Part shown: one piece after another, positions 1 through 64,000 of the stretch
Layout: every line of letters begins with the position of its first letter
How positions within the stretch are numbered: the first letter of the stretch is position 1
Assembly (NCBI GenBank): GCA_012401045.1
Contig: GCA_012401045.1_4704.2
Source of the DNA: a phage
Reading direction: 5' to 3' (one strand)
DNA: 64,000 nucleotides
Made by a program: the position numbers and the translations under genes
Notes under the pieces: generated by a model
Database searches by the model: none
The model's input: only the letters and a program-made list of their open reading frames with translations
What the model was told of the DNA's origin: nothing

Positions 1-70
1 TGTTGCGTGCTATCTTCTCGTTCATCTTCGGTGCAAGCCCAGCGACAGCTTTGCAGAATCTAGGATCCAT
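1..70 (-). CDS. partial CDS (N-terminal ~23 codons; gene continues beyond window start)
   Basis: Reverse-strand ATG at ~68-70 with AAGGAG about 6 nt upstream; frame open to window edge. Too short to appear in ORF track. Confidence 0.35.
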   Translation of the reverse strand, partial: MDPRFCKAVAGLAPKMNEKIARN

Positions 71-109
71 CACACACTCCTTTCAGAAAGTTGCTTAAGC
101 AGATTAAAG

Positions 110-1546
110 TTACTTTTTCGATGACGCTTTCTCAAGAATCTTGAAAAAGGTCATACCTATACCGACAACGGCCGCGGTTATGCTCGCAGCGGCTTTCCAA
201 ACATCGACGTTACGTTGACGTCGCGCTTCTTCCGCTTCACGTTGTCTTTTTGCCTCTTCATCACGTCGACGTATCTCAGCAGCAAACTCGTCGTGCTTAC
301 GTTTGGATTCTTCGTCTCGACGACGAAGTTCAGCGACGAATTCTTCATGTTTGCGTTTAGCCTCGTCGTCACGACGTTTTAAATCAGCTTGATAATCTTC
401 GTGTATTTGTCTACGTAGATCATCTTGACGCTTCATTTCGGCTTGGTGTTGTTCCATCCTACGTTTTTGTTCGTCTTTAAGCTGATCGAGTTCGGCTTTA
501 TGTTGTTCATCGCGCAGCTTTGCGTCGGCGCGATGCGCCTCATGCATCTGTGAGATAACTGCCTTGTGTTCATCCGCCATACGTCGCATTTCAGCCATCA
601 CCCCTTTAAGGGTTTCTTCTGATGCCTTACGTTCGTAGCTACGTTGGTCGAAATCATTTTTGTAGGCTTCTTTTTGGATGGGGTCGCGCCAATGCAATGC
701 CGATTCACGTGTCGGAAAAACATTGTACTTCCACATCTCTTTTTCCAAATCTTCGACCGGTACGAAGATGGAGTCATTATTCCCGAAGGTAACCAACATG
801 CCTGGCGCGCCTGCTCCATTCGTTGGTTTTATTTCGAACGCTTTCCCCAACACGTTAACCCATAAGCTATACGGATTATGAAAGTCGGGCGGCGTCCAAT
901 GGATAGTGAGTTGCGTTCCGAGAATCCGGAAACCCTCTGTTTTTCCCGTCAAGCTCCGCGCGCACGTTGCGATGTAGGGGTGATCAATCCCTTTCGTAAC
1001 GTGGTCTGCGCTTTTGTATTCTCCTTTAACTTTTACGATTGCCACGTTGATTTGCGCGACATAAGCGGGTTGATTAAAGTTCAACGTGTTGAGGTCAATT
1101 TGACATATTTCATCCAGCGTATCGTACCAGTCTTGCTGGTCTAATAGACGCGGCATTTTCTCTGTGTTAACAATACGACGGATATGCGGTTTCCTTATCG
1201 CGTAACCTGTACCGTTTTTAACACGGAGTATATCCCGACGTCTACCCGCGTAGACGAAGTTTCTGAATGCACCATTCGCATTAGATACGTCATGGCTGTC
1301 AACTATTACAGGACTACGAAATTTTGAACGTCGTACGATCCTGAATGTATTGCCGTCCTCAACCCTACCAGGAATGTACTGGAACATATTGTCGGAGGTG
1401 ATAACCAACACGGTATGGCCAGATTCATTAATACATGCCCATCCTAATTCCAGGTCATATAACGGTTCAGCATAACCGTCAATGCGATAAGCGTGCGTAC
1501 CATCCCACGGTTCGAACGCGGTATCACATATTGGCATGGAGGGCAT
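110..1546 (-). CDS. tail-anchored coiled-coil protein with C-terminal tandem basic/acidic repeats and one predicted C-terminal TM helix
   Basis: 480-aa track ORF (110..1552) begins at TTG; first ATG is codon 3 with GGAGG 6 nt upstream. Repeated RRRDEE-[AS]KRKH-[DE]EF-[AV]AE units, then hydrophobic AAASITAAVVGIGMTFF. Confidence 0.7.
   Translation of the reverse strand: MPSMPICDTAFEPWDGTHAYRIDGYAEPLYDLELGWACINESGHTVLVITSDNMFQYIPGRVEDGNTFRIVRRSKFRSPVIVDSHDVSNANGAFRNFVYAGRRRDILRVKNGTGYAIRKPHIRRIVNTEKMPRLLDQQDWYDTLDEICQIDLNTLNFNQPAYVAQINVAIVKVKGEYKSADHVTKGIDHPYIATCARSLTGKTEGFRILGTQLTIHWTPPDFHNPYSLWVNVLGKAFEIKPTNGAGAPGMLVTFGNNDSIFVPVEDLEKEMWKYNVFPTRESALHWRDPIQKEAYKNDFDQRSYERKASEETLKGVMAEMRRMADEHKAVISQMHEAHRADAKLRDEQHKAELDQLKDEQKRRMEQHQAEMKRQDDLRRQIHEDYQADLKRRDDEAKRKHEEFVAELRRRDEESKRKHDEFAAEIRRRDEEAKRQREAEEARRQRNVDVWKAAASITAAVVGIGMTFFKILEKASSKK
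200..400 (-). repeat. in-frame tandem DNA repeats encoding the RRRDEE-KRKH-EEF coiled-coil units of 110..1546
   Basis: Repeated cgacg/ttcttc-rich ~45-60-nt units visible on the plus strand. Confidence 0.5.
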
Positions 1547-1695
1547 CGTCAACCTCCATCAGATTGAAAACTATCACGCATAATACATTTCCCTTTTCTT
1601 GTTCTTATCGAGCCGACAGCCGACGGTTTCAGCATCGTTCCTAGCGCGAGAACGACCTTACGTGTTGTCTATGCCTTATTCATCGCAGGCGTCTG

Positions 1696-1715
1696 TCACC
1701 TAGGTAATGTAAGCG
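1696..1715 (-). promoter_or_regulatory. third, partial copy of promoter-like motif (TCACCTAGGTAATGTAAGCG)
   Basis: Shares the TCACCTAGGTAATGTA core; upstream of 110..1546. Confidence 0.3.
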
Positions 1716-1745
1716 TCAAATTTTTTCTATTCGCAACGATAAACG

Positions 1746-1794
1746 GCATAGAAACCTCCCCCAACCCTTGCGGGCTGAGGGAGGCTGACTTATG
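1746..1794 (-). terminator. palindromic GC-rich hairpin (GCATA-CCTCCC...GGGAGG-TATG family) downstream of capsid gene
   Basis: Inverted repeat with polypyrimidine/polypurine arms, extended by GCATA/TATG flanks. Confidence 0.55.
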
Positions 1795-1883
1795 TATCAC
1801 GGTGCCGGATGAATGTCCGGTGCAATGAAACCATCCGCAACGTTGTCATCAAGAATATCATCCAACGAAGCAGCTACGGTAGT

Positions 1884-4106
1884 TCAGTTAGTCTGAACCG
1901 GCAGCTTGATGTTTTCAGTGTAGACCTTACGCAGGTTCACAACGTTAATCAGACCCAGCAGCGGGCAGTTGTTAACGAAGCGGCAGCGCGGCTGAACCAT
2001 GGTTTCTTTAGAAACCTGACCGTTACGGGTAACCTGAGCAACAGATACCAGTTCCGGTACGTACAGGAACATACCGAAGGTCAGCGGATCCGGAGAACCC
2101 TGGATACCACGAGACAGGGTCACGAAGATCTTATCGCGCAGCATGACGTTCGGGTTATCTACAACCACGAAGTTGAAGCTTACACCGACGGTACGGAAAT
2201 CGCCATCGGTCTGCAGGAACTGCGGGATGTAGTTGTCAGTTGCTACTACGCAACGCGGTTTCTCATCGGCGTTGGAAGACAGCAGCTGCAGAGCTGGCTG
2301 ATAACCAGACTCGGAGTACATGCGGTATGCCATCTCACGAATCACGTTCATGATCGCAGCAGACACTTCAGCACGACGTTCTGCAGTGGTGGTACCCTGA
2401 ACAGATTTCTCCAGGTCCAGATTGATTTCTTCGAACCACGGACGGATCAGGTAACGACCGAAACCTTCGATCTGGATGTCACCGAACTGACGGAAGCGAG
2501 AGGTCGCAACCGCTTTCAGTGCGTCTTTGTAGCTGAACAGTTTCTCAACCATCAGGTTGTCGAAACGTGCGTTAGCAGCTTGGATCAGAACGTCCAGGTC
2601 AGCAGCGTTTTCTTCCCAATCCAGCGGACGAGGAATGGAGAACGGAGCCAGCAGGCCGATTGCGTAACGTTCTTGCTTCATGTTGAAGTCAAGGTGCTTA
2701 CCGCGTTCACGACGGTTGCTGTTGTTACGGCGGATACGCAGTTCGTAACCAACCAGTTTGAAGCTCAGGTCTTCAGCCAGTTGTTTGAACTCTTCGCTCT
2801 TACGCGGTTGTTCGATGTTGTCCTGATCAACCAGGCGATACAGTTCAGCGTTAGCGCCGTTAACACGCAGACCCGCTTTCTCTACGTTGGAAGAACCGTA
2901 AACTTCGATCGCCAGCTGAGCAGCAGATTTCGCATCGATGATGTCCTGCAGCGCTTCGGCTTTCGCACCTTTAACGTCTTTGGTGTTCTCATCAACGAAG
3001 ATGGAGTGGGTGTCGAACGCCAGGGTCATTTTGCGGAAGTCGCCTTCCAGGGATTTCTGGAAACCGTTGGTGATCAGACCAGATACGTCGAACGGTACGT
3101 AAGAGGTTTTGCTGTGCTTGGTAGATTTGATTTCCACCAGGATTTTGGTCAGCGTGATCTGGGCGTCCAGCGCGTCGGTGTTGTCGCTATAACCGTTAGC
3201 CAGGATGCTATCGTCTTCAGCGATACCGATCATGTCGATCAGTTTATCAACAGCCAGGTAAGACGTTTTATAAGTTACGCCTTTAATTTCGATGTCGCGC
3301 GGAGCAACGATAGCTTTGTCAACGAAGTACTGCGCGTTAGCATCGTCAGCACGATAGATCGGATGCAGATCGGTCACGTCGTTGGACAGAACGTCGTTGT
3401 ACATGAACGCATCCAGCAGCGGACGACGTACCCAATCAGCCGGAGTACCGTCGGCGTTACGACGCAGGTGGTTGAACACCAGCGGACGACGGAAAGATAC
3501 GTCGTAACCGATCTGGTTCGGAGCCAGAACGATGGTGTTGTACAGTTCGTTACCCATGCGGCTCAGACGAGAAGCCTTCACGTTGAACACAACGGAGTAC
3601 GGCATCATGTCACGCAGTTCTTTCTGGTCGTAGGACAGCTGAACCAGTTCTTCAGATTCGCAACCGCAGGAATCAGCAGCCATCATGACGAAGTTAGAGC
3701 TGTCAACTTCACGGCCAGACGGAGTGGTGCTGATGTTCATGGAACGTGCTTGTTTAGCATATTCCACCGGGTTACCATGAGCCAGCATGATCAGTGCTGC
3801 TGCACGAGCCTGCTGTGCGTTCATGGTGAACAGCTGTTCTTCAATACGCTGCTTCTCTTCCGGAGTGGTGGTTTCGAAGCCCAGCATGGACAGAACCGGT
3901 TCTTCTGCTTTACGGATGTCGCTGCTGAAGCTCTTAACATCCATTTCGTTAACCAGTTTGTCCATGGATTTGAAATCAACCTTAGAAGCAGATTCCATAG
4001 ACAGGAAGGTGTTCTCCAGACCTTTGTCTGCTGGTTTGCTACCATTAGCGGTCAGGAACTGGCGAGTGGCCGCGACCTGTTGGCTAAGAAGGGTTTTATC
4101 ATTCAT
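1884..4106 (-). CDS. putative major capsid protein (740 aa); tail sheath not excluded
   Basis: Long ORF with strongly host-optimal codon usage (cgt/ctg/ggt/aac/gaa), AAGGA RBS 8 nt before ATG, hairpin terminator downstream. Size matches major capsid proteins of phiKZ-like phages. No homology search run. Confidence 0.45.
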   Translation of the reverse strand: MNDKTLLSQQVAATRQFLTANGSKPADKGLENTFLSMESASKVDFKSMDKLVNEMDVKSFSSDIRKAEEPVLSMLGFETTTPEEKQRIEEQLFTMNAQQARAAALIMLAHGNPVEYAKQARSMNISTTPSGREVDSSNFVMMAADSCGCESEELVQLSYDQKELRDMMPYSVVFNVKASRLSRMGNELYNTIVLAPNQIGYDVSFRRPLVFNHLRRNADGTPADWVRRPLLDAFMYNDVLSNDVTDLHPIYRADDANAQYFVDKAIVAPRDIEIKGVTYKTSYLAVDKLIDMIGIAEDDSILANGYSDNTDALDAQITLTKILVEIKSTKHSKTSYVPFDVSGLITNGFQKSLEGDFRKMTLAFDTHSIFVDENTKDVKGAKAEALQDIIDAKSAAQLAIEVYGSSNVEKAGLRVNGANAELYRLVDQDNIEQPRKSEEFKQLAEDLSFKLVGYELRIRRNNSNRRERGKHLDFNMKQERYAIGLLAPFSIPRPLDWEENAADLDVLIQAANARFDNLMVEKLFSYKDALKAVATSRFRQFGDIQIEGFGRYLIRPWFEEINLDLEKSVQGTTTAERRAEVSAAIMNVIREMAYRMYSESGYQPALQLLSSNADEKPRCVVATDNYIPQFLQTDGDFRTVGVSFNFVVVDNPNVMLRDKIFVTLSRGIQGSPDPLTFGMFLYVPELVSVAQVTRNGQVSKETMVQPRCRFVNNCPLLGLINVVNLRKVYTENIKLPVQTN

Positions 4107-4255
4107 TGAAAGTATCCTTTACAGAATTAACTTATATAAGTCGGTCGATAGACCATAGCGTACACGCGTGCATGCGCCACTATAGTATCAGTAAACACTT
4201 ACCGTTATTGAGGTCGTGATACAACACTAAAAATGCCGCATAACTTTTCCCTACG

Positions 4256-4876
4256 TCATAAACGACGCAGGCGATAATGGATGGAACGATTGGTGCAATA
4301 TGAACGGAACAGCGGCAATTGCGCAACTTCCGCAAGACTCATATTAATTCGCAGGTGTTCAATAACGGCGCTGTAGTTATCAGCAATACGATCGCTCAAT
4401 AACTCTTCTGCCAATAAAGGAAGACAATCGACAACAATCGCGATCACATCCTCATTAACATAACGCACCCGAACACTCAACGGACGTTTGTCTGGGCTGT
4501 AAGTTGGATCCGCCAAACGACGTTCAATATCACGCGGATAGCTCGTCAGTAAATGGTAATAACCATTGTCATAACGATTGATGTACTCACACAGCACATC
4601 AACATTCTTCTCTGGCGGCAAACCTGTTTCGTCATAGTGATACGCAAACATACCACCAAGCAGGTTGTTAAGATGAACCGCAGGGTTCGCTTGTTCGTGT
4701 TCTTTCGTGATGAAGAAAGGCACATTTTGAGCTGCGAAATAAAAACCTACATCATTGGGCGATAGTATGCCGAAAAGACTTTTAGGGTCTAATAACACCT
4801 GTAAGTCATCACGCGCATTTCGAATAATCGCGTGTTCTACCCAATTCGGAACGACGAGATATCGGAGTTCCTTCAT
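4256..4876 (-). CDS. hypothetical protein (206 aa), immediately upstream of capsid gene
   Basis: ATG start with AGAGG RBS ~9 nt upstream; no recognisable motif. Confidence 0.7.
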   Translation of the reverse strand: MKELRYLVVPNWVEHAIIRNARDDLQVLLDPKSLFGILSPNDVGFYFAAQNVPFFITKEHEQANPAVHLNNLLGGMFAYHYDETGLPPEKNVDVLCEYINRYDNGYYHLLTSYPRDIERRLADPTYSPDKRPLSVRVRYVNEDVIAIVVDCLPLLAEELLSDRIADNYSAVIEHLRINMSLAEVAQLPLFRSYCTNRSIHYRLRRL

Positions 4877-4915
4877 TATGATTACCTCTTTGCAAGTATC
4901 GAAAGGATTGAGTCG

Positions 4916-6526
4916 ATGGACCCAAAACAGATAGCCATTAAGATTATTACGTTACTGTTTCGTAATGCACAATTGAACCATCCCGATCCCAGTACGATCG
5001 AACATGTTAAATCCGTCTTAGATAAAGTCGAACCCCCGAAAAACCATCTCGCTACAGACGTAGATAGAGAGGTTTTCAACAACCTGATGAATACCATTCA
5101 TTGGATGTTGGAACAACCATTATCGGAACCTTTCGATAAACAACAGTTGTTACAAAGGATACGTTTGGATTGCCTTGAACAAAGCAATCTTTACGAGATT
5201 CTTGCCGACGGACTGTACGATATCGAAGACGACGCTCATATCAGTAAGGTCTGTTCACTCTATTACAACGAATTACGTAATCTGATTACCCGTCGTCGTG
5301 TTTTCGAAACCTTTAGAAACACGTACATGGATATCAGTAACGGGCGACTTGGGGATAAAGAATTTTTCGATGCAATGGCGAATCTGAAATTATCGCTAGA
5401 CAGTATCGAAATGGATACCGAAAATCCCGAAGAGATGTCGTGTATGATTGACGGCTTTATCGCTGACAGCGAAGACGATATCGAGAAAGTCGAACGTATG
5501 TTCGTCAAAGCGATGGAACGTAACAGTCCTGAAGGTGGATTTGTAACCGGCTGGCAAGGCTTTAATAAAATGTTGGGGTCGGTCGGCGTTTTACGTCGCG
5601 GTACCTTAGGACTGATCGGTGCAATGCAGCACCGGAACAAGTCAGGCGTGTTGTTAAAACTGTTCACACATCTGGCATTGTACAACAAACCCCATTTCTT
5701 TTTCCCGGAGCGAGCAAAGAAAGCATTACTGATTCATTTGTCGACAGAAAACGAAGTGGAAGAAAACACGCTTCAGATATACAAGAACATGCGAGAACAG
5801 GAAACAGGCGAATATGTCGATATTCGTAAGATTGACCCTCGCGAGGCATCACGTTATGTGTTGAAGGTGTTCAACGATGCGGGTTTCTCTGTTTGTATGC
5901 GTCGTGTTGATGGGATGAGTTATAAACAACTCGCTAATCTCATCGACCATTTCGAACGCATGGGTTATGAAGTCATGGCGTTGTTCATTGACTATCTGAA
6001 AATGTTCTCATCGGAAGGGTTGGATAGAAATGGACCGACCGGCGCATGGCTCCAAGAACTCTTCAACAAAGTACGTAACCTCTGCAGCGTCAAACGTATT
6101 TTAGGTATGACTGTACACCAGCTGTCATCCGATGCGAAGATGCGTGCGCGTGATGGTAACGATGAAGAGTTTGTTGACCAGGTCGCAGGTTTAAGTTACT
6201 GGGATGGTTGTAAAGGGATCGACCGTGAGATTGACCTTGAAGTGATTGTTGATATCGTTAAGGAGCCGGGCAAACGTCAAAGCTGGCAGGTCTTTGCGTT
6301 AGGGAAAGACCGTCAACCGGATAACGGTTCAACGAAACCTGAAGACAAACATTTCGCGATGCCATTCCAAACCATCGGGATGCTTCCTGATGATTACGGT
6401 AAGAAAGCAGTATATTGCCGCAAGGTTGGCGGACAACCTGTCTCCGAGGGAGGTAAAGGTCCGTGGAACAAGTTCGATGAAAACGCAGCACCGAGTAATG
6501 AATTACAATTTGATTTAGAATTTTAA
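4916..6526 (+). CDS. hypothetical protein (536 aa)
   Basis: Track ORF 4832..6526 starts at GTG inside the divergent gene; first ATG at 4916 has GAAAGGA RBS 8 nt upstream. Ends at a bidirectional terminator. Confidence 0.7.
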   Translation: MDPKQIAIKIITLLFRNAQLNHPDPSTIEHVKSVLDKVEPPKNHLATDVDREVFNNLMNTIHWMLEQPLSEPFDKQQLLQRIRLDCLEQSNLYEILADGLYDIEDDAHISKVCSLYYNELRNLITRRRVFETFRNTYMDISNGRLGDKEFFDAMANLKLSLDSIEMDTENPEEMSCMIDGFIADSEDDIEKVERMFVKAMERNSPEGGFVTGWQGFNKMLGSVGVLRRGTLGLIGAMQHRNKSGVLLKLFTHLALYNKPHFFFPERAKKALLIHLSTENEVEENTLQIYKNMREQETGEYVDIRKIDPREASRYVLKVFNDAGFSVCMRRVDGMSYKQLANLIDHFERMGYEVMALFIDYLKMFSSEGLDRNGPTGAWLQELFNKVRNLCSVKRILGMTVHQLSSDAKMRARDGNDEEFVDQVAGLSYWDGCKGIDREIDLEVIVDIVKEPGKRQSWQVFALGKDRQPDNGSTKPEDKHFAMPFQTIGMLPDDYGKKAVYCRKVGGQPVSEGGKGPWNKFDENAAPSNELQFDLEF

Positions 6527-6530
6527 ACGC

Positions 6531-6590
6531 AAAAAAAAAAAAAGATTGTACGGTTCCCTCCTCCAACCCGTAAGGGAAGGAGGAAGGTTT
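6531..6590. terminator. bidirectional intrinsic terminator (A13 run plus CCCTCCTCC...GGAGGAAGG hairpin) between convergent genes
   Basis: Hairpin flanked by a 13-nt A run on plus strand (T run for minus-strand transcripts). Confidence 0.7.
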
Positions 6591-6603
6591 ATGACCGCTT
6601 TGA

Positions 6604-6930
6604 TTAACTTATTGTCATGAATTCATTAGGTGAAAATTTCCAGCCGTTCTCAGTGAGAAGCGTGTTGAGTTTTGCCGCAACGATAAGCCATGCATGCATG
6701 GCCGTTACATCGTATTGGCGATTCACTCGACGTTGGTTTTCGATATTGATTTGCTCCTGTTCAGTGATGTTTGGATAAAGTGCGATAGCGCTAGGTTTAC
6801 CCAGCGCGCTAGTCATCACCGCCGTACATTCACTGATAATGTTGTTTAAGTGGTAGTTATACACCGTTCCACGCATGACGCGATGACGGCATTCGATAAT
6901 AGCGTCGTAAATGATTTCTCGAGTAATCAT
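6604..6930 (-). CDS. hypothetical protein (108 aa)
   Basis: ATG-initiated ORF immediately upstream of the hairpin plus T-run terminator. Confidence 0.6.
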   Translation of the reverse strand: MITREIIYDAIIECRHRVMRGTVYNYHLNNIISECTAVMTSALGKPSAIALYPNITEQEQINIENQRRVNRQYDVTAMHAWLIVAAKLNTLLTENGWKFSPNEFMTIS

Positions 6931-6936
6931 GATAAT

Positions 6937-7338
6937 TTAAAACATACGGTCGTTTTTAGCACGGGCGTCCATTACCAGATCGTAGATGCCTGCGGTTCGT
7001 AAGCACTCTTCGTAGTAACGATGTGTGCCTTCCTCAGCCATCCACGATAACCCTCGGCTATCCGCAACGATAACCAGTTTGTTATTGTTGAACGCACACA
7101 CCACACGGTAGGTCGCGTTGTTATTCGGATCGCGAGTGATAAGTTCGTAAACGCCGTTAACAGGTTTACTGAATTCGCCGTTTAACGGAACGAGTTCGGT
7201 AGTACCTTCAGCAAACGTTACGTTGATCGGTGATGGGTCTTTAGCGATAACAGTATATTCCACATTGTGTTCTTTACTGGTCATAATACCGAAGTAAGAA
7301 CTCACAGGGGAACGCGGTACACTAAGAATATTAAACAT
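6937..7338 (-). CDS. hypothetical protein (133 aa)
   Basis: ATG start with AAGAGG RBS; tightly packed with neighbours. Confidence 0.65.
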   Translation of the reverse strand: MFNILSVPRSPVSSYFGIMTSKEHNVEYTVIAKDPSPINVTFAEGTTELVPLNGEFSKPVNGVYELITRDPNNNATYRVVCAFNNNKLVIVADSRGLSWMAEEGTHRYYEECLRTAGIYDLVMDARAKNDRMF

Positions 7339-7407
7339 AAATGTTGTCCTCTTAATTGGATTTAGATTGTTGGGTATGTGATTGGAAATGAAAACGTTGT
7401 TTCGGTT

Positions 7408-7977
7408 TTAGACGATGAGTGACCAGGTGGTAAGCACCCCACTTGCGAATTCGAGCTTAAGACGTTTACCGATAAGTTGTTGCTGGATCATCTTCTCGGT
7501 GATACGTCGATCATGCTGAACCGCTTTATCAAACGCTTCTTTCGCTTCAGCTTGGTAGAAGTTCGTTTCTTCGTTTTCGTCGATCTCTTCGAGAGCATCG
7601 TCGTCGATGTCAGCAAGTTTCACTCGACCGTTTTCATCAGGTTGTTCTGCAGGTTCATTGTCATACGGCGTGTCTTTTGTTGGTGCGACACGATGTTGCA
7701 ACTCGACCTGCGTTAACATGATCTCCATCTCACCATCGATAGGAATGATTTCATCGGCGCTGCCGTTTTCGGTCAGCTCGCGACTTTCCAGTAATGTCGT
7801 CGTAACAGAGAACACCTCTTCAACAGGAACCTCATCATCGTCGATGGTGTTAACCGTGTTGCTGGTAACTTCAGCAACAACCATCAAATCAAATGCGTGA
7901 GGGTCACCTGGCATTTTGATTCCTGGAAGTTTGTTGAGGTACCAAGGATCAAGAATCATGATTTCTGGATTAAACAT
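7408..7977 (-). CDS. hypothetical acidic protein (189 aa)
   Basis: ATG start with AAAGG RBS; D/E-rich central region. Confidence 0.65.
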   Translation of the reverse strand: MFNPEIMILDPWYLNKLPGIKMPGDPHAFDLMVVAEVTSNTVNTIDDDEVPVEEVFSVTTTLLESRELTENGSADEIIPIDGEMEIMLTQVELQHRVAPTKDTPYDNEPAEQPDENGRVKLADIDDDALEEIDENEETNFYQAEAKEAFDKAVQHDRRITEKMIQQQLIGKRLKLEFASGVLTTWSLIV

Positions 7978-8053
7978 CGTATTTTACCTTTCTATGTTAG
8001 GTGGATTTCGGATAGAAGAATCAATGCATAAACTAATTTAAGTTTGTTAAGGT

Positions 8054-8956
8054 TTACTTAGCCTTTGAGTTATACGGACTAACATGTTGTTGTACTCGTT
8101 GGATTGTATCGTAGTACGGGTTAAGTTGATTGAACATGTTGTTGTGTGGGTGATAGCCATATGGCGCATTTTGCCTTGTTGGTGAGAAACCTTGTTGAGA
8201 AGGACGGTTTGAATTAACCGCGAGTACGTAGTAAACCAAATTTTGGCGGTCGAACGTTCCTTCGTTTTTGAAGGTGTCGGCGTAGGCGCTTACCGCTGGA
8301 GCGAGCCTATCACCATCGGTTGTAATGATTGTGCCATCGGGATAAACTTCCCGAACGACGCACCATGTTCCGATGAGAACATCTTTGGGTGATGTATTAC
8401 CGTATCCGGTTGTAACGGTAAGGTAAGTATCGAACCCTTCAGAACAACAAGGATGACGATAGATGGGTCCTGTCATTTCCAGTCTATCGGTGTCACCGCA
8501 TTTCTCTATTGAGAGCGATGATGTGTCGGTTTTGAAATTGTCAAATTCTTTCTTTAAGTCGATTACGGGTTCTTTCGTATAGTACTTCTTGATTGCTTTG
8601 ACGTAAAGATCGGGAACGGTTGTCAGCAATCCGTTATACCTGATTCTCAGGTTTTCGAGTAATCCAAAGATGCTCGCGCATGCCTGTTCGCGAGGTTTTG
8701 TAAGATAAGAGATCCCCCCAGGAACGCTGGGATCTTTGAGAAAGAAGATTGCGTTATTGTCGTTGTGCGATGCGTTGAAGAAAACGATTGATTCGATATA
8801 TACGGAGCATAGGCTGTCGTTGGCGTCGTCAGATAACACCCAGATGCACTCATCGGTCGTCTTGTTTAAAAGTTCTGTTTTGTCGACCAAACGTTGTTTC
8901 ATTGCGAGGAAATGTGCCTGTTGTTCAGCGGATAATTCACGATAAATGGTGGTCAT
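8054..8956 (-). CDS. hypothetical protein (300 aa), paralog of 9042..9824
   Basis: AAGGAG RBS; shares [YF]D[RT]YLT[IV]T-G and RE[IV]YPDG-I[VI]T blocks with the adjacent gene. Confidence 0.7.
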   Translation of the reverse strand: MTTIYRELSAEQQAHFLAMKQRLVDKTELLNKTTDECIWVLSDDANDSLCSVYIESIVFFNASHNDNNAIFFLKDPSVPGGISYLTKPREQACASIFGLLENLRIRYNGLLTTVPDLYVKAIKKYYTKEPVIDLKKEFDNFKTDTSSLSIEKCGDTDRLEMTGPIYRHPCCSEGFDTYLTVTTGYGNTSPKDVLIGTWCVVREVYPDGTIITTDGDRLAPAVSAYADTFKNEGTFDRQNLVYYVLAVNSNRPSQQGFSPTRQNAPYGYHPHNNMFNQLNPYYDTIQRVQQHVSPYNSKAK

Positions 8957-9041
8957 GTTGAGCTCCTTGATTACGATAAGGATGATTGCGGTTTTGTGGT
9001 GTTGGTAGGGCCCTAAACAAATGAACCCTACTAATATTAGG

Positions 9042-9824
9042 TTAATCGGGATCGGCGTAGAAATGGTGAGGATAGCCGGAGTACGATCCCGCGTTACCGG
9101 TTATGGATTCTTTCTGGGAATCGACGACGAGTGCATAGAACTGTCGGGAATTTGTTAGCGTTGAGAAATAAGAGGAAAGGACTTTTTCATTCAACGCATC
9201 GCAAGGTAGACAGGTGCGACCGCAAAACGTCACGATACGGCCGTCAGGATAGATCTCACGAATCATTCTCCACTCGCCAATATCGACTGGTGATGGCGCT
9301 GCTACACCACCTGTTATCGTTAAGTAACGATCGTACGTGGTATGGCATTCAGGATGAACGTAAATCGGTTGGGCATCAATACTATCGTTTTCTGTTTGAT
9401 CTTTATTCACGTATACCTCAAGGTAGATTGTTGGTAACCCGGTTAGAACGCCAGTGTCACGACGTTTTTTGGTAATCCGGGGACGGATATTATCGAGCAC
9501 GCCTTCCAGTTTTTCTGCGACTTCGTCAGCCGGTAATATATACCCGTATGTTGGTTCTGGGTCATCACCGTGGCTAAATAAGATACGACAGTCGTTTTTA
9601 TTAAATTCTATATCTTCAGGTGGGAAGATGATGACGCGAACCGTATGGCGTTCTGCGATATAAAATCCTTCAGGCCCCTCAGTTTTGGTAAGTGTAAAGG
9701 ACCAGGATGAATGATCTTCAAGTGACGTGCCTGCCAGGAAAAAGTCCGCCCGAATTGGTGCGTTCCATTTCGCGATCATATTGGCGTGACCAATAACGCC
9801 TAATTTTTGATAAATATCTGTCAT
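9042..9824 (-). CDS. hypothetical protein (260 aa), paralog of 8054..8956
   Basis: ATG with GAGG RBS; conserved promoter-like motif lies upstream; paralogy as above. Confidence 0.7.
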   Translation of the reverse strand: MTDIYQKLGVIGHANMIAKWNAPIRADFFLAGTSLEDHSSWSFTLTKTEGPEGFYIAERHTVRVIIFPPEDIEFNKNDCRILFSHGDDPEPTYGYILPADEVAEKLEGVLDNIRPRITKKRRDTGVLTGLPTIYLEVYVNKDQTENDSIDAQPIYVHPECHTTYDRYLTITGGVAAPSPVDIGEWRMIREIYPDGRIVTFCGRTCLPCDALNEKVLSSYFSTLTNSRQFYALVVDSQKESITGNAGSYSGYPHHFYADPD

Positions 9825-9858
9825 GATTGTATCCTCGGTTATTAAGAGAATTTACAAC

Positions 9859-9910
9859 GATAACAGTAACCGCTGTTATCACCTAGGTAATGTAGTCGCG
9901 AAATAAACTG
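9859..9910 (-). promoter_or_regulatory. conserved ~30-nt promoter-like motif (ATCACCTAGGTAATGTAGTCGCGAAATAAACTG) with adjacent palindrome GATAACAG-N6-CTGTTATC
   Basis: Near-identical copy at ~47084-47135 and partial copy at ~1696-1715, each upstream of a minus-strand gene start and downstream of a family hairpin. Confidence 0.4.
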
Positions 9911-9930
9911 GAGTAATGCGAAATAAGACA

Positions 9931-9975
9931 GCATAAGCCCTCTCCCAACCCGTAAGGGAAGGGAGAGGGAATATT
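9931..9975 (-). terminator. hairpin of the GCATA-CCCTCTCCC...GGGAGAGGG family
   Basis: Abuts stop of 9974..11341. Confidence 0.55.
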
Positions 9976-11341
9976 AAACGGTTGGACGAACGGTGTTGTC
10001 TTTTTCTGGTGCAAGCCATAACGTGACCGTACCATGGCATGTCCACTGTGGTTCACGTACAGAAGAACCTGCCATTGTAACAGCGCAATCGGTACGCATG
10101 ATAACCCCGTATGCTTCGCAGAGATTGTTATCTTGCATCCACACAACTTTAGCAGGCATGCCGGGATACAACATATCCATGTTTGCGTATTCCCACACCA
10201 ACTGCATTGTTCTACCGCGTAATCCAGCAGTATTACTTAATTCACGCCATCGGTTATCGGTTACGCGTCCCATCCCTTTCGCCACCTTCACGTTATCGCT
10301 ACGTTCTTCAGTTACGTACTCGCTAACGTTTACGGTACGACTGATTATCGTATCACCCCCTTTTGATAACGTCATTCCCTGACTCATCTGACTTGCCGAA
10401 ACAAAACGCCCACCCGCATTACCTAACAACGAAGCCGCGTTATTGATGTCGCTTACCGACGCCCCTCTCGTACATGCAATTTCCACGTATTTGTCACGAT
10501 TGATCCAGGTCTTGTCCATGCCCGGAAACATGTCGGCAGGATAGTTGTAAAAGATAGCCGTGCGCCGACCGTCAGAGAAACGGGTTTCGTCGTAGAGAGG
10601 ATAAATATACAGATACGGAGATTGATAATAACAACCGACATCCGCTGAATAAATACCGACCTGGTTCTGGATTTTGTCTACGAGATCCATTGCGTTGGTG
10701 CCGTGCGGAAGAATAAGCAACTTGAACAGGTTGTCGTTATTCGGTGCAACAATATCCACGCCCTGCATTTTGAACCCGGTGTCGGCTTCAACCGCAGAAA
10801 GTATCTTGCTGAATTCGAGCCGTAACACATCCAGCACTTTCGACCCGGTATAGTTTTCACCGGTTTCTGATTGCATGAAGCTTTCAAGAACAGGATCGAA
10901 CAGTTGAAATTGAAGATCGACCATTTGTTCGTAGTCTTTCTTCGAAGAATCGGTTGCGGTACGTTCGTCGTTAGCAGACATACGACTGTCTACGGTTGTT
11001 AAACAAACCGCTCGGTAGACGTAAGCTTGTGCGGCATCGTCTACGGTTTGGCGTTGTCCGCGCATCAGGCTGTACGCCTGCACGATGATGCGCATTTTAA
11101 GTTGTTGTTGGTACGGTAGAATGTATTTTCCGTAACTGCCGGGCGGGAACTTTACAGAGATATAGAGTTCATCTCCAGCGTTACGTTCATAGTCTCGATA
11201 CGTGTGGACTTGAGTCACTAAAGGAACAGACACCGTCATTGACGGCGTGATTAATTCCGCGGTGACTTTATACGCAACAGCAACTGCTTCCTGCGCAAAT
11301 GTACCGATATACCGTCCTAACGGCGTCTGTTTGTAATCCAT
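9974..11341 (-). CDS. hypothetical protein (455 aa), likely virion-associated
   Basis: Long ORF, stop abuts hairpin terminator; translationally coupled to upstream gene. Confidence 0.7.
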   Translation of the reverse strand: MDYKQTPLGRYIGTFAQEAVAVAYKVTAELITPSMTVSVPLVTQVHTYRDYERNAGDELYISVKFPPGSYGKYILPYQQQLKMRIIVQAYSLMRGQRQTVDDAAQAYVYRAVCLTTVDSRMSANDERTATDSSKKDYEQMVDLQFQLFDPVLESFMQSETGENYTGSKVLDVLRLEFSKILSAVEADTGFKMQGVDIVAPNNDNLFKLLILPHGTNAMDLVDKIQNQVGIYSADVGCYYQSPYLYIYPLYDETRFSDGRRTAIFYNYPADMFPGMDKTWINRDKYVEIACTRGASVSDINNAASLLGNAGGRFVSASQMSQGMTLSKGGDTIISRTVNVSEYVTEERSDNVKVAKGMGRVTDNRWRELSNTAGLRGRTMQLVWEYANMDMLYPGMPAKVVWMQDNNLCEAYGVIMRTDCAVTMAGSSVREPQWTCHGTVTLWLAPEKDNTVRPTV

Positions 11342-11343
11342 GT

Positions 11344-11949
11344 TTAACGACCCCGTTGCTGTTGTTGAATGATGAATTCTTCGATCTTCGTACCACGGAA
11401 TTCGCTGTGACGAACCGCTTGCAGTTGCTCTTCAACGGTTGGGCCTGCATTGAGACCACCACGACGTGCGCGGTTGATGCCGATTTTACGGCGCTGACCG
11501 ATTTCACGTAAACGTGAAGATAATCCGCTCATTTCGGTTGGGTCTTTAATGCGACCGCGTGCAACGTTCCACAGACCACCCATGAACTCTTCGAGAATAC
11601 GACTGGCTTCGAGAGACGGTACGCGTGCGTTAGGATCGTTTTCGAGATTGTATTTAACGTATTCCGTGTGTTCCAGAAGAAGCATGAACATCTTCATGGC
11701 GTTCACGTCAGGATTTGCAATACGCATAGGAACACCACGAGAATGTTTTTCAGCAGCCTGCGGTACGGTAAGCTGTGCGGGCACCTCTTCGTTCATGGCC
11801 ATATCGTCGATTTCTGCAACCCCTGAAGAGTAGACGCCGCTGACCTCATTGGTGTAATTGTCCACCATGAATTTACGGGGAATCCAGAATTCGAATTTAC
11901 GTTCAAATAGACGTTTGGTTGGGGTATCTTTAACGTGTTGTAGACTCAT
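11344..11949 (-). CDS. hypothetical protein (201 aa)
   Basis: ATG start overlaps upstream stop (ATGA-type coupling). Confidence 0.7.
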   Translation of the reverse strand: MSLQHVKDTPTKRLFERKFEFWIPRKFMVDNYTNEVSGVYSSGVAEIDDMAMNEEVPAQLTVPQAAEKHSRGVPMRIANPDVNAMKMFMLLLEHTEYVKYNLENDPNARVPSLEASRILEEFMGGLWNVARGRIKDPTEMSGLSSRLREIGQRRKIGINRARRGGLNAGPTVEEQLQAVRHSEFRGTKIEEFIIQQQQRGR

Positions 11950-13262
11950 GGTTCAATAGCTCCTGCTCGTAACAGCATAATAACGAACGGTGTGAAATAA
12001 TAACGATCCAGCGGAGAAAGCAACGGTATTGCGTCAACCATCTGTTTCAGTGCCGGATGGCTGATCGCTTTCTCATCGACCATATCACGTACCATACTCT
12101 CAATAATCGTCATTGGGGCTTGGTTGCGGTAGAAAGCCTCTGTGAAAACATAGTACGGATCGTCTGCTACCGATGGAAACAACGGAACGCCGTCATACTC
12201 CATCGATGTAAGGTTGGTCACCAACGGATTTGTCGGTGGTGTGTTTTCAGGTACAGCCAACTCTTTACCGACGTCTTCACCGAGCGACGTGGTCGCAGGC
12301 CACATACAGAATCGCGCCCCGCTAAAACGAATCCCACCTGCAGCCGGGTACTGATAGAAACGCTTTGTTGACAACAGTGTGAATTTCACCGTCAACCGCG
12401 CCTCGTCTTCCCGACGTCCGTCCATTACCCATTCAAAGACAGAAATCGCATTCGCTTCCTGGCTGTCGTCTACGTTAAGACGTCCGAAGTTCCATGAAGG
12501 TTTTCCTTCAAGCGACGACCATAATTTCGTAAACGCGTTAACACACCAGGGATCGTAGGTTGCCGCATCCTGACCAGGAACAAGTAGTGTGTTTAATTCA
12601 CGGCTGTAAAATTCGTGGTAATACGCATGACAAAGTCCCAGCGCACGACGGAGATAATCATACTTACGATTGTATTTCTCCGTTGCCATTACGGGATGTT
12701 TTCCGTGCTTCAACTGGTCTTGGTCGTACAGTGTATCCTCAACGATTTTCGCTTCCAGTTCGATAAGCTGTTTTTCGTCAAGAATACGCTGGAAGGAAAT
12801 ATCGCATTCGTAAGCCGGTGCTAAGCTAATGTTCTTCGGCGTGATTCGGGTGATCGTGTACACCGCGATACGATGATCGAGACCGGAGATTAACAGCATG
12901 TTACCTAAAAGAGGAACCGATACCGCCGGAAGTATACACGTACCCTCGGATTGAAAACGTGCGGTCCCGTTGTCGTACGATGGCGTCAATGACGACATTA
13001 ACTTGATAGGGTAATGTCTGATGCGACGGTACTGCTGTTCAGCGATATCGCGGTTAGCTTGAAAACTGCTTTGTTCATCATCGCGACCGAGAATCTGTTC
13101 GTAATAATCACATTCTACGGAATAACCGGATGCGTAATTCACTAACCCGATTTGACTATTGTATTGCTCATCCACCACCGCAGAACGATAAACATCGTCG
13201 CGAGCCTTCGCGGGTTGTTGGGGGTTGATGATGGGTTTCGCGGGCTTCTTAGCGAGCGCCAT
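11946..13262 (-). CDS. hypothetical protein (438 aa)
   Basis: Long ORF, overlaps neighbours by a few nt (operon-like packing). Confidence 0.7.
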   Translation of the reverse strand: MALAKKPAKPIINPQQPAKARDDVYRSAVVDEQYNSQIGLVNYASGYSVECDYYEQILGRDDEQSSFQANRDIAEQQYRRIRHYPIKLMSSLTPSYDNGTARFQSEGTCILPAVSVPLLGNMLLISGLDHRIAVYTITRITPKNISLAPAYECDISFQRILDEKQLIELEAKIVEDTLYDQDQLKHGKHPVMATEKYNRKYDYLRRALGLCHAYYHEFYSRELNTLLVPGQDAATYDPWCVNAFTKLWSSLEGKPSWNFGRLNVDDSQEANAISVFEWVMDGRREDEARLTVKFTLLSTKRFYQYPAAGGIRFSGARFCMWPATTSLGEDVGKELAVPENTPPTNPLVTNLTSMEYDGVPLFPSVADDPYYVFTEAFYRNQAPMTIIESMVRDMVDEKAISHPALKQMVDAIPLLSPLDRYYFTPFVIMLLRAGAIEP

Positions 13263-14814
13263 AGCGTTTCACTCCTACGATGGTACCGACAAGAATTCTC
13301 GGTACGAATAAACTACGATGTTTGAACCATGAAGCGGTTGTTGGGATACGTTTGATGGCTTCGATAAGCCCGATTAGCGTATAGCATCCCCGACTGTTCT
13401 TCTTAGGCCAGTACTTTTTATCTAGACCTAATACTGCAAACAGCTCATCCACCAGATTGGGATAACAACACAATGCTTCAAGTGTTTCAACCTGTAACTG
13501 ACTTAAATCTAACAGTATCGCTAGACGAACGTGGTAATCACTCCGTAAGTCTAACGGATCTTTCGCTTCAAGATCACCAACGTCGGTTAATGTCCACGCG
13601 TCTCTTGCGTAGCGGTATTTACCCTTCCAAACCTCAAGGAAAAAAGGAGATTGGTAATGACATTTTGACCATTCTGGGTACTCACGGAACCACCGAACAA
13701 GATCGGGATGGAATTCACCTTCTTCGGCTAACGAGTCCAACGTCACCAACAGGTTAGGTTGTTCAGGATCGATGGCAAGCAGCGCGGTGAAAAGCGTGCT
13801 TGATGGAAGTTCGGTTTCCACACTTGATGGCGGTAGCCATTCATCCAGATCAGGATACCGATACGCTTGAATCGACTCACCCTGCTCGGGCAAGAACGAA
13901 TCACGAAGAATGTCCTGATACTGCACCACCATACCACCACGACGCGCACGGGATTTATCGCGCACCGAGAGGCTCGGTTTGTAAAGGTACTCTTCGGGGA
14001 GTATCTGTTGGTGTACTTGAACAGGATACCGTGCTACGATATGTGTTGGCGTGTCGTACGTGTAACGGTAAGAGAAGGTTGCGTTGTACGAAGAACTGTT
14101 CTCATTCTTCTCTGGCTTCGGAGCGTCGGTGAAATCAAATTGACCAGAGATCTCTTCTTGCATTTCCCTGATAACCAATTTAACGCTCTTACCGTCACCG
14201 GCAACTGTCGTCATGGTGGTTGCGCGGTTGTCGAACCCGTCTCTAAGGTATTCGCTGAACTTATCCCCGTAACCCGCTATTGCTTCCCGGTGTGTATGAA
14301 TAACTTTTAACAACATGAGAAACTGTGTTGGGATCGCATAGCTGTATTCGGCGCTAAGGAAGGCAGCGACATGCTGACTTGTGAGCAACCGTTTCATGTC
14401 GTACCACCAACGTTCGGCAGTGACCTGATCTTCGAACCGTTTGGTGATCTGCATGGTTGCAACCATCGTACTGTAAACAGGTACTAACGATACGCCAAGG
14501 TTACGGTCTTCAAATACGGGAAGACTGTTTCGTTTGTAAACGGTATCGTACATAGAGGCCTGTTCTTCAGGGACAATGTTAAGCTCAATTTGGATAAACC
14601 CGTCAGCAGGCCCCTTTACATCCTGATCAACAACTTGCGGCGGTTGCTCGTTCGCAGCACTCATTTTAGCGTGAAGAGCTTCCCCTCGAAAAAGAATGTT
14701 CTCCCGACTATAATCCCACCCGCAAAGCTCGCTGATCTGCCGTAACACCGCGATTGCAACCGGACGTGTTACCGTCGCGTATACGTCATTGATTTTTCGA
14801 TCAAGTTTAGGCAT
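13249..14814 (-). CDS. hypothetical protein (~521 aa)
   Basis: Track ORF starts at GTG (14841); first ATG is codon 10 with GAGGA RBS 8 nt upstream. Confidence 0.7.
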   Translation of the reverse strand: MPKLDRKINDVYATVTRPVAIAVLRQISELCGWDYSRENILFRGEALHAKMSAANEQPPQVVDQDVKGPADGFIQIELNIVPEEQASMYDTVYKRNSLPVFEDRNLGVSLVPVYSTMVATMQITKRFEDQVTAERWWYDMKRLLTSQHVAAFLSAEYSYAIPTQFLMLLKVIHTHREAIAGYGDKFSEYLRDGFDNRATTMTTVAGDGKSVKLVIREMQEEISGQFDFTDAPKPEKNENSSSYNATFSYRYTYDTPTHIVARYPVQVHQQILPEEYLYKPSLSVRDKSRARRGGMVVQYQDILRDSFLPEQGESIQAYRYPDLDEWLPPSSVETELPSSTLFTALLAIDPEQPNLLVTLDSLAEEGEFHPDLVRWFREYPEWSKCHYQSPFFLEVWKGKYRYARDAWTLTDVGDLEAKDPLDLRSDYHVRLAILLDLSQLQVETLEALCCYPNLVDELFAVLGLDKKYWPKKNSRGCYTLIGLIEAIKRIPTTASWFKHRSLFVPRILVGTIVGVKRYGAR

Positions 14815-15190
14815 CGATGTCGTCCTCGCTAATTTCCTCACCTCCTTGTTGTCGATATCCGGTATAATGAATCAGACTGCTCTGTAGAAGCTCTTTAACG
14901 AGCCCTAGACGCGTTTTATCTGTTTCATTGGACGTTTCCATTAATGTTTCTATTTCGTTGTTTAAAACAGCGTATAGCGCTTCTAACGGCAATCCTTGGA
15001 TGATTGGTTTGATGGTACCTTCCGGTAGTGCCGCAACAGGAATCTGCACGACGGTTTCGTGTGCGGTATGTGGGTTAATACGGCAAATATACATACCGGG
15101 TACTGAATGTCGCGGGCACGCCGCTACCAAGCATGTCTGTTGCTGCGCACCGTTAAGTGCGAGTGAAAGAAATTTTGCTTCACGTGTCAT
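14807..15190 (-). CDS. hypothetical protein (127 aa)
   Basis: ATG start, weak RBS; fits gap between larger genes. Confidence 0.55.
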   Translation of the reverse strand: MTREAKFLSLALNGAQQQTCLVAACPRHSVPGMYICRINPHTAHETVVQIPVAALPEGTIKPIIQGLPLEALYAVLNNEIETLMETSNETDKTRLGLVKELLQSSLIHYTGYRQQGGEEISEDDIDA

Positions 15191-15235
15191 CGCAGATTCC
15201 TGTTTGAAAGATAAGATATCACATGATGGTCGACA

Positions 15236-15271
15236 GCATAAAGCCCACCCCGAAGGGCGGGCTGTTTATGC
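15236..15271 (-). terminator. hairpin variant (GCATAA-AGCCCACCC cgaa GGGCGGGCT-GTTTATGC)
   Basis: Immediately downstream of 15279..18656 stop. Confidence 0.5.
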
Positions 15272-15278
15272 GTACGGA

Positions 15279-18200
15279 TTACTTGTAGGCACCGCAATGG
15301 GCTTTGATGAGGAAAAGCACCGCTTGCATCGGTTTATTGAACTGTTGCCATAACGTCAATGCCGGATGGAACAACCAATCTTCCAGGCCGAGAACAATAC
15401 CGTAGTTAACGACATTATTAACATCGTTCTCAACGTTGAGTTCGCTATCCAGGAATTTATCGATTGAACGCAGGGTCTGCATGGCGTTGTCAGCAATAAG
15501 CCAAGCTTCATGTGCTTCACGAGCCGCACGCAGCACTGCCTCCAGTTCGCTGATAGTAGCTACCGGTAATTCCTCACTGGTGAGGTCGTCAGAAACCGTA
15601 AACTGGCGATTGATACCGGTGTAGATCCACTGCATCAGTTTCGCTGCTTCCTCGTTCGGGTTGTTACGCGTTGTCGCATAAGTCGCGCTCACCTTCACGA
15701 TGTGCGTTTCACCAAGATACGCTTTGGACCCAACACCTTTACGATCGCTGTCTTTCCACGGTTGTACGGTAGCGACCATGAGCTTATCCCATTTCTGAAT
15801 AGGAATACGCTTCAGACCAACAACCGATCCAGCGGATGTTTCGGACTGGTTGCTCTTCCGCACGTCGCTGAGCTCACGATCGATCGCAACGATTAATTCA
15901 CGCGTCATGTTACCAAGCATTTTGATTTCACCCAACGCAGCGATGAGCTTCTTCACATCGGTAACAGGTTCACCACCGATGGTAAGATGACGGATGAAAC
16001 GTTTCAGAATAATCCGTTCTGCTGCTGGGTTACCGCGCCGCGCTTTGGCCAACGCTTGCTGTGTTTCGGCGAACAGCTTATCCCATGGAGCCGTAGCGGC
16101 GGTATAGTAACGATGGTTGGTTTCAATCCAGTTACCGATACGGTTGACCGCGGTCTTAACGGTATCCATGAATCCTTCCATCGCAATTTCGGTAGCTTCG
16201 ACGTTACCCTGGAAGTTATCAGGACCGATCTCGCGTGCCGCTACCAGAATACCTTCCACCGCGCTCACCGCGTGGCGACCGATAGCCAGATTTCGCTGCG
16301 CTTCTTCAGCACGCTCAACGAATTCCACCACCGCAGGATCGTCAACGATTTCCACCTCAGCAACAACACGAGTACCAGCATCGCCTTCCAGTGTTTCGAT
16401 GGTGACAACAGGATCGTTTTCACCAGCAACATCCTGGTATTCTTCCTGTTTGAGATCGCCGTTATCAGCCGCTGCGACAGCGGTGAGTATACGAATGGTA
16501 ACATCGCCGAGTTCTTTTGCAGCGAATCCGTAAACGGTGCATGCGGTCGTTGCAAAGTTCATCAGGGTACGTGTGCGCTGCGTGACGTAGCGTGCGCCCG
16601 ATTCGTTTTCCACTTTGTCTAGATCGCGGAGTAACTGCTCAGCCGTCTCCTGAAGTTGAGTAGCTGCTTTCAGGAGGTCTTCGTCAAACAGTTTTGTTGA
16701 TGCATCGATCAGCATTTCAACGCTAACGTTGGGCGGTACAGCATCATCCTGCTGTTTCATGGCGCTAAGTTCGTAACGGAACTCACGAATGCCGTTTAAC
16801 GCGTCGTCGATAGAATATCCGAACGCTTTCACGCCCGCCATTCCAAGAGCTGCTTTCATTTCAGCTGGATGCTGAACTTGCTCGCCTTCCTTGCTGTTCT
16901 TTAACTCATCGAAATATTTCTTCGACGCGTCCGCAATACGTTTACTGTCTTTAACCGCATTTACGATCTTATCGACAGATTTCGAGTCGTTTGCGAGCAG
17001 CGTATCCAGTTTATTCCACTCAACGTCAACCTTCTTGGTGTCGCTCGGCGGAGGAAGCAGTTTCATCACTGGTGCTGTGCGTTGTTCTTTGGTCAGCTTG
17101 TTGGCCTTCTCTTCGATTTTTTTCTTATTAACACCAAAGAGATTTTTCAAACGCGCCACGAGGGCTTTTAAGAACTTCGCGACCGCTTCGTAAACCGATT
17201 TCAGAATCTGTTTAAAGCGACCCGGCTGCTTTTCCCCGTCTTCCAGATTGAGATCGCTGTTCAGTGCGACATCAAGCTGTTTGTACGATTCCATGATGTA
17301 TTCGTCTTTGATTTCAGGACGAATCTCGAAGCTTTCCATCGGACCTTCAGCCGGACGGAATTCCATTTTCAGTTCGCCTTGCAGGGTAGGGTCGACAATG
17401 GCGATCGCTTCACCCTGACCATCAGCGTTAAAGCGTTCAGCGTAACGAGTACGGCGAACAATAACACTCTTACCCCCGTCAAGACGACGTACCACCATGG
17501 TGCCAGGAATGTACGGTTGTTCTGTTTCAATGACGGTTACATCTGTTTCACCCTCACCGAGAATAACAGATGCACGCTGTTCAACAACAGGAACATCTAA
17601 TACACCACGGGCTTCCAGCTCTTGATGAATTTCGAACGACTCTTGTTTCAGATCTTCATCTTCTTCGTTTTCGTCGTCTTCATCATCGCCACCTTTGGTG
17701 TTTTCATCACCCTTGGTGGTTGTGTCGTCGGTGGCACCAGCGTCAGCGTCGGTGTTAGCAGGTTCTTCGGACGCAGGTTCGGTGGTGTTGTCCTCCGTGG
17801 ACGACCCGTCAGTGTTATCGACATCAACATCACCTTGCAGTTCTGTTTCCTGAGCAACTGCTTCGGCTTTCTGCTCGCCGGTATTGCCGTCATTAGCGTC
17901 AACGACAGGTTGTTCGTCAGCGACGGTATCTTCAACCTTTTCTACTTTCTCCACGACACGTTTAATCACGGTGACTTTGATGGGTTCTTCCGTCGTTTTG
18001 GTTTCTGGCGTCGCCTCGGCTACCTCAGCTGCTGTTTCAGCAACAGGTTCTGCTTTTTCCGGTTCGACGACATTGCCTTTAACACCTTCGGTGGTTTCTG
18101 CAGGTTGCGTCGCCTGTTCGATTTGTGCCGGATTGGTTGGATCGATGGCGTTAGCCGCATCCTGAATCTTGTTCTTCAGGTTGTCGCGGTCAGCGTTAAC

Positions 18201-18656
18201 GGTCGGGTCGTTGGTCACTTTCGGTGCCGGTGTTTCGGTCGGTGCGTTTGCCGGATACGGGTTCTTCGGCTCTTCGCCAGGTGCGGTCGGTACCGCGATC
18301 AGAACGAACGGTTGAACATCGTTACCGTCTTCCATGGTTACGCCACCGTTGCTCGGTGTGAAACGAATTCGTAAACTACCATCAATAGGACGGGTCACAA
18401 TAACAGCACGTACGACATCCTCACCGTTCTCATCCGTGCTACGAATCACACGAACAGCGTCATCAACGGTAGCCCCTTCCTCGAGCGTATCTGATTCGAT
18501 CGTCGCTTCGATGCTGTCTGGCCGTGCCGCTGTAGGTAATGCGATCACTTGCTCTTCTTTATCAGTAGAAAGCGTTGCTTTGACTTCGATAGGTGTATCG
18601 CCGCTTTCCAGGTTAAGATGCGACTTACGCATCAGATCAGCTAACGATTTTTTCAT
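15279..18656 (-). CDS. large virion-type protein (1125 aa) with long acidic, Thr/Glu/Asp-rich low-complexity N-terminal region
   Basis: AAGAGGA RBS; hairpin terminator just downstream of stop; low-complexity acidic region of ~300 aa. Confidence 0.75.
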   Translation of the reverse strand: MKKSLADLMRKSHLNLESGDTPIEVKATLSTDKEEQVIALPTAARPDSIEATIESDTLEEGATVDDAVRVIRSTDENGEDVVRAVIVTRPIDGSLRIRFTPSNGGVTMEDGNDVQPFVLIAVPTAPGEEPKNPYPANAPTETPAPKVTNDPTVNADRDNLKNKIQDAANAIDPTNPAQIEQATQPAETTEGVKGNVVEPEKAEPVAETAAEVAEATPETKTTEEPIKVTVIKRVVEKVEKVEDTVADEQPVVDANDGNTGEQKAEAVAQETELQGDVDVDNTDGSSTEDNTTEPASEEPANTDADAGATDDTTTKGDENTKGGDDEDDENEEDEDLKQESFEIHQELEARGVLDVPVVEQRASVILGEGETDVTVIETEQPYIPGTMVVRRLDGGKSVIVRRTRYAERFNADGQGEAIAIVDPTLQGELKMEFRPAEGPMESFEIRPEIKDEYIMESYKQLDVALNSDLNLEDGEKQPGRFKQILKSVYEAVAKFLKALVARLKNLFGVNKKKIEEKANKLTKEQRTAPVMKLLPPPSDTKKVDVEWNKLDTLLANDSKSVDKIVNAVKDSKRIADASKKYFDELKNSKEGEQVQHPAEMKAALGMAGVKAFGYSIDDALNGIREFRYELSAMKQQDDAVPPNVSVEMLIDASTKLFDEDLLKAATQLQETAEQLLRDLDKVENESGARYVTQRTRTLMNFATTACTVYGFAAKELGDVTIRILTAVAAADNGDLKQEEYQDVAGENDPVVTIETLEGDAGTRVVAEVEIVDDPAVVEFVERAEEAQRNLAIGRHAVSAVEGILVAAREIGPDNFQGNVEATEIAMEGFMDTVKTAVNRIGNWIETNHRYYTAATAPWDKLFAETQQALAKARRGNPAAERIILKRFIRHLTIGGEPVTDVKKLIAALGEIKMLGNMTRELIVAIDRELSDVRKSNQSETSAGSVVGLKRIPIQKWDKLMVATVQPWKDSDRKGVGSKAYLGETHIVKVSATYATTRNNPNEEAAKLMQWIYTGINRQFTVSDDLTSEELPVATISELEAVLRAAREAHEAWLIADNAMQTLRSIDKFLDSELNVENDVNNVVNYGIVLGLEDWLFHPALTLWQQFNKPMQAVLFLIKAHCGAYK

Positions 18657-18671
18657 AAAGCGTTATTCCTC

Positions 18672-19778
18672 TTAAAAGTAATATTTCAGCGCCTCGCGAG
18701 AGACATCAAGCATAGCCGCTGTTGAATTCGTAAAGAACTCGGCATAGCCCACAAGCGGCACCTTGATCCACGCGGTATACGCTGTAAGGTATCGAGAAAG
18801 GGCTACCATAGCATCATCAGAAGCAGTAGTAACTGACAACTGACCTTGTTGACGATAAACGTCGTTAAGTTTTGCTTGTAGATTCCCTGCGATTTCGAGT
18901 AACTCGTTGGCGTACTTTTTACGATGGTAACTAACCAGTAAATCAACACCCGTATTTACCGACTCGAGTAGCACACCAACTTGTTCTAATGTTGGCATTG
19001 TAACCACCATATCCCGTTCAACGGACGGTACATCCTGGACTTCAAACCGTGCGGATTGAATAGCGAGGGACTGTTGAATTGAACCAGAACCTGAGGTGGT
19101 AACCTGATCGAGTCGTAGCGTACGGTTACCCAGTAACGTTACATTGACGAGTCTCGATTCGTTCAGCGTACTGTAGACTTTATGCAATAACGTATACGCG
19201 TCACGGTTAATCACATCGATTAATGCGGTATCCGTCTGTTTTAAGATAATGTCGAGCGCTCTATCTAACGTATTAGCGAACTGTTTGAAATCATCACGGA
19301 ACGACGAAGACAAGAGATATTCAGCGATTGCCAAATTCTGTTTGTATAACGTATTCCCAGTTGTGAAGTCGAATCCAAAACTGTTCCCATACCGTAGGTG
19401 CGGTGCCAGCGTTGACGAAGCTTCGAAGCTTTGCGCGATGGGTTTACGACCAACGGCTTTTGTGTAGTGACGGCGGATGTTGCTGAGTTCGAGCTGTAGT
19501 GCGCGACTACGATCGATAAACCGGGCGATAAACGCAGTGATGTTCCGCAACGTTGTCCAGATTGCATCGATGATGGCTTTGATGATTTTCATCGCAAGCT
19601 GATTGTACGATTCCATCGTGAGGAGATCAGCACTTTCCGTGGTATAACTGGTTGTCGGAATACCGCCCGCTTGCTGATAAATGAGCTGGTGAATTTGTCG
19701 TTGCGTTGCTGTCTCTGGCACAGGTAATTTTTTTAACAAGCTTAACGCTTGAATCTGTCCATCATAGGTCTGCAGCAT
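18672..19778 (-). CDS. hypothetical head-associated protein (~368 aa)
   Basis: Track ORF extends to 19820; internal ATG (codon 15) has GAGGA RBS. Amphipathic helix resembles the paralog family below. Confidence 0.65.
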   Translation of the reverse strand: MLQTYDGQIQALSLLKKLPVPETATQRQIHQLIYQQAGGIPTTSYTTESADLLTMESYNQLAMKIIKAIIDAIWTTLRNITAFIARFIDRSRALQLELSNIRRHYTKAVGRKPIAQSFEASSTLAPHLRYGNSFGFDFTTGNTLYKQNLAIAEYLLSSSFRDDFKQFANTLDRALDIILKQTDTALIDVINRDAYTLLHKVYSTLNESRLVNVTLLGNRTLRLDQVTTSGSGSIQQSLAIQSARFEVQDVPSVERDMVVTMPTLEQVGVLLESVNTGVDLLVSYHRKKYANELLEIAGNLQAKLNDVYRQQGQLSVTTASDDAMVALSRYLTAYTAWIKVPLVGYAEFFTNSTAAMLDVSREALKYYF

Positions 19779-21063
19779 TGCTGGTTTCCTCAAGTTCGAG
19801 ATGCGCGTCAAGATAATCATTAAGACCGTCGATGACGTCGCAGACAGTTAACAGGAATCGGGCAAAAGCAACCGCCTGGAAGCCGACGACGTTACGCGCG
19901 ATACCCACACGTTGAACGATAGCGGATGCGGCGGTATCGTTGTTGTCCATCTGTTGTAGCAGGCGCTCGTAAGGTTGAATCCATTCGTCCTGATCGGCAA
20001 GGCTTGCTTCAAGACAACGTTTAAATTCCAACTGTCGTAGCGTAGACCATAACGTACTTAATGCGTTGATGATCGCGTTGGTTCCGTCGATAACATCGTT
20101 TAACGGCAAGAAACGGAATCCGTCTTTTGCTGATTGGAAAGGTACGGCTTCCCACACAACGCTGAATTGCGTTCCTGTTGCGTCTTCGATGTTGTGTAAT
20201 TTAAGATAGGAAGCACCAACAGGTACGTCAACGACTAGATCGTCTGTTCCGGTAGGCGTTAACGGCTTCTCGCATAACGCATCGTTGATGACTTCAAGGA
20301 TATTCTCCCAACAGGCTTCGTTTTCTGCAGCGATACCTTCTTTGTTATCCGCTGATGGTGCTTTTAGTAGCCGCATTAATAACGGATCGAGTTGACGATG
20401 CCACGCTGCGAGGATTCCTGTGTTCGTTACGATGTTTTCTGCGGTTTGTCGTAAATCAGCAATACTGCTTACCGCACCGCCTTTCGGATGAAGATAACGC
20501 CAGTTGTAGGGAAAGTTCTCCCAGAACGCGTTATCTTCATCGACGTCGTATTCGGAAATATTTTTCAACGCAACCGCTTTCTTTAATAACGGCTTCACCT
20601 GACGAACGAATCGACGATAACAACGATTACAGATATCGATCGCGTAACGGTATAACTCGTTCATGTAAAGCCATAACGCTCGGGTTGCTTCTTTTGCGGT
20701 CTTGTCAAAACTTTCCATGTTCAAGCTCATCCCGCTGGAAGTTTCCTCTTCCAGACCCTCGATGATTTGGTTTGGGTCCATCCCCATCCCGGCTGCTGCG
20801 GTTGTTGCGATATGTTTGATGGTGTTAATATCGCGTTCTTCAACTTCAGCCATGTTTGGGACAATATCCAGCCTGAGTTTATTTAATGTTTGAAGGTGTT
20901 GTTCACCTTCTTTCATCACCGTGTTTGTTTCGTCGATTGAGTGAAACTGATTCTCAATATTACTGGCATCGAGAACGTTGCCAGCGATACCGAACGATTC
21001 TACAGGTTCATCATCAATCCCTTGAAATAACGATGTCATGGGTTGTTGTAACACGTTTTCCAT
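19762..21063 (-). CDS. paralogous acidic head-type protein (433 aa), candidate proteolytically processed internal head protein
   Basis: AGGAG RBS; acidic N-terminal region with I-I-E-G motif followed by amphipathic helix, shared with 21212..22501, 22511..23827, 23930..25252 and 35044..37839. Confidence 0.7.
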   Translation of the reverse strand: MENVLQQPMTSLFQGIDDEPVESFGIAGNVLDASNIENQFHSIDETNTVMKEGEQHLQTLNKLRLDIVPNMAEVEERDINTIKHIATTAAAGMGMDPNQIIEGLEEETSSGMSLNMESFDKTAKEATRALWLYMNELYRYAIDICNRCYRRFVRQVKPLLKKAVALKNISEYDVDEDNAFWENFPYNWRYLHPKGGAVSSIADLRQTAENIVTNTGILAAWHRQLDPLLMRLLKAPSADNKEGIAAENEACWENILEVINDALCEKPLTPTGTDDLVVDVPVGASYLKLHNIEDATGTQFSVVWEAVPFQSAKDGFRFLPLNDVIDGTNAIINALSTLWSTLRQLEFKRCLEASLADQDEWIQPYERLLQQMDNNDTAASAIVQRVGIARNVVGFQAVAFARFLLTVCDVIDGLNDYLDAHLELEETSNAADL

Positions 21064-21161
21064 TTGGGACTCCTACGTAGGAAAATCTTGGCGGGTGATC
21101 ATGTCCGCCATTTACCTTCTGAACCGTTGATTCAGAAGTCAAAAGATAACCGGATACCAAC

Positions 21162-21209
21162 GCCATAAACCTTCCTCCAACCCAACAGGGAAGGAGGAAG
21201 GGATATGGT
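21162..21209 (-). terminator. hairpin of the CCTTCCTCC...GGAGGAAGG family
   Basis: Downstream of 21212..22501; two further short palindromes at ~21089-21110 and ~21117-21138 in the same spacer. Confidence 0.55.
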
Positions 21210-21211
21210 GA

Positions 21212-22501
21212 TTATGCTTTTTCGGTCGCTGCGTTGAAGTATTTCGCAGCAGCAAATACAGCATCCGCATATTGACGTATCGAAGCGCGAAGAATCTTGG
21301 TTGACAATACTGTACTTAAACGTGCCATTTCAGAAACCGCGCTTACATAAGGACGGATGGTTTCACGATCGGCTTCAGGCAGCTTGTCAAGCATATCACC
21401 CCACTTCGTTTTGATTTTCATGCCGTTGAGTTTAGCGGTACGCTCCACAGAACCAGCCAAAGCTTCAACCATGTGGAAATAAGAGGAGTCTATCGTACGG
21501 AACACGTTAAGATAGGAAGTCAATGCACCTTTCAGTTCGTTATCGTCTTTGAAAATGTTTGCGTTCTCTATCTCACCGGTCGCCGTCGTCTCGGTTTCAA
21601 CCCGAATATTTTTCACCAACGTGTAGGCTTTAATCGCATCACGTTCGTTTTCAACAGCATCGAGACCTTGAATAACGAAACGTTTCCCACCGCTCTCTGG
21701 AAAAACAACTTTATTCAGAGCCGATTTGATCGCAAGCAGGTATTTGTCTAAGATAGACGGAAGCAGTGTGAGGTCAGTGAGGTCTGCGACCTTTTTATTG
21801 ATATCAGCCACTTGCTTAAACAATGAATCCACCCCGCTTGCGCTTGCAGCGAGTTGTTCGATATGCTTGCTTGCAAACACGGCATTCGCTGATTTCGCAT
21901 TAGGGAACATATTGACCATATTTCCAGTGGGCTTATCCAACTGTTTGATATGGCGCTCACCTTTATTCACAGCGGTTGCGATGTTGACAATTTTGTTGTA
22001 TGCGACAACCAGGTTCTTGAACAACATCTGGAACAGTTTGAACAGCTGCTCAGCGATATTCGCAATGATTACCCAGACCGCATATAACGCTTGTGCTGCG
22101 CGTTCTTTAAAACCTTCCAGTACAATAGCTTGCCCTTCCACCAAACGATCGTCGGCTTGGAACATGTCTTCATCGGACATCCCCAGGTTAGCTGCTGACG
22201 TCGAAGCAATCTGACGGATAAGTGCGATGTCGCTGGCGCGAGCTTCAGGGATCGTAGGTGCGATCATGTACGCGGTATCTTCCAGCGTTGCTGAGGTACG
22301 CACCGCAATTTCAGCCAGTTCGCTGGATTCATCGATCGTCTCGTCGGTACGTCGAATCACCAACTCAACTTCGTCCTCTTCGATTTCTGCGTTAGGATCG
22401 TGTTGCTCCGCTGGAATTGCTGCAAGAAGATCTTCGGCGCTGAGCAATGCGAGTTCGAATGCGTTTTTATTGACGTTATCAAAAAGAGAAATACGTGCCA
22501 T
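21212..22501 (-). CDS. paralogous acidic head-type protein (429 aa)
   Basis: AAGGA RBS; N-terminal acidic region and IVLEGFKERA motif then amphipathic helix; hairpin terminator after stop. Confidence 0.7.
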   Translation of the reverse strand: MARISLFDNVNKNAFELALLSAEDLLAAIPAEQHDPNAEIEEDEVELVIRRTDETIDESSELAEIAVRTSATLEDTAYMIAPTIPEARASDIALIRQIASTSAANLGMSDEDMFQADDRLVEGQAIVLEGFKERAAQALYAVWVIIANIAEQLFKLFQMLFKNLVVAYNKIVNIATAVNKGERHIKQLDKPTGNMVNMFPNAKSANAVFASKHIEQLAASASGVDSLFKQVADINKKVADLTDLTLLPSILDKYLLAIKSALNKVVFPESGGKRFVIQGLDAVENERDAIKAYTLVKNIRVETETTATGEIENANIFKDDNELKGALTSYLNVFRTIDSSYFHMVEALAGSVERTAKLNGMKIKTKWGDMLDKLPEADRETIRPYVSAVSEMARLSTVLSTKILRASIRQYADAVFAAAKYFNAATEKA

Positions 22502-22510
22502 GTTAGTTCC

Positions 22511-23827
22511 TTAACCTTTGGTATAAGCTTTAACGAGAGTGTTGATAAATGAAGTCAGTGCGCGAAGATATTGGTAAGCGAACTGGTTTTCAATACGGTT
22601 CTCTTTACCGCAAAGCAGAATCGCACGCTTAACGAGCTTAGGGTAGATCTCAACGTACGGTTGGTAGCTTGCATCAAAATTCTGCTCGTTGAAGCGTTTC
22701 ATGGTGATTTCCTGGATGCGCTCCATGGTGCGAATTTTATTGCGAGAGAACATCTCAGAGAAAGCGCGTCCGCGTTTTGTTACCATCAACAGATCTTTCG
22801 CGAACGTCAGTTGTCGAACGTTACGCAAATCGTCCGGTGTCGGCAGGACGTACGTTTCCGGGTCACTATCCCATTCAACATCTTCAACGACAATATCCAA
22901 GTCGAGGTAACGTTTAACCGCATCGATGATATTGTCTTTTGACGCATCGAATTCTTTCAAGAAGACCGCGCCGTTGATGTAGCGGATGCGTTTTCCGGAA
23001 ACCGTTGGGGTGATAACGTCAGTACCTTCCACGGAACCGCGATTTTCCAGCGTCGATTTGACAGCGTTCAAGAAAGTCAGATAATCAACGGGAAGTTTTT
23101 CAACCTTATCTAAATGGAAGTCGACGATGCTTAATCCTAACCCATCAATAACTGAATAGCCGTCTGATTTAAGGAACATCTGATTGAAGGTATCGATGTT
23201 GCTTTTCAGCGCGTCTACGCCACCAACGTTGTTACGGTTAGGGAAAAGTGTCCGCCACTCCGCTTTAAACGCAACTTCTTTATTTTCCTCGTATTTGCCT
23301 TTAGGCATTTGTTCGAGGTCTGCAACGGCTTTCTGAAAATTGCGCGTCTCGTCGTAAACAAGACGGGTAAGCTTCTCGAAGGCTGCTGCCAAGGTCAGGG
23401 CAATATCAACGATGATATCCCAGATCTTTTTCATGGCTTTTACAACGGTGTCCTTAAACCCTTCAATAACCAAAGCTTCTCCAACCTCAACACGATCGGT
23501 TGGCGTCAGCAATGCTTCGGAGGGTAGACCCAGAGCAATCGATGCGGATTCTTGCACGTTACGAACTAATGCAACGTCACTGTAGTTAGCCGATTCGATA
23601 GTCGGAGCAACATCAAAACTGATTTCCCGCAGTGCAGCAACAGCAGGGAAAGCACGATCAAGTGCGTCTTCATGTTCGTCGATTGTCGCCAAACGCAATT
23701 CAACACCATCGGCATCGATGACATCGGCTGTAGGCTCCACGGCAAGCGCCTCAGCAACAATAGGATCTTTTTCAAACGCCTCAAGGCTGATATCGCCTTG
23801 GGTCGCAAATAGCGGTATGTGTACCAT
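22511..23827 (-). CDS. paralogous acidic head-type protein (~438 aa)
   Basis: Track ORF starts at TTG (23851); first ATG is codon 9 with GGAGA RBS; LVIEGFKD motif. Confidence 0.7.
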   Translation of the reverse strand: MVHIPLFATQGDISLEAFEKDPIVAEALAVEPTADVIDADGVELRLATIDEHEDALDRAFPAVAALREISFDVAPTIESANYSDVALVRNVQESASIALGLPSEALLTPTDRVEVGEALVIEGFKDTVVKAMKKIWDIIVDIALTLAAAFEKLTRLVYDETRNFQKAVADLEQMPKGKYEENKEVAFKAEWRTLFPNRNNVGGVDALKSNIDTFNQMFLKSDGYSVIDGLGLSIVDFHLDKVEKLPVDYLTFLNAVKSTLENRGSVEGTDVITPTVSGKRIRYINGAVFLKEFDASKDNIIDAVKRYLDLDIVVEDVEWDSDPETYVLPTPDDLRNVRQLTFAKDLLMVTKRGRAFSEMFSRNKIRTMERIQEITMKRFNEQNFDASYQPYVEIYPKLVKRAILLCGKENRIENQFAYQYLRALTSFINTLVKAYTKG

Positions 23828-23867
23828 GTGTTGTCTCCAGTAATGATTCAAAAGATAAACCTGAGCG

Positions 23868-23913
23868 GCATAGAACCCTCTCCCAACCCGTCAGGGAAGG
23901 GAGAGGGGATATG
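23868..23913 (-). terminator. hairpin of the CCCTCTCCC...GGGAGAGGG family
   Basis: Downstream of the highly expressed gene 23930..25252. Confidence 0.55.
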
Positions 23914-23929
23914 TCAGTTTATTAACTGA

Positions 23930-25252
23930 TTACTGCTGTGCTGCGTCAGCCGGTTTCTCAGCCGCCTGGCCGCCGTACTCTTTCAGCATTTTAGCAACGC
24001 CATCCAGGACAGCGTTACCTGCCTGAACACCGTATTTCATCAGACCAGTCTGCGGGTTCACGTAGCAGGAACGTGCGTCTTTCAGTGCAGACAGTACAGC
24101 TTGAACACGCTGTTTTTCCTGAGCGGAAACTTCGCCTTTCTTAGACAGATCGGCTTCCATATCGTCACCGAATTTAACAGCGTCTTTGAAGCCCTGGGAT
24201 TTCTTACCGATGTTGCCTTTCAGCGCCAGCAGTTTGTCAGCCAGTACTTCAACACCGCTAACCGCAGCAGCCAGCTGATTCAGGGACAGGACGGTAGCTT
24301 CAACTTCTTTTGCTTCGCCAGAGCGTTCCCAGGTTACTTTACCATCGTTGGCTTTGAAACCCCAGCCCGCAGGACCAGCAACGTCGGCAATCGCCGGAGC
24401 GTTCAGTTTATCAGCGTACTCGGTGTGAGATTTAGCGACAACGGTACCAACGAATTTATCAGCACGATCGTCAGCAGCCTTCATTGCTTTCTCGAAGGTG
24501 TCAGCGATTTTGGTCGCGCCGGTAACCAGATCATCACCACCGATGTAACCAGAAACGCCGCTACCCAGCTTAACTTTGGTATTTTTAGCAACGCCTTTAC
24601 GCTTGCCGATCATTTCTTTCAGTTTAGCAGCACGTGCTTTCAGTTTGGTCGCGCCGTCGAAGATGCGATCCATGAACTTCACGAAGGTTTCCCAGGAAGT
24701 TTTCAGGAAGTTCTTGATGGTTGCCCACAGTTTCTGCCACCATTTTTGTTCTTCCAGGAAGATCATGTTGGTTGCATCGTAGCGGGAAGCGGAACCACCG
24801 AAGCTTTCGAAGGACGGCATGGTTTCCGGCAGTTTGAAACCGATAGTACCACACAGACGTTTCAGATTACGCATGTGTTCCTGAGCGGTCTGTGCAGACA
24901 TACCGCCGTCTTTCAGGTAGCTTTCGGTTGCAACAACGGTTTCCGTCAGTTCATCCATGGCTTCGTCCATGGCTTCTGCGGTTTCGTCGTCTTTTGCAAT
25001 TTCGATAACAACAGCATCAACCTGCTCGATATCACCACGAACTTCGATAGCCAGTTCGGTTTCAGCTGCGGTATCTTCAGCGATTTCAGCACGTTCGGTC
25101 AGTTCAGCCACAACGGTTTCATCCGCTGGTGCAGCATCAGCTGCCGGTTCTGCTTCAACGGTTGCCGCTGCATCCGGGTCGATCTCAGCAGCCAGTTGAA
25201 CCAGCTGTGCGTTAGATGGATTTGCGACAAGACGATCAAAAATAGAAGGCAT
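23930..25252 (-). CDS. abundant Ala-rich acidic head-type protein (440 aa), member of paralog family
   Basis: Strongly host-optimal codon usage, AAGGA RBS, hairpin terminator after stop; acidic N-terminus then amphipathic helix. Confidence 0.7.
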   Translation of the reverse strand: MPSIFDRLVANPSNAQLVQLAAEIDPDAAATVEAEPAADAAPADETVVAELTERAEIAEDTAAETELAIEVRGDIEQVDAVVIEIAKDDETAEAMDEAMDELTETVVATESYLKDGGMSAQTAQEHMRNLKRLCGTIGFKLPETMPSFESFGGSASRYDATNMIFLEEQKWWQKLWATIKNFLKTSWETFVKFMDRIFDGATKLKARAAKLKEMIGKRKGVAKNTKVKLGSGVSGYIGGDDLVTGATKIADTFEKAMKAADDRADKFVGTVVAKSHTEYADKLNAPAIADVAGPAGWGFKANDGKVTWERSGEAKEVEATVLSLNQLAAAVSGVEVLADKLLALKGNIGKKSQGFKDAVKFGDDMEADLSKKGEVSAQEKQRVQAVLSALKDARSCYVNPQTGLMKYGVQAGNAVLDGVAKMLKEYGGQAAEKPADAAQQ

Positions 25253-25316
25253 AATTTGTTTCCTTTACAATAAATTGCACATTAGCTAATGCGGCTTAAG
25301 TGAACCGTCAGCTCAC

Positions 25317-25847
25317 TTAAAAGCCCTTAAAACCCGGTGCCATAGGTTGCCCAAACACCGCATTCAAAGTACATATGATGTCCTGGATGCCATTGTCCCA
25401 ATGGAGCCAAGTACGCACCATCTCTTCGTCTGACAACGTGATATAACTCATAAGTTTACCGCTGCTTTCCAGACGTTGGTGTGAACTTAACGACTGACGA
25501 TCTGACCAGTTATCAATCAATTGACCAGCAATCTGAACGTTCGTGTCTCGTCTACCCGTGTGAATGAACCGTAGTGTATCACGGATAAACTCCAGACTGG
25601 TGAAGTTCAGATTTGGGTTATGGCTGTTCATTTCCACCCAATCGGTGATGGGGTACATCAAACGATAAAGGGTAGAAAGAACCTGACGTTCATATTTCCA
25701 GTCATCGAGAGGAGTACCGTCGACCAGACGCTGATACAAACTAACAACGTCACGATCGTAGTTCTCCTGACGTTTTACACCGTTAACCGGAAATCCAAAG
25801 AACCCGGTACCGTATAACGTTAAAGGGACGTCACGAAGTGCATTCAT
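25317..25847 (-). CDS. hypothetical protein (176 aa)
   Basis: ATG start overlapping upstream stop; hairpin overlapping its own stop. Confidence 0.65.
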   Translation of the reverse strand: MNALRDVPLTLYGTGFFGFPVNGVKRQENYDRDVVSLYQRLVDGTPLDDWKYERQVLSTLYRLMYPITDWVEMNSHNPNLNFTSLEFIRDTLRFIHTGRRDTNVQIAGQLIDNWSDRQSLSSHQRLESSGKLMSYITLSDEEMVRTWLHWDNGIQDIICTLNAVFGQPMAPGFKGF

Positions 25848-26746
25848 ACAGCCGCCTCTTCTTTTCGTTTAATATCGTAACGAAGTTTCTTCAGTCGCTC
25901 TTCGTGATATTCGATCTGCTGCTGGATTTTTGGATCGTTGCCTGCATTCTGCTGTTTTTGCTTCAGTGACAAAATCCAATACTCCAACGCTTGGGCTTCT
26001 TCTTTGGCCGCTTGTAATGATGCTTCTTCACGTTCGCTGCGCCAGATACGGAAACGGTAAACAAGCGTGTCGGTTACATCACCGTTAGCCCACGAACCCA
26101 TGCGCATCGGGTCAGTATTACCCGCGTTGTACAATCCGTTACCAACACCGTCTTCATCAGAAACCACAACATCCGGGATTTTATCCAACCCAGCAAGGAT
26201 CTGTTGTTTCTGTCCACACAGCACCTCGGTGGCGATGGCGAAGCCGTACATGTTGGCGGTCAGGTAAGCAATCTCGTTTTTGGTGAAGAACTCACCAAGT
26301 GCTTTATCACCACCCGGCATGCTTTCGCAGATGACCGTTGCACGAAGCAGCGTACGGGCGTAGCTAACGTAGAAGCCCAGGGATTCAACAAGACGTACCA
26401 GAGCGGCTTCTTTGAAACTTAGACCGTCAGCAGCAACATCGATTTCCAGGTTTTTGTTAACGCGTTTAACAATTTCTGGAATCAGGTCAACAGCATTGCG
26501 TAGCGCTAAGTGAACGTTTTCTACCCAGCTTCCAGAGCGAACGCGGGTTAAACGCTGGTGAAGATCCTTGTCAGCAAGTTTCCATAAGGCGCTTTCACCC
26601 TTTTGGAGAAGCGAAGCGGATGTCTCGTAGTAAGGAATCGCGGTGTTGTTGATTTCGTCACGGATTGATTCGAGTGCGTCAGCAACACCGGTGCGTTTAA
26701 AAAGCGGCTTCAAACCGCGAATGAATTCTTTAAAATCGATTGCCAT
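25844..26746 (-). CDS. hypothetical protein (300 aa) with C-terminal coiled-coil
   Basis: ATG-initiated ORF in same operon-like block. Confidence 0.7.
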   Translation of the reverse strand: MAIDFKEFIRGLKPLFKRTGVADALESIRDEINNTAIPYYETSASLLQKGESALWKLADKDLHQRLTRVRSGSWVENVHLALRNAVDLIPEIVKRVNKNLEIDVAADGLSFKEAALVRLVESLGFYVSYARTLLRATVICESMPGGDKALGEFFTKNEIAYLTANMYGFAIATEVLCGQKQQILAGLDKIPDVVVSDEDGVGNGLYNAGNTDPMRMGSWANGDVTDTLVYRFRIWRSEREEASLQAAKEEAQALEYWILSLKQKQQNAGNDPKIQQQIEYHEERLKKLRYDIKRKEEAAV

Positions 26747-26785
26747 GAGTGAGCACCTATGCTATTTCGAAACAGGTTACGTGTA

Positions 26786-27892
26786 TTAACGAATCTGTGG
26801 GACGTTTCCGGTACGGAGCGCCTGGAGGATCGTCAGAAGATCGGAACCCGAGGTTGACGAACTGTTGGATTTTTCCAGTTGCTTGAAGCTTACGGTGGTC
26901 CCTTGATCCAAGCTGTGGAAATAGAAGGTCACCATCTCTTCAGCTTCGTCGATGATGATCAACTGCATTGCGAGGGCTTCAGCCATGACTTTCTGACGTG
27001 TGGTATAGTCAGATAAACGACGTCCGATCTTACGCTCGATGGCTTCCTGGTTAGCCTTAGAGATGATATAGGTGGAGGCGATGGCTCCAGAAGAAGGGAT
27101 CTTTGTGCTCGCTGCAGCTTTTGCGGCATTGATGCGTGCAGCATTAACAGCCTTGCGGATACCCTCTTTATCCATACGTGAGATTCGTTTATGTTCACGA
27201 ACCAGATCGCTAAGCAGGATCATATCGCTCCAGAAAGACAGCTCACCTGCCATCATGCGATGCCAACGTGCTCGCCAGGTGTTCTGTGGGCCACCGATCG
27301 CTAAAATCGATGCAAGCACTTCCGCTGGAGAGCTTGCAATACGCATGCTGATGTTCAACGGCATTTTCATCGTTGCTTGACCATCGGTCAGCGTCACGGT
27401 TAAGAACTTGCCGGTAACCGCGTTCGCATCTTTGTTCAGCAATTCGATCGCAGCGTCGCTGGCTCCAACATCGAGGCTATTTTTTTGTTTCCCCTGCAGG
27501 TTGAATCCTTTGTCATCAAGGAAAACAAGGCTTTTGCTATCCGCACTTTCCAGCGCTAATTTAACAGCCTTATCCATCAGGTTAGCGTTACGATTTGGGT
27601 TCACACGACCCAGCGTTTTGTCTACACTGATATTACCCACCTGCATGATGGTATTCAACGCCAGTAAATAGAACCCGGTATACATGTTTTCAGCGGTGCG
27701 CATGCAGTTGCCTAACGCATTGCGTGCGTCGCTATAATACAACTCACGTTCAAAGATCAACGGCGCGATAACGCGTGAAGGTTGTGAGAGTTCAACCAGC
27801 GAACCTGGCTGGATAAGTTTATTAACTTCGTAGACTTTAGCGATACCGGACGCAACAACGTTAACAGCGTCGGCAATTTCTGATGCTACCAT
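26786..27892 (-). CDS. hypothetical protein (368 aa)
   Basis: ATG-initiated ORF; first gene of the minus-strand block, diverging from plus-strand gene 27927..29132. Confidence 0.7.
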   Translation of the reverse strand: MVASEIADAVNVVASGIAKVYEVNKLIQPGSLVELSQPSRVIAPLIFERELYYSDARNALGNCMRTAENMYTGFYLLALNTIMQVGNISVDKTLGRVNPNRNANLMDKAVKLALESADSKSLVFLDDKGFNLQGKQKNSLDVGASDAAIELLNKDANAVTGKFLTVTLTDGQATMKMPLNISMRIASSPAEVLASILAIGGPQNTWRARWHRMMAGELSFWSDMILLSDLVREHKRISRMDKEGIRKAVNAARINAAKAAASTKIPSSGAIASTYIISKANQEAIERKIGRRLSDYTTRQKVMAEALAMQLIIIDEAEEMVTFYFHSLDQGTTVSFKQLEKSNSSSTSGSDLLTILQALRTGNVPQIR

Positions 27893-27926
27893 ATTGAAAT
27901 CCTTATTTACAAATAAAGGAAAGAAA

Positions 27927-29132
27927 ATGTCTAATTACTACGACCAAGCTATTCAAACCATTCAGGAGAATAATGCGTCGTTAACACCCGAAGCTGTGGA
28001 GGCAGCGGGCAATGCGGTGTTATTCACTGATTCGGATTGGGCAATAGCGCGGAAGAATATTCGTACCAGTGTCGGTCAAGGGACATACGAGGACAGTATC
28101 GCCAGACGGTATCGGAATGTGTCACCTATTCCGGGTAACAGCCCGATCCCGATTAACCGCGATCATGCCGGTATTACCTTCTTCACACGACCTAATTTAC
28201 ATCTTACCGACGCGAACTTAAAACGAGATCGACGTTTGTGGTCGTTACGTACGGATAACCCTAACAGTATTCAGGCTGTTGTCCGTGATTACTTGGACCC
28301 TGTGGGTGCCAGAAAGCGGAACCATCGAGGACGTGCCATCGTCGATGAGCGCAATCCATTCATAAGTATACTGACGGACAACCTAACGGATATCAGTGGC
28401 TTCAACGACATGGAAATGCAGGTTTACCAGGGTAAACCGGGATTACGTCAAGAAACCGTTGTGATGGCTGACGGTTCGGTGGATATGTTCCAGCCCTATA
28501 ACCTGAACGCGACGTTCAAGAACATCATGGGTAACCCCATCATGTTCCTTCATTATATTTGGTTGATTTACATCGCAGGTGTGCATAATGGCGAACTGAC
28601 GCCAAGCCCTCAGGCCATCATTGATAATGAAATGGATTACTGGACAAGATGTTATCGTATCATCTTGGATCCGACTGGGATGTATGTTCGTTATATCTTC
28701 GCACCGACCGCGATGTTTCCTGTCGGGTTACCGATTGGTAATATGGCTAACTACAGCATCGATAAACCCTTCACGCAAGATAACGAACGTATCACTATCC
28801 CATACCAAGCGGTTGGTAACAACGCATTCGATGAAATTCTGAAGGATGAATTCAATCGCCTTGTCCTGATGTTCTATTACGGTGAGAACGATACCCGTAC
28901 GTTCCTTGAAGATGAGGAGCTGGTACCTATCTCACCCTACGAGCGTCGAATCATGTCGTATCGTGTCGATATGTATCCATTTATTCATCCGTTGACCTCA
29001 GAGCTTCTTTGGTTCGTACCCGCTGATGATTACAACGAATTCTATCTGGATCTTGAGCCGTCGGCGTTACCACCGGATACGTTCAGTCGCGATCTTGTCC
29101 GTACCACCATTCCGCAAAATTACGAGGGATAA
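27927..29132 (+). CDS. hypothetical protein (~401 aa)
   Basis: Track ORF starts at TTG (27894); first ATG is codon 12, preceded by AAAGGAAAG. Confidence 0.7.
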   Translation: MSNYYDQAIQTIQENNASLTPEAVEAAGNAVLFTDSDWAIARKNIRTSVGQGTYEDSIARRYRNVSPIPGNSPIPINRDHAGITFFTRPNLHLTDANLKRDRRLWSLRTDNPNSIQAVVRDYLDPVGARKRNHRGRAIVDERNPFISILTDNLTDISGFNDMEMQVYQGKPGLRQETVVMADGSVDMFQPYNLNATFKNIMGNPIMFLHYIWLIYIAGVHNGELTPSPQAIIDNEMDYWTRCYRIILDPTGMYVRYIFAPTAMFPVGLPIGNMANYSIDKPFTQDNERITIPYQAVGNNAFDEILKDEFNRLVLMFYYGENDTRTFLEDEELVPISPYERRIMSYRVDMYPFIHPLTSELLWFVPADDYNEFYLDLEPSALPPDTFSRDLVRTTIPQNYEG

Positions 29133-29135
29133 TAA

Positions 29136-32129
29136 ATGAGCGTAACCAACAAAGATCTTGCTGAACAGCTCAATCGCTATATGCTTTCACCTATTGAAAT
29201 GCAGGCTGTTGCAAGCGATATGATCCGTTTGGCTTCTGATGGTGAATTAACCCTGGTTGACCCCAGCTGTCCGTTTGTTTATCTGCTGGAGGTTGCAACG
29301 GCGACGGCTGCGAACCAGAACGCACGAGATGAGTCCCGTGTTCGCGAACTGTATCCAAAACTTGCAACCAACTGGAGCCAGCTCTATCGTTGGATGTACG
29401 ACGAGTCGTACGTCGGACGTTTCGCAATGCCGGGTAAAACGGAAATCATTTATTCGTTAGGGTATCAGGAAATCCTCGATCGTGCGGTAGAAATTCCAAA
29501 CAATGCCACCTCCGATGATTTAAGCCGTTCTTACAGCCGTAAGTTAGTGATACCACGTACGACGGCGTTTACGGTAGCCGGAATGGATTTCGGGTTGCAT
29601 TATCCCATCGAAATCCAAGTGCAAGCGCACGACCAGATCCGCGTCGTTTATAACACCGATAACATCAGCCCATTGCAAACCTTGGAGAGTAACCAAGTTG
29701 AGTATGGGGTTGTTCGTGTAAAAGCGGGTAAAGTGTTGGTGATGCGTATCCCGCTGTTCCAGTTTAAAACACTGGTAAAAGATGTGCCGTTTAACAGCGT
29801 TCACGGAATGAACAGCAGTATTACCTTCGAAGATCAGTTTTACCATTGTCGTGCGTACATGTCGTCGGATAACGATACCTGGACGGAGATAGCGACAACG
29901 CACAGTCAACAGATCTACGATCCGTTAACACCAACCATCGCGTTACAAGTAGAAGGGAACAAACTTAACTGGCGTGTTCCTGAAATTTATTTGTCTCAAG
30001 GTACGATGGATAAAAGCACCATTCGACTTGAGGTGTTGACGACGAAAGGGAAAATCAGCGTCGACCCGTCTGATTACGATGTGACCGACTGGAAAGATAA
30101 CTACATCGATTTGTCGCCAAAAGCTGAACAGAAATACAGTGCACCGCTAAGTGCATTCAACATTAAAGGGATTTATAGCGAAGGGGCATTGTCGGGTGGG
30201 CGATCCGCGTTAACGTTCGAGGAACAACGTGAACGTGTTATGGCGGGTGTGAACAAAACCAAGGTGCCGATCACAGGAACGCAGGTAGAGCTGGTGCTTC
30301 AAGATGCGGGTTACGGGATGGTGACCACCATCGACAACGTAACCAATCGTTCGTTCCTGGCAACCCGAGATTTACCGCAATTGAGCGACAGCGTACCGCA
30401 AGCCGGTTCGTTGATGGGGTCTTTCTATACTTCAGCCGCAGCATTGGTGAAAAGTAAGTTTGTCGCCGATAACGGCGATCGTATTACGATTAAACCCGAT
30501 TGCTTGTATCGTGACAGTAACGGAAGTATCGCGCTGTTGTCAGACGATGAAATTGACCGTATTAATGCAGGCAACTCTGATGCAAAGTTGAACGCGGTAA
30601 ACAACGCCATGTTGTTTTACAGTCCGTTTCATTACGTATTAGACGCGACAAGCGATTTCGATATCCATGCTTATTACCTGGACGCCCCTAAGATCGGCAC
30701 ACAAGCATTCCTCGACGCGAACGAGACAATCCCGTTAACCGCTATGGTGACCGGATACCGTCTGGATCGTATCGCTGAAGGATATCGTCTAAGCCTCATT
30801 GTAGAAGGTAACGACGCATGGAAGGCGCTCGACGATAAAAACGTGCATATCCAGCTGGGATTCAATCCGCGGGGTGAGGGTGATTATGCGACGATGTTGG
30901 CGTCACCGACAACCGATGAACAAGGTCGTCGTTTGTTCACCTTCGATATCACCACGAATTATGATTTTACACGAATCCTGGCTGATGATTCCACGGCGTA
31001 TGAACCGTATATCGCATTGACCTCTTTCTCGATGTATGAATCAACACCGCGGGATTATTGGGCATCACTGCAGCAGTATTTGGAAATCTTCCATGTGGTG
31101 ACGGATTACGCGCCGGAAGATGTCGACGGTATCTTACACAGTGCTTCCGATAATTACCTGGTTAAGAAACTCACGCTTCAAAATGGGTATTGTTTCTACC
31201 GTGAACGTCTCACCGCAACCTTTGGTTATGATCTGGATGGCCTTTGGATGCGCTCACGTACGGTGGCCTCGGAGATTACGTATAAACGTTACACCGAGAA
31301 CATTCCGTGGGTGTATGATGAAGATATCCCAGCGACGGATGAGACCGGCTCGGTTATCATTGAACAAGGTGACGATGGTACGCTGTCGGTTAAATACCTG
31401 CATCGTAAAGGTGACCCGAAATTAAACAGTGATGGAAGCCAAGCCTATCGTTATCTGAAAGGCGACATCATGAAAGATAATTACGGTAATCCGATCCCTG
31501 TCGATGAACGTGAGGTTCTGCGTAACCTGGACATGTTCTTTATTGATGCGTCGTATCTGTTAGCGAACGATACAGACGTGATTGAGTATCGTAATGCGAT
31601 TCCTACGCAGCTTATCGAATGGATCCAGAACGATATCGACACGTTCAGGAATTTCTGTTATGAAGAAACAGAGATTTCATTGTATCCTAAGCAATCGCTG
31701 GGGTATGTGGATGTTATTGTGGAAAACGGATTGGAAACAACGCTTCCTGCTGCCCTCTCGTTCAACGTGACACTGTACTTACCGGCTAAGCAATACGCTG
31801 ACCTGGATTTACGTCAAGTCCTTCAAGCGATGGTATCGAAAGTCATCAATGAATGCTTGACATCCCGTACAGTAGCTAAAGCAGAAATGATCGCGATGAT
31901 TCGTGAGGAGGGCGGTGACGACATCCTTAACGTTGAAATCGATGATTTTGGACCAGGTAAGAACCTCAGTGTTTATACCGCGAAGAACGACGGTGTTCGC
32001 TGCGCGGTGAAGAAAGAGCTTTATGTGAAAGCGGATGGTATCTTGTCCGTACGTGAAGCGATCGATGTGAGTTTTGTGAAACACGCACAAAGCAACAGTT
32101 CAGCGCTAGCGCAAGGCCTTCGTGTCTAA
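29136..32129 (+). CDS. large hypothetical structural-type protein (997 aa)
   Basis: GAGGG RBS 7 nt before ATG; ends at bidirectional hairpin terminator. No catalytic motif recognised. Confidence 0.75.
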   Translation: MSVTNKDLAEQLNRYMLSPIEMQAVASDMIRLASDGELTLVDPSCPFVYLLEVATATAANQNARDESRVRELYPKLATNWSQLYRWMYDESYVGRFAMPGKTEIIYSLGYQEILDRAVEIPNNATSDDLSRSYSRKLVIPRTTAFTVAGMDFGLHYPIEIQVQAHDQIRVVYNTDNISPLQTLESNQVEYGVVRVKAGKVLVMRIPLFQFKTLVKDVPFNSVHGMNSSITFEDQFYHCRAYMSSDNDTWTEIATTHSQQIYDPLTPTIALQVEGNKLNWRVPEIYLSQGTMDKSTIRLEVLTTKGKISVDPSDYDVTDWKDNYIDLSPKAEQKYSAPLSAFNIKGIYSEGALSGGRSALTFEEQRERVMAGVNKTKVPITGTQVELVLQDAGYGMVTTIDNVTNRSFLATRDLPQLSDSVPQAGSLMGSFYTSAAALVKSKFVADNGDRITIKPDCLYRDSNGSIALLSDDEIDRINAGNSDAKLNAVNNAMLFYSPFHYVLDATSDFDIHAYYLDAPKIGTQAFLDANETIPLTAMVTGYRLDRIAEGYRLSLIVEGNDAWKALDDKNVHIQLGFNPRGEGDYATMLASPTTDEQGRRLFTFDITTNYDFTRILADDSTAYEPYIALTSFSMYESTPRDYWASLQQYLEIFHVVTDYAPEDVDGILHSASDNYLVKKLTLQNGYCFYRERLTATFGYDLDGLWMRSRTVASEITYKRYTENIPWVYDEDIPATDETGSVIIEQGDDGTLSVKYLHRKGDPKLNSDGSQAYRYLKGDIMKDNYGNPIPVDEREVLRNLDMFFIDASYLLANDTDVIEYRNAIPTQLIEWIQNDIDTFRNFCYEETEISLYPKQSLGYVDVIVENGLETTLPAALSFNVTLYLPAKQYADLDLRQVLQAMVSKVINECLTSRTVAKAEMIAMIREEGGDDILNVEIDDFGPGKNLSVYTAKNDGVRCAVKKELYVKADGILSVREAIDVSFVKHAQSNSSALAQGLRV

Positions 32130-32144
32130 AACAAAATAGCATGA

Positions 32145-32189
32145 GCATAACCCTCCTCCAACCCAACAGGGAAGGAGGAGGGAATATGC
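32145..32189. terminator. bidirectional hairpin terminator (CCCTCCTCC...GGAGGAGGG) between convergent genes
   Basis: Located between stop of 29136..32129 (+) and stop of 32192..34984 (-). Confidence 0.6.
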
Positions 32190-32191
32190 TG

Positions 32192-34984
32192 TTATCTTAC
32201 GTTATTGCTGTTCTGCTGTTCGCTGAACCAACTGTACACCTTGAGATCGGTACCGTATTTCAATGCGATATACGCATTCAGCGCAGCACAGAACAAAGAC
32301 GCGAATGCCCATATCAGCGAAGGATCAACATCTTCCGTTACCACCTGGAGAGTATTATCCGGTTCCCATGATGGAGAACTGTCCATGAACGTCGTGTACC
32401 ATTCCCGCCGTTGTTCTTCGGTGGTAAAGTCGCTATGAGGTTCCAACGCTTCTTTTGCCAGACGTCGATATTCGAACATATGCGTTGCTAAAGCCGACGA
32501 GTTACCAGATTCGCCTTCATAGTTCGGATCCACCGCATAACAGAGTTCTGTTGAATCCAACAAAGCAATCGCTTGTGTGATGCTGTCGGCAGTGCCTGCA
32601 CCATAAAGCTCGATAGACCGCGAAAGCTTTTCACAGAACGCATTTAACGCGGAAGGATTGGACACCTGAAGGTCAAGGCCTAATGTCCACGGATAGTTAC
32701 TGAATACGCCCGTAAACCGCGGCATAACACCCAACAGATGTTGTCCGATTACAGCACGGTTATAAACAGCCCGGTTATAGACTTGAAACGCAGCCTCCAA
32801 AGCTTGGTTATAATGACGACGAAGTTCGTCACGCGAGTTGCGGAATCTGTTTGCCGCAAGACTTGTGGCTGCGACGCTACAAACATCGTAATTGGTGGAC
32901 GAGAGCACAGTTTCGTTAAGATCGAACGATTCCTGTTTCAACGATCCGCTAACCGCTGCTGCTTCGCTGTTTGCTTTATCGACAACAGTACTCAAAGCGT
33001 TGATGTAACGTTTAGCTCGGACTTCCAGCCATTGTGCGATACCGAGAATATCCACCGCGGCTTTAGCAAGATCGCGTGCATTCACGATTTCGTTCTTCAA
33101 CGCCCCTAAACCTTTATTTTCAGGCAATGAGGCTTGTTGACGAATCATGCTGTTCAACATGGTAAGCAGATTATCCAACTCATGTCCACTGACCTTGTTA
33201 CGTGCATCGGTAATAGGACCTTGCAGGAATTTACGGCAACCATCGTTGTATCGAATCAGTTTATCCACATCGATAGATTCGTTCGTGGATTCCTTGAACT
33301 GATTCTTCAATTCTTCACGGTAGTCATGGATTTCACTTGCGAGATTATCGATAGTGATACCATCATATCCAAGAAGAACTTTATTGAAGTTACCTTTCTC
33401 GAATGCAAGAGCAAGACCTTCACGAATCTTAGCGAGTTTGTCCTGATCAAGTTCACGACCGTTCGATAGCTCTTTCACTTCCGAGCTGATTAATGCCGAA
33501 ACGTTACCCAGATTGTCGGTAACTCCTTTGAACGCTCCCGACCAGATCGTTCCTGCTTCAGCGTATTTCGCAATGGTCTGAATACCGACGGTATGCAACG
33601 ACGCTAAACGTTTCTTCGTGCCTTCGGTAAGCAGTGCGTCTTTAGCTCGCGTAAGTTGACTGTTATTAGCTTCCGCTTGCTGGATTGCTGCTTTCGCACT
33701 TCCATTACGCCAGCTCTTAACTAACCAATCAACCAAACGTTTTAGGATGTTGACGGTGTATTCCATTGTCCGCCGTAACGTTTCCCACGCGCTTTCTGCG
33801 GTATAAATGCCGTACCCTTCCATCTTCGTTGGGTCAAAGAAACCTTCCTGCACGAGATCAGTACGTGTGTAGCCATCAGCAGCTTCTACTTCCGCCTGGG
33901 TTTTATCCCAGAAGTCGTCGCTCTTTGCAGCAATCGCTGTATCTTTAACGTCCAGGATGATCTGACCAACCGTTTGTGCAAACAGCAAGGCCGCACGTAC
34001 CGATTGTGCGAACATCCGCTGATATTTGATTCGAACGCATTGCATCTGGGTTAGCAGATTCAGTTGTGCGATCCCATCCAAGGTGCTATCCTGAGCAAGC
34101 CCTTCGGCTTTAGTGATAACCTGTTTTACACGTTCAGCGACATCACCGTACTGCTGGCAAACATCTCGCAGAATACGTGCCGCGAAGACCCCGGTACCGA
34201 TATAGTTCAATAGGTCTTTTAACGACCATTCGGTCGGACAATCGGTCGGCGCAATAGGGAGTAAGCAACCATCACCGTCCATGAATCTCTCTAATGCGCT
34301 AATATCCTGATTTTCTACGCTCATGGGGATATCGACATCAGCCGCTTGCAGATCCAGCATCTGTTGTAGGATGTTGGTATCGGCTTGTACAAGCGTCACA
34401 AGCGCTTGGCTGTGTGCGATTATTGGTAACGCAGGTGACCATACTGCAGCAAGCTTGTCGGCGTGACGTTGAATGGCATACCCCATATCCTCGATCACAT
34501 CGGGATGCTCGATAACCCCCTGAAGCGTTTGATGTAGCTCACCGAGTTGCTGAGACAGATCGACCATCATGGTGTTGAAGGTTTCACCATCCTCTTTGTG
34601 GTTGTCCAGACGCTCGAGTTCATGTCGAAGCAATGTAACGAGCTGTCCGTTGCCTTCTTGCTTCAGCTTGCTTTCCATTAACGTAATGGCTTTATCGACG
34701 ATCTGACACGCTTCACGAAAACCGGTTGTGGAAGGAAGCTCTGTCCATAACGCCAACGGTTTACCGTCAAGGGCTTCCGGCATCGATAAAGAAAGCATAG
34801 ACAGTTGTTGACGTGATACTTGCTGTTCACGGTGTAATGTTTCTTTTAACGCCAGGAGATCGTCAAGAAACGCGCCGTTAAGGGTGGTCGTACGCGGTGT
34901 TGAATTAATACCGTCAGTTAACGATTCAAGCACCAGGAGACCGTTATCAGCTGAAGAGAGTCCCGCGGCAAGATATTTGTTCAT
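32192..34984 (-). CDS. large hypothetical protein (~930 aa)
   Basis: Track ORF extends to GTG at 35041 through a perfect 12-bp-stem hairpin; first ATG is codon 20 with GGAG RBS. Confidence 0.7.
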   Translation of the reverse strand: MNKYLAAGLSSADNGLLVLESLTDGINSTPRTTTLNGAFLDDLLALKETLHREQQVSRQQLSMLSLSMPEALDGKPLALWTELPSTTGFREACQIVDKAITLMESKLKQEGNGQLVTLLRHELERLDNHKEDGETFNTMMVDLSQQLGELHQTLQGVIEHPDVIEDMGYAIQRHADKLAAVWSPALPIIAHSQALVTLVQADTNILQQMLDLQAADVDIPMSVENQDISALERFMDGDGCLLPIAPTDCPTEWSLKDLLNYIGTGVFAARILRDVCQQYGDVAERVKQVITKAEGLAQDSTLDGIAQLNLLTQMQCVRIKYQRMFAQSVRAALLFAQTVGQIILDVKDTAIAAKSDDFWDKTQAEVEAADGYTRTDLVQEGFFDPTKMEGYGIYTAESAWETLRRTMEYTVNILKRLVDWLVKSWRNGSAKAAIQQAEANNSQLTRAKDALLTEGTKKRLASLHTVGIQTIAKYAEAGTIWSGAFKGVTDNLGNVSALISSEVKELSNGRELDQDKLAKIREGLALAFEKGNFNKVLLGYDGITIDNLASEIHDYREELKNQFKESTNESIDVDKLIRYNDGCRKFLQGPITDARNKVSGHELDNLLTMLNSMIRQQASLPENKGLGALKNEIVNARDLAKAAVDILGIAQWLEVRAKRYINALSTVVDKANSEAAAVSGSLKQESFDLNETVLSSTNYDVCSVAATSLAANRFRNSRDELRRHYNQALEAAFQVYNRAVYNRAVIGQHLLGVMPRFTGVFSNYPWTLGLDLQVSNPSALNAFCEKLSRSIELYGAGTADSITQAIALLDSTELCYAVDPNYEGESGNSSALATHMFEYRRLAKEALEPHSDFTTEEQRREWYTTFMDSSPSWEPDNTLQVVTEDVDPSLIWAFASLFCAALNAYIALKYGTDLKVYSWFSEQQNSNNVR

Positions 34985-34999
34985 AAAACACTCCGTTGG

Positions 35000-35030
35000 C
35001 CTAGGGGAAGGCTGAAAACCTTCCCCTAGG
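35000..35030 (-). terminator. perfect palindrome CCTAGGGGAAGG-ctgaaaa-CCTTCCCCTAGG (12-bp stems)
   Basis: Sits between stop of 35044..37839 and ATG 34984 of the next gene. Confidence 0.45.
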
Positions 35031-35043
35031 GTTATAAACACAA

Positions 35044-37839
35044 TTAAGCTAATTTACCGAAACCGGCTTTCTGCAGTTTCTCGTTGATGATTTTCGCTTC
35101 AGCGAAGACGTAATCACGATACGCAGTGACTAATCCGTCCACCCGTGAACGCAAGGCTTCTTCGAAGCTATACCACGCAGCGATTTCACGAATCTGTGCG
35201 TTGATATAATCAACGGTTGAGCGAAGCTCGGTTGCGTTTTCTTGCGGAATGGCTTTCACCTGGCGAGCAACGTCATTTAAACGACGGAACTGTGTTTCGA
35301 TTTCTTTAAACTTACTGTCGGCAAGTTTGCTGAATTCGTCACCAGAACGGGTAAATAACAGATAGCTGTTGCCGTCAAGTGCGGTCGCTAACTGCTGAAG
35401 TACGTTGGTGTCCGGATACACAGGAGTACCGCTTTGCAGTACTTTCTCACCGAATTCCGCGAAGTCCTTCGGTGGTAAGTGTGCAGACGTTGTCAATTCG
35501 TTGAAACGGAAAGTCAGCGAATTATCATACAGCATCCGGTACGCTTCCATACCCTGTTTCATGGTACCGGCCAGGTTAGCCAGACGCGGAGCAATCTCGC
35601 CTTCTTTAGCGCGTTTCTGGTCTTCTAACGCCCCTTCGAGTTCTTTACACTGGTCGTTCAGATACACGATACGATCAGGACGTAGACGACGCATCTCACG
35701 AAGAATAGTATCCAGCTTACCTTCCTGGAAATAACCCAACGTTAAAGACGTACACGCTTGCTGAAGACGATCGAACACCGGTAAGGTTACCATCTCCTTA
35801 CGGATACCATCAACAATCGCAGAAACAGCCGAAAGTTTCTGTTCTGTAGTCAATGGAACATCAGAGGCCGACTTGCTGGGTGCACCAACAACGTTACGCA
35901 TTGCGTCGGTATCCTCGGTTTTATCAACCTCTTTACGAACATGCTCATCAGGAACATAAACGTTCGCGTTACGTTTCGCCTGCTTGATGGCGTCGTTGGC
36001 CGCTTTTTCGGTGGCTGCTACGCTATCAGCACGTTTCTTCAAGAGTTCAATAATCCAGAGCAACAGACGACGAATCGCAGTATAGGCCGTCGTGATGATG
36101 ACACCGATAACAGCCATCTTCATGATACCGAACGATTCCATGGTCGGCTCTAACGCTTGGTCTGGCATATACCGTTCACGCAGCTCCAGATAGATCTGCT
36201 CATCTGGTTTGCTGACCTCACCACGATGCGAAGTACGATAGATGGCTTCGTCAATCTCAACAAGATCTTTGCGGGCCTGGCGATCGGATTCTGTTAAGTA
36301 AGCACAACCGGATACGTCGTCTTCGAAGCTTAAGAATTTGAAAAAGTCACTGACGTCGATCTTGATCTTCTTCGCTTCATTATCGACATCGATAACATCT
36401 TTTTTCTGTGCCTGATATTCCGCTTTGATGTCGTTCACCGGCTTCAACGCACGTTCTTTTAATGCCTGCACGATCTGTTTCCAGTCGGCGTCACGCTCAA
36501 GAACAAGGAAGTAATTCTTGAGTTCAAAAGCACGGTAACGCGCAACGAGTTGTTCTACCTGAATATGAGCGAGTTGCACATCCATCAGCCAACGCGACAT
36601 TGCTGAGATCAAACGGCTATAAGCAAGCAATGTCTGATATGTTAGCTTCATGTGCTTTTCGTACAGCTCAATATCGCCGTCTTGAATATCAGCCGTTGGG
36701 TTCATTTCCTTCGTTGCTTTGAAGATCTGTTCGGCCTCATTTAACGTTTGTTCGAATTTGACTTCATTAAACGTGTCAAACGGTTCAGCCAACTCCATCA
36801 TTCGATCGTGAAGCTCACGAACCCAGGCTTCCTTATTGTTGCGAATAGCTGCGTCATCGTGAAGTTCAGTTTGATGTTTCTGTACCCATTCTTCGACGAT
36901 ATCAGCGGCGGCAACAATTCCTGTACCATCGGAAACTAACGGAACAACTCCAGCAAGTACGCCTACACACGCCGGGGTTTTCCAATAATCGTTCAAAGCG
37001 TTTCTGAATTCAACGATGGATTGTACGTTTGGTACCGTATCCAAAAACGTACTGCCGTTACGGCTCATTGTCGTTACGATATCAGCGAATTCCTTCTGCT
37101 TAGCGGTAACAAAAGGAACCAGGACCATAAGCCATTCAGCAACCGACTTCGCTTTCTCTTTCAGATTTTTGTCAGCGATTTCCTTAAGGTTTATCGCACC
37201 ACCGTAACCTGCAAGCTCTTTATATACGTCGCTAAGGGTCATCTGTTTATCCAACATTTCTTTGAAACGTGGGTAATCAGCACCTAACGCATCGACAATA
37301 TCGTTGATTACGTCATCAGTTGTTGCGATAAACTTCTTCGTATCAACGTTTGAATATTTCCAGACGTATCGTACTGCTTTCTTGATTCCTGCAAAGATAA
37401 ACGCCCAGATACGCTTGATGAGTTCCCAGACTTTCTTCGCGCCATCGACAAACAGTTTAGAGACCTTGGCAACGAATCCTTCCTGCACCAATTCAACGCC
37501 GTTACGTGATGGGATTTCCGTGAAGAAAGCATCCGGCAGTTGTTTCGGGAATGCGTCACCAAGACGCATACGCAGTTCCGGTACATCAGCACGAGAAATA
37601 CCGCGTGTTACTAATTGTTCGTGAAGACGAACGTTTTCTTCACCAGAGGTCACGAATTCGTCAACATCGAAGGAGACCATTGTTTCCTGATCTTCGGTGG
37701 TAACGACGCTTGAACCATCACTGGTTTGGATGTCTTCGTCAGGGAATGCCATGAGCATACCGTGACGCATTTCAACCACCCCGTAATCGGTTGCTAAACC
37801 GAATTCGTTGTGGTCTGGGGTAATAACTGGGATACTCAT
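35044..37839 (-). CDS. large acidic head-type protein (931 aa), distant member of the paralog family, with one internal hydrophobic helix
   Basis: AAGGAGA RBS; N-terminal acidic region plus LVQEGF motif and amphipathic helix (WELIKRIWAFIFAGIKK) as in the 19762-25252 family. Confidence 0.7.
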   Translation of the reverse strand: MSIPVITPDHNEFGLATDYGVVEMRHGMLMAFPDEDIQTSDGSSVVTTEDQETMVSFDVDEFVTSGEENVRLHEQLVTRGISRADVPELRMRLGDAFPKQLPDAFFTEIPSRNGVELVQEGFVAKVSKLFVDGAKKVWELIKRIWAFIFAGIKKAVRYVWKYSNVDTKKFIATTDDVINDIVDALGADYPRFKEMLDKQMTLSDVYKELAGYGGAINLKEIADKNLKEKAKSVAEWLMVLVPFVTAKQKEFADIVTTMSRNGSTFLDTVPNVQSIVEFRNALNDYWKTPACVGVLAGVVPLVSDGTGIVAAADIVEEWVQKHQTELHDDAAIRNNKEAWVRELHDRMMELAEPFDTFNEVKFEQTLNEAEQIFKATKEMNPTADIQDGDIELYEKHMKLTYQTLLAYSRLISAMSRWLMDVQLAHIQVEQLVARYRAFELKNYFLVLERDADWKQIVQALKERALKPVNDIKAEYQAQKKDVIDVDNEAKKIKIDVSDFFKFLSFEDDVSGCAYLTESDRQARKDLVEIDEAIYRTSHRGEVSKPDEQIYLELRERYMPDQALEPTMESFGIMKMAVIGVIITTAYTAIRRLLLWIIELLKKRADSVAATEKAANDAIKQAKRNANVYVPDEHVRKEVDKTEDTDAMRNVVGAPSKSASDVPLTTEQKLSAVSAIVDGIRKEMVTLPVFDRLQQACTSLTLGYFQEGKLDTILREMRRLRPDRIVYLNDQCKELEGALEDQKRAKEGEIAPRLANLAGTMKQGMEAYRMLYDNSLTFRFNELTTSAHLPPKDFAEFGEKVLQSGTPVYPDTNVLQQLATALDGNSYLLFTRSGDEFSKLADSKFKEIETQFRRLNDVARQVKAIPQENATELRSTVDYINAQIREIAAWYSFEEALRSRVDGLVTAYRDYVFAEAKIINEKLQKAGFGKLA

Positions 37840-38276
37840 GCATTCTCTCCTTGCAGTGCGTTAGCGAAAGCCGTTGCGAGTTGCGCAACCAGCTTAGGAT
37901 CAACACCTTCGATAACGTCGGGCAGCCCTGCGGTTTCTTGGTCACGAACGGCGGAGGCTAATAACAGCATGGTTTCAGGTGCGGTCGGCTCATGCACCAT
38001 GCGGTAACGCAGGCACCAGAAGTAGCGGGCAACGTCTAACGCATCGGCCAGCCCAATAACCAGTACCTTGTTCAGCTTATCCAGCCCTTCACGGATTTTA
38101 GGGAGATGTTCGCGAACGAAAATGCTATCTGCGGTCAGATCTTCTTTTTCAGCGAATACGGGCATGCTGTAACCAGCGATATAACCTGCGGCAATACTTA
38201 GCGCACGGGTCTGTTGTTCGGCTGGGAAATCACGTACCAGGTCTTTCAGCTGAACGGCGAAATCAGAAATATTCAT
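37836..38276 (-). CDS. hypothetical protein (146 aa)
   Basis: AAAGGA RBS; overlaps downstream start by 4 nt. Confidence 0.65.
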   Translation of the reverse strand: MNISDFAVQLKDLVRDFPAEQQTRALSIAAGYIAGYSMPVFAEKEDLTADSIFVREHLPKIREGLDKLNKVLVIGLADALDVARYFWCLRYRMVHEPTAPETMLLLASAVRDQETAGLPDVIEGVDPKLVAQLATAFANALQGENA

Positions 38277-38308
38277 GTTAAATTCCTTTATAGTAAAAAT
38301 AGAAGAGA

Positions 38309-39619
38309 TTAGGCGATAATGGAGTCAAGAGTCGCTGCGGTTTTGAACAGATCGTTGTTCATTGTAGAAGAAAGGACTTGCTGAATTTCTTCCTGTTTAA
38401 CCGCTTTACGAACCCCAGGACGAAGGATAAGCGTAACCATCTGTGAAAAGGTACGATTATTGTTCATCGCACTCAGCGTTTCATCGATTGTTTTGATGGC
38501 ATCCAGCGTCATGGAACGAACATCGCTTGGGATATCACGATCTTTCAAGCGTATAATTAAATCTTGTTTGATTTTACGGAATCGTTCCATGTCGTTATCG
38601 TAAATGCTGTATGTCGGATCTAACCAAACAGAAAGCGCGGTTACAGCGACAACAACCAACACGCCGATAGCACCAACAGAAGCTAAACCTATCGCCATCA
38701 TAGAAGCTATAGTAGCATCCATGATGAAGGAGAGCCAGAACATCGTTTTGGACTTCACGGAGTCTTTGCTATAAAGCCGATACATTTTAGCAAGCCCGCT
38801 AACGAGATACTCCCCACCGCCATGACGCGTAGCGAACTGATCAGCCATGAATTCGGAAGCAACGTCGGTATATCGTCCAGCGTTGTTTACGTTTCTTAAC
38901 TGCATCGCTCTGTTAGACACGTAAACCGTGTACCAGACACTACCGTCGTCTGAATCACTGATTTTGTCTACGTCGACGTTGGTATCCAACGTTTTGTTTA
39001 ACGCTTTCGCCAGTTCGATACGTTTTACCTTATCGGTTGTCCCCAACAGTTCACGCTGTACGGTCATGATTGAGGCTTCGACACGAACCGTTTCCGACAA
39101 TGTTTCAAGGAAGGTAAATGCGTGCCCGATTTCATGCAGCATTATGGCTGCTTTTTCTTCCGGAAGAAAGGGTTCTGTCGCCGTTAGCAGTTCATACGTG
39201 ATGGCAGAACGAATCTTCAATTCTTCAAAAATACCGTAAACACGACCTTTTTCTAAATCGACGTAACCGACAGGTGTATCTTTAATCTTCTTAAGGAGCG
39301 TAACACCATCAGCACCGCGCATCCATAACCGATGATAGTCTGCCAGGATTGTGTTGTTTGTCGAAATATCCGGCGGGTACACGTAGGCATTCATCCGGCC
39401 CATTTTCACGTCGACCGAGAATTCGATGTTCAACCCCGTATAGCGTTTAACCATCTCGGTTAAACGACCGTCCTTGAAAACGTTTAAAACCTCTTTTTTA
39501 TCCAGTCCCTGTTTGCTTCTGAAGAACTCGGTCATTTCCTTGAACAAGGAACCATCTTGAAACTTGATGGCCTCCATCGTTAATTCGTCATGACCATACA
39601 CGCGTTGTAGTAATGACAT
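38309..39619 (-). CDS. putative membrane-anchored zinc metallopeptidase (HExxH; 436 aa)
   Basis: Motif AIMLHEIGHAF (HExxH) mid-protein; two hydrophobic helices near C-terminus; GAGAG RBS; perfect 18-bp palindrome just upstream of RBS. Confidence 0.5.
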   Translation of the reverse strand: MSLLQRVYGHDELTMEAIKFQDGSLFKEMTEFFRSKQGLDKKEVLNVFKDGRLTEMVKRYTGLNIEFSVDVKMGRMNAYVYPPDISTNNTILADYHRLWMRGADGVTLLKKIKDTPVGYVDLEKGRVYGIFEELKIRSAITYELLTATEPFLPEEKAAIMLHEIGHAFTFLETLSETVRVEASIMTVQRELLGTTDKVKRIELAKALNKTLDTNVDVDKISDSDDGSVWYTVYVSNRAMQLRNVNNAGRYTDVASEFMADQFATRHGGGEYLVSGLAKMYRLYSKDSVKSKTMFWLSFIMDATIASMMAIGLASVGAIGVLVVVAVTALSVWLDPTYSIYDNDMERFRKIKQDLIIRLKDRDIPSDVRSMTLDAIKTIDETLSAMNNNRTFSQMVTLILRPGVRKAVKQEEIQQVLSSTMNNDLFKTAATLDSIIA

Positions 39620-39630
39620 TGTACACTCTC

Positions 39631-39648
39631 TAAATTTACGTAAATTTA
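39631..39648. promoter_or_regulatory. perfect 18-bp palindrome TAAATTTACGTAAATTTA upstream of the HExxH protease gene
   Basis: Located ~12-30 nt upstream of the start codon, in the divergent region with the DNA polymerase fragment gene. Confidence 0.35.
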
Positions 39649-39840
39649 AGGGCTAATGGATCGGCTGGCCGCACCAATCACAATGTGTCCGCTGCTATGC
39701 AACGGCATTCATAGAAATACCTTTTGACGGTAACATCACCGTTCATACCCCAAGCAATAAGAGTGGTCGGTTAAAAACAACAGAACGTGGGGATGATATA
39801 GAAAATCACCTTTTAACACTTATTACGAGTTTATCAAGCC

Positions 39841-41592
39841 ATGAGCGAACAAGAACGAAAACCTAAGAAGAAACTGCTCGGTATTCAATGTCGACACATC
39901 AGCTATAACGAAGCGAACGATGGCAGCAAGAACGACCTCATGATCGCAAAAGAGATCATGTTCTTTGATGACAATACGCAAGCGACGAACCTTCGCTTCT
40001 TTGAGAATTACAAACGTCCGTTTTGGGTGACGGTAGAGAGTAAACGTAAGAACAAATATAAAAAGGAAAGCGAGAAGCTCTCGCATGTGCGTCGCTACGA
40101 TGTCCGCCAAAGCGAACTGGTTGAAAAGATCAGCTCGGTACTTTATAAAAGACGTGCTGACGATAACACCCGTTTACAGCAGCTTGCACGGAGTCCATAC
40201 CTCTATGGAACGGACGTTAGCGCCAGCTGTTATTTAAAAACCCAGTACAACACAAAATGGCCGGAATACGTCGATAAATTACCCGCTTCCATTGCCTGTT
40301 TCGATATCGAAACCGACGTTGTCCACGGACACGGTAAGATCGTTTGTATGTCTATTACAATGGGATACAATGCGATACTTTGCTATACCAAGGACTTCGT
40401 TGGTCATATTCCGAATGCCATTGAGAAAACCCATGAGAAGATTCGATATTACCTGGCCGAACGTCTGAATACCAAAGAAGATCCCCACGCATTCGAAAAA
40501 TATCAGTACGATGTTCGAATCGTAGAAAGCCCGGCACAAGCGGTCATCCAATGCATGCAGAAGGTTCACGAATGGCAGCCGGATTATCTCCTTGGCTGGA
40601 ATATCGCGTTCGATATTCCGCGCATGCTCCAGGCACTGAACGAGGAAGGGTATCGTCCCGAGGATGTTTTCTCCGATCCCCGTATACCACCTAAATATCG
40701 TATTGCTCGCTGGGTACCACCGAAGACCGACAAGGTATCTGCTTCAGGTCGTAAAACCAACCTTACCCTTGAGCAAACCTGGCCGATGTTTTATACGATG
40801 GCTACGTATCAGGTTATGGATGCGATGTGTGGCTATAAGTTCGTTCGTTTAGGAAGACCGGATGAAGGACGCTATTCACTCGATGCGGTGTTAGAGCGAA
40901 ATAAATGCCATACGAAATTAAAAGCTATTCCTGGTACAGAGGGGTTCACGGAGCTTGCCTGGCACGAAGAGATGCAAACGAACCATCAAATCGACTACGG
41001 CGTATATAACCTTTGGGATAACCAGGGTATTGAGGCGTTGGACCAGAAAACAAAAGACTATTCGATGACCATCCCTATCCGTTTAGCGGCGTCGGATTTG
41101 AAAGATTTCAGTTCTAACCCTAAACGTATCTGCGATAAACTTTTCTTCGTTTATCTTAACCGTGGGGAAGTCATGGGATGTACCGCTGACGACATGACCC
41201 AGGAAGAAGATAAGTGGGTTATCTCACGAGCTGGACATATCGTCACATTACCATGCGATCTCATGGCTGACAACGGCATTCATCTCTTCTGGGATATGCC
41301 GAACCTGAGAAGTTATATCCGTCTATTCGTTGCAGACCTTGACATTAGCAGTTCATACCCGAATGGGCAGATCCTGTTGAATCTATCCAGAGCGTGTGTT
41401 TTTCGCGAGCTCTCACGCATTGAGGGCGTCTCTGACTATCAATTCAGGAAGTTAGGTATCAACTTTATTACCGGAGGTAAAACGAACGCTGTAGACTTCT
41501 GTAGAATCGTTTATAAAGCACCATCGATGTTTGAACTTTTAGAACATTTCGATGCAACGCGTCCAAAAGAGGAAGCGCGGACCATCGAATGA
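39841..41592 (+). CDS. family-B DNA polymerase N-terminal fragment: 3'-5' exonuclease domain plus polymerase motif A
   Basis: Exo I FDIETD, Exo II WNIAFD, Exo III YNLWD, then DISSSYP matching motif A (DxxSLYPS); ORF ends ~80 aa later with no motif B or C. Confidence 0.6.
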   Translation: MSEQERKPKKKLLGIQCRHISYNEANDGSKNDLMIAKEIMFFDDNTQATNLRFFENYKRPFWVTVESKRKNKYKKESEKLSHVRRYDVRQSELVEKISSVLYKRRADDNTRLQQLARSPYLYGTDVSASCYLKTQYNTKWPEYVDKLPASIACFDIETDVVHGHGKIVCMSITMGYNAILCYTKDFVGHIPNAIEKTHEKIRYYLAERLNTKEDPHAFEKYQYDVRIVESPAQAVIQCMQKVHEWQPDYLLGWNIAFDIPRMLQALNEEGYRPEDVFSDPRIPPKYRIARWVPPKTDKVSASGRKTNLTLEQTWPMFYTMATYQVMDAMCGYKFVRLGRPDEGRYSLDAVLERNKCHTKLKAIPGTEGFTELAWHEEMQTNHQIDYGVYNLWDNQGIEALDQKTKDYSMTIPIRLAASDLKDFSSNPKRICDKLFFVYLNRGEVMGCTADDMTQEEDKWVISRAGHIVTLPCDLMADNGIHLFWDMPNLRSYIRLFVADLDISSSYPNGQILLNLSRACVFRELSRIEGVSDYQFRKLGINFITGGKTNAVDFCRIVYKAPSMFELLEHFDATRPKEEARTIE

Positions 41593-41635
41593 TTCAAGTA
41601 GGTTGATCCTCGCTTAACAAAAAAGAAAACACATG

Positions 41636-41685
41636 CGAAGCCCCTCCCCCTGGCGGAAGCCGGAGGGAGGGGTGAGGTTTATGCG
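41636..41685. terminator. bidirectional hairpin (CCCCTCCC...GGGAGGGG) between convergent genes
   Basis: Between stop of DNA polymerase fragment gene (+) and stop of 41679..42164 (-). Confidence 0.55.
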
Positions 41686-42164
41686 CGTTCGTTACCAACC
41701 GTTACTTTGTAGTCAGCGTCGGTTAAGAAAATAGACAGGAATCCATGTTCTTTGCAAATCTTACTAAGGATGTCAGCAATGATTTCGTTGATCATCGGCT
41801 TGTTTGCAAGGGCATAGATGTACCCGGGTGTAAAAGAAAGTGCGTGATTGATCATAGGCTCATGAGAAGCCAAGATAAGGATCACGTGATGCTTCCCATC
41901 GTCGGTAACGACCGCTTGCGTAGACACGAAGAAATCAGTGAAGCAGCAGCGATCACAGGCTTTAGGTATATACAAGTCACCCAGAGCTTCGTCACGTGCT
42001 TTTACGTGTGTTTCAGGGGTGATGCTGCTAAGTTGATCTTCAGCGAGATCCAAGACATCCTCAATCGTTTTAAGAATAGCGTTGCGGAAATCCTCACGGT
42101 AGAATGGGATGATATCACGATCGTTCATGTAATCGCCGGATTCGATAGTAAAGTTGATGTTCAT
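41679..42164 (-). CDS. hypothetical protein (161 aa)
   Basis: AGGAG RBS 6 nt before ATG; convergent with DNA polymerase gene across a hairpin terminator. Confidence 0.65.
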   Translation of the reverse strand: MNINFTIESGDYMNDRDIIPFYREDFRNAILKTIEDVLDLAEDQLSSITPETHVKARDEALGDLYIPKACDRCCFTDFFVSTQAVVTDDGKHHVILILASHEPMINHALSFTPGYIYALANKPMINEIIADILSKICKEHGFLSIFLTDADYKVTVGNERA

Positions 42165-42234
42165 TGAATGCTCCTAGTGGTTATGTCGATTGATCGATGT
42201 ATTGATTTATGTTTGAAGGTGTTGTTCACCTTCG

Positions 42235-42699
42235 TTAGATATCGTCATCCGTGGTGCCGTAGGACATATGCTGAATTAATTTTCTCGGCTCGATGAAAAT
42301 ACGACATGTGATAAACACATCGGGATCGTATTGCTCCACGCAACGTCCGAAGGTTTGTTTTGCGGCTTGGCGCATCGATGTTATTTCCTGATCGTTCATC
42401 GCATTATCGAATTCGATGTTGATCGTGATTTTATCGGGAAATAAATAGATAAAGTAATCGCCGCTGATACCACCATCATCAAAGTGACGTTCATTGTAGC
42501 ACTGGACGAGCTTACCTTCACGTTCTTTCTGATACCATCCAAGGATACTATTAAGACCTCTGTCCACGCATTCGAATGCTTGAGTAATAACATCCTCAAC
42601 GACGGATGCAGGCGTGGGACCATTGAATAGACGATCTAAGCGCTTTTTCATCGATTTGGTTTTCTCGTTCATGATTTCTTTTCCTGTTATAATCGGCAT
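42235..42699 (-). CDS. hypothetical small protein (154 aa; alternative start at 42672)
   Basis: First ATG lies inside a hairpin element; internal ATG (codon 10) has AGGA RBS. C-terminal QYDPD resembles the EYDPD paralog family. Confidence 0.6.
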   Translation of the reverse strand: MPIITGKEIMNEKTKSMKKRLDRLFNGPTPASVVEDVITQAFECVDRGLNSILGWYQKEREGKLVQCYNERHFDDGGISGDYFIYLFPDKITINIEFDNAMNDQEITSMRQAAKQTFGRCVEQYDPDVFITCRIFIEPRKLIQHMSYGTTDDDI

Positions 42700-42740
42700 A
42701 CAACCCTTCCCCGGCCTGATGGCTAGGGAAGGGGCTATGC
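42696..42740 (-). terminator. hairpin variant (GCATA-CCCTTCCCC...GGGAAGGGG-CTATGC)
   Basis: Downstream of 42748..43146. Confidence 0.5.
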
Positions 42741-42747
42741 TACGTTG

Positions 42748-43146
42748 TTATGCTTCGCAATCAGCTGAAGGCGTCGCGCCTTTCTTACCAGCGATACACC
42801 AAATCCGACACGCTGGGTAATGGTTAACCTCTAGAGAGCAAGGAATGTTATATTTCTCTTCCAGCGCATAAAGACATTTCGTTAGCTGCTCCAGCGCGTT
42901 CTCGTCGTGTCGTAACGCGTGGTGGCCTAATCGATGTTGGTCGTTCTTTATATACGCCTCGAAGAGAACATGTTGGCGATGTACGCTGACGTTTACAGCC
43001 TCGAGTATAGCTTGGTCGAGCATACGACTAAAGCACATCAACGAGTCAGATACGTTTTCTCGCTTAACCAGATCAATCATGGCGGGAATATACGAATGGT
43101 CGATGTTATCGATGACCGCTTTAGCGACGGAATCAGCAACGTTCAT
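42748..43146 (-). CDS. small protein (~132 aa), paralog of 43183..43578
   Basis: Track ORF starts at GTG (43176); first ATG (codon 11) aligns with the paralog N-terminus; shared EEKYNIP[CF]SLEVN block. Confidence 0.65.
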   Translation of the reverse strand: MNVADSVAKAVIDNIDHSYIPAMIDLVKRENVSDSLMCFSRMLDQAILEAVNVSVHRQHVLFEAYIKNDQHRLGHHALRHDENALEQLTKCLYALEEKYNIPCSLEVNHYPACRIWCIAGKKGATPSADCEA

Positions 43147-43182
43147 CTTTTTAATCCCTAGTTTGTTATTGATCACGTATAT

Positions 43183-43578
43183 TTACTCTTTGACGTCAGT
43201 TGTCGTTTCGACATGCTTCTCACTACTGACGTACCAGAGCAGGTACGCTGGGAAAAGATTGACCTCTAAGCTAAATGGAATATTGTATTTCTCTTCCATT
43301 TTACAGAGATGTTCTTTAAGTAAATTTCTCGCGTCTCTGTCACCACGAACAGAGTGCCAGTCTAGTTCTTTGTTCTCCTTTACCAGGACCTCTACGATGA
43401 TACGTTGCTCGTGAACCTCGGTTTTCACAGTGAAAAGTAAATCGCTGCTATCAAAACGGGTAAAACGAATGTATGAACCAGGTGTTTTTTCTTGTTTAAT
43501 AATATCGATCATGGTAGAAATGCGCGGATGATCGATGTTGTCGTTAACAGCTTTAACGATGGATTCTACAATGCTCAT
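43183..43578 (-). CDS. small protein (131 aa), paralog of 42748..43146
   Basis: AAGGA RBS; paralogy as above. Confidence 0.65.
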   Translation of the reverse strand: MSIVESIVKAVNDNIDHPRISTMIDIIKQEKTPGSYIRFTRFDSSDLLFTVKTEVHEQRIIVEVLVKENKELDWHSVRGDRDARNLLKEHLCKMEEKYNIPFSLEVNLFPAYLLWYVSSEKHVETTTDVKE

Positions 43579-43610
43579 TTTTTATCCTTAATGTTATCGA
43601 TTTGGAAATA

Positions 43611-44378
43611 TTACTTATTTTTGCTTTCTTTATAGACAGTTGTTACCCACGATGGGAAAGCCGGATGGAAACAGAGCGTGAACGTAACTGTCGTATCGTA
43701 TTTAAACGCACAGTTCACTAACCGGGTATCTAACGTTTTCCTTAATCCGTCATCATCGTTATCGATGATGGTCATATCTCTTAATATCCCAAGCACGTTA
43801 ACGCCATCGGGTGTCTGGGTTACGACAAGTCGTCGTAATGGCCCGCATGTATAGTCACGTACAAATCCTTTCTTCGGGTCCGATACCCTGTTTAACGCAT
43901 CGTGATTTTTGATGAATTCATCGGCGATACAATAGGTTTGTTCCCTTGCTTTATCGGGATCGTATTCTGCTAATAGTTCCTTCGTGTCGAACGTTATCAT
44001 GTTATTATCATTCGATTCAGAAGGGAAGCATAAAACTAAACGAACAGGGTACTCGTATTGATCTGTTCTCGTTTCGAAAGCATTAGCTAAACACGGCTTG
44101 TATGCCTTTGCGTCGACATTGTCCAAACATGGATGCAATAATGCATGAATAACGGCACCATCGTCAGTTAAACCGAATTCCAGAAATTGTACCCTATCAG
44201 TATCCGCTACGGTTTTCTGAAGGTACGCTTTACCGTTAACAATATCGGTATCCCACATATCGTCGTTTAACGATTCTTCAAACTTATCGAATATATGGTT
44301 TACGAGATTGACGAGTTCATCAATACGGCACTGTTGGTTGAATTCGATTAATCGTTGAACTTTATCTTTGATAGACAT
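43611..44378 (-). CDS. hypothetical protein (255 aa) related to the EYDPD small-protein family
   Basis: Contains LAEYDPD block shared with 44381..44839, 44839..45300 and 45372..45866. Confidence 0.65.
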   Translation of the reverse strand: MSIKDKVQRLIEFNQQCRIDELVNLVNHIFDKFEESLNDDMWDTDIVNGKAYLQKTVADTDRVQFLEFGLTDDGAVIHALLHPCLDNVDAKAYKPCLANAFETRTDQYEYPVRLVLCFPSESNDNNMITFDTKELLAEYDPDKAREQTYCIADEFIKNHDALNRVSDPKKGFVRDYTCGPLRRLVVTQTPDGVNVLGILRDMTIIDNDDDGLRKTLDTRLVNCAFKYDTTVTFTLCFHPAFPSWVTTVYKESKNK

Positions 44379-44380
44379 GA

Positions 44381-44839
44381 TTACCCATTAGCTCCTTCTT
44401 CGTCTGGAGAGTATTCCATCGTGTAGAATTCATAACCATCGGAAAACTTGAGTGTTAATGTAATAGGGAAATCGCACGGCATAGCTGATTTCGTAAATGC
44501 GTTATTAGCAACATCAGCCAACCGACGTATAGCATCAGTCCCGCTGACGCTGAACGGTAGTTGTATGTTGATAAGGATGCGGTGCTTGTAAACATGGAAA
44601 ACAACGGTACTGTCAAGATAAACGCTATGGAACGGTATTGTTGGGATGCGTTCCACAATGGAAAAATACGTCCCGTCATTATCGCTATGCCCCATCGACC
44701 AAATATCGGATTTGCGTAGATTTTGTTTGAGGGATTCGATACTTCGAGTGACGGTCTCATCAACAGGCGTGACGTAAGTGTCTTTATGCGAGTCGAAAAG
44801 TTCGTTGACGTTAGATTCGAATGAATACATTGTTGCCAT
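44381..44839 (-). CDS. small paralogous protein (152 aa), EYDPD family
   Basis: QLPFSVSG and EYSPDEE blocks shared with the downstream paralog; 1-nt overlap coupling. Confidence 0.65.
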   Translation of the reverse strand: MATMYSFESNVNELFDSHKDTYVTPVDETVTRSIESLKQNLRKSDIWSMGHSDNDGTYFSIVERIPTIPFHSVYLDSTVVFHVYKHRILINIQLPFSVSGTDAIRRLADVANNAFTKSAMPCDFPITLTLKFSDGYEFYTMEYSPDEEGANG

Positions 44840-45300
44840 TATTCTACCTCTTTCTTCATCTTCATCGGAACAGAGAGTGCTGTTATCTCTGTTCCATTAT
44901 CCGGTTCATACTCCAATGTAACGAGATTGCAGCCATCCGATAATTCATAATCGATCGCTAGGGGGAACGAGATACCGTGCGACTTTATGCATTTACCAAA
45001 TGTCTCGTTGGCTGTATACATTAGAAGTTGCTTTGCGGCAAGCCCGTTTACGCTGAAAGGTAATTGTGCTGTCGCAGCGATACGATTATTGTAAACTCTG
45101 ATATCGGTGATATCTACAATCGTAGCATTGCCGTGTTGTGTTGTTGGAACGGATAGGTTGTAGAAGTAAGGTTCGGAGTCGGAATCGGGCTCGTTAAATA
45201 ATTCCCAGCACCCGTCCTCCTGCAATCTTACTTCGAGTATTTCAAAGCTTTTAATTATCGATTCTACCAGCTGCTCACCGTAAGAATCCCATGTCGTCAT
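44839..45300 (-). CDS. small paralogous protein (153 aa), EYDPD family
   Basis: QLPFSVNG and EYEPDNG blocks. Confidence 0.65.
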   Translation of the reverse strand: MTTWDSYGEQLVESIIKSFEILEVRLQEDGCWELFNEPDSDSEPYFYNLSVPTTQHGNATIVDITDIRVYNNRIAATAQLPFSVNGLAAKQLLMYTANETFGKCIKSHGISFPLAIDYELSDGCNLVTLEYEPDNGTEITALSVPMKMKKEVE

Positions 45301-45371
45301 TTTTTAACACCTTCGACACCTTTTAACCGATACGTGTCCCATCTAACAAGGGACACGATATCGTTGATTAA

Positions 45372-45866
45372 TTACTCTTCTGTGTTTTCATTGTCAGGAT
45401 CGTAGTGGAATTCGAACAGCCCTGAACCGTCGTGTCCGTTGATTGTTAGTATAACGGGCATATCGAATCCTCGGACACGCGAATGAAAACATTGTGCTAA
45501 TTTTAGTTTGGCGTATGCCGCTACTTCATTGACAGCAATACACGATTCACCTGTTATACTCAGTATAACGTCGATACTAACAACGTTGTCGTGCAACGCA
45601 AAACGCCAGCGATCGATACGATTATTATCTTTATCGGTTGTCTCGTTTACGAGATAGACTTTATCGTCAACCGACAAAGCGGGACTCCAGCAACGATCGT
45701 TTATTAAATTCGCCTGGAGTTTTAGTATCGTCTGATCGATAATATCCCAACACGTAACCAGCGTGGTGTCAGGCACTGAGTAGAGAAGGGCGTGCACTTT
45801 ATCCTTTATTTTAAGTGCTTCCGCAGGACGTCCGCAAATACCATGCATTTCAACTTTCTTATTCAT
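45372..45866 (-). CDS. small paralogous protein (~164 aa), EYDPD family
   Basis: Track ORF starts at GTG (45872); ATG is codon 3; C-terminal FEFHYDPDNEN block. Confidence 0.6.
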   Translation of the reverse strand: MNKKVEMHGICGRPAEALKIKDKVHALLYSVPDTTLVTCWDIIDQTILKLQANLINDRCWSPALSVDDKVYLVNETTDKDNNRIDRWRFALHDNVVSIDVILSITGESCIAVNEVAAYAKLKLAQCFHSRVRGFDMPVILTINGHDGSGLFEFHYDPDNENTEE

Positions 45867-45909
45867 ATTCACTTCTTTCTTAATCTAAATGTTAGTTGGG
45901 GTGGGATGT

Positions 45910-46512
45910 TTACATGCTTTCTAGCATATTGACGATCATGGAACCCATACCGAAACTCGGTCTTTCACCGATGTACTCAGCAAGCTGGCGATGGACGTCT
46001 TTTGGATTTCCTTCTTCACCATCGGCATCGATGTAAACCGAAAAAGAAACCGAATCGGAATCCACGCTGATAACCAGACGACGTTCATTGCGTTCCTTGA
46101 GCGTGTCGACGATAGATGCTTTCAGTACCGGGATCGCATTCATCGCGTGCAAGATATCTCCATCGGGTTTCGGCAGATCGATCTTTTCTTTCAGGTCGAT
46201 ATTGATGTTGGTTACAATTGGATTGAGGTCGACCTTGACATAATCGTTAGGATACATGCGAATAATCGCACGATCGATATCTGAGCCGTAAAAGTCAACA
46301 CGCGGCTTTAACACTTCTTTGTTTGGATCCATGTTTTCATCCATCCCAGCCTGCAAGAAACGTTCTACGTTATCCAGTTCACGATAAACTGACGCTTCGA
46401 TTTCTTTCAGATAGTTGGCTGCGGTTTCATGTTCTTTACGCAGCTCGTCTTTAAGGAGCTGTACGGTGGTTTCACTGGAACGGATGCTGTTCGCGAATTG
46501 TGTAATTGACAT
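45910..46512 (-). CDS. hypothetical protein (~200 aa)
   Basis: Track ORF starts at TTG (46542); first ATG (codon 11) has AAGGA RBS 7 nt upstream. Confidence 0.65.
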   Translation of the reverse strand: MSITQFANSIRSSETTVQLLKDELRKEHETAANYLKEIEASVYRELDNVERFLQAGMDENMDPNKEVLKPRVDFYGSDIDRAIIRMYPNDYVKVDLNPIVTNINIDLKEKIDLPKPDGDILHAMNAIPVLKASIVDTLKERNERRLVISVDSDSVSFSVYIDADGEEGNPKDVHRQLAEYIGERPSFGMGSMIVNMLESM

Positions 46513-46610
46513 ATCGAATTCCTTAAATTCTCTTGAGTTCAATTAATGATGAAAAGCTGTAAAAAAAGGTGGGGCGAACCCCACCAAAACGTCAGACACA
46601 CGCAGGAAAA

Positions 46611-47036
46611 TTAATTCAGTGATGCATATAAGGCATAACGACTGTAGATCTCAACCGCCGGTCCGTTATGTGTTAACAGACCATCCTGGTTGTAATACTG
46701 GAAAAATGAATAACGTTTGTCGAAGTGATAAACAAAAGCGATGTCTTTGCCGTCAAAACCTGTGATGCGTGGTCTGTTTTTATCTAGCAATGCTTTGACT
46801 TTTAACAGTGTTGCCGCACGTGCTTTAACGTTAGGGATCAAGCCATCACAATCGATATAAACGGTGTAACCTGTTTCAGATGTTGCGACGGTTGTATTGC
46901 GATTGACGCGGAAGATTTTTGTTTCGTATGTACTATCTTCAAGAATTGGGTTTTGTTTTTCGTATTTTCGTTTACGTAGAAATTCTACAACGGTGATATA
47001 GTTAGCGGTAATATGCCCGGTTATTGCTTGTAACAT
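46611..47036 (-). CDS. hypothetical protein (141 aa)
   Basis: AAGGA RBS; conserved promoter-like motif ~70-100 nt upstream. Confidence 0.65.
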   Translation of the reverse strand: MLQAITGHITANYITVVEFLRKRKYEKQNPILEDSTYETKIFRVNRNTTVATSETGYTVYIDCDGLIPNVKARAATLLKVKALLDKNRPRITGFDGKDIAFVYHFDKRYSFFQYYNQDGLLTHNGPAVEIYSRYALYASLN

Positions 47037-47083
47037 CTCGACATCCTTTTATATTGGATTGATTGCAATTGTCTTAAATAGAT

Positions 47084-47135
47084 GATAAGATATTTTGCTC
47101 TTATCACTAAGGTAATGTAGTCGCGAAATAAACTG
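47084..47135 (-). promoter_or_regulatory. second copy of conserved promoter-like motif with adjacent palindrome GATAAGA-N8-TCTTATC
   Basis: ATCACTAAGGTAATGTAGTCGCGAAATAAACTG; ~70-100 nt upstream of ATG of 46611..47036. Confidence 0.4.
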
Positions 47136-47156
47136 CGTTAACACGAAATAAAAACA

Positions 47157-47212
47157 GCATAGAACCCTCCTCCCCCATCCTTCAAGAGGACGGTGGGAAG
47201 AGGGAGAGATTA
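47157..47212 (-). terminator. hairpin of the CCCTCCTCCC...GGGAAGAGGG family
   Basis: Overlaps stop of 47210..47611; followed on minus strand by the conserved promoter-like motif. Confidence 0.5.
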
Positions 47213-47611
47213 AATGTCGTGGACGGCAATGCCGTTTAACCAGCAATACAGCTTAACGCGACACGGATACCGCTTCGTTGCGGCAACCATTTCATCGCGT
47301 AAACGCTGGTAGATTTCATCCTGGTGTTCACGTTCAATGGGGTAATCAGCCCAACATTCGATCATGACATCACCATTCGTCAGAATCGTCGTACGCATCC
47401 TGTCCTGGATACGGCGGTCTTTCCCGGCATTAGGGAAATACATTCCTTCAGTACGAATAAGGTCGCCGCAGGGCATGACTAACCATTCGTTCGTTTTGCC
47501 GGTATTCTTATAATCCATTACGGCTTGCATTGCGGTGTCAACGCTAAAAGAAACATAATTCCAAACGGATGTCCAACGATAGATTGCGGGTTGTTCGAGT
47601 GTTTCGTTCAT
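47210..47611 (-). CDS. hypothetical protein (133 aa)
   Basis: ATG-initiated ORF followed by hairpin element at stop. Confidence 0.6.
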   Translation of the reverse strand: MNETLEQPAIYRWTSVWNYVSFSVDTAMQAVMDYKNTGKTNEWLVMPCGDLIRTEGMYFPNAGKDRRIQDRMRTTILTNGDVMIECWADYPIEREHQDEIYQRLRDEMVAATKRYPCRVKLYCWLNGIAVHDI

Positions 47612-47657
47612 GGAGTGCTTGTCCTATTTTTATTTTCTGCACAGGATAAATTCAACG

Positions 47658-47707
47658 GCATAAAGCCCTTCCCTGCCCTTATATGGGGCGGGAAGAGTTT
47701 ATGACCG
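47658..47707 (-). terminator. hairpin variant (GCATAA-AGCCCTTCCC...GGGCGGGAAG-TTTATG)
   Basis: In the ~210-nt spacer downstream of 47825..48451. Confidence 0.45.
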
Positions 47708-47824
47708 CAATGAGAATCTCTCACGACAAGCTCACGACGATTATCGCATCACCCCGCGAGTGAGGGAGATCAGGATCACCTCCTACGTCGTAACGACAGC
47801 AATCCCGTTACGTCGCTTTAGACG

Positions 47825-48451
47825 TTATGCGAAGCGACGCATGTAACCCGCCAGATAGTTACGCGTATCGAAGTAAGCAATTTCAGGAATTGCGATATTA
47901 AGGTCGATAGCGCGGATTTCAACTTGGCGACGGCTTTCATCATAGATCGCATCCATCAGACGCAGTACTGTCAGGAAAGCCATGCGGGTATGGTAGTCCA
48001 GCGGCATGTTATCGATACCGCGATACAGATAACGGTTTGCATTAAATGCCCCTTCGCTGTTATCTTTCCAGATCTTCAGAATATCAGCAAAGGCGGTGCG
48101 GAAAACTTCAGGATTATCCACATCCAGTAACGCACGGAAAGCAGACATTAAAGACCGCTGATGACGGATCAACGACTGCGGCGTTTGCGGCATGGTCGGA
48201 CCCATTTCTTCCGCATATTTCTGGAACGGAGCAACCAGGGTTGCGGCACGAGAAGCCACGATAGAAACAGCAGGCGATTCTTTCACCGCCGGTTTCGCAG
48301 GCTTTTCTTCAACAACGGTTTCCTTCTTCTCAACAGCGACCGTTTCCGGCTGTGCTACAACATCACTAACCGGAGCATCTGCAACGGTGGTTTCTACCGC
48401 AGTAATCTCCTCGTCCATTTTTGCAGAACGTTGGTCTTTATTCTTGCTCAT
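47825..48451 (-). CDS. hypothetical protein (208 aa) downstream of RNA polymerase fragment gene
   Basis: AAGGA RBS; Ala/Val/Glu-rich N-terminal region. Confidence 0.65.
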   Translation of the reverse strand: MSKNKDQRSAKMDEEITAVETTVADAPVSDVVAQPETVAVEKKETVVEEKPAKPAVKESPAVSIVASRAATLVAPFQKYAEEMGPTMPQTPQSLIRHQRSLMSAFRALLDVDNPEVFRTAFADILKIWKDNSEGAFNANRYLYRGIDNMPLDYHTRMAFLTVLRLMDAIYDESRRQVEIRAIDLNIAIPEIAYFDTRNYLAGYMRRFA

Positions 48452-48476
48452 GTTTATTTCCTTTCATTTAACAAGG

Positions 48477-49778
48477 TTAACTAATATAAAGTTCAGGATC
48501 GTAAGGCGCTAACGATACACTGGCGTTATGCATTGCTTTCATCATAGTGTTCATGAAAACGTTGTTTACACCGGTGATCTCTGCCCCGATCGCGTCTGGG
48601 GTTGGAGCCATCGCGTTACCGCAACAGGTAGCACAGTATTCCAATGGGCCTGCTTTACAACGTTGAGGATCGCGTAACTTGATGGTTTGTCCTTCCAAGG
48701 AAGCAAGTAATTCAGCATCAATAAGTTTAAGCGCCGCACCGTCGATCATGTAACGGCCGACAAGCAGCTTATCTTTGATATGATCGCGGTTTACCGTGAA
48801 CAGAATATGTTCGTGGGTACCGCAGTCGTCCATCGTGATTTTAAGGTTCTGTGTCGCACGTTGTGATTCTTTCGCCGTCTGTCCCGCTAAAGCGGTCAGT
48901 GCGCCACGTGAGAACGAACCTGCACGTGCACTGTTGTTGTACTCCGCCCAATGGTCGACACGCATCCCTTCAGCCAGGCTGTGTGTGATAACGTTACGTT
49001 TACCAGGGTCAACGAAGTCGGCTTCAACCCCCATCATGATGTGTGTTTTCTTTCGAGTATTACCGAAACTCTTGCCTGGGTTAATATAGAACCCTTCCGA
49101 TTCGTCGCCCTTAAAGGATTCTTTATCCATTTTGGTTAGCGTGGCTTCGAGTTTGATCAGTTCTTCAGGCGTGAACTTACCTTCCTCTTGTAAGCGTGCT
49201 AACTCTTTATCGCGATAGGCAATAATATCATCATCGACCGTTAACGCTTTATCACTCATTGATGGAACAATTAAACGGTTGATAGCGGTTAATGCGCTGA
49301 TATTGTTGGTGAATTTCTTCACTTCGCTTGCGTACAACGGACCAATTGGACGTTCGTTAGGATCGGGTATTCCCTCTTCAGGATCGTCCGCTACGCGTGG
49401 CGCAATCAGTGACTCCAGTGTACCGCTGGTCAACCGTCCTGCCTGGTATTCAATCTGAATACCGAAAGCATCATAAAGGACGTACATATTGAACAACGCT
49501 TCACCGAAGGTTGTGGTGGTTGTATTCTTAACCGACGGTAGATCACCAGGTGCAAGCTCCAATGACTCCCAGAAACTCAACAAGGGTTTTGTTGGCTCGG
49601 TTTCCCATTGGTGTTCTTCACCGTCGATGGTAACCGTAACGACGTTACCTTGACGACGTAATTTAGGCTGATACTTCTCAGCGCCGCCTTCCGTAAAAGC
49701 AAATGCGTCGTTAATCCATTCAAGATAACGGTAGTGCCCTTCACGCATCGCGTAAAGGAAATATTCACGAGGTGTCAT
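48477..49778 (-). CDS. multisubunit RNA polymerase beta-prime-like fragment (bridge helix region; 433 aa)
   Basis: AAGGAG RBS. EGMRVDHWAEYNNSARAGSFSRGALTALAGQTA resembles the beta-prime bridge helix ([27 protein letters not shown]); TMDDCGTHEH matches the DDCGTHEG segment that follows it in bacterial RpoC. No NADFDGD, so it is a fragment. Confidence 0.55.
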   Translation of the reverse strand: MTPREYFLYAMREGHYRYLEWINDAFAFTEGGAEKYQPKLRRQGNVVTVTIDGEEHQWETEPTKPLLSFWESLELAPGDLPSVKNTTTTTFGEALFNMYVLYDAFGIQIEYQAGRLTSGTLESLIAPRVADDPEEGIPDPNERPIGPLYASEVKKFTNNISALTAINRLIVPSMSDKALTVDDDIIAYRDKELARLQEEGKFTPEELIKLEATLTKMDKESFKGDESEGFYINPGKSFGNTRKKTHIMMGVEADFVDPGKRNVITHSLAEGMRVDHWAEYNNSARAGSFSRGALTALAGQTAKESQRATQNLKITMDDCGTHEHILFTVNRDHIKDKLLVGRYMIDGAALKLIDAELLASLEGQTIKLRDPQRCKAGPLEYCATCCGNAMAPTPDAIGAEITGVNNVFMNTMMKAMHNASVSLAPYDPELYIS

Positions 49779-49791
49779 GTAACAACTCCTT

Positions 49792-50664
49792 TTAAACCCG
49801 GGTCAGGTCACCGTGACGTGAAACGAACTCTGATAACGCTCGGGTTGCTTCTTTGGATTCTTCAGCCATCGGGAAGTTTGCGGTAATAAGTTCTCGTAAG
49901 ACAGGGACGAGTTCATTATCTTCGAGATCGGAAGCTAAGGCGAATGCAATCAGTTCTTGGGTGTATGCATACGGTTGCTGACGTAATGCAGTAAGCTGAT
50001 CCCGACACTGCGACATTAGCAGGTCCAGTGGAACCGCTATCGTACCCCCTTCATCAATATACTGGCTGAACACCGGTGGGAACGCATCGCTGATGACACG
50101 AATACGTCGACGAATATGATCCGGAATCTGGACGTTTTCTTCGTCGGCGACGTTTTCGCTATCTTTCTCCAGCTTCTTGGTCAGTACCTGCTGGATACGT
50201 GGGAGCAGGCTTGAATGCACAAAACTGATTAATGATGCTACGTCCACAGCATCGACACCGTAAATATAATGCGCGCATTCCGCTAGCGCTTCAGCTGCGG
50301 TGTAGTCTTCATCTTCAACGATAGCGAGTAGAAAAGCGGTATCGTCGTGTGTTTCCAGGTCTAATAACGTAGACGCTAGCGCATGAAGATATTTCAGGCT
50401 ATCCAGAGTTAGCTGCCCTTCGTTAATTCGGATCCCGAAGGCAAGCAATTGTTGTTTATAAAGTTCGATACATCCGTTTGTTAAAATGATGTCTAATTCG
50501 TTTAAATCGTATTGTTCCCCAGCACCTGACAACATCGTACTGCAGAACGTTTCCAGTTGTTCACATTTAAAATCTTGGTATAAACGATGCATGCAGTGCT
50601 GTAACAGCGTACGCCTTGTTTCAGGGATCTTACCTTCTAACAAAGCCAAGACGGAATCAATCAT
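49792..50664 (-). CDS. hypothetical protein (~290 aa)
   Basis: Track ORF starts at GTG (50670); ATG is codon 3 with GGAG RBS. Confidence 0.65.
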   Translation of the reverse strand: MIDSVLALLEGKIPETRRTLLQHCMHRLYQDFKCEQLETFCSTMLSGAGEQYDLNELDIILTNGCIELYKQQLLAFGIRINEGQLTLDSLKYLHALASTLLDLETHDDTAFLLAIVEDEDYTAAEALAECAHYIYGVDAVDVASLISFVHSSLLPRIQQVLTKKLEKDSENVADEENVQIPDHIRRRIRVISDAFPPVFSQYIDEGGTIAVPLDLLMSQCRDQLTALRQQPYAYTQELIAFALASDLEDNELVPVLRELITANFPMAEESKEATRALSEFVSRHGDLTRV

Positions 50665-50760
50665 ATCCACTCCGATGCGGTAAATGTCTACTAGCTCTCA
50701 TAATCTATTGAAGAAACTACCAGCTTACGCCAACTTAGATTAATCAGGAGTAACCATCCC

Positions 50761-51234
50761 ATGCCAGTTTCATCCAAACCAAGAAAAAAATCCGTAGGAA
50801 ACCCTAAAGCTCAGGAAACAACAGCAATTCGTTGGGACGAGTTACGTGAACCTATCGAAAACTGCGAATTGTTATTGGGTACCCTGGGTGCGGCTATTTA
50901 CCAAGCGACGCAACCCTGTCGTTTACGATTAACCCAAAACAAACGTGATGAGTTCGTTGCGTTATCAACAAGCACGAATAAAGATCTGACCGAACTTCAA
51001 ACCGAGTTGACGACGATCAAGAACTCCATTACGCCGATGTACGGTAAAGAAGTTGATGAACAAAGTATTCTGTTACAGTACAACTACGGGATGTCGTTAA
51101 TGAACATCCTGGAACGCGCATCCGATATTCTGCGTCCTGACGTTGCACGTCTAAGCCAACTGCGTGTCGAAGGGATGGAGAACCAGATCCGATTCGCTAA
51201 CAGTGTTAAATCTCAAGGAGCCACCGAAGCATGA
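50761..51234 (+). CDS. hypothetical protein (157 aa)
   Basis: AGGAG RBS; stop overlaps next start (ATGA). Confidence 0.65.
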   Translation: MPVSSKPRKKSVGNPKAQETTAIRWDELREPIENCELLLGTLGAAIYQATQPCRLRLTQNKRDEFVALSTSTNKDLTELQTELTTIKNSITPMYGKEVDEQSILLQYNYGMSLMNILERASDILRPDVARLSQLRVEGMENQIRFANSVKSQGATEA

Positions 51235-52916
51235 GCGAACAAGAAAAAGAAGTCGTGACGAATCAGGAAGCCGTTGAGCGTTCAGAGTCGTCCGTTGAAA
51301 CTACGATTCCGGCAAGTTCCGAGCCGGTTGGTTCCGCACAGCAGGAAAGTAAAGACGAAGTCAGCACGACTAAAGAAGATGTAGTGGCTCCAGAAGCAAC
51401 CCGTGAAGAAGAACCATCACATCCACCACTAATCGATTTCTCGAAGGCGACGATACGTTTCCAATGCGAAGACATTCGTCCTAAGAGCCCGAAGAAAACA
51501 AAACGCCAGCCGTTGGTGTTACCGCTGTATTCTCCACGTGTGCAGACAACGTATTACCGGGAATACATCAACGAAGCAATGGATACCGTGCAAGCCATTG
51601 TCGCTCAACGCGGTAAACCGACAGACGAACAATTTGATAAATTCAGTAAAGCGGTGGTGCAATCGGTTGCTGATGGACAATATCATCCGCGTGGCCCAGC
51701 TCACGATCGCGCCTTGGAACGTAAGGGCAGTCAGTGGACTAACGTACCCGTAGACTCATCGGGTGTTGGTCGCGTTATTCCTGGCATTCCACAACCGAAC
51801 CATATCCCTGATGATGTCGAAGCGCCGCTGACAGGAACCGATGCGATCTATTTTGCAATCCGCAATACGAAATCAGGTGCGCCTGCGGTAATGCCGTTAT
51901 GGCATAGCGGTATTAAGCTGCAGTTCAATCCGCCGTCAAATGAACGTGTTGCAATTATGCACGAACGTATTGCACGCGATAAAATCCTGGGTGGACGTGA
52001 TAGCACCGGTTTCCTGTTTTCGGCAACCTCGATTATCACCATGAAGCACGCAATCGAATTAGCGTTAGAATGCTGTTACATGGCCAACGTACCGAACCTG
52101 GATATCCAGCGTTTGAAAGACATTATCCCGGTTACCGATGTTCCGGCATTGTTGTTGAACGTGCTGGTAACCATGTATCCGTACGGATATCCTTACGTAC
52201 AGACCTGCTATCAGAATCCAGAAACCTGCGACTATCGTGTTGAAGATACCGTAAGCTTTGCGAAACTCTATCAAGTTGACAACAGCGCAATAACCAAACG
52301 TATGCGACAGATCATGACCGAAGGTCCGGTCATGACGGATGAACTTTTGCGTGAGTATGCAAACGAACTGGGTGAAACAAACTCCCGTACGCTGGATCTG
52401 TCCGACAACGGTTCTGTTATCATTGAACTTGAAGTACCGAAGATCTCACGACAAATAGCCATGGGCGAACGCTGGTTAAGCGATACCCTGGAAGATCTGC
52501 GTGATATTCTATCGCGTCCGTCAATGACCGAAGAAGAGCGTGATCGTGTTATTCGTGAACGTCAGTTTTATAGCTGGATGCGTCAGTATGATGCGTGGAT
52601 CAAATCGATGCACGTGTCAGTAAACGGTACCATGCGTCGTGTAAGCGATGCAGATACGGCAACGGTATTAGCACAGCTGTCACGAGACAGCGACCTTCGT
52701 GAACGTTATATTGACGGGTTGATGCAATTCATCGGTGATTCGACGATTGCGCTCGCAGCGATGCCTGCCTGGAAATGTCCGAAATGTAATGCCGATATTG
52801 CTGACAATCTGCGTGACCAGAAATACTACGATCTGATTGCTTTGGATGTACCCCAGCTTTTTTTTACCCTAAACTCCGTCCAATCTCTTCAGGAGGGGAT
52901 GGACGCGGTATTCTAA
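51231..52916 (+). CDS. hypothetical protein (561 aa); possible -1 frameshift extension into the next ORF
   Basis: AAGGAG RBS. A T8 run at ~52858-52865 sits near the 3' end; the downstream ORF frame is open from 52817. Confidence 0.7.
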   Translation: MSEQEKEVVTNQEAVERSESSVETTIPASSEPVGSAQQESKDEVSTTKEDVVAPEATREEEPSHPPLIDFSKATIRFQCEDIRPKSPKKTKRQPLVLPLYSPRVQTTYYREYINEAMDTVQAIVAQRGKPTDEQFDKFSKAVVQSVADGQYHPRGPAHDRALERKGSQWTNVPVDSSGVGRVIPGIPQPNHIPDDVEAPLTGTDAIYFAIRNTKSGAPAVMPLWHSGIKLQFNPPSNERVAIMHERIARDKILGGRDSTGFLFSATSIITMKHAIELALECCYMANVPNLDIQRLKDIIPVTDVPALLLNVLVTMYPYGYPYVQTCYQNPETCDYRVEDTVSFAKLYQVDNSAITKRMRQIMTEGPVMTDELLREYANELGETNSRTLDLSDNGSVIIELEVPKISRQIAMGERWLSDTLEDLRDILSRPSMTEEERDRVIRERQFYSWMRQYDAWIKSMHVSVNGTMRRVSDADTATVLAQLSRDSDLRERYIDGLMQFIGDSTIALAAMPAWKCPKCNADIADNLRDQKYYDLIALDVPQLFFTLNSVQSLQEGMDAVF

Positions 52917-53008
52917 TCGATCCGCGATACGGGTTACATGACGGACAACTTGTTCGTAATGATGAAAAAATCTGGGAACTGCTGTTAGCGCGTAAAGGCG
53001 ACGGCGGC

Positions 53009-53338
53009 ATGAAGCTGAACATCGAAATGGGTATTGCGTACGATACCATGTTTGGCTTGTACGATCGTGTTAACGAATGGACGCCGTTGAAATGGGTTGC
53101 TCAGCATCCCGCTGAAGATCCCTGGGACAGATTGGGGATTAAACCCTTAATCGAAGATTATGTCCGATTCGGTATTAAAGAGTTCATGACGCTGGATGCG
53201 TTTTTAAAAGCACCGTATCCTTACGCGCAAACGGTACTCAAAATCGCACAAGACGAACTGCGGAAACGTAGTGCGGTACTGGACGACGATGAGGACAAGT
53301 TACGACGAGAAGAAGAACGTTTACGAAACGGAAAATAA
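53009..53338 (+). CDS. hypothetical protein (109 aa) or 3' portion of a frameshift product
   Basis: ATG at 53009 has a weak RBS; its frame is open for ~190 nt upstream, overlapping the end of the 561-aa ORF. Confidence 0.5.
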   Translation: MKLNIEMGIAYDTMFGLYDRVNEWTPLKWVAQHPAEDPWDRLGIKPLIEDYVRFGIKEFMTLDAFLKAPYPYAQTVLKIAQDELRKRSAVLDDDEDKLRREEERLRNGK

Positions 53339-53339
53339 A

Positions 53340-53849
53340 ATGGCAAGATTTACCAGTTTGATTGGATTGGATATTTGGGAAACACCGGCTGACGTTCGGG
53401 TTATTCCTGTTAACACCGTCGGTGTGATGGGACGTGGTCTTGCCAAACAGGCAGCCGATCGTGTGCCCGGTCTTCTTGAAGCGTACCGTAAGCAATGTCA
53501 AGATGGGTTTAAGGTGGGCGAAGTCGTATCGTATCAGCAAGGCGAGAACGATCAGCTCACTTACGTGTTGTTTCCATCAAAATCGGATTGGCGTGAAAGA
53601 ACACGACGCGAGTATATCGTTAACGGTTTACTGGCGTTAAAAGCATGGTTACTGGAGCTTCAGTTCGAAAGAGACGGCTTCTCATATCGGCGTCCGGCTG
53701 AACCGCTGATCGTTGCAATTCCTCCGGTCGGTTCTGGTTGCGGTAATATCGGTTACGGACAATCCGAAACAATCCAGCCTCAATGGGTACGCGCACAAAT
53801 CAAACAGTATCTTGCCACCGTACCAAACGTTCATTTCTACTTGTTCTAA
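53340..53849 (+). CDS. macro-domain-like protein (ADP-ribose binding/processing; ~169 aa)
   Basis: Track ORF 53271..53849; ATG at 53340 directly follows upstream stop. VIPVNTVGVMGRGLAKQAA resembles the macro-domain glycine-rich loop; IPPVGSGCGNIGY resembles its second loop. Confidence 0.5.
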   Translation: MARFTSLIGLDIWETPADVRVIPVNTVGVMGRGLAKQAADRVPGLLEAYRKQCQDGFKVGEVVSYQQGENDQLTYVLFPSKSDWRERTRREYIVNGLLALKAWLLELQFERDGFSYRRPAEPLIVAIPPVGSGCGNIGYGQSETIQPQWVRAQIKQYLATVPNVHFYLF

Positions 53850-53859
53850 TGCAAAGGTA

Positions 53860-53905
53860 ACATAACCCTCCTCCAACCCGTAAGGGAAGGAGGAGGGCTT
53901 ATGCT
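53860..53905. terminator. bidirectional hairpin (CCCTCCTCC aacccgtaaggg AAGGAGGAGGG) between convergent genes
   Basis: Between stop of macro-domain gene (+) and stop of 53907..54281 (-). Confidence 0.6.
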
Positions 53906-53906
53906 G

Positions 53907-54281
53907 TTAATGTTCGTTCCAGATGGCATCTTCCGGTGGAACAATAGGATCTTTCTTCGGCATTGACGGTACTTCATGACGATGCTTACGGAATTGCCTA
54001 TCGATAACCTCACGAAGCCGGTACGCATCAACCCATGTTGATTTATTGAACAGCTCCAATGTCACAGTTAATCGTGTTCTTGACATTGAATAGCTTTTCT
54101 TTGCAATCAAATTGGGATAATTCAGTTGAGCGAACCACGCACGTATTTGTGCTTCGGTAAAAGCGATGCTGTAATAACTAAGTTTACCGTCATTAAAATC
54201 GTGCGCGTGGGTGTAACGTCCAGCGTAACGCCAGACAAGATGCACATTCAGATCGATCCATGGTGGGGTGGTATCAGCCAT
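53907..54281 (-). CDS. hypothetical protein (124 aa)
   Basis: GAGGG RBS; hairpin terminator after stop. Confidence 0.6.
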   Translation of the reverse strand: MADTTPPWIDLNVHLVWRYAGRYTHAHDFNDGKLSYYSIAFTEAQIRAWFAQLNYPNLIAKKSYSMSRTRLTVTLELFNKSTWVDAYRLREVIDRQFRKHRHEVPSMPKKDPIVPPEDAIWNEH

Positions 54282-54290
54282 GTGTTACCC

Positions 54291-54860
54291 TCAACGATTC
54301 TTCATCACTTTACCCAGGCTTTCGATATTATCCCAAAAGCGATTTTTACTTGGCGCATCGCCGACGATAACCGACATCAAATCACGACGTTCGCGACTGA
54401 TGATGCCTTGTGATTTCCAGATCACCATCGTCCAGCAAGCGGCCAGAACGAACAGATGGTTAATGCTCGGTTTGGTTTGCGCGATGAACGCAAGCCATGC
54501 CCAGATACCGGTGTATACTAGCGTCACTAAAAAGAGCGAGATTGTTGCAACGACAACAACGAAGTTTTGGACAGCGGGTTGATTAGCGTTATCATGAATA
54601 GCGGTAAGATCAGGAAGATTACCTTCAACTGAACTCGTTTCATCGATTTCCAATTCTTCGATTTCTTTTCGTGTGTCAGGAGCTAATCCAGCATCATCGA
54701 GATGCTTTTTTAACCGCTGTATGCTTAATCGTTGACCGACAGGAATGTTGATGTTGTCGTAACTATTAAGCGCATCAACCAGGGAGCGTCCATCAACGAG
54801 AACCAAGCTCGCGGTACCCATCGTTTGCGGTTTTATTTTGTAAAGGTCTTTTACTTTCAT
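54291..54860 (-). CDS. predicted integral membrane protein (189 aa; two TM helices)
   Basis: Hydrophobic segments VVVVATISLFLVTLVYTGIWAWLAFIA and LFVLAACWTMVIW; immediately downstream of tailspike gene. Confidence 0.6.
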   Translation of the reverse strand: MKVKDLYKIKPQTMGTASLVLVDGRSLVDALNSYDNINIPVGQRLSIQRLKKHLDDAGLAPDTRKEIEELEIDETSSVEGNLPDLTAIHDNANQPAVQNFVVVVATISLFLVTLVYTGIWAWLAFIAQTKPSINHLFVLAACWTMVIWKSQGIISRERRDLMSVIVGDAPSKNRFWDNIESLGKVMKNR

Positions 54861-54881
54861 GTAGACACCACCTCCAACGTG

Positions 54882-57494
54882 TTAAGCGTCCGGCGTAAAA
54901 TCAAAAGGAATGTCCGTACGAATGATACCATAACGTTTTCCGAGGAAATAAAACTCTTCGGGAACCTGACCGGGAATAATGCTATCACCGATGAACTGCG
55001 GATACGCCCAGATGTACTGAGTGAGTCCTTCGAACATATCCAGGTTATTTGCGTGGTTACCCATGATACGTTTCCAGAGTTCGCGTTTATACGGCGTTTT
55101 AACATCGAAACCATAAAGCGGTGCAAGATCTTCACCAGGAACAAATCCCAGGTAATAGTGAATCTGACTAACCGGGAAACCAAGCGTATCTCGCGGAATG
55201 GTGATCGCTTGCTCAGCTTTGGTGACATGCGTTTCAATAATCCAGTCGTAACACTCTGAATAGAACCGATCGAATTTCTCTGGATTATACCATGCTTTGG
55301 GAAGATTCAGTTTCTCCGTGAACGCATTCGACATGATCGTCGGTAAGAACGGAAGAACACCGGTTTTGATCTGCGTGTATTTCGATTTTACCCGGTTAAC
55401 CAAATTCCAGCAACTGTATCCTAACTGTTCGTTACAAAACTCAACGTAGAGATCGTAATCACCGCCGGATAATGGGTTGTTGATATCACCAATGTCTGCA
55501 GCGTATTTGTTGGGATATCGGTTATTGAAAGCCAGTTTGGTTTGGTAATCGTAGATACACGGTTTGTTGTTCGCTGTATTGATCCACCACCAGGGTTCAC
55601 CCACCTGTACACAAATGTCCTGGACATGAGGGTAAATAATATCGGCAAACGCGGTTAACACATCCCCTAACCACGCCATCGCCTGTTGGTTACATGGAGA
55701 CAGCAACCAGGACGGTGGTGTATATCCGGTTGCTGCGATGTTTCCTTCCCAATCCTGCTGCGCCCACTCGAACGGGCAGGCTGTACTCATCAATTCGTAA
55801 CTTAAACTGATGGTGACAGAGAAATGGTGTTTTGCAGCATATGCGGCGAAAGCTTCATGCCACGCGATACAGGGTGGATTTAATACATCCGTGGTGTTCA
55901 CCAGTAACTTACCCGCACTTGGCGTCCAGACAGTATCGTAGAAATGCGACATTCCAACATAATGCACTAATTCATCTTGATACCCCGCATAAACCAGGTT
56001 CTCAAATACACGCTCTGGCGTGATGTTGTAATGGTCATCGTAAGCGGTTATCGCACGAAGTTCGTGTGGTGTACAGTGGTGACGATTAACCGTCATTTCC
56101 TGATACACCCCATCGATAGGAAGAATCTCGAGGGTTAAACCGAGGTCGATTGGCGTTTCCAGATAGGTCGTTTCAGTCGCACCTTCCTTATAATGTCGAG
56201 AACTCATGCTGAACATCAACGATGCTACCGATTCGAGTTCGATAGGTTCGTCAGCATAGAACCCCGCCATTGCGTCATTGAAATCGATCGTTACGATTGC
56301 GCTTCTACCGTCTTCAGAGACATCGGTGGCGTATCGGGTTAATGAGATATACTGACGGCTATCGTCTTTGTGTACGACGGTTAAAACCGGCGGGTTTTCG
56401 GTATCTGCAAAGTTACGCTGATCGCCAGTAAACGTGATCTTCGCTTTAAAGATCAAACCGAATAACGACGTCATGGGATCATACGCAATACAACCGTGAT
56501 CCAGCGTATCCGTTGTCCGCCATTCTATCCCGACCAACCCGTTAGCGGTATGGCATCGCATATACGCATTAAGGACCATGTCTTCACTGACAACCGCGAA
56601 GTTCTCTGTTGACTGACCGTTGATAATCCAATACATCGGTTGCCAGAGGTTACGCGTACCTTTTGCGTAGCGGTAGGTTGGTGCGCCTTTAGGGTTGCCG
56701 TTATTGAGATGGAATACGGCAGTACCTTGATAATGGTCGTTCGTATTAATCGGAACACTGTAAGCGTCACCGAGGTCCGTACGTTCCACCTTCGTGACCG
56801 TTGCGTTTTCAAATAACCCACGCAACGCTGGTAAACCGATATCTTCAGGCGCGTTTTCTCGACGAATCGCATCCGCGATGCGATGGGCTAAGGCGGGGTA
56901 AATAGCTTCACCCTGTTGTAGGTTTGCAAGACCTACAAAGCGATCAGGGTCGATACCAGCAATCAATAACTCAACATCACCCTTCGTTCTATCGTCGTTA
57001 AGATATTTCAGTCCGGTAAGGTCAAGATGCTGAATAAGCGACAACAGGTTGTATTTACGGTTTTCAACAGTTAGTACAAGATCGCCTGCCCAAACCAAAC
57101 TTCCCTCATCCGCTGTTACTTTAACGGATTGTCGGCCTGTGGTAGACGTTGTTGTCGTTTTATTTAATTGTCCTTGTAGGAAGTCGGTTGCGAGGTCAAA
57201 GGCAATACCGTAACGGTCAGCGACCGCTTGCATGATTTCACGTAACTGGGTATCTTCTTCAATGATAATCTTGACAGGTATTCCCAAGAACGCTTTAGCA
57301 AGGTCTCGTTTAACCAACGAGACGAATACGGATTTGTAGTATCGGCTTCCATCTTTCCCTTTAAAAAGAATGGAGGTTGTTTCGGGTGCCGATAGAACAC
57401 GTGCAAATACAACATCGTCGGAAGTAAGAGAAAGTCCGTTTTTCTCGTTGACCAATCTTAGTATTTCATTTTGCGCGGTTTCATGTAACTTCAT
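54882..57494 (-). CDS. putative tailspike/receptor-binding protein (870 aa) with N-terminal anchor domain
   Basis: N-terminal ~170 aa homologous to 63370..63897 (RDLAKAFLGIPVKII block); Trp-rich C-terminal region (GEPWWW); lies in tail fibre module. Confidence 0.55.
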   Translation of the reverse strand: MKLHETAQNEILRLVNEKNGLSLTSDDVVFARVLSAPETTSILFKGKDGSRYYKSVFVSLVKRDLAKAFLGIPVKIIIEEDTQLREIMQAVADRYGIAFDLATDFLQGQLNKTTTTSTTGRQSVKVTADEGSLVWAGDLVLTVENRKYNLLSLIQHLDLTGLKYLNDDRTKGDVELLIAGIDPDRFVGLANLQQGEAIYPALAHRIADAIRRENAPEDIGLPALRGLFENATVTKVERTDLGDAYSVPINTNDHYQGTAVFHLNNGNPKGAPTYRYAKGTRNLWQPMYWIINGQSTENFAVVSEDMVLNAYMRCHTANGLVGIEWRTTDTLDHGCIAYDPMTSLFGLIFKAKITFTGDQRNFADTENPPVLTVVHKDDSRQYISLTRYATDVSEDGRSAIVTIDFNDAMAGFYADEPIELESVASLMFSMSSRHYKEGATETTYLETPIDLGLTLEILPIDGVYQEMTVNRHHCTPHELRAITAYDDHYNITPERVFENLVYAGYQDELVHYVGMSHFYDTVWTPSAGKLLVNTTDVLNPPCIAWHEAFAAYAAKHHFSVTISLSYELMSTACPFEWAQQDWEGNIAATGYTPPSWLLSPCNQQAMAWLGDVLTAFADIIYPHVQDICVQVGEPWWWINTANNKPCIYDYQTKLAFNNRYPNKYAADIGDINNPLSGGDYDLYVEFCNEQLGYSCWNLVNRVKSKYTQIKTGVLPFLPTIMSNAFTEKLNLPKAWYNPEKFDRFYSECYDWIIETHVTKAEQAITIPRDTLGFPVSQIHYYLGFVPGEDLAPLYGFDVKTPYKRELWKRIMGNHANNLDMFEGLTQYIWAYPQFIGDSIIPGQVPEEFYFLGKRYGIIRTDIPFDFTPDA

Positions 57495-57516
57495 TAAAAA
57501 CCTCAGCCCTTTAGAA

Positions 57517-58158
57517 TTAAATGTACTGCTTACCGCCCACGAAGGAAGTTAACCAGTTCCCGCTGACGAGTTGTGATACCCAGCCTGGAACGGCTCTACC
57601 ATTCTGGCTCATGATGTTACCACACCAACCAGGGAATCCGGGACGGATGTAATAGAAAGTTAAATTGTAGAGATGGCAATTCCATACCGCAACGTTATGT
57701 TTACCAGAAACCGCTTTAAAGACAAACGCGACAGGTAACGGAGACGATAACAATTCGGTCACAGGGACGGCTGACCAGTTCGCATTCGCGTTCCATGGTT
57801 GCCAGGTATGGCTGCGCGAGTCGCAATATACGTTACCGTTGTTACCGCGCCCACCCGCATTCCACCACAGCGACGGACTCATGTTCTTAAGTGAGGTAAA
57901 TTGCTGCGGTGGAATATTCGGAATGATAACAGGGTTGGTGCCTTGTCCATGTTTCTTTTCTTTTGCGTTCACATAGCCGTTTATCGATTCGAGGTATTTG
58001 GTACCAGGATAATTGTTCTGGACTTGTGTCGCAATATCACGAACGTCGAACGTCCAGCAGATCATGGTGTTGTAGTAAGCATCGGTGTTGTCGTACCATG
58101 CGTTACCATCTTGTAAACGTGCACCACTATTCGGTGTTTTATCTGTGCTTATAGCCAT
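57517..58158 (-). CDS. hypothetical protein (213 aa), paralog of 58261..58917; fibre-module accessory protein
   Basis: Shares PGFPGW[AC]GN[IV]MSQNGRAVPGW[AV]SQLVSGNWLTSFVGGK C-terminus and HGQ...VPNIP block with neighbour. Confidence 0.65.
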   Translation of the reverse strand: MAISTDKTPNSGARLQDGNAWYDNTDAYYNTMICWTFDVRDIATQVQNNYPGTKYLESINGYVNAKEKKHGQGTNPVIIPNIPPQQFTSLKNMSPSLWWNAGGRGNNGNVYCDSRSHTWQPWNANANWSAVPVTELLSSPLPVAFVFKAVSGKHNVAVWNCHLYNLTFYYIRPGFPGWCGNIMSQNGRAVPGWVSQLVSGNWLTSFVGGKQYI

Positions 58159-58260
58159 GGTGTTGTCCTATACGTTGGTGGTTGAGGTGGCGGATATCGG
58201 ATGCGTGTTGTCGTCAGGTAATACATACAGAAACGCCCACTGATAAAACAGCAGCTTCTT

Positions 58261-58917
58261 TTAAATTGAATTTAGATATCGCTTACCACCAACAAACGAC
58301 GTCAACCAGTTCCCTGAAACAAGCTGCGAAGCCCAGCCAGGCACTGCCCTACCGTTCTGACTCATCACGTTACCTGCCCATCCCGGAAAACCTGGTACCA
58401 TTTCGTATATATTGAACGATTCTATCTGGAACGAACCAAGCTTAACGTAGTGCGTTGTTGATCGGTACTTAAATTCAATAATAACAAAGAACGGATGTGA
58501 TTGTAAGTCGGACATTCTAATAGGTGCCGAGAGATTACCCGCCGACCATGGTTTCCACGTATGCTTACGGCTATCACAGTCAATATTACCCATTGAACCG
58601 TTAGCTGACGCGTTCCAGAATAGCTTATAGTCATACGCGGCGACATCGCCACTCCATCCTTGGAGAGGTATATTTGGTACATATACCCCGTTATTCCATT
58701 GTCCGTGTTGAATTTCTTCAGCATCGCCATGCCCAGAGACATATTCTAAGTACGCGTTTGGGTGTCTAGCGACGACTTCTCGCGCAAAAGAACGCAAGTC
58801 AAAAAGATGGGCGACAATGCTGTTATTATAAGCCACTCTCCAGCCGGGATCACGCCACCCTAATTTGCCGTCAGCGTGCCTTCTAGACGTGAACCCTATA
58901 GTTCGCGCTATTGCCAT
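58261..58917 (-). CDS. hypothetical protein (~218 aa), paralog of 57517..58158
   Basis: Track ORF extends to 58968 inside a hairpin; internal ATG (codon 18) has GAGG RBS and aligns with the paralog N-terminus (MAI...). Confidence 0.6.
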   Translation of the reverse strand: MAIARTIGFTSRRHADGKLGWRDPGWRVAYNNSIVAHLFDLRSFAREVVARHPNAYLEYVSGHGDAEEIQHGQWNNGVYVPNIPLQGWSGDVAAYDYKLFWNASANGSMGNIDCDSRKHTWKPWSAGNLSAPIRMSDLQSHPFFVIIEFKYRSTTHYVKLGSFQIESFNIYEMVPGFPGWAGNVMSQNGRAVPGWASQLVSGNWLTSFVGGKRYLNSI

Positions 58918-58963
58918 TTTATACCTCGTTCCTATTCTCAAAAAGGAAATTTCATACGATGAC

Positions 58964-59006
58964 GCCATAGCAGCTCCTCCAACCCGTCAGGGAAGGAGGA
59001 GCATAC
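58964..59006 (-). terminator. hairpin (GCTCCTCC aacccgtcaggg AAGGAGGAGC) downstream of lipoprotein gene
   Basis: Loop sequence identical or near-identical to other family members. Confidence 0.55.
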
Positions 59007-59010
59007 TTAA

Positions 59011-59517
59011 TTACTTACTGATAACCTCAACGGAGTTGGGATCAGCGATCAATGCACGGTCGGTAGAACAATTGAAGAAGACCATCCCAACACCATCGCC
59101 GTTCGAGTTCAGGGTTGAACTTGCGTAAGACAATGTTGGTTTATTCATGCGGTAGAAGCGTTCGCTGGTTGCGGTATTGAACCCCAGGTCAACGTAGTCT
59201 TTCACCGTGGTATACAACTGGGTGGACTCGAAAACGGTTACCGGAGAGTCAACGGTAAATTGACTACCTTCGTCCACAACCAGAACTTTATCGTTCCAGA
59301 TTTCAGTGGTTGAGAACTTCGGTTTCCAATGTTCGAATTCCTGGGTTGCACCCCAGCAAGAATACACAGCGAGATTGCTGTTCTTCTCGACTGGTTTCAA
59401 ACCCACCAGTTGCGTCAGGTCTTTATCCAGGTTCGGTAAACCTTCCAGCGTAGCACACCCACCCAGAGAAAGCACCATCAACATACCAAGAACGATCGCA
59501 CAAAGTTTCTTCATCAT
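59011..59517 (-). CDS. predicted outer-membrane lipoprotein (168 aa)
   Basis: N-terminal MMKKLCAIVLGMLMVLSLGGC: signal peptide with lipobox-like LGGC, Ala at +2. AAGGA RBS. Sits between tail fibre gene and fibre-module paralogs. Confidence 0.6.
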   Translation of the reverse strand: MMKKLCAIVLGMLMVLSLGGCATLEGLPNLDKDLTQLVGLKPVEKNSNLAVYSCWGATQEFEHWKPKFSTTEIWNDKVLVVDEGSQFTVDSPVTVFESTQLYTTVKDYVDLGFNTATSERFYRMNKPTLSYASSTLNSNGDGVGMVFFNCSTDRALIADPNSVEVISK

Positions 59518-59565
59518 TAGATTTCCTTATGTGTTAACGGAAGTGACTTCCATAAGGATTGATGA

Positions 59566-62500
59566 TTACTTTTTGAGCGCTTTAAGTTCTTCTTCCATCG
59601 CTTCCACTTTTGCCGTAAGCTTCTGTACTTGTTTGATTAATGGAACCACCAAACGTTCGTACATAACACCTTCGGCGACGAGTCCGTTAGAAGAAACGAT
59701 AGCGGGGTCATCTTCTTCGGTTGCATCACGCCAATGCACGTATTGTGGTGCGATCTCACCAACCTCTTCGGCAATCAACCCATACCAACCCCAATCCTTG
59801 TTGTCGGCTTCGCAGGTAGAACGATACCAGACAGGACGCATCTCCAATACTTTATCCGCTTGTTCATCCGTGATATTCTCGATATCTTTCTTATAGCGCC
59901 GCGACGACGTTGAACGAAACACATTGTTGATCCCAGCAGTAGGACTGATATACATATTAGCCCCGCTGGTTGTAGTGCTAATGTCCCATACCGCAAATCC
60001 GCCGTTACTCCCATTTCTCACGACCAACGTATTGGCAATAATATCCAGGTTATTGTTGTAACCGGTTAACTGGTTTTCGGTGACAAAATCGGATAAGTTA
60101 ACGGAGTAGTTCTTGCTGTTATAACAACGACGCCATCCTGGGCTGTTGGTGCTGCCATTATAGTTGTCGTAGCTATAAATGAACTCGGAGTTGGTTTTCG
60201 CACCACTGACGGAAGACGTGGTTGCGGTGGTAACACGGATAGTGTAGTTCGTCATCCCGAAGCTAACGACCTCGATAACCGCACCAGCCAGAGGAATAAT
60301 ACCACATTTGGTTTCACTGTCTGGGATGTATGCGCTATCGGCAGCAGCGAAGGAGCAACGTGCGACCCAGGCACGGGTATTGAATGCACCTTGGTTCTGT
60401 AATAACGTAATAAACGATGAGGTCGTAATCGAGCTGTTATTATCACCTGTGATCAACCAGCCGGTTGGACATGCGGTAGCACCAACGTTTTTCGCTGTTA
60501 GCGTGATGTTCTTCGATCCGTCGAAGGCTACGCCGCTGATGGTACGTGCAGTCTGTAGCTTCGTCGCCGTTGCCGCGTTCCCTGATGTGTTCTGGTTCCC
60601 TGCCGCATTAACACCAGGCAGATTGATGTTCGCACTACCGTCGAAAGACACCCCGCCAATGGTGCGGGCTGTTTTCAGTTTTGTCGCCGTGGCGGCATTA
60701 CCGGTTGTGTCTTGGTTACCGGTGGTGTTTACCCCAGGTAGATTGATATTTGCCGTTCCGTTAAATGAAACGCCGCCAATCGTCCTTGCCGTTTGCAACT
60801 TCGTTGCAGATGCCGCATTCCCCGTGGTGTTTTGGTTGCCTGTTGTATTCACACCCGGGATACTATCCTTAGATGTGTAGATCTGTGCCCATTCCGACCA
60901 TTTCGCATCGGTTGAATCACGACGTGAACGTAGGTAAGCTGGAGCGTGTGCACCCGAGGTACCTGACCATCCAATGAGGATTTCACCTTCGCCGACCGAT
61001 GAAGCGCCTTTAAGATGAACAACGTTACCGTAGGCTGTAGGGTATCCGTTATTGTACGCTTCATACATCTGGATACCCGTATTGCTGCCCTGGGTCGCAT
61101 TAGCTAAAGCGGTGACCCGTCCCTTGGAAGCGAGCACGTTAATGCTAAAGCTAATATCGGTTGTACCGTCAAAGGCGACCCCATTAATCCTCCGCGCTGT
61201 TTGGAGTTTCGTGGCAGTAGCCGCATTACCAGAGGTACTCTGATTGCCTGCTTTGTTCACACCTGGTAAATCAATGTTGGCGGTTCCATCAAAGGACACG
61301 CCCCCTATGGTTCTCGCCGTCTGAAGTTTTGTTGCTGAACCAGCGTTTCCGGAAGTGCTTTGATTACCCGCCGCGTTGACACCTGGTAGGTTAATGCTAG
61401 CAGAACCATCAAAAGAAACTCCACCGATCGTAATAGCTGTTCGCAACTTCGTGGCTGTCGCAGCGTTACCCGTCGTATTCTGATTACCAGCTGCATTGAC
61501 GCCAGGTAATGCGATATCAGCTGTGCCATCGAACGCGACACCTCCGATTTTACGGGCGGTTTGTAGCTTGGTTGCTGTAGCAGCATTACCGCTGGTATTT
61601 TGCGTACCGGCTTTATTTACACCAGGAAGATCGATGTTAGCAGAACCATCGAAGCTGACGCCACCTATCGTTCTTGCAGTAGCAAGTTTAGCGGCTGTAG
61701 CAGCGACGTTACCGACTTTTAACCATTCTCCCCATGGACCATCCACACCGTTCCATGATGCCGTTAAACTGCGCACGTATATGTTTCCTGTACGTACTGT
61801 GTAACGTTGTGTTCCACCGAATTGACCGGCTGGGAGCACTTCGATGTAACCTACAGCATTTGCTTCAGGGAAATTGTGGGCAGCATCGGCATTCGTTGAT
61901 GTTTGTTTGGACCAAATACCCACAGACGCTTCAACCGGACCGTAGGTATCCAGATTTGCATCGGTGGGGAGCTGTCCTCGAAAACGTCGGAATAATGAAG
62001 CCGATAACCCCAACGTTGTTTGCATCCCTTCAATGCTTGACTGCGATAGAAGCGCCCGAGCTGTCGACGTGATGGCCGCTAAAGCAACCTTATCCGTACC
62101 GGTAAAAAACGGGAATTTGTTTGCTGATGTTGCTAAACCTGAAAGGGCGGTCAGTAATGCGTTAAGGGGTTGTTTCCCGGCTAGCGCGTTAGTCACAGTC
62201 GTTGCAAAGTTTGGATCATTACCTAACGCTTGAGCTAACTCGTTAAGCGTATTTAGCGCTTCTGGAGACGAGTCGATCAGCGACGCGATAGCACGCATCA
62301 CAAATTCCGTGTTGGCGATCTGTTGACTGCTATCGTTCTCTGCAGCCGTAGGTGCTGCTGGGATACCGGTGAACACAGGGTTATTAAGATCCGCCTTAAG
62401 GGCGATGAGACGTCTAAGTGCTTCAACATCGACTTTCAGGTTTTCCCATCCGACGAGATAACCATCACCGGTTGTGTGATAACGGTTGTACCAAAAATCG

Positions 62501-63363
62501 CCATTAACGCCAAAATAAAATATTCCCTTCTCTTCGTATTGTGGGCCAGAACTGTTCCGTGATGAGCTAATGTATTTTATTTCGATAAGGCCGTTGAATA
62601 CCACTCCTGGGATTATTTTGTTGTCTCCAGCTGACTGTGATACCTGGTAAATCCCCGGGGTTGCGGCTTTAACCCACGTTAAGAATTCTGTTACTCCAGC
62701 GGTACCGCTGAAATTCTTAACGTCGGTAAGTATTGCCCCATAACCGAACATACCGGGTAGAGCCACTCGTCCGCTGGTACGGTCACGAATATCTGTTGCA
62801 ACAACAGGTAATTGTTTACGAACGGCATTAACCGCTTTAGGTGTGGCCGATTTTGTCTCGTCGTCGCTATCGGTTTCATTACTTAGAATAGTTAAACCGC
62901 GTGTAGCAGTAGTTGCATCAGGAAGAAATGCGTTATCCAACACCTTAAGCTGTACTGCACTCGTATTACTAACAACGACATGCACTTGACAGTTAAGAAC
63001 GCTGGTTGCGCCTTCGGTAGGCGTAGGCTTATATCTTTCTGGTGCACTGCAGACGGCAATCAGAACACCTTGGTCATCGTACAGACCGATCTCACGTACC
63101 CAGAACCCACCTTGACCAGCAGGAATAATACCCTCAACGATAATCCTGGTTGTGCTATCACCATCCGCATGGATATTAGAAACTTCCCCACGATAAACTT
63201 CGTGAACAAGCGCTGTTTGGCTGGCGGTCGGGGTTGGGATCGAGCCGTTACCATCACCAACGGCAAAGTGTGTGATTTTTAGTTTCTCACCGTCGGGAAG
63301 TAACGCGGCGGTGATACGTTCTGCTCCTTTATCGGTAACTACCGTTATATATGCTGTACTCAT
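59566..63363 (-). CDS. tail fibre protein (1265 aa) with tandem ~40-aa fibre repeats and C-terminal S74-type intramolecular chaperone domain
   Basis: N-terminus resembles tail-fibre N-terminal domains (ITHFAVGDGNG...WVREIGLYD). At least eight repeats of NAATATKLQTARTIGGVSFDGSANINLPGVN. C-terminal SSRRYKKDIENI...WYGLIAEEV matches the S74 chaperone domain pattern. Confidence 0.8.
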   Translation of the reverse strand: MSTAYITVVTDKGAERITAALLPDGEKLKITHFAVGDGNGSIPTPTASQTALVHEVYRGEVSNIHADGDSTTRIIVEGIIPAGQGGFWVREIGLYDDQGVLIAVCSAPERYKPTPTEGATSVLNCQVHVVVSNTSAVQLKVLDNAFLPDATTATRGLTILSNETDSDDETKSATPKAVNAVRKQLPVVATDIRDRTSGRVALPGMFGYGAILTDVKNFSGTAGVTEFLTWVKAATPGIYQVSQSAGDNKIIPGVVFNGLIEIKYISSSRNSSGPQYEEKGIFYFGVNGDFWYNRYHTTGDGYLVGWENLKVDVEALRRLIALKADLNNPVFTGIPAAPTAAENDSSQQIANTEFVMRAIASLIDSSPEALNTLNELAQALGNDPNFATTVTNALAGKQPLNALLTALSGLATSANKFPFFTGTDKVALAAITSTARALLSQSSIEGMQTTLGLSASLFRRFRGQLPTDANLDTYGPVEASVGIWSKQTSTNADAAHNFPEANAVGYIEVLPAGQFGGTQRYTVRTGNIYVRSLTASWNGVDGPWGEWLKVGNVAATAAKLATARTIGGVSFDGSANIDLPGVNKAGTQNTSGNAATATKLQTARKIGGVAFDGTADIALPGVNAAGNQNTTGNAATATKLRTAITIGGVSFDGSASINLPGVNAAGNQSTSGNAGSATKLQTARTIGGVSFDGTANIDLPGVNKAGNQSTSGNAATATKLQTARRINGVAFDGTTDISFSINVLASKGRVTALANATQGSNTGIQMYEAYNNGYPTAYGNVVHLKGASSVGEGEILIGWSGTSGAHAPAYLRSRRDSTDAKWSEWAQIYTSKDSIPGVNTTGNQNTTGNAASATKLQTARTIGGVSFNGTANINLPGVNTTGNQDTTGNAATATKLKTARTIGGVSFDGSANINLPGVNAAGNQNTSGNAATATKLQTARTISGVAFDGSKNITLTAKNVGATACPTGWLITGDNNSSITTSSFITLLQNQGAFNTRAWVARCSFAAADSAYIPDSETKCGIIPLAGAVIEVVSFGMTNYTIRVTTATTSSVSGAKTNSEFIYSYDNYNGSTNSPGWRRCYNSKNYSVNLSDFVTENQLTGYNNNLDIIANTLVVRNGSNGGFAVWDISTTTSGANMYISPTAGINNVFRSTSSRRYKKDIENITDEQADKVLEMRPVWYRSTCEADNKDWGWYGLIAEEVGEIAPQYVHWRDATEEDDPAIVSSNGLVAEGVMYERLVVPLIKQVQKLTAKVEAMEEELKALKK
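60470..61700 (-). repeat. tandem ~120-bp repeats encoding the 40-aa tail-fibre repeats, in two blocks split by a non-repeat insert
   Basis: Antisense track ORFs 60308..60880, 61052..61243 and 61496..61804 show the mirrored periodic peptide pattern. Confidence 0.7.
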
Positions 63364-63369
63364 GGTGTT

Positions 63370-63897
63370 TTATCCTGGATAAATAGTGATGATATCACCA
63401 ATGACAGTTGTGGCACCGGCGTAAAGATGAGCCGGAGATACATCGTGTTGGTTTGTCACAGTAAGATCCAATCGACCACGCCAAACCATGGAGGTATTTG
63501 CGATGGGGATAGAAATCTTTTTGGATATATCGTCACGAAAATCAATAACAGTGGCAAGGGTAACCGCATCAAAGTCAACGTCGGGGTCAAAGACGAACCC
63601 GTATTGATCTGAAATCGCCCGAATAATCGCATGTATAGTTGTTGTCTCAACGGACTCTAAAACGATTTTTACCGGTATTCCTAAAAATGCCTTCGCGATA
63701 TCGCGTCGAGCGTAAACGATAAAACTTTCACCACACCACTTTGTTCCTTCATTTGCTGTGACGATCACTTTTGCCCTGTTAGCACCAGAACTCCCATCCA
63801 AGGTTAATGTAAGATCGGAGTTGCTGAACACGCTACTGTTACGTCTGTTTATCAACGACGTCAGTTCGTCTTTCCATGGCGGGTAAAGTGAACGCAT
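63370..63897 (-). CDS. fibre-anchor-domain protein (~175 aa), homolog of N-terminus of 54882..57494
   Basis: Track ORF starts at TTG (63918); ATG is codon 8 with GGAGGAGGG 11 nt upstream. RRDIAKAFLGIPVKIV block. Same frame as the downstream fibre gene, separated by TAA plus two codons. Confidence 0.6.
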   Translation of the reverse strand: MRSLYPPWKDELTSLINRRNSSVFSNSDLTLTLDGSSGANRAKVIVTANEGTKWCGESFIVYARRDIAKAFLGIPVKIVLESVETTTIHAIIRAISDQYGFVFDPDVDFDAVTLATVIDFRDDISKKISIPIANTSMVWRGRLDLTVTNQHDVSPAHLYAGATTVIGDIITIYPG

Positions 63898-64000
63898 AAG
63901 CGCACCCTCCTCCAACAATCAAATTAAATTGTAAAACGCCTCGAGACCAAAGTGTGATTCGAGGTAAACGTAAACAGTCTTAACGACCGCATAAAATTCC

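What the first reader, a model, noticed from the sequence alone, without database searches (positions are those of the whole stretch)
48477..49778. Stand-alone RNA polymerase beta-prime fragment carrying the bridge helix and DDCGTHE segment
The 433-aa protein carries a bridge-helix-like stretch and an exact DDCGTHE match to the segment after the bridge helix in bacterial RpoC. It lacks the NADFDGD catalytic loop and ends where the trigger loop would begin, with a Cys-rich CATCCG tail. This fits the split multisubunit RNA polymerases of phiKZ-like jumbo phages and supports that assignment for the whole window. The fragment boundary inside the trigger-loop region is unusual and worth documenting.
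Basis: partly seen in the sequence, partly recalled or inferred. Interest (0 to 1): 0.6.

Follow-up and report, generated by a model that had tools for sequence, protein, structure and literature searches.

The report
Jumbo-phage virion RNA polymerase β' middle piece
This gene encodes the already described middle third of the split β' subunit of the RNA polymerase that Goslar/phiKZ-like jumbo phages pack into their heads; it is real and ordinary for these phages, and it ends in the middle of the trigger loop, not before it.

Summary
The 433-aa ORF at 48477-49778 (-) is real. It is 99.5% identical to gp078 of Escherichia phage Goslar, so the window comes from a Goslar-like nucleus-forming jumbo phage. 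It matches PHROG 2962 over its full length (E 3e-106) and is the orthologue of phiKZ gp80 and SPN3US gp42. This is the "β'M" subunit of the virion-packaged RNA polymerase, which published mass spectrometry found in Goslar, SPN3US and phiKZ virions.

Homology to bacterial β' extends well beyond DDCGTHE. Profile and fold searches align about 400 residues, roughly E. coli β' 520-940. There is no catalytic DFDGD anywhere in the window.

- The exact DDCGTHE string is partly luck. Only D-C-G is conserved in the family, and Goslar itself reads DDCGTQE.
- The "Cys-rich tail" is the conserved four-Cys β' zinc site.

After the zinc site comes a 20-residue helix ending in an invariant His, which I read as the first trigger helix with its catalytic His. 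The protein therefore stops about 16 residues later, at the trigger-loop tip. Related polymerases carry insertions at that point. The boundary is fixed across the family and was described in 2016. Verdict: already known, low interest.

The parts
48477..49778 (-). Complete gene for the virion RNA polymerase β' middle subunit (β'M), 433 aa. It is the orthologue of Goslar gp078, phiKZ gp80 and SPN3US gp42.
   Evidence: ORF listing. 99.5% aa identity to Goslar gp078. PHROG 2962 positions 1-432 of 433, E 3e-106. Family profile vs phiKZ gp80 E 1.5e-147. AF2 pLDDT 93.1. Foldseek top hits are all β' chains.
49786..49791 (-). AAGGAG ribosome-binding site 7 nt before the ATG. It sits directly after the stop codon (49794-49792) of the upstream gp79-like gene, which suggests co-transcription.
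   Evidence: Sequence read directly.
49479..49517 (-). TTTFGEALFNMYV (residues 88-100), counterpart of the bacterial β' 'TT(V/L)GRA(L/I)' element (E. coli 572-). It marks how far N-terminal the β' homology reaches.
   Evidence: Profile alignment to Streptomyces β' 659-901 starts here. E. coli TTVGR is at 572.
48852..48959 (-). Bridge helix (residues 274-309). R291, T295 and G299 are invariant in the family.
   Evidence: AF2 helix 274-309. phmmer alignment to E. coli β' 758-824. Column statistics.
48810..48830 (-). DDCGTHE (residues 317-323). Only D318, C319 and G320 are conserved in the family. C319 is the first ligand of the four-Cys zinc site.
   Evidence: Exact match to E. coli 812-818. Family columns show the exact 7-mer in 1 of 113 members. 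Goslar has Q at position 322.
48618..48659 (-). CKAGPLEYCATCCG (residues 374-387). The invariant C374, C382 and C385 align with E. coli β' C888, C895 and C898. With C319 they correspond to the second β' zinc site.
   Evidence: Invariant columns. Pairwise and profile alignments to β' 'RSPxxC...CxxCYG'. That these four E. coli cysteines bind zinc is from established knowledge (from memory).
48528..48590 (-). Predicted first trigger helix ending in invariant His417 (IGAEITGVNNVFMNTMMKAMH). M413, K414 and H417 are read as counterparts of E. coli M932, R933 and H936.
   Evidence: AF2 helix 397-416. H417 is present in 113/113, M413 in 100/113 and M416 in 93/113. HMMER and hmmalign place H417 on phiKZ gp74 H388. 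Sequence similarity of this stretch alone is not significant.
48477..48527 (-). Conserved 16-residue C-terminal tail (NASVSLAPYDPELYIS) plus the TAA stop. This is the fixed β'M / β'C break point at the trigger-loop tip.
   Evidence: The tail is exactly 16 residues in 106 of 113 aligned members. None of the 150 best family representatives extends more than about 20 residues past the His. The stop codon and the next gene 25 nt downstream were read directly.
49792..50670 (-). Upstream gene (292 aa), homologue of phiKZ gp79, which is annotated as a structural head protein. The gp79-gp80 gene pair is conserved in phiKZ and SPN3US.
   Evidence: blastp to phiKZ gp79 E 1e-5. PHROG 5038 E 3e-24. The same adjacency is seen in SPN3US and KTN4/phiKZ.

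Best explanation
The gene encodes the middle piece (β'M) of the β'-like subunit of the virion-packaged multisubunit RNA polymerase (vRNAP) of a Goslar-like Chimalliviridae jumbo phage.

In this enzyme β' is made from three separate polypeptides. β'N carries the catalytic Asp triad. β'M is this protein. β'C is a small third piece, the phiKZ gp176 / Goslar gp210 family.

β'M corresponds to about E. coli β' residues 520-940. It supplies:
- the secondary-channel/funnel helices;
- the F-loop and the bridge helix;
- the four-Cys zinc site;
- the first trigger helix with its catalytic His.

It stops 16 residues after that His, at the trigger-loop tip. Bacterial β' (SI3) and the phage non-virion polymerases carry insertion domains at this point.

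The subunits assemble with the two β pieces, are packed into the capsid, and are injected with the DNA. There they transcribe early genes independently of the host polymerase.

Shown here: homology, domain content, boundaries, family-wide conservation and orthology. Taken from the literature: virion location and early-transcription role. Inferred: the function of His417, and that the second trigger helix comes from β'C.
For: - Identity of the window: 96.6% nt and 99.5% aa identity to Goslar gp078.
- Family membership: PHROG 2962 full length, E 3e-106, against only a partial match (261-389, E 5e-11) to the 653-position profile phrog_3015, taken to be the non-virion β'C type. The family profile scores phiKZ gp80 at 1.5e-147 end to end, and gp74 at 8e-13 for 315-421 only. 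SPN3US gp42 is a full-length hit.
- β' homology: phmmer, blastp, profile and hhalign hits. AF2 model has pLDDT 93.1. All top Foldseek hits are bacterial β' or AR9 nvRNAP β'C, with about 400 aligned columns.
- Functional residues are invariant in 113 diverse members: R291, T295, G299, C319, C374, C382, C385, H417.
- The boundary is fixed. The family has 1284 representatives at E<=1e-3; the 150 best listed are nearly all 415-455 aa. The tail after the His is 16 residues in 106/113, and there are no C-terminal fusions among those 150.
- No DFDGD and no other β/β' gene lies in the window.
- Literature: Goslar virion MS detects gp78 with gp196, gp205, gp207 and gp210 as the five vRNAP subunits. SPN3US gp42 is β'M, lost from virions together with the other vRNAP subunits in a gp241 amber mutant, and gp244 = phiKZ gp176 is proposed as β'C. 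phiKZ Gp80 co-immunoprecipitates with Gp180, Gp178 and Gp149.
- Goslar gp210 is a phiKZ gp176 homologue, E 7e-26.
Against: - Pfam's RNA_pol_Rpb1 models give no hit at all, so divergence from cellular β' is extreme.
- The trigger-helix assignment is not supported by sequence statistics on that stretch alone. hhalign and HMMER disagree on its register by about 10 residues.
- Virion location and activity were not tested for this exact phage. They are carried over from a 99.5% identical protein.
Confidence: 0.93

Rival explanations
1. It is the β' C-terminal subunit of the non-virion (late, nucleus-located) polymerase, the counterpart of phiKZ gp74 or AR9 gp154.
For: It shares the bridge helix, Zn site and trigger helix segment with gp74 and AR9 gp154. 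AR9 nvRNAP β'C is among the top Foldseek hits.
Against: - The match to phrog_3015, taken as the nvRNAP-type profile, is partial (129 residues, E 5e-11), against a full-length E 3e-106 for PHROG 2962.
- gp74 is 677 aa, with a trigger-loop insertion (396-533) and a C-terminal region that this protein lacks entirely.
- The gp80 profile score is 478 bits, against 34 bits for gp74.
- The 99.5% identical Goslar gp78 is counted among the vRNAP subunits in virions.
Confidence: 0.03
2. It is a truncated, decaying remnant of a β' gene (a pseudogene-like fragment) with no catalytic role.
For: It lacks the catalytic loop and the whole β' C-terminus. Pfam sees nothing.
Against: - The same length and end point recur in the 150 best listed of the family's 1284 representatives (E<=1e-3), across many phage genera.
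- Bridge-helix, Zn-site and trigger-loop residues are invariant.
- The AF2 model is very confident.
- The gene has a strong RBS and an intact frame.
- The protein is detected in virions of three phages.
Confidence: 0.02
3. It is mainly a structural or ejected head protein that keeps an RNAP-like fold but does not work in transcription. phiKZ gp80 is annotated only as 'structural head protein'.
For: The phiKZ and KTN4 records call it a structural or virion-associated protein. It sits next to a head-protein gene.
Against: - Invariance of exactly the residues that matter for catalysis and translocation would not be kept in a purely structural role.
- It co-purifies with, and depends on, the other polymerase subunits.
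Confidence: 0.02

Closest known systems
Escherichia phage Goslar gp078 (YP_009820763.1), vRNAP subunit
   Same: 431 of 433 residues are identical. It has the same neighbours and the same strand. It was detected in Goslar virions as one of five vRNAP subunits.
   Different: There are two substitutions, S72P and H322Q. Goslar reads DDCGTQE, so the exact E. coli 7-mer is peculiar to this window.
phiKZ gp80 and SPN3US gp42 (vRNAP β'M; PHROG 2962)
   Same: Full-length collinear homologues at about 30% identity. They share the same invariant residues, the same 16-residue tail after the His, and the same upstream gp79-like gene.
   Different: phiKZ gp80 is 449 aa, with a 10-residue insertion inside the Cys cluster. 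Otherwise no difference in kind.
Non-virion polymerase β'C: phiKZ gp74 (PDB 7OGP) and AR9 gp154 (PDB 7S00)
   Same: They share the bridge helix to trigger-helix core. hhalign gives 97.6% probability, E 3.6e-12, aligning ORF 313-427 with gp74 282-390. Both are Foldseek hits.
   Different: The nvRNAP proteins continue as one chain through a trigger-loop insertion domain (gp74 396-533, AR9 400-508) and the β' C-terminal regions. This protein stops at that very point.
Bacterial β' (E. coli RpoC residues ~520-940)
   Same: It shares the TTxG element, F-loop, bridge helix, DCG, the four-Cys site and the start of region G. E. coli has its SI3 insertion at 942-1129 (as given in PMC7618050), where the phage protein ends.
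   Different: Identity is about 17-27%. No Pfam hit. The polypeptide is separate, with neither the catalytic loop nor the C-terminal clamp/hinge regions.
Natural β'/A splits in cyanobacteria and plastids (RpoC1/RpoC2) and archaea (A'/A'')
   Same: The largest subunit is encoded as separate polypeptides that reassemble. Cyanobacterial RpoC2 matches the family profile from its residue ~140 on.
   Different: Those lineages split once, before the bridge helix (cyanobacteria) or between the bridge helix and the trigger loop (archaea). The split positions are from established knowledge, not tested here. The phage vRNAP splits twice, about 60 residues after the Asp triad and at the trigger-loop tip.

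Membership tests
Chimalliviridae / phiKZ-like vRNAP β'M subunit (phiKZ gp80, SPN3US gp42, PHROG 2962) | Full-length, collinear sequence homology to gp80/gp42 | tested here: met
   PHROG 2962 positions 1-432 of 433, E 3e-106. The family profile covers phiKZ gp80 1-449 at E 1.5e-147. blastp to gp80 gives 5e-49 and to gp42 gives 7e-46.
Chimalliviridae / phiKZ-like vRNAP β'M subunit (phiKZ gp80, SPN3US gp42, PHROG 2962) | Carries the bridge helix, four-Cys site and first trigger helix with His, but no catalytic DFDGD and no β' C-terminal regions | tested here: met
   Invariant R291, T295, G299, C319, C374, C382, C385 and H417. AF2 helices at 274-309 and 397-416. No DFDGD. The trigger-helix identity is inferred, not statistically proven.
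Chimalliviridae / phiKZ-like vRNAP β'M subunit (phiKZ gp80, SPN3US gp42, PHROG 2962) | About 415-455 aa, with the C-terminus fixed 16 residues after the invariant His | tested here: met
   433 aa with a 16-residue tail, as in 106 of 113 aligned members and 131 of the listed representatives.
Chimalliviridae / phiKZ-like vRNAP β'M subunit (phiKZ gp80, SPN3US gp42, PHROG 2962) | Protein is packaged in the virion with the other vRNAP subunits | not testable with these tools
   Literature only. Goslar gp78 (99.5% identical) is in virion MS. SPN3US gp42 and phiKZ Gp80 are in virions or vRNAP pull-downs.
Chimalliviridae / phiKZ-like vRNAP β'M subunit (phiKZ gp80, SPN3US gp42, PHROG 2962) | Partner subunits (β'N, β'C, βN, βC) are encoded elsewhere in the same genome | not testable with these tools
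   None lies in the 64-kb window. In the near-identical Goslar genome, gp205, gp207 and gp210 lie at 205-215 kb. gp210 is a phiKZ gp176 homologue, E 7e-26.
Chimalliviridae / phiKZ-like vRNAP β'M subunit (phiKZ gp80, SPN3US gp42, PHROG 2962) | Conserved adjacency to a gp79-like gene immediately upstream | tested here: met
   Window gene 49792-50670 vs phiKZ gp79, E 1e-5. The same order is seen in SPN3US, KTN4 and phiKZ.
Non-virion RNAP β'C subunit (phiKZ gp74, AR9 gp154, PHROG 3015) | Single chain of about 630-680 aa that continues through a trigger-loop insertion domain and the β' C-terminal conserved regions | tested here: not met
   The ORF ends at the position equivalent to gp74 ~390-404. 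Only 129 residues match the 653-position profile.
Cellular RNA polymerase β'/Rpb1 (Pfam RNA_pol_Rpb1 domains) | Passes the curated Pfam domain models | tested here: not met
   No Pfam family even at E<=10. Homology is nevertheless clear from profile and fold searches, so it is a remote homologue, not a member by Pfam criteria.
vRNAP β'C (phiKZ gp176 / SPN3US gp244 / Goslar gp210) as the carrier of the second trigger helix and region H | Detectable homology of that family to the β' C-terminus | tested here: inconclusive
   - AF2 model pLDDT 81.
- The Foldseek top hit is AR9 nvRNAP β'C, at E 0.054.
- hhalign gives E 0.24-0.35.
- The published HHpred evidence was also weak, E 0.05.

The most novel reading that the evidence does not exclude
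The virion polymerase may work with a trigger loop that is physically broken at its tip. The first helix and the catalytic His sit at the very end of this protein, followed by a conserved 16-residue tail. The second helix would be supplied in trans by the separate 236-aa gp210/gp176-type protein, or be missing altogether. No virion-polymerase structure turned up in the literature search. If the second helix is truly absent or replaced, this would be a multisubunit polymerase that catalyses with half a trigger loop. The split has been suggested to relate to packaging and ejection of the enzyme through the tail. The existence of the split itself was already inferred in 2016.
Probability: 0.3. 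Interest if true: 0.45.

Novelty: already known. Interest (0 to 1): 0.15.

Why it matters
It matters mainly as annotation.
- It fixes the window as a Goslar-like nucleus-forming jumbo phage of E. coli.
- It names one of the five subunits of the injected early polymerase.
- The residue-level map may be useful to anyone modelling or mutating the still unsolved virion polymerase. It covers the bridge helix 274-309, the Zn ligands C319/C374/C382/C385, the trigger helix 397-416 with His417, and the break 16 residues later at the site where related enzymes carry insertions.

It does not open a new question.

Tried and rejected
- **Pfam scan of the ORF:** nothing even at E 10.
- **σ70 promoter and terminator scan of 46.5-51.5 kb:** promoter-like sites at chance level. 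The only strong terminator-like hairpin is at 46585-46568 (-), well downstream.
- **Other polymerase pieces in the window:** a six-frame motif scan and tblastn with E. coli RpoC, Goslar gp207 and gp210 found none.
- **Sequence-only test of the trigger helix:** profile columns 30-72 against E. coli 904-945 and gp74 356-400 scored no better than shuffles.
- **Rfam on the window and Goslar 72-105 kb:** no hits at gathering threshold.
- **Host-gene capture as the source of DDCGTHE:** considered and rejected. Identity to E. coli β' is only 27% over 147 residues, and the sister phage lacks the exact string.

Full report
**What is there.** The window holds an ATG-started ORF on the minus strand at 48477..49778 (433 aa).
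- An AAGGAG ribosome-binding site lies 7 nt upstream and abuts the stop codon of the preceding gene. A TAA stop is followed 25 nt later by the next gene.
- DDCGTHE is at residues 317-323 and is identical to E. coli β' 812-818. CATCCG is at 382-387.
- Neither the ORF nor any of the six frames of the window contains DFDGD.

**Where the window comes from.**
- The ORF is 96.6% identical in DNA to Escherichia phage vB_EcoM_Goslar. At the protein level 431 of 433 residues are identical.
- Most of the 64 kb aligns to Goslar 41.5-103.5 kb at 94-98% identity, apart from a few indels and more divergent stretches such as the tail-fibre gene.
- The ORF is the counterpart of Goslar gp078, annotated in RefSeq as 'RNA polymerase beta subunit'. 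The jumbo-phage assignment for the whole window is therefore correct.

**Is the β' resemblance more than a 7-mer?** Yes.
- phmmer against PDB sequences aligns residues 263-329 with E. coli β' 758-824.
- Pairwise blastp extends this to 264-391 against 759-904, E 5e-8.
- A full scan of 1.84 billion representative proteins gives 1284 relatives at E<=1e-3. The 150 best listed are nearly all 415-455 aa.
- A profile of 113 relatives hits bacterial β' chains at E 5e-10. The alignment starts at the TT(F/L)G element (ORF residue 88; E. coli 572) and runs through the bridge helix.
- The AlphaFold2 model is very confident (pLDDT 93.1, pTM 0.82). Its Foldseek hits in the PDB are all β' chains or the AR9 non-virion β'C, with about 400 aligned columns.
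- Pfam's own Rpb1 models see nothing, which shows how divergent the family is.

**What the conserved residues say.** The invariant columns in the 113-member alignment are G250, R291, T295, G299, C319, C374, C382, C385 and H417.
- R285, G287, T295 and G299 fall on E. coli R780, G782, T790 and G794 of the bridge helix. AF2 predicts a 36-residue helix at 274-309.
- C319, C374, C382 and C385 align with E. coli C814, C888, C895 and C898. From established knowledge these are the ligands of the second β' zinc site.
- The exact DDCGTHE string is not conserved. Only D-C-G is, the 7-mer occurs in 1 of 113 members, and Goslar itself has DDCGTQE.

**Where the protein ends.** Instead, 48 residues follow CxxCxG.
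- They contain a predicted helix at 397-416 capped by His417, which is invariant. M413 and M416 are nearly invariant, and Lys is the commonest residue at 414 (57 of 113). The pattern FMKxMHG resembles E. coli TMRTFHIGG (M932, R933, H936).
- HMMER aligns the family profile to phiKZ gp74 through residue 394, with His417 on gp74 His388. The gp74 trigger-loop insertion is residues 396-533 (PMC7618050).
- hhalign gives 97.6% probability for ORF 313-427 against gp74 282-390, with a register about 10 residues different at the very end.
- In either register the chain stops at the trigger-loop tip. At this site gp74 and AR9 gp154 (insertion 400-508; PMC9209446) carry insertion domains, as does E. coli (SI3, 942-1129 as cited).
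- Caveat: the trigger-helix stretch on its own scores no better than shuffles against E. coli or gp74. This step rests on collinearity, predicted structure and invariance.
- The end point is fixed. The tail after the His is exactly 16 residues in 106 of 113 members. None of the 150 best representatives is fused to anything C-terminal.

**Which polymerase.** The protein belongs to the virion enzyme.
- PHROG 2962 is matched end to end (E 3e-106). The 653-position profile phrog_3015, taken to be the non-virion type, is matched over 129 residues only.
- The family profile scores phiKZ gp80 at 478 bits over its full length, and gp74 at 34 bits.
- SPN3US gp42 is a full-length homologue.
- Thomas et al. 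2016 (PMC5105663) list gp42 (431 aa) as vRNAP β'M. They show it vanishes from virions with the other vRNAP subunits in a gp241 amber mutant. They note that the known vRNAP pieces lacked the β' C-terminus (regions a17-a20) and propose gp244 (= phiKZ gp176) as that missing β'C.
- phiKZ Gp80 co-precipitates with Gp180, Gp178 and Gp149 (PMC10612078).
- The gp79-like gene upstream is conserved too.

**Partners.**
- None lies in the window.
- In Goslar, gp210 is a homologue of phiKZ gp176 (E 7e-26).
- This remains inconclusive, as was the published HHpred result (E 0.05).
- The annotated Goslar β'N gene, gp205, ends without DFDGD. An in-frame 'FDGDTVSVNVL...' segment of about 62 codons lies just past the annotated group I intron and the HNH gene gp206. 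If the two pieces are spliced, β'N ends about 58 residues after the Asp triad. That fits β'M beginning near E. coli position ~520.

**Mechanism.** This protein supplies the funnel helices, F-loop, bridge helix, zinc site and first trigger helix of the injected early polymerase. It assembles with β'N, β'C, βN and βC, is packaged, and transcribes early genes after injection.
- The roles of the individual residues are inferred from homology.
- Packaging and early transcription come from the cited papers.

**Verdict.** The finding is real and correctly interpreted in outline, but it is already known and annotated. The corrections are the ones given above: the position of the boundary in the trigger loop, the nature of the Cys cluster, and the non-conservation of DDCGTHE.

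Noticed in passing
window 39841-41592 (+); Goslar NC_048170 81185-82967 (L002 ~9185-10967): The DNA-polymerase-B-like ORF is uninterrupted in the window (583 aa). Goslar has a 1.78-kb insertion at this point carrying the NUMOD1/HNH endonuclease gene gp069, which cuts its annotated polymerase gene gp068 to 499 aa. The window is therefore the endonuclease-free allele. Rfam found no intron model at gathering threshold in either sequence.
   Followed up: partly
window 8030-9820: About 1.8 kb here has no counterpart in Goslar, where about 90 bp sit instead. It holds two minus-strand ORFs (8054-8956, 300 aa; 9042-9824, 260 aa) with no Pfam hit.
   Followed up: partly
window 42756-47611: A run of small minus-strand genes (about 130-255 aa) lies just downstream of the polymerase gene. 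Several look like paralogues by eye, sharing a '...LPFSV.G...' and '...EY.PD.E' C-terminal pattern in the translations. About 1.6 kb of this run (42756-44395) is absent from Goslar.
   Followed up: no
window 59554-62093 (within ORF 59566-63363, 1265 aa): The tail-fibre gene (Goslar gp090, P1 gpS-like) is only 67-87% identical to Goslar and aligns to it in several shifted registers, which indicates internal repeats. This is likely a host-range difference between the two phages.
   Followed up: no
Goslar NC_048170 211570-215264 (L003 41572-45001, L017 57-1565), outside the window: The annotated vRNAP β'N gene gp205 ends '...APYLAGLGGDQ...WQI*' with no Asp triad. An in-frame 'RFDGDTVSVNVLYSMEAIDEITN...PRGA*' follows the annotated Intron_gpI RNA and the HNH gene gp206. 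The group I intron appears to split the catalytic DFDGD motif, and exon 2 is not annotated.
   Followed up: partly
window 48813-48815 (codon 322) and 49563-49565 (codon 72): The only two amino-acid differences from Goslar gp078 are H322Q and S72P. The His at 322 is what creates the perfect DDCGTHE match to E. coli.
   Followed up: yes
metagenomic relatives P0011, P0025, P0057, P0067 (not in the window): Four family members carry an extra N-terminal domain of about 145 aa ('YHGS...DGE.AVFAT...') fused to the β'M body. No member carries a C-terminal fusion. The extra domain was not identified.
   Followed up: no
window 49792-50670 (-): The gene upstream of β'M is a weak homologue of phiKZ gp79, annotated as a structural head protein. 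It keeps the same tight or overlapping junction with the polymerase gene in phiKZ, KTN4 and SPN3US. Its function is unknown (PHROG 5038, no Pfam hit).
   Followed up: partly

Follow-up and report, generated by a model that had tools for sequence, protein, structure and literature searches.

The window, a stretch of 64 kb, belongs to a Goslar-like chimallivirus, i.e. a nucleus-forming jumbo phage. Two consecutive ORFs in it match Goslar gp081/gp082 and phiKZ gp077/gp076.4 (Table 1). In profile searches the first one matched PHROG 4585 (E = 2.6e-67) and the second one PHROG 12109 (E = 1.1e-8), and the pair belongs to the phiKZ gp077 family (PHROG 4585/8054) with a gp076.4-type extension (PHROG 12109). 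The stop codon of the preceding 157-aa gene overlaps the start of the 561-aa ORF (ATGA). This gene is the first member of a conserved three-part module, and a gp078-like gene was present upstream in all loci examined. Upstream we found a virion RNAP beta-subunit gene and a head-protein homologue, and downstream of the pair a macro-domain gene.

Table 1. Coordinates of the features at the gp081/gp082-like locus of the window
Feature	Position	Strand	Basis
157-aa gene, equivalent of phiKZ gp078 / Goslar gp080	50761..51234	+	Synteny in all loci examined
0-frame ORF, 561-aa short form (Goslar gp081, phiKZ gp077, PHROG 4585)	51231..52916	+	
Putative slippery heptamer T_TTT_TTT, within T8 52858-52865	52859..52865	+	Kept in 23 lineages
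0-frame tail specific to the short form, TLNSVQSLQEGMDAVF + stop	52866..52916	+	
Putative -1-frame extension, 157 codons + TAA (YPKLRPISSGGDGRGILIDPRYGL...), which would be read after the slip	52865..53338	+	
Annotated 'intergenic gap', -1-frame coding, without start codon	52917..53008	+	Substitutions, pN/pS
Annotated stand-alone ORF (Goslar gp082, 109 aa, PHROG 12109)	53009..53338	+	
Candidate stimulatory RNA, two predicted hairpins	52875..52926	+	RNAfold, RNAalifold
Near-invariant nucleotide island, wider than the dual-coding overlap	52836..52927	+	13 Goslar-clade genomes

The original prediction, made from this DNA alone, placed a run of T near the 3' end of the 561-aa ORF; when we read the sequence directly, a T8 was indeed at 52858-52865. 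This run is unique in the window, where the sole longer homopolymer is an intergenic A13 (6531-6543). As had been proposed, it is read in the frame of ORF 51231-52916 as part of CTT TTT TTT ACC, with CTT at 52857-59 and TTT at 52860-62 and 52863-65. The T_TTT_TTT heptamer spans exactly 52859-52865, its P-site Phe codon being 52860-62 and its A-site codon 52863-65, and it is the only X_XXY_YYZ motif in the overlap 52817-52916. The -1 frame was correctly described as open from 52817 to 53338: it runs over 173 codons from the TGA at 52814-16 to the TAA at 53336-38 and contains no ATG, GTG or TTG before the ATG at 53009 that had been named as its first. ORF 53009..53338 is the C-terminal two thirds of the -1 extension. 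A -1 slip at the heptamer would yield 545 + 157 = 702 aa, in agreement with the fusion of about 700 aa that had been expected.

Conservation of the two frames in chimalliviruses

We compared 26 loci from 23 divergent lineages, which share 20-25% aa identity and whose hosts range from Pseudomonas to Bacillus. By tblastn, the 702-aa fusion matched 159 phage records; most alignments end exactly at residue 545, which is the slip site, and some resume over the second annotated CDS. The downstream ORF lies in the -1 frame in 26/26 loci and can be followed back without a stop, past the end of the 0 frame, as far as the FF site; the +1 frame is closed, with 3-70 aa, everywhere except in RSL2 (98 aa). 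The two-frame arrangement was seen in every chimallivirus lineage sampled. An alignment of nine sequences of the family contained no conserved stretch of 7-10 columns, and a locus search with the Goslar-clade alignment returned nothing beyond close relatives.

The original prediction had offered a homopolymer sequencing error as its alternative. In that case a true T9 or T6 would have been misread and an ordinary 700-aa gene split; some sequencing platforms are prone to errors in homopolymers, and one extra T would join both frames. We also considered that the gene might have decayed recently into a pseudogene. However, the run is exactly T8 in 14 independent Goslar-clade assemblies, which come from different projects and comprise an isolate genome, IMG/VR contigs, metagenomes and a Salmonella assembly contig, and sequencing error is excluded for this reason. 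In addition, the frame break is kept at 20-25% aa identity in phages of hosts from Pseudomonas to Bacillus, the distant relatives showing the same layout with runs of T5-T8. Decay is also contradicted by the 0-frame tail beyond the slip site, which is itself conserved: it measures 8-37 codons in all lineages and has a similar FF(T)L..Q(R/K).. pattern. Among 1.84 billion representative proteins we found no homologue with both parts fused in one frame; the extension had 13 matches there (all 107-158 aa) and the N-terminal part five (all close, 536-561 aa), in a word-indexed, insensitive search that did not return phiKZ-type proteins either. As far as comparative data can refute it, the artefact or decay reading is refuted, and we leave it practically no chance.

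At the homologous codon pair we observed N_TTT_TTY/A in 23/23 lineages and T_TTT_TTY/A in 19. Most lineages have T_TTT_TTT, five have T_TTT_TTC, one has T_TTT_TTA and four have N_TTT_TTY; the site of Bacillus phage AgentSmith is exactly U_UUU_UUA. Noxifer, PS119XW, Phabio and D6 have no T at heptamer position 1 and would need a slip of the U_UUY tetramer type with a first-base mismatch in the P site, which counts against a programmed shift at this heptamer.

All 23 lineages have TTT as the first Phe codon of the site, although TTT makes up only 30% of the Phe codons elsewhere in these ORFs; with the lineages treated as independent, the product of the background frequencies is ~1e-14. The base before the site is T in 19/23, against a background of ~27% (P ~4e-8). 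Xoo-sp14 uses one TTT and 15 TTC, the sole TTT being that of the slip site, and RSL2 uses two TTT and 18 TTC, both TTT being at the slip site. The slippery codons are under selection at the synonymous level, against codon bias, and the T8 slippery site is kept by selection in every nucleus-forming jumbo phage lineage examined.

We then considered the 92-nt gap 52917-53008 between the two annotated CDSs. The window and Goslar differ there at five positions, and 5/5 differences are synonymous in the -1 frame. The pN/pS ratio is 0.00-0.14 in the gap versus 0.03-0.09 in the annotated ORF, and pS is down to 0.07 in the 17-codon overlap, as dual coding predicts. Judged by these substitutions, the 'intergenic gap' evolves as -1-frame coding sequence under purifying selection, with a coding constraint that starts at the slip site. 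In the family alignment the -1-frame homology begins at the FFY junction, which is the slip site, and conserved -1 peptide motifs such as G(H/Y)(I/V)L..FG(L/Y) and VVND.RYSRL lie upstream of the first start. In nine lineages the -1 frame is closed by a stop 13 nt ahead of the first TTT of the slippery pair; -1-frame translation therefore cannot start upstream of the site. We found no promoter or terminator in the gap.

Routes into the -1 frame

The downstream protein could also be made as an independent gene product, only from the ATG at 53009 or from an ATT at 52910, the T-run being then an incidental pair of Phe codons. Two CDSs are annotated in every GenBank record inspected, and the annotation of T4 gene 26 includes an internal product, 26'. 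The ribosome binding site of the ATG at 53009 had been called weak, and it is: the duplex with the anti-Shine-Dalgarno sequence reaches -5.0 kcal/mol, below average but not absent, the median of 45 other gene starts being -6.0 kcal/mol, with 33/45 equal to or stronger than that of 53009. The non-canonical ATT at 52910 is preceded by a strong Shine-Dalgarno-like sequence, AGGAGGGG (-10.8 kcal/mol); however, the spacing between AGGAGG and ATT is ~13 nt and the motif is absent from the 54-55% relatives and from all other lineages, so we rejected this start as a general explanation.

Independent genes with strong starts in the homologues were the pattern that would have spoken against a fusion, and this is not what we observed. 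Across the 23 lineages the first ATG, GTG or TTG of the -1 frame is scattered 8-87 codons after the site (85 in phiKZ, 87 in AgentSmith), and starting there would remove conserved residues. The annotated starts are likewise inconsistent, the extremes being CDSs that overlap by 136 nt in RAY and CDSs that lie 218 nt apart in phiKZ. Two independent genes are also hard to reconcile with the purifying selection on the gap upstream of 53009 as -1-frame protein and with the TTT choice conserved against codon bias, and we regard this reading as very unlikely. Separate initiation at ATG 53009 is possible without being needed, and some free 109-aa product may form.

The reading we favour, and hold to be probable from the sequence comparisons, is a programmed -1 ribosomal frameshift by which one gene yields a short form of 561 aa and a long form of 702 aa. 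The original prediction that such a frameshift joins the 561-aa ORF to the downstream frame is supported by the scattered starts, the homology that begins at the site and the selection on the gap. Most ribosomes would read CUU UUU UUU ACC in frame and stop 16 codons on, giving the 561-aa form. A minority would slip with two tRNA-Phe on UUU(52860-62)/UUU(52863-65), and both tRNAs would re-pair one base back on UUU UUU (52859-64). Decoding would then resume at UAC (52865-67) and continue for 157 more codons. The long form would have residues 1-545 in common with the short one, followed by a C-terminal domain predicted to be mainly helical, and the arrangement would set the ratio of two C-terminal isoforms. 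We infer that the shift is ribosomal, that the slip efficiency is low to moderate and that both isoforms are needed. In E. coli, the motifs most prone to -1 shifts include U_UU.U_UU.Y heptamers and U_UU.Y tetramers (PMC4066793).

The main rival is transcriptional slippage, in which the phage or host RNA polymerase would stutter on the A8 template and add a U to some transcripts; standard translation of the U9 mRNA would then give the same 702-aa protein (LFFYPK...). Because this product is identical, comparative evidence cannot separate a ribosomal from a transcriptional slip. Chimalliviruses rely for transcription on unusual multisubunit polymerases of their own. The run is T8 in 13/26 loci and T7 in most of the others, which would suit this rival, as would the finding that UUUUUUU is under-represented in every frame of E. 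coli genes, for which transcriptional slippage may be responsible (PMC4066793). However, only T5 or T6 is present in 8/26 loci (T5 in Noxifer and PS119XW; T6 in pir03, sm033, Phabio, YongMS32 and D6), and the feature that is conserved is the codon register TTT_TTY with the preceding T, not the run length. Slippage by bacterial-type polymerases needs ~9 or more homopolymer bases. The run, T8 in the window and T5-T8 in the family, stays below a conserved length of at least ~9, and E. coli RNAP needs a run longer than T8 for efficient slippage. We consider transcriptional slippage rather unlikely, although no convincing stimulator of a ribosomal shift was found by folding or with RNAalifold.

The RNA downstream of the heptamer was predicted to fold into two hairpins, one at 52875-52903 (stem UCCGUCC/GGAUGGA), starting 9 nt past the heptamer, and one at 52904-52926 (CGCGG..CCGCG) with the 0-frame UAA in its loop; RNAfold gave -25.1 kcal/mol for this region of the window (z = -2.2). 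In RNAalifold with seven Goslar-clade sequences no covariation supported the hairpins (covariation term +1.47), and their pairs are broken in the 54-55% relatives. When the 70 nt downstream of the site were folded one sequence at a time for the 26 loci, no structure common to the family emerged (z -2.8 to +1.3), and an upstream Shine-Dalgarno-like stimulator was absent from the sequences read directly across the loci. Conservation at the nucleotide level is nevertheless high around the site: an island of 92 nt, from 30 nt upstream of the U-run to past the 0-frame stop, is nearly invariant in the Goslar clade, with 1 and 0 variable sites per 15-nt bin upstream and 0, 4, 0 and 1 downstream, compared with 3-7 elsewhere. 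This island fits no canonical hairpin or pseudoknot model.

A regulated switch in place of a constant, low rate of slipping is a further reading, which we regard as improbable: as infection proceeds, the long:short ratio would shift for a conserved protein that may bind Zn and may be delivered with the virion. The island, which could then be a new kind of stimulator, would perhaps be read by ribosomes altered by the gp014-type chimallivirus ribosome-binding proteins or, alternatively, by the RNA polymerase of the phage, which would stutter there in a programmed manner.

Products of the locus and their annotation

The 561-aa protein has an acidic, low-complexity N-terminus and four invariant cysteines, C326, C333, C516 and C519, possibly a Zn site. 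With an alignment of five sequences, AlphaFold2 gave a model of the 561-aa protein with a pLDDT of 33, which is useless; the extension gave a moderate model (pLDDT 68) that is helical and had no fold match in the PDB (best E = 2.3). We found no relative of these proteins by sequence in the PDB and nothing significant in Pfam or NCBIfam, and the PHROGs matched are of 'unknown function'. Some homologues of the 561-aa protein (AgentSmith_11, MJ359) carry the GenBank label 'baseplate hub (assembly) protein'. We rejected this label: hhalign of the family profile against T4 gp26, gp51 and gp27 gave probabilities of 3.7%, 1.1% and 0.8%, respectively, and only a CxxC motif matched.

In a Goslar virion preparation analysed by LC-MS/MS, gp081 was represented by 24 peptides and gp082 by one, in a table searched against the two-gene annotation (preprint 10.64898/2026.04.21.720040, Table S4). 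The single gp082 peptide supports translation of the -1 ORF in Goslar. The same preparation also contains chimallin and PhuZ (preprint 10.64898/2026.04.21.720040), and therefore neither virion association nor stoichiometry can be read from it. By analogy with lambda G/GT, we would tentatively guess that the protein is a low-copy virion-associated or ejected one, to which the long form may add an interaction domain.

The two forms are predicted to give diagnostic peptides. For the Goslar-type long form, these tryptic peptides are YYDLIALDVPQLFFYPK at the junction, LRPISSGGDGR, GILIDPR, YGLHDGQLVR and IWELLLAR, and the tail of the short form would give …FFTLNSVQSLQEGMDAVF; in phiKZ the corresponding extension sequence is ...MLSTFFYFGGLEVKPDGVVNDLR. 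Existing MS data are open to an immediate re-search.

We found no description of this frameshift in annotations or in the full-text literature, in a search that most subscription-journal papers lay outside, so that this absence is not proof. If the frameshift is real, two 'hypothetical genes' annotated in >150 phage genomes would be one gene with two products. The annotation would have to be corrected for phiKZ gp077 + gp076.4, 201phi2-1 gp136 + gp135, Goslar gp081 + gp082 and RAY, and also for related Ralstonia, Vibrio, Xanthomonas and Bacillus phages (Chimalliviridae). The 702-aa long form is missing from current protein databases, and work by proteomics, knock-down, Tn-seq or localisation in which the two ORFs are handled as separate genes would misread their phenotypes. 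To our knowledge, nearly all conserved frameshifts linked to a function in phages concern tail assembly chaperones. Another case that spans a whole family, in a protein that is unrelated to these and much larger, would point to a step needing two isoforms in a set ratio. Studies of frameshifting in phage-infected cells, in which transcription and translation are here spatially separated, would also gain a natural U_UUU_UUY site that seems to lack a strong stimulator.

Comparison with known two-product systems

Programmed transcriptional slippage is known from Thermus dnaX (A9), Shigella mxiE (T9) and potyvirus P3N-PIPO (GA6). These sites resemble the present one by a homopolymer at the junction of overlapping frames and by an identical protein outcome, but here the run is only 5-8 bases long and the codon register is conserved. 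The products of E. coli dnaX, tau and gamma, share an N-terminal body and differ in their C-termini through a -1 slip on a homopolymer-like heptamer, as proposed here; the shifted product is however shorter in dnaX and longer here. In E. coli dnaX the stop follows directly after the shift, whose efficiency of ~50% depends on a Shine-Dalgarno-like element and a hairpin.

With HIV-1 gag-pol (U_UUU_UUA) and the orfA-orfB genes of the IS3 family, the locus shares a canonical X_XXY_YYZ heptamer and a U-rich slip, and the heptamers known from IS elements include U_UU.U_UU.C (PMC4066793). These systems possess a defined downstream hairpin or pseudoknot and, in some IS, an upstream Shine-Dalgarno-like element, whereas no such element is established here. 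T4 gene 26/26', annotated 'baseplate hub' and reportedly proposed to encode a T4-like tail assembly chaperone whose production involves no frameshift (Vladimirov et al. 2022), also gives two products from one locus, but the present proteins have no profile similarity to T4 gp26, gp51 or gp27 (hhalign 0.8-3.7%).

The lambda G/GT system differs from the present one in several respects. The proteins are unrelated, with 561/702 aa here and roughly 140/280 there, and the slippery motif is U_UUU_UUY instead of G_GGA_AAG. We rejected a tail assembly chaperone of this type on both location and similarity: the gene pair does not lie between tail tube and tape-measure genes, and Pfam, NCBIfam, PHROG and PDB searches revealed no likeness, without any tail-chaperone match in Pfam or PHROG. 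Xu, Hendrix and Duda (2004, cited in PMC10885494) reportedly described a conserved -1 frameshift in the tail assembly genes of long-tailed phages. The resemblance to G/GT lies in the arrangement: a -1 slip towards the 3' end of a phage gene would produce a minor, C-terminally extended form besides a major short one, the arrangement is conserved across very divergent phages despite dissimilar sequences, and the downstream ORF lacks a good start, the join being routinely missed in annotation.

The slippery run and the downstream reading frame

The window is 96% identical to the nucleus-forming jumbo phage Goslar of Escherichia. There the two ORFs are known as gp081 and gp082, each annotated as "hypothetical protein" and separated by the same 92-nt gap. 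The 561-aa protein belongs to PHROG 4585 (the phiKZ gp077 family) and the downstream ORF to PHROG 12109, both of unknown function. The original prediction had placed a T8 run near the 3' end of the 561-aa ORF; we located it at 52858-52865, with no second T8 anywhere in the 64-kb window. In the frame of this ORF (51231-52916), the codons CTT TTT TTT ACC indeed form a T_TTT_TTT heptamer (52859-52865), no stop interrupts the -1 frame between 52817 and the TAA at 53336-53338, and its earliest ATG, GTG or TTG is the predicted ATG at 53009. With a -1 slip the product would have 545 + 157 = 702 aa, as against the ~700 aa announced. The sequence observation is confirmed.

A homopolymer sequencing error splitting one gene had been raised as the alternative. 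For this comparison we used Goslar, three IMG/VR contigs, seven metagenome contigs, a contig of a Salmonella Panama assembly and three Logan contigs; the string TTTTTTTTACCCTAAACTCC is unchanged in all of them. The presence of T8 at the same spot in independent Goslar-clade sequences from several sources, down to 54% amino acid identity, rules this alternative out. One metagenome contig (L031) encodes a 561-aa protein identical to that of the window.

In the annotated gap (52917-53008), all five differences between the window and Goslar leave the -1-frame amino acids unchanged, and the Salmonella contig differs from the window by 10 synonymous and 4 non-synonymous changes. Among close relatives, pN/pS over the 31 gap codons is 0.00-0.14 (Nei-Gojobori counts), compared with 0.03-0.09 for the annotated ORF. 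In the 17 codons overlapping the 0-frame tail, pS falls from about 0.5 to 0.07, which is the expectation under dual coding. Judged by these substitutions, the "gap" is coding sequence in the -1 frame.

Other features of the window were also recorded. An ATG of the macro-domain gene (53289-53849) lies at 53340, one base past the extension stop; the Goslar annotation starts this gene at 53289, 50 nt within gp082, a start that is probably early by 17 codons. At 1809-4109 (+) and 1884-4106 (-), ORFs of 766 and 740 aa overlap almost completely on opposite strands; presumably one of the two is a shadow. Four copies of a GC-rich hairpin of 28 nt, CCTCCTCCAACCCGTAAGGGAAGGAGGA, occur with 0-3 mismatches, none being expected by chance; the A13 run preceding one copy is the longest homopolymer of the window.

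Copies of the 28-nt hairpin in the window
Feature	Coordinates	Context
28-nt hairpin copy	6557-6584	intergenic, end of ORF; preceded by A13 run 6531-6543
28-nt hairpin copy	32152-32179	
28-nt hairpin copy	53867-53894	intergenic, end of ORF; terminator in Goslar annotation
28-nt hairpin copy	58973-59000	

Conservation of the site across the family

The 702-aa fusion, used as a tblastn query, matched 159 phage records. Most alignments break off precisely at the slip site (residue 545), and in several records a second piece runs on over a second annotated CDS. Comparison with homologous genes had been proposed as a check; we carried it out with four Goslar-clade contigs and 21 divergent phage genome records (phiKZ, 201phi2-1, Noxifer, Phabio, PS119XW, D6, Eowyn, RAY, EarlPhillipIV, SA002, 2050HW, Totoro, FBKp24, RSL2, RP12, LucasX, Xoo-sp14, three Vibrio phages and the Bacillus phage AgentSmith). 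We observed that in all loci the downstream ORF lies in the -1 frame and can be read back past the 0-frame stop as far as a Phe-Phe site, while the +1 frame is shut (3-70 aa) everywhere except in RSL2 (open, 98 aa).

Most lineages have T_TTT_TTT at the site; five have T_TTT_TTC, AgentSmith has T_TTT_TTA, and in four the pattern is N_TTT_TTY, the first base being other than T. All 23 lineages use TTT for the first Phe of the site, against 30% of Phe codons elsewhere in the same ORFs; the single TTT among the 16 Phe codons of Xoo-sp14 is located at the site, as are both of those among the 20 of RSL2. The joint probability of this codon choice is about 1e-14 if lineages are taken as independent, and the preceding base is T in 19/23 (P about 4e-8). 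On these codon statistics, selection is on the slippery codons themselves, beyond the amino acids. The same three-gene module, with U_UUU_UUA as its slip site, is present in vB_BspM_AgentSmith (200 kb; positions 901-3053 of its locus, L006), so the probably recoded gene extends beyond phages of Gram-negative hosts. The 0-frame tail past the site is similar among lineages (8-37 codons), so that both the short and the long product appear to be retained. In the Serratia phages 2050HW and Totoro and the Klebsiella phage FBKp24 (L019, L020 and L026), this tail has 37 codons, against 8-21, and the dual-coding overlap exceeds 110 nt.

No -1-frame start codon is conserved: the first canonical start lies 8-87 codons past the site (85 in phiKZ, 87 in AgentSmith), this start is preceded by conserved -1-frame motifs, and the extension aligns as homologous sequence all the way from the FFY junction to its end. 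Between records the annotated start of the downstream CDS varies widely, the extremes being an overlap of 136 nt in RAY and a gap of 218 nt in phiKZ. In 9/26 loci a -1-frame stop 13 nt ahead of the first slippery TTT codon (e.g. 2853-2855 in the phiKZ locus, L003) closes this frame to entry from further upstream; in phiKZ a conserved (I/L)D motif, encoded as ATT GAC (Ile-Asp), supplies it as a TGA. We found no fused version: against 1.84 billion representative proteins the 157-aa extension gave 13 matches, all of 107-158 aa, and queries with the fusion or a family profile returned only 536-561-aa proteins. The family-wide slip site, the -1-frame constraint and the lack of a conserved start and of a fused homologue support, at the level of sequence, the programmed -1 frameshift originally predicted.

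Candidate mechanism

The most economical reading is a tandem -1 slippage, in which two tRNA-Phe would move from UUU UUU/C to UUU UUU. Heptamers of the type U_UU.U_UU.Y belong to the motifs that shift efficiently by -1 in E. coli; of the tetramers, A_AA.G ranks first, followed by U_UU.C and U_UU.U (PMC4066793). This accounts for the four lineages having a tetramer-type site only. The same protein would result if transcriptional slippage occurred on U8; we consider it unlikely, the lineages with T5-T6 and the conserved codon register both counting against it as a shared mechanism.

As for elements that might assist tRNA slippage, the window RNA is predicted to fold into two hairpins beginning 9 nt downstream of the site (-25.1 kcal/mol, z = -2.2). 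RNAalifold detected no covariation in these candidate hairpins, whose pairs are broken in the 54-55% relatives, and no shared downstream fold was found across the other lineages. The segment 52836-52927 is nearly invariant in 13 Goslar-clade genomes and exceeds the dual-coding overlap: it starts 30 nt ahead of the T-run and runs about 11 nt beyond the 0-frame stop. Coding in these flanks is single-frame, so dual coding does not explain the invariance, which suggests an additional cis constraint.

Products and known systems

In a 2026 Goslar cryo-EM and proteomics preprint (10.64898/2026.04.21.720040, Table S4), gp081 is listed with 24 peptides, 49% coverage and an estimated 15-35 copies per virion (about 22), and gp082 with one peptide and an estimated 2-5 copies, in a preparation that also contains chimallin and PhuZ, so that virion association and stoichiometry are unsafe to read from it. 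From the gp082 peptide, the -1 ORF is translated in Goslar. The gp081 estimate is near those given for gp078, the virion RNAP subunit (about 21), and for gp079 (about 15), encoded alongside, which hints at a low-copy packaged protein. Among the Table S4 rows covered here, neither gp080 (the upstream gene) nor gp083 (the macro-domain gene) occurs, and neither gp081 nor gp082 is among the 28 modelled Goslar virion proteins. In a study of the phiKZ-like phage Churi, the gp077 homologue was among the proteins detected early during infection.

Searches of Pfam, NCBIfam, PHROG, PDB sequences and PDB folds gave no functional match, and AF2 gave no usable model for the large protein. Residues C326, C333, C516 and C519 of the 561-aa protein are invariant in nine lineages at 20-25% identity, which suggests a Zn-binding site; residues 502-520 give a sub-threshold match to a YgiT-type zinc finger. 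Two homologues carry "baseplate hub" labels, among them the "putative baseplate hub assembly protein" of AgentSmith; hhalign against T4 gp26, gp51 and gp27 does not support these labels.

The records inspected carry no annotation of a frameshift, and we found no paper describing it. Neither gene location nor sequence similarity places the gene among the tail assembly chaperones. The gene is probably a new, family-wide case of an already known kind of recoding: its likeness to lambda G/GT is confined to the expression logic, the 561/702-aa protein being far larger.

What the first reader, a model, noticed from the sequence alone, without database searches (positions are those of the whole stretch)
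53340..53849. Phage-encoded macro-domain-like protein, a candidate counter-defence or NAD-metabolite processing factor
VIPVNTVGVMGRGLAKQAA and IPPVGSGCGNIGY resemble the two glycine-rich ADP-ribose-binding loops of macro domains in a ~170-aa protein. Macro domains reverse ADP-ribosylation and hydrolyse ADP-ribose derivatives. In a phage this suggests antagonism of host ADP-ribosylating toxins (for example DarT-type DNA ADP-ribosylation) or of NAD-derived immune signals. The gene is translationally coupled to the 51231-53338 pair.
Basis: partly seen in the sequence, partly recalled or inferred. Interest (0 to 1): 0.6.

Follow-up and report, generated by a model that had tools for sequence, protein, structure and literature searches.

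The report
Jumbo-phage anti-DarT macrodomain (AdfM)

Summary
The ORF at 53340-53849 (+) is real: 169 aa, under purifying selection (dN/dS 0.08 against Goslar). It passes Pfam Macro. Its best matches by sequence, profile and predicted fold are the macrodomains of the antitoxin DarG (T. aquaticus 5M31/5M3E, M. tuberculosis 5M3I). The two DarG catalytic residues are kept (N25 = Taq N22, K81 = Taq K80), as are both glycine loops. There is no DarT-binding C-terminal domain and no darT next door.

The window is about 96% identical to Escherichia phage Goslar, a chimallivirus, and the protein is 97% identical to Goslar gp83. Morgan et al. (Cell Rep 2026, PMC13309987) list gp83 as a member of AdfM, "anti-DarT factor macro". 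They showed that the PhiKZ orthologue gp104 removes DarT2-made ADP-ribose from ssDNA, enters the phage nucleus, and is needed to resist DarTG2.

Verdict: observation confirmed, DarT reading supported, already known. The Thoeris/NAD-signal alternative has no support. "Coupling" holds only for the immediately upstream reading frame (stop 1 nt before the ATG).

Noticed in passing, and possibly more interesting: that upstream "pair" (51231-53338) looks like a programmed -1 frameshift at a T8 run. The arrangement recurs in all 10 chimalliviruses examined, and I found no report of it.

The parts
53340..53849 (+). AdfM-type stand-alone macrodomain gene (169 aa plus stop); orthologue of Goslar gp83, PhiKZ gp104 and PhiPA3 gp108
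   Evidence: ORF and sequence. Pfam Macro, PADLOC DarG and NCBIfam DarG. 97% aa identity to Goslar gp83. 32% identity to PhiKZ gp104, E 3e-24.
53400..53456 (+). Glycine-rich loop 1 (residues 21-39, VIPVNTVGVMGRGLAKQAA), including the catalytic-site Asn N25 (codon 53412-53414), which equals Taq DarG N22 and PhiKZ AdfM N23
   Evidence: Alignments A1 and A2. N25, G28, G31 and G33 are invariant. N23A reduces PhiKZ AdfM activity (PMC13309987).
53580..53582 (+). Codon of K81, the counterpart of the catalytic lysine of DarG (Taq K80) and of PhiKZ AdfM (K78), within FPSKSDWR
   Evidence: invariant in all aligned sequences.
53718..53756 (+). Glycine-rich loop 2 (residues 127-139, IPPVGSGCGNIGY), the diphosphate-binding loop
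   Evidence: P128, G131, G133 and G135 are invariant in A1. pLDDT is lower here: the 131-140 block averages 63.
53861..53903 (.). Strong GC-rich hairpin between the convergent genes; probable bidirectional terminator that ends the 50761-53849 gene string
   Evidence: dG -29.2 kcal/mol, z -4.8 against shuffles. Annotated as a terminator at the same place in Goslar. The simple T-run scan did not call it.
53009..53338 (+). Upstream reading frame (Goslar gp082). Its stop, TAA 53336-53338, lies 1 nt before the AdfM ATG, so this is the only true candidate for translational coupling
   Evidence: The same spacing (2 nt) is seen in the 46%-identical relative L004.

Best explanation
The gene encodes AdfM, an 'orphan antitoxin'. 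It is a stand-alone DarG2-type macrodomain made by a Goslar-like chimallivirus (a nucleus-forming jumbo phage).

Proposed mechanism:
- When the host's DarT2 toxin ADP-ribosylates thymidines in TNTC motifs of single-stranded phage DNA, AdfM binds the ADP-ribose through its two glycine-rich loops.
- It hydrolyses the base-ribose bond using the DarG-type catalytic site (N25, K81). This restores unmodified DNA, so replication and packaging can proceed.
- Unlike DarG, it has no DarT-binding domain, so it acts purely by erasing the modification.
- By analogy with PhiKZ, PhiPA3 and Asesino, it is probably imported into the phage nucleus by the PicA pathway, where the DNA is.

What is shown here: gene reality, fold class, nearest relatives, conserved catalytic residues, orthology to Goslar gp83, absence of a C-terminal domain and of darT.

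What is taken from the literature on orthologues about 32% identical: enzymatic activity, the DarTG2 counter-defence phenotype, and nuclear localisation.

What is inferred for this protein: all three of those properties.
For: - The window is about 96% identical in nucleotides to Escherichia phage Goslar, and the protein is 97% identical to gp83.
- PMC13309987 names the family AdfM and lists Goslar gp83 in its Fig. 1B alignment.
- That paper shows PhiKZ gp104 removes DarT2-made ADP-ribose from a DNA oligo (reduced by N23A) and neutralises DarT2 toxicity.
- It also shows nuclear localisation for PhiKZ, PhiPA3 and Asesino, and that AdfM deletion sensitises PhiKZ and PhiPA3 to DarTG2 by 3-6 logs.
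- Best PDB sequence hits are the DarG macrodomains 5M31/5M3E (4.5e-15) and 5M3I (1.7e-11).
- PADLOC DarG scores 2.9e-22 and NCBIfam antitoxin_DarG scores 4.3e-23. Both cover only the macro part of the profile.
- The AF2 model has pLDDT 87.3 and pTM 0.85.
- Foldseek ranks 1-4 are DarG structures (E 2e-14, TM 0.87, rmsd 1.8 A), ahead of TARG1, Poa1p and viral macros.
- N25 and K81 align with Taq N22/K80 and PhiKZ N23/K78, and both Gly loops are invariant.
- dN/dS is 0.077, and none of the 5 substitutions against Goslar falls at a functional position.
- TNTC motifs are not avoided in the window: 2354 observed against 2256 +/- 37 expected. The genome therefore offers abundant DarT2 targets.
Against: - No experiment exists on this protein or on Goslar gp83 itself. 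In the paper gp83 appears only in an alignment.
- Identity to the tested orthologues is only 31-33%.
- The Goslar lineage carries two insertions relative to DarG and other short macros, at about residues 108-122 and 139-148. Both are modelled with low confidence (block pLDDT 58 and 63), and the second abuts the diphosphate loop.
- Nuclear import is species-specific and maps to PhiKZ residues 77-95, which differ here. Localisation therefore cannot be transferred with certainty.
- Whether the natural hosts of this phage carry DarTG2 was not tested.
Confidence: 0.88

Rival explanations
1. A generic macrodomain hydrolase acting on something other than DNA. Candidates are removal of ADP-ribose from proteins or RNA (TARG1- or MacroD-like) and hydrolysis of ADP-ribose-1''-phosphate or O-acetyl-ADP-ribose. 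The latter matches the 'Poa1p-like', 'Appr-1-p processing' and 'phosphatase' labels used in database annotation.
For: - Goslar's own annotation cites CDD Macro_Poa1p_like.
- PHROG 335 is labelled 'phosphatase'.
- Some metagenomic relatives are named O-acetyl-ADP-ribose deacetylase.
- TARG1 and Poa1p are significant structural matches, at E 6e-10 and 1e-7.
- Macrodomains are often promiscuous in vitro (general knowledge).
Against: - DarG macrodomains beat TARG1 by 4 orders of magnitude and Poa1p by 7, with much lower rmsd (1.8 A against 3-5.8 A).
- DarG-specific profiles score about 80 bits against 26 bits for generic Macro.
- The tested orthologue acts on ADP-ribosylated DNA, and its loss gives a DarTG2-specific phenotype.
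Confidence: 0.08
2. An enzyme or sponge that destroys or sequesters NAD-derived immune signals, for example Thoeris gcADPR or His-ADPR.
For: Only the general fact that macrodomains bind ADP-ribose-containing ligands. No tool result points this way.
Against: - The nearest relatives are all DNA-ADPr glycohydrolases.
- The catalytic Lys and Asn of the DarG mechanism are conserved.
- The orthologue localises to the phage nucleus, whereas signalling molecules act in the cytoplasm.
- To my own knowledge, the known anti-Thoeris proteins are unrelated sponges.
Confidence: 0.02
3. A catalytically inactive ADP-ribose 'reader', or a decaying remnant.
For: Low model confidence around part of loop 2 and the lineage-specific insertions.
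Against: - Catalytic and binding residues are invariant across relatives from 34% to 97% identity.
- dN/dS is 0.077.
- The gene is retained, with conserved position, in a 46%-identical relative.
Confidence: 0.02

Closest known systems
AdfM (anti-DarT factor macro): PhiKZ gp104, PhiPA3 gp108, Asesino gp217, Goslar gp83 (Morgan et al., Cell Rep 2026, PMC13309987)
   Same: - Stand-alone DarG2-like macrodomain of about 160-170 aa, encoded by a chimallivirus.
- Same N-terminus (MA.F), the same catalytic Asn and Lys, and the same Gly loops.
- 97% identical to the listed member Goslar gp83.
   Different: - Only about 32% identical to the experimentally tested PhiKZ and PhiPA3 proteins.
- The Goslar lineage has its own insertions at about residues 108-122 and 139-148.
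- The genomic position differs. Here it is the last gene after the PhiKZ-gp077-like block; in PhiKZ the two are 34 kb apart.
DarG2 antitoxin macrodomain (T. aquaticus 5M31/5M3E, M. tuberculosis 5M3I, T. africanus DarTG 7OMU)
   Same: - Best sequence and fold match: TM 0.87, rmsd 1.8 A, 28-29% identity.
- The catalytic N22 and K80 equivalents are present.
   Different: - No C-terminal DarT-binding domain. The match covers profile positions 7-146 of 338 and scores 82 bits against a cutoff of 250.
- No adjacent darT gene.
- It is phage-encoded, so it is a counter-defence rather than an antitoxin protecting its own cell.
TARG1 / C6orf130 (human terminal ADP-ribose glycohydrolase)
   Same: Same macrodomain subclass with a catalytic lysine. 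It is the next-best structural match, at E 6e-10.
   Different: Only 17-20% identity and rmsd about 3 A. It is a eukaryotic protein known mainly for removing ADP-ribose from proteins.
AdfN (T-even gp30.3), a NADAR-type orphan antitoxin against DarTG1 (PMC11257639)
   Same: Same strategy: a phage carries the catalytic half of the host antitoxin and erases the DNA ADP-ribosylation.
   Different: Unrelated fold (NADAR, not macro). It is specific for guanine ADP-ribosylation by DarT1 and does not counter DarTG2.

Membership tests
Macro domain (Pfam PF01661) | Profile match above the curated gathering score | tested here: met
   25.8 bits against a cutoff of 22, E 1.1e-5, residues 23-141 on profile positions 3-113 of 118
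Macro domain (Pfam PF01661) | Three-layer alpha/beta/alpha macro fold | tested here: met
   AF2 model with pLDDT 87.3 and pTM 0.85. 182 PDB matches at E<=1e-3; the top 50 listed are macrodomains or designed hydrolases derived from a macro scaffold.
DarG2-type macrodomain / AdfM | Closer to DarG macrodomains than to any other macro subclass | tested here: met
   PDB sequence hits are only DarG entries. PADLOC DarG scores 2.9e-22 and NCBIfam DarG 4.3e-23. Foldseek ranks 1-4 are DarG, then TARG1, Poa1p and viral macros.
DarG2-type macrodomain / AdfM | Catalytic lysine (Taq K80 / PhiKZ K78) and active-site asparagine (Taq N22 / PhiKZ N23) | tested here: met
   K81 and N25 align and are invariant in A1 and A2. 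The numbering of the PDB chain was derived from the alignment.
DarG2-type macrodomain / AdfM | Stand-alone protein of a chimallivirus, orthologous to PhiKZ gp104 | tested here: met
   169 aa. The window is about 96% identical to Goslar. The protein is 97% identical to gp83, which the authors list as AdfM. BLASTP against gp104 gives E 3e-24 over the full length.
DarG2-type macrodomain / AdfM | Removes DarT2-made ADP-ribose from ssDNA and protects the phage from DarTG2 | not testable with these tools
   Shown for PhiKZ gp104 and for PhiPA3 gp108 mutants only
DarG2-type macrodomain / AdfM | Imported into the phage nucleus (PicA pathway) | not testable with these tools
   Shown for PhiKZ, PhiPA3 and Asesino. 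The recognition region, PhiKZ residues 77-95, is species-specific. Goslar PicA is gp174, which lies outside this window.
Full-length DarG antitoxin (NCBIfam NF048014, type II TA) | C-terminal DarT-binding domain; whole-protein score above the curated cutoff | tested here: not met
   82.1 bits against a cutoff of 250. Only profile positions 7-146 of 338 are matched, and the protein ends at residue 169.
Full-length DarG antitoxin (NCBIfam NF048014, type II TA) | Adjacent darT toxin gene | tested here: not met
   The six flanking ORFs have no significant Pfam hit, DarT included. They are conserved chimallivirus proteins of unknown function.
Poa1p-like / Appr-1-p phosphatase macro (label used in Goslar and PHROG annotation) | Closest structural and sequence similarity to Poa1p | tested here: not met
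   Poa1p ranks 13th or lower, at E about 1e-7 and rmsd 5-5.8 A, against DarG at 2e-14 and 1.8 A

The most novel reading that the evidence does not exclude
In the Goslar lineage AdfM is the terminal cistron of a string whose preceding reading frame (53009-53338) seems reachable only through a family-wide programmed -1 frameshift in the core gene 51231-52916. The AdfM ATG sits 1 nt after that frame's stop. AdfM synthesis could therefore depend partly on termination-reinitiation by the minority of ribosomes that frameshifted. That would tie the dose of the anti-defence enzyme to frameshift efficiency. Separately, the lineage-specific insertions might give a substrate range or an import signal different from PhiKZ AdfM.
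Probability: 0.12. Interest if true: 0.5.

Novelty: already known. Interest (0 to 1): 0.2.

Why it matters
AdfM shows that the phage nucleus is not a perfect shield. Chimalliviruses still need an enzyme that repairs toxin-made DNA ADP-ribosylation. This window simply carries another copy of it, 97% identical to Goslar gp83.

Its practical value is threefold:
- It gives a correct functional label for a gene that most records call 'hypothetical', 'phosphatase' or 'Poa1p-like'.
- It corrects the start codon in the Goslar annotation.
- It provides an E. coli/Salmonella-infecting member in which the activity could be tested against the enterobacterial DarTG2 systems.

The neighbouring candidate frameshift is the part that might be new biology.

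Tried and rejected
- **Longer ORF starts** (GTG 53271; ATG 53289 as in Goslar RefSeq). Rejected because orthologue N-termini align at 53340 and L004 has a stop two codons upstream.
- **Functional module with the upstream genes.** tblastn found no gp080, gp081 or gp082 homologues within +/-6-17 kb of PhiKZ gp104 or PhiPA3 gp108. The gp081 homologue in PhiKZ is gp077, 34 kb away. The genes in the equivalent slot in Erwinia Rebecca and Salmonella SA002 are not macrodomains. The linkage is therefore lineage-specific, although it is conserved in a 46%-identical relative.
- **Poa1p, MacroD or viral-macro assignment.** These rank lower than DarG.
- **Sigma-70 promoter and T-run terminator scans** gave nothing above shuffles. 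The hairpin was found by folding instead.
- **DarT2 motif avoidance (TNTC).** Not depleted; there is a slight excess.
- **Pfam, PDB and PHROG searches of the neighbours** returned only families of unknown function.
- **Literature searches for a reported frameshift in PhiKZ gp77 or in chimalliviruses** found nothing relevant in the held library.

Full report
**1. The observation**

The + strand carries an ORF from ATG 53340 to TAA 53847-53849, encoding 169 aa. Both quoted motifs are present, at residues 21-39 and 127-139.

The longest mechanical ORF starts at GTG 53271. Goslar's RefSeq annotation starts at the equivalent of 53289. The start at 53340 is the conserved one, for two reasons:
- PhiKZ gp104, PhiPA3 gp108 and two 46%-identical metagenomic relatives all begin MA(E/N/R)F at the aligned position.
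- In the relative L004 an in-frame stop lies two codons upstream of the ATG.

Against Goslar the gene shows 19.5 synonymous and 5.5 non-synonymous differences (dN/dS 0.077). The five amino-acid changes (positions 40, 54, 58, 67, 117) avoid every conserved site. A strong hairpin at 53861-53903 (dG -29 kcal/mol, z -4.8) separates the gene from the convergent genes downstream. Goslar annotates a terminator at the same place.

**2. What the protein is**

Sequence and profile evidence:
- Pfam Macro is passed, at 25.8 bits against a cutoff of 22.
- More specific models score far higher: PADLOC DarG at 2.9e-22 and NCBIfam antitoxin_DarG at 4.3e-23.
- Both specific models match only the N-terminal macro part of the profile (positions ~7-146 of 329/338). 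The NCBIfam score of 82 bits is well under the 250-bit equivalog cutoff, because the DarT-binding C-terminal half is absent.
- The only PDB sequence hits are DarG entries: T. aquaticus 5M31/5M3E at 4.5e-15, M. tuberculosis 5M3I at 1.7e-11, and 7OMU (T. africanus DarTG).

Structural evidence:
- An AlphaFold2 model built on 14 homologues has mean pLDDT 87.3 and pTM 0.85.
- Foldseek against the PDB ranks the three DarG macrodomains and T. africanus DarTG first (E 2e-14, TM 0.87, rmsd 1.8 A).
- TARG1 follows at about 6e-10, then Poa1p at about 1e-7 with rmsd above 5 A, then the alphavirus and coronavirus macrodomains.

Residue-level evidence:
- N25, G28, G31, G33, K81, W84, P128, G131, G133 and G135 are invariant across relatives from 34% to 97% identity.

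Six flanking ORFs were scanned: gp079, gp080, gp081 and gp082 upstream, gp084 and gp085 downstream. None has a significant Pfam hit, DarT included.

**3. Where it comes from**

The window is collinear with, and 94-98% identical to, Escherichia phage Goslar (NC_048170), a nucleus-forming jumbo phage of the Chimalliviridae. The ORF corresponds to Goslar gp083, labelled 'macro domain-containing protein' and noted as weakly similar to PhiKZ ORF104.

tblastn finds relatives in 171 phage records. Most are PhiKZ-like, PhiPA3-like, Erwinia and Salmonella jumbo phages, but phiEco32-like podophages also appear. An exhaustive HMMER scan finds 2908 representative clusters at E<=1e-3 and 163 at E<=1e-10. 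Most are stand-alone proteins of 140-180 aa, and a few are DarG-length proteins of about 320-470 aa.

**4. Mechanism, and what is already published**

Morgan et al. (Cell Rep 2026, PMC13309987) name this family AdfM, 'anti-DarT factor macro'. Their findings:
- PhiKZ gp104 removes the ADP-ribose that DarT2 places on the second T of TNTC in ssDNA. An N23A mutant is impaired.
- The protein rescues DarT2 toxicity.
- AdfM from PhiKZ, PhiPA3 and Asesino concentrates in the phage nucleus.
- Deleting it sensitises PhiKZ and PhiPA3 to two DarTG2 systems. Titre drops by 3-6 logs, phage DNA becomes ADP-ribosylated, replication falls and packaging is blocked.
- Goslar gp83 (YP_009820768.1) is one of the five sequences in their Fig. 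1B alignment, but it was not tested experimentally.

Earlier work showed that gp104 import depends on PicA and on a species-specific surface patch, residues 77-95 (PMC11087766). That patch corresponds to about residues 80-98 here. Goslar's PicA is gp174, which lies outside this window.

The best explanation is therefore that this gene is the AdfM of a Goslar-like phage. It would act as an orphan, purely enzymatic antitoxin that erases DarT2 marks from phage DNA, probably inside the phage nucleus.

The fold class, active-site residues and orthology are shown here. Enzymatic activity, the counter-defence phenotype and localisation are inferred from orthologues that are about 32% identical.

Consistent with reliance on repair rather than avoidance, TNTC motifs are not depleted in the window: 2354 observed against 2256 +/- 37 in shuffles.

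**5. Caveats and rivals**

The Goslar lineage carries two insertions relative to DarG and other short macros, at about residues 108-122 and 139-148. Both are modelled at low confidence, and the second follows directly on the diphosphate loop.

A generic role cannot be formally excluded. Candidates are removal of ADP-ribose from proteins or RNA, or hydrolysis of Appr-1''-p or O-acetyl-ADP-ribose, as the database labels 'Poa1p-like' and 'phosphatase' imply. This is disfavoured by the ranking of DarG over those families and by the orthologue's phenotype.

Nothing supports a role against Thoeris-type NAD-derived signals.

**6. The 'coupling' remark**

The genes at 50761, 51231, 53009 and 53340 form one co-directional string that ends at the hairpin. 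The frame ending at 53338 stops 1 nt before the AdfM ATG. The spacing is 2 nt in L004, a relative whose proteins in this block are 44-64% identical and in which the whole arrangement is conserved.

The linkage does not extend beyond the Goslar lineage:
- The gp081 homologue in PhiKZ is gp077, 34 kb from gp104 and on the other strand.
- In Erwinia phage Rebecca and Salmonella phage SA002 the gene in the equivalent slot is not a macrodomain.

AdfM thus appears to occupy a variable slot at the end of a core gene block, not to form a functional module with it.

**7. Noticed in passing: a candidate family-wide -1 frameshift next door**

The 92-nt 'gap' between 51231-52916 and 53009-53338 is in fact coding.
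- The 53009 frame is the -1 frame relative to gp081. It is open from 52817, so it overlaps the last 100 nt of gp081, and it has no ATG, GTG or TTG before 53009.
- Its translation is nevertheless conserved in L004.
- At the start of the overlap, both phages share the identical 24-nt sequence CAGC-TTTTTTTT-ACCCTAAACTCC.
- In the gp081 frame this reads CTT TTT TTT ACC, which is a U_UUU_UUU slippery heptamer. The stop follows 16 codons later.

The pattern recurs in all 10 chimalliviruses examined: this window, L004, PhiKZ gp077/076.4, Noxifer, Erwinia Rebecca, 201phi2-1, Ralstonia RP31, Salmonella SA002, Vibrio sm033 and Cronobacter CR5.
- In every case the small downstream ORF is in the -1 frame, and that frame is open from upstream of a T-run.
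- Nine of the ten have T_TTT_TTT or T_TTT_TTC. Noxifer has G_TTT_TTC.
- The site lies 7-19 codons before the 0-frame stop (16 in this window).
- The distance from slip site to -1-frame stop is a uniform 153-174 codons, with shared motifs throughout.
- The annotated starts of the small ORF are inconsistent (ATG, GTG or TTG; gaps of -4 to 218 nt).
- In PhiKZ the -1-frame peptide taken from the T-run matches PHROG 12109 over profile positions 7-144 of 147 (E 9e-24). The annotated gp076.4 covers only the last 81 aa of that peptide.
- Downstream of the window's T8 run, after a 9-nt spacer, two hairpins are predicted (z -2.5).

I found no paper in the held library that combines frameshifting with these genes or with this phage family. 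Ribosomal slippage and transcriptional slippage are not distinguished by this evidence. The function of the roughly 560-aa protein is unknown: it has no Pfam or PDB sequence match.

**8. Verdict**

The feature is already known as AdfM: it is 97% identical to a listed member of that family. Interest is low for the finding itself. The adjacent candidate frameshift deserves its own follow-up.

Noticed in passing
window 52817-53338 (slippery T8 at 52858-52865; gp081 0-frame stop at 52914-52916; -1 frame runs to the stop at 53336-53338). Also L004, L007 (PhiKZ), L008, L009, L010, L011, L012, L013, L014.: Candidate programmed -1 frameshift (or transcriptional slippage) that fuses the core protein gp081 (the PhiKZ gp077 homologue) to the 'gp082' frame. 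In 10 of 10 chimalliviruses examined the downstream small ORF is in the -1 frame. That frame is open from a conserved T_TTT_TTY run located 7-19 codons before the 0-frame stop, and it then extends a uniform 153-174 codons with conserved motifs. The annotated 'intergenic' gaps (92 nt here, 218 nt in PhiKZ) are coding: the extended PhiKZ peptide matches PHROG 12109 over profile positions 7-144 of 147. No report of this was found in the searchable literature.
   Followed up: partly
window 53289-53339; L001 9267-9317 (Goslar gp083 annotated start): Goslar's RefSeq CDS for gp083 (186 aa) probably starts 17 codons too early and overlaps the end of the upstream frame. Orthologue N-termini, and an in-frame stop in relative L004, support the ATG at window 53340.
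   Followed up: yes
window 8031-9819 (ORFs 8054-8956 and 9042-9824, minus strand): A segment of about 1.8 kb that is absent from Goslar. It carries two mutually similar ORFs of 300 and 260 aa that share a '...IY.HP.C...YDRYLT.T.G....SP.D.G.W...RE.YPDG.I...' region. No function was looked up.
   Followed up: no
window 41336-41356, compared with Goslar 81185-82967 (L005): Goslar's NUMOD1/HNH homing-endonuclease gene gp069, which sits next to the DNA polymerase gene, is cleanly absent from this phage. This presence/absence polymorphism is typical of a mobile endonuclease.
   Followed up: no
window 58210-62093: The region of the tail-fibre assembly gene and the C-terminal part of the tail-fibre gene (Goslar gp088-gp090) is the most divergent part of the window: 65-87% identity, gaps and internal repeats. 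This suggests a different receptor specificity from Goslar.
   Followed up: no
P0001 (protein from the search for homologous proteins): A 99%-identical copy of this protein is deposited as a hypothetical protein of a Salmonella enterica serovar Muenchen assembly, on an 809-bp contig. Goslar-like phage DNA therefore occurs in Salmonella sequencing data, and the host of this window's phage may be Salmonella rather than E. coli.
   Followed up: no
one search hit list (e.g. phiEco32 NC_010324 34905-35231; Pseudanabaena phage PA-SR01; a Thermus phage): DarG-like stand-alone macrodomains at 25-32% identity also occur in phages that do not form a nucleus, such as the ~77-kb phiEco32-like podophages. 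Macrodomain-based anti-DarT2 defence may therefore extend beyond chimalliviruses.
   Followed up: no
window 42756-45400: An array of small minus-strand genes (130-255 aa) that are paralogous to each other, for example 42748-43176 and 43183-43578. The array is partly replaced relative to Goslar gp071-gp073, so it is a fast-evolving accessory gene family of unknown function.
   Followed up: no
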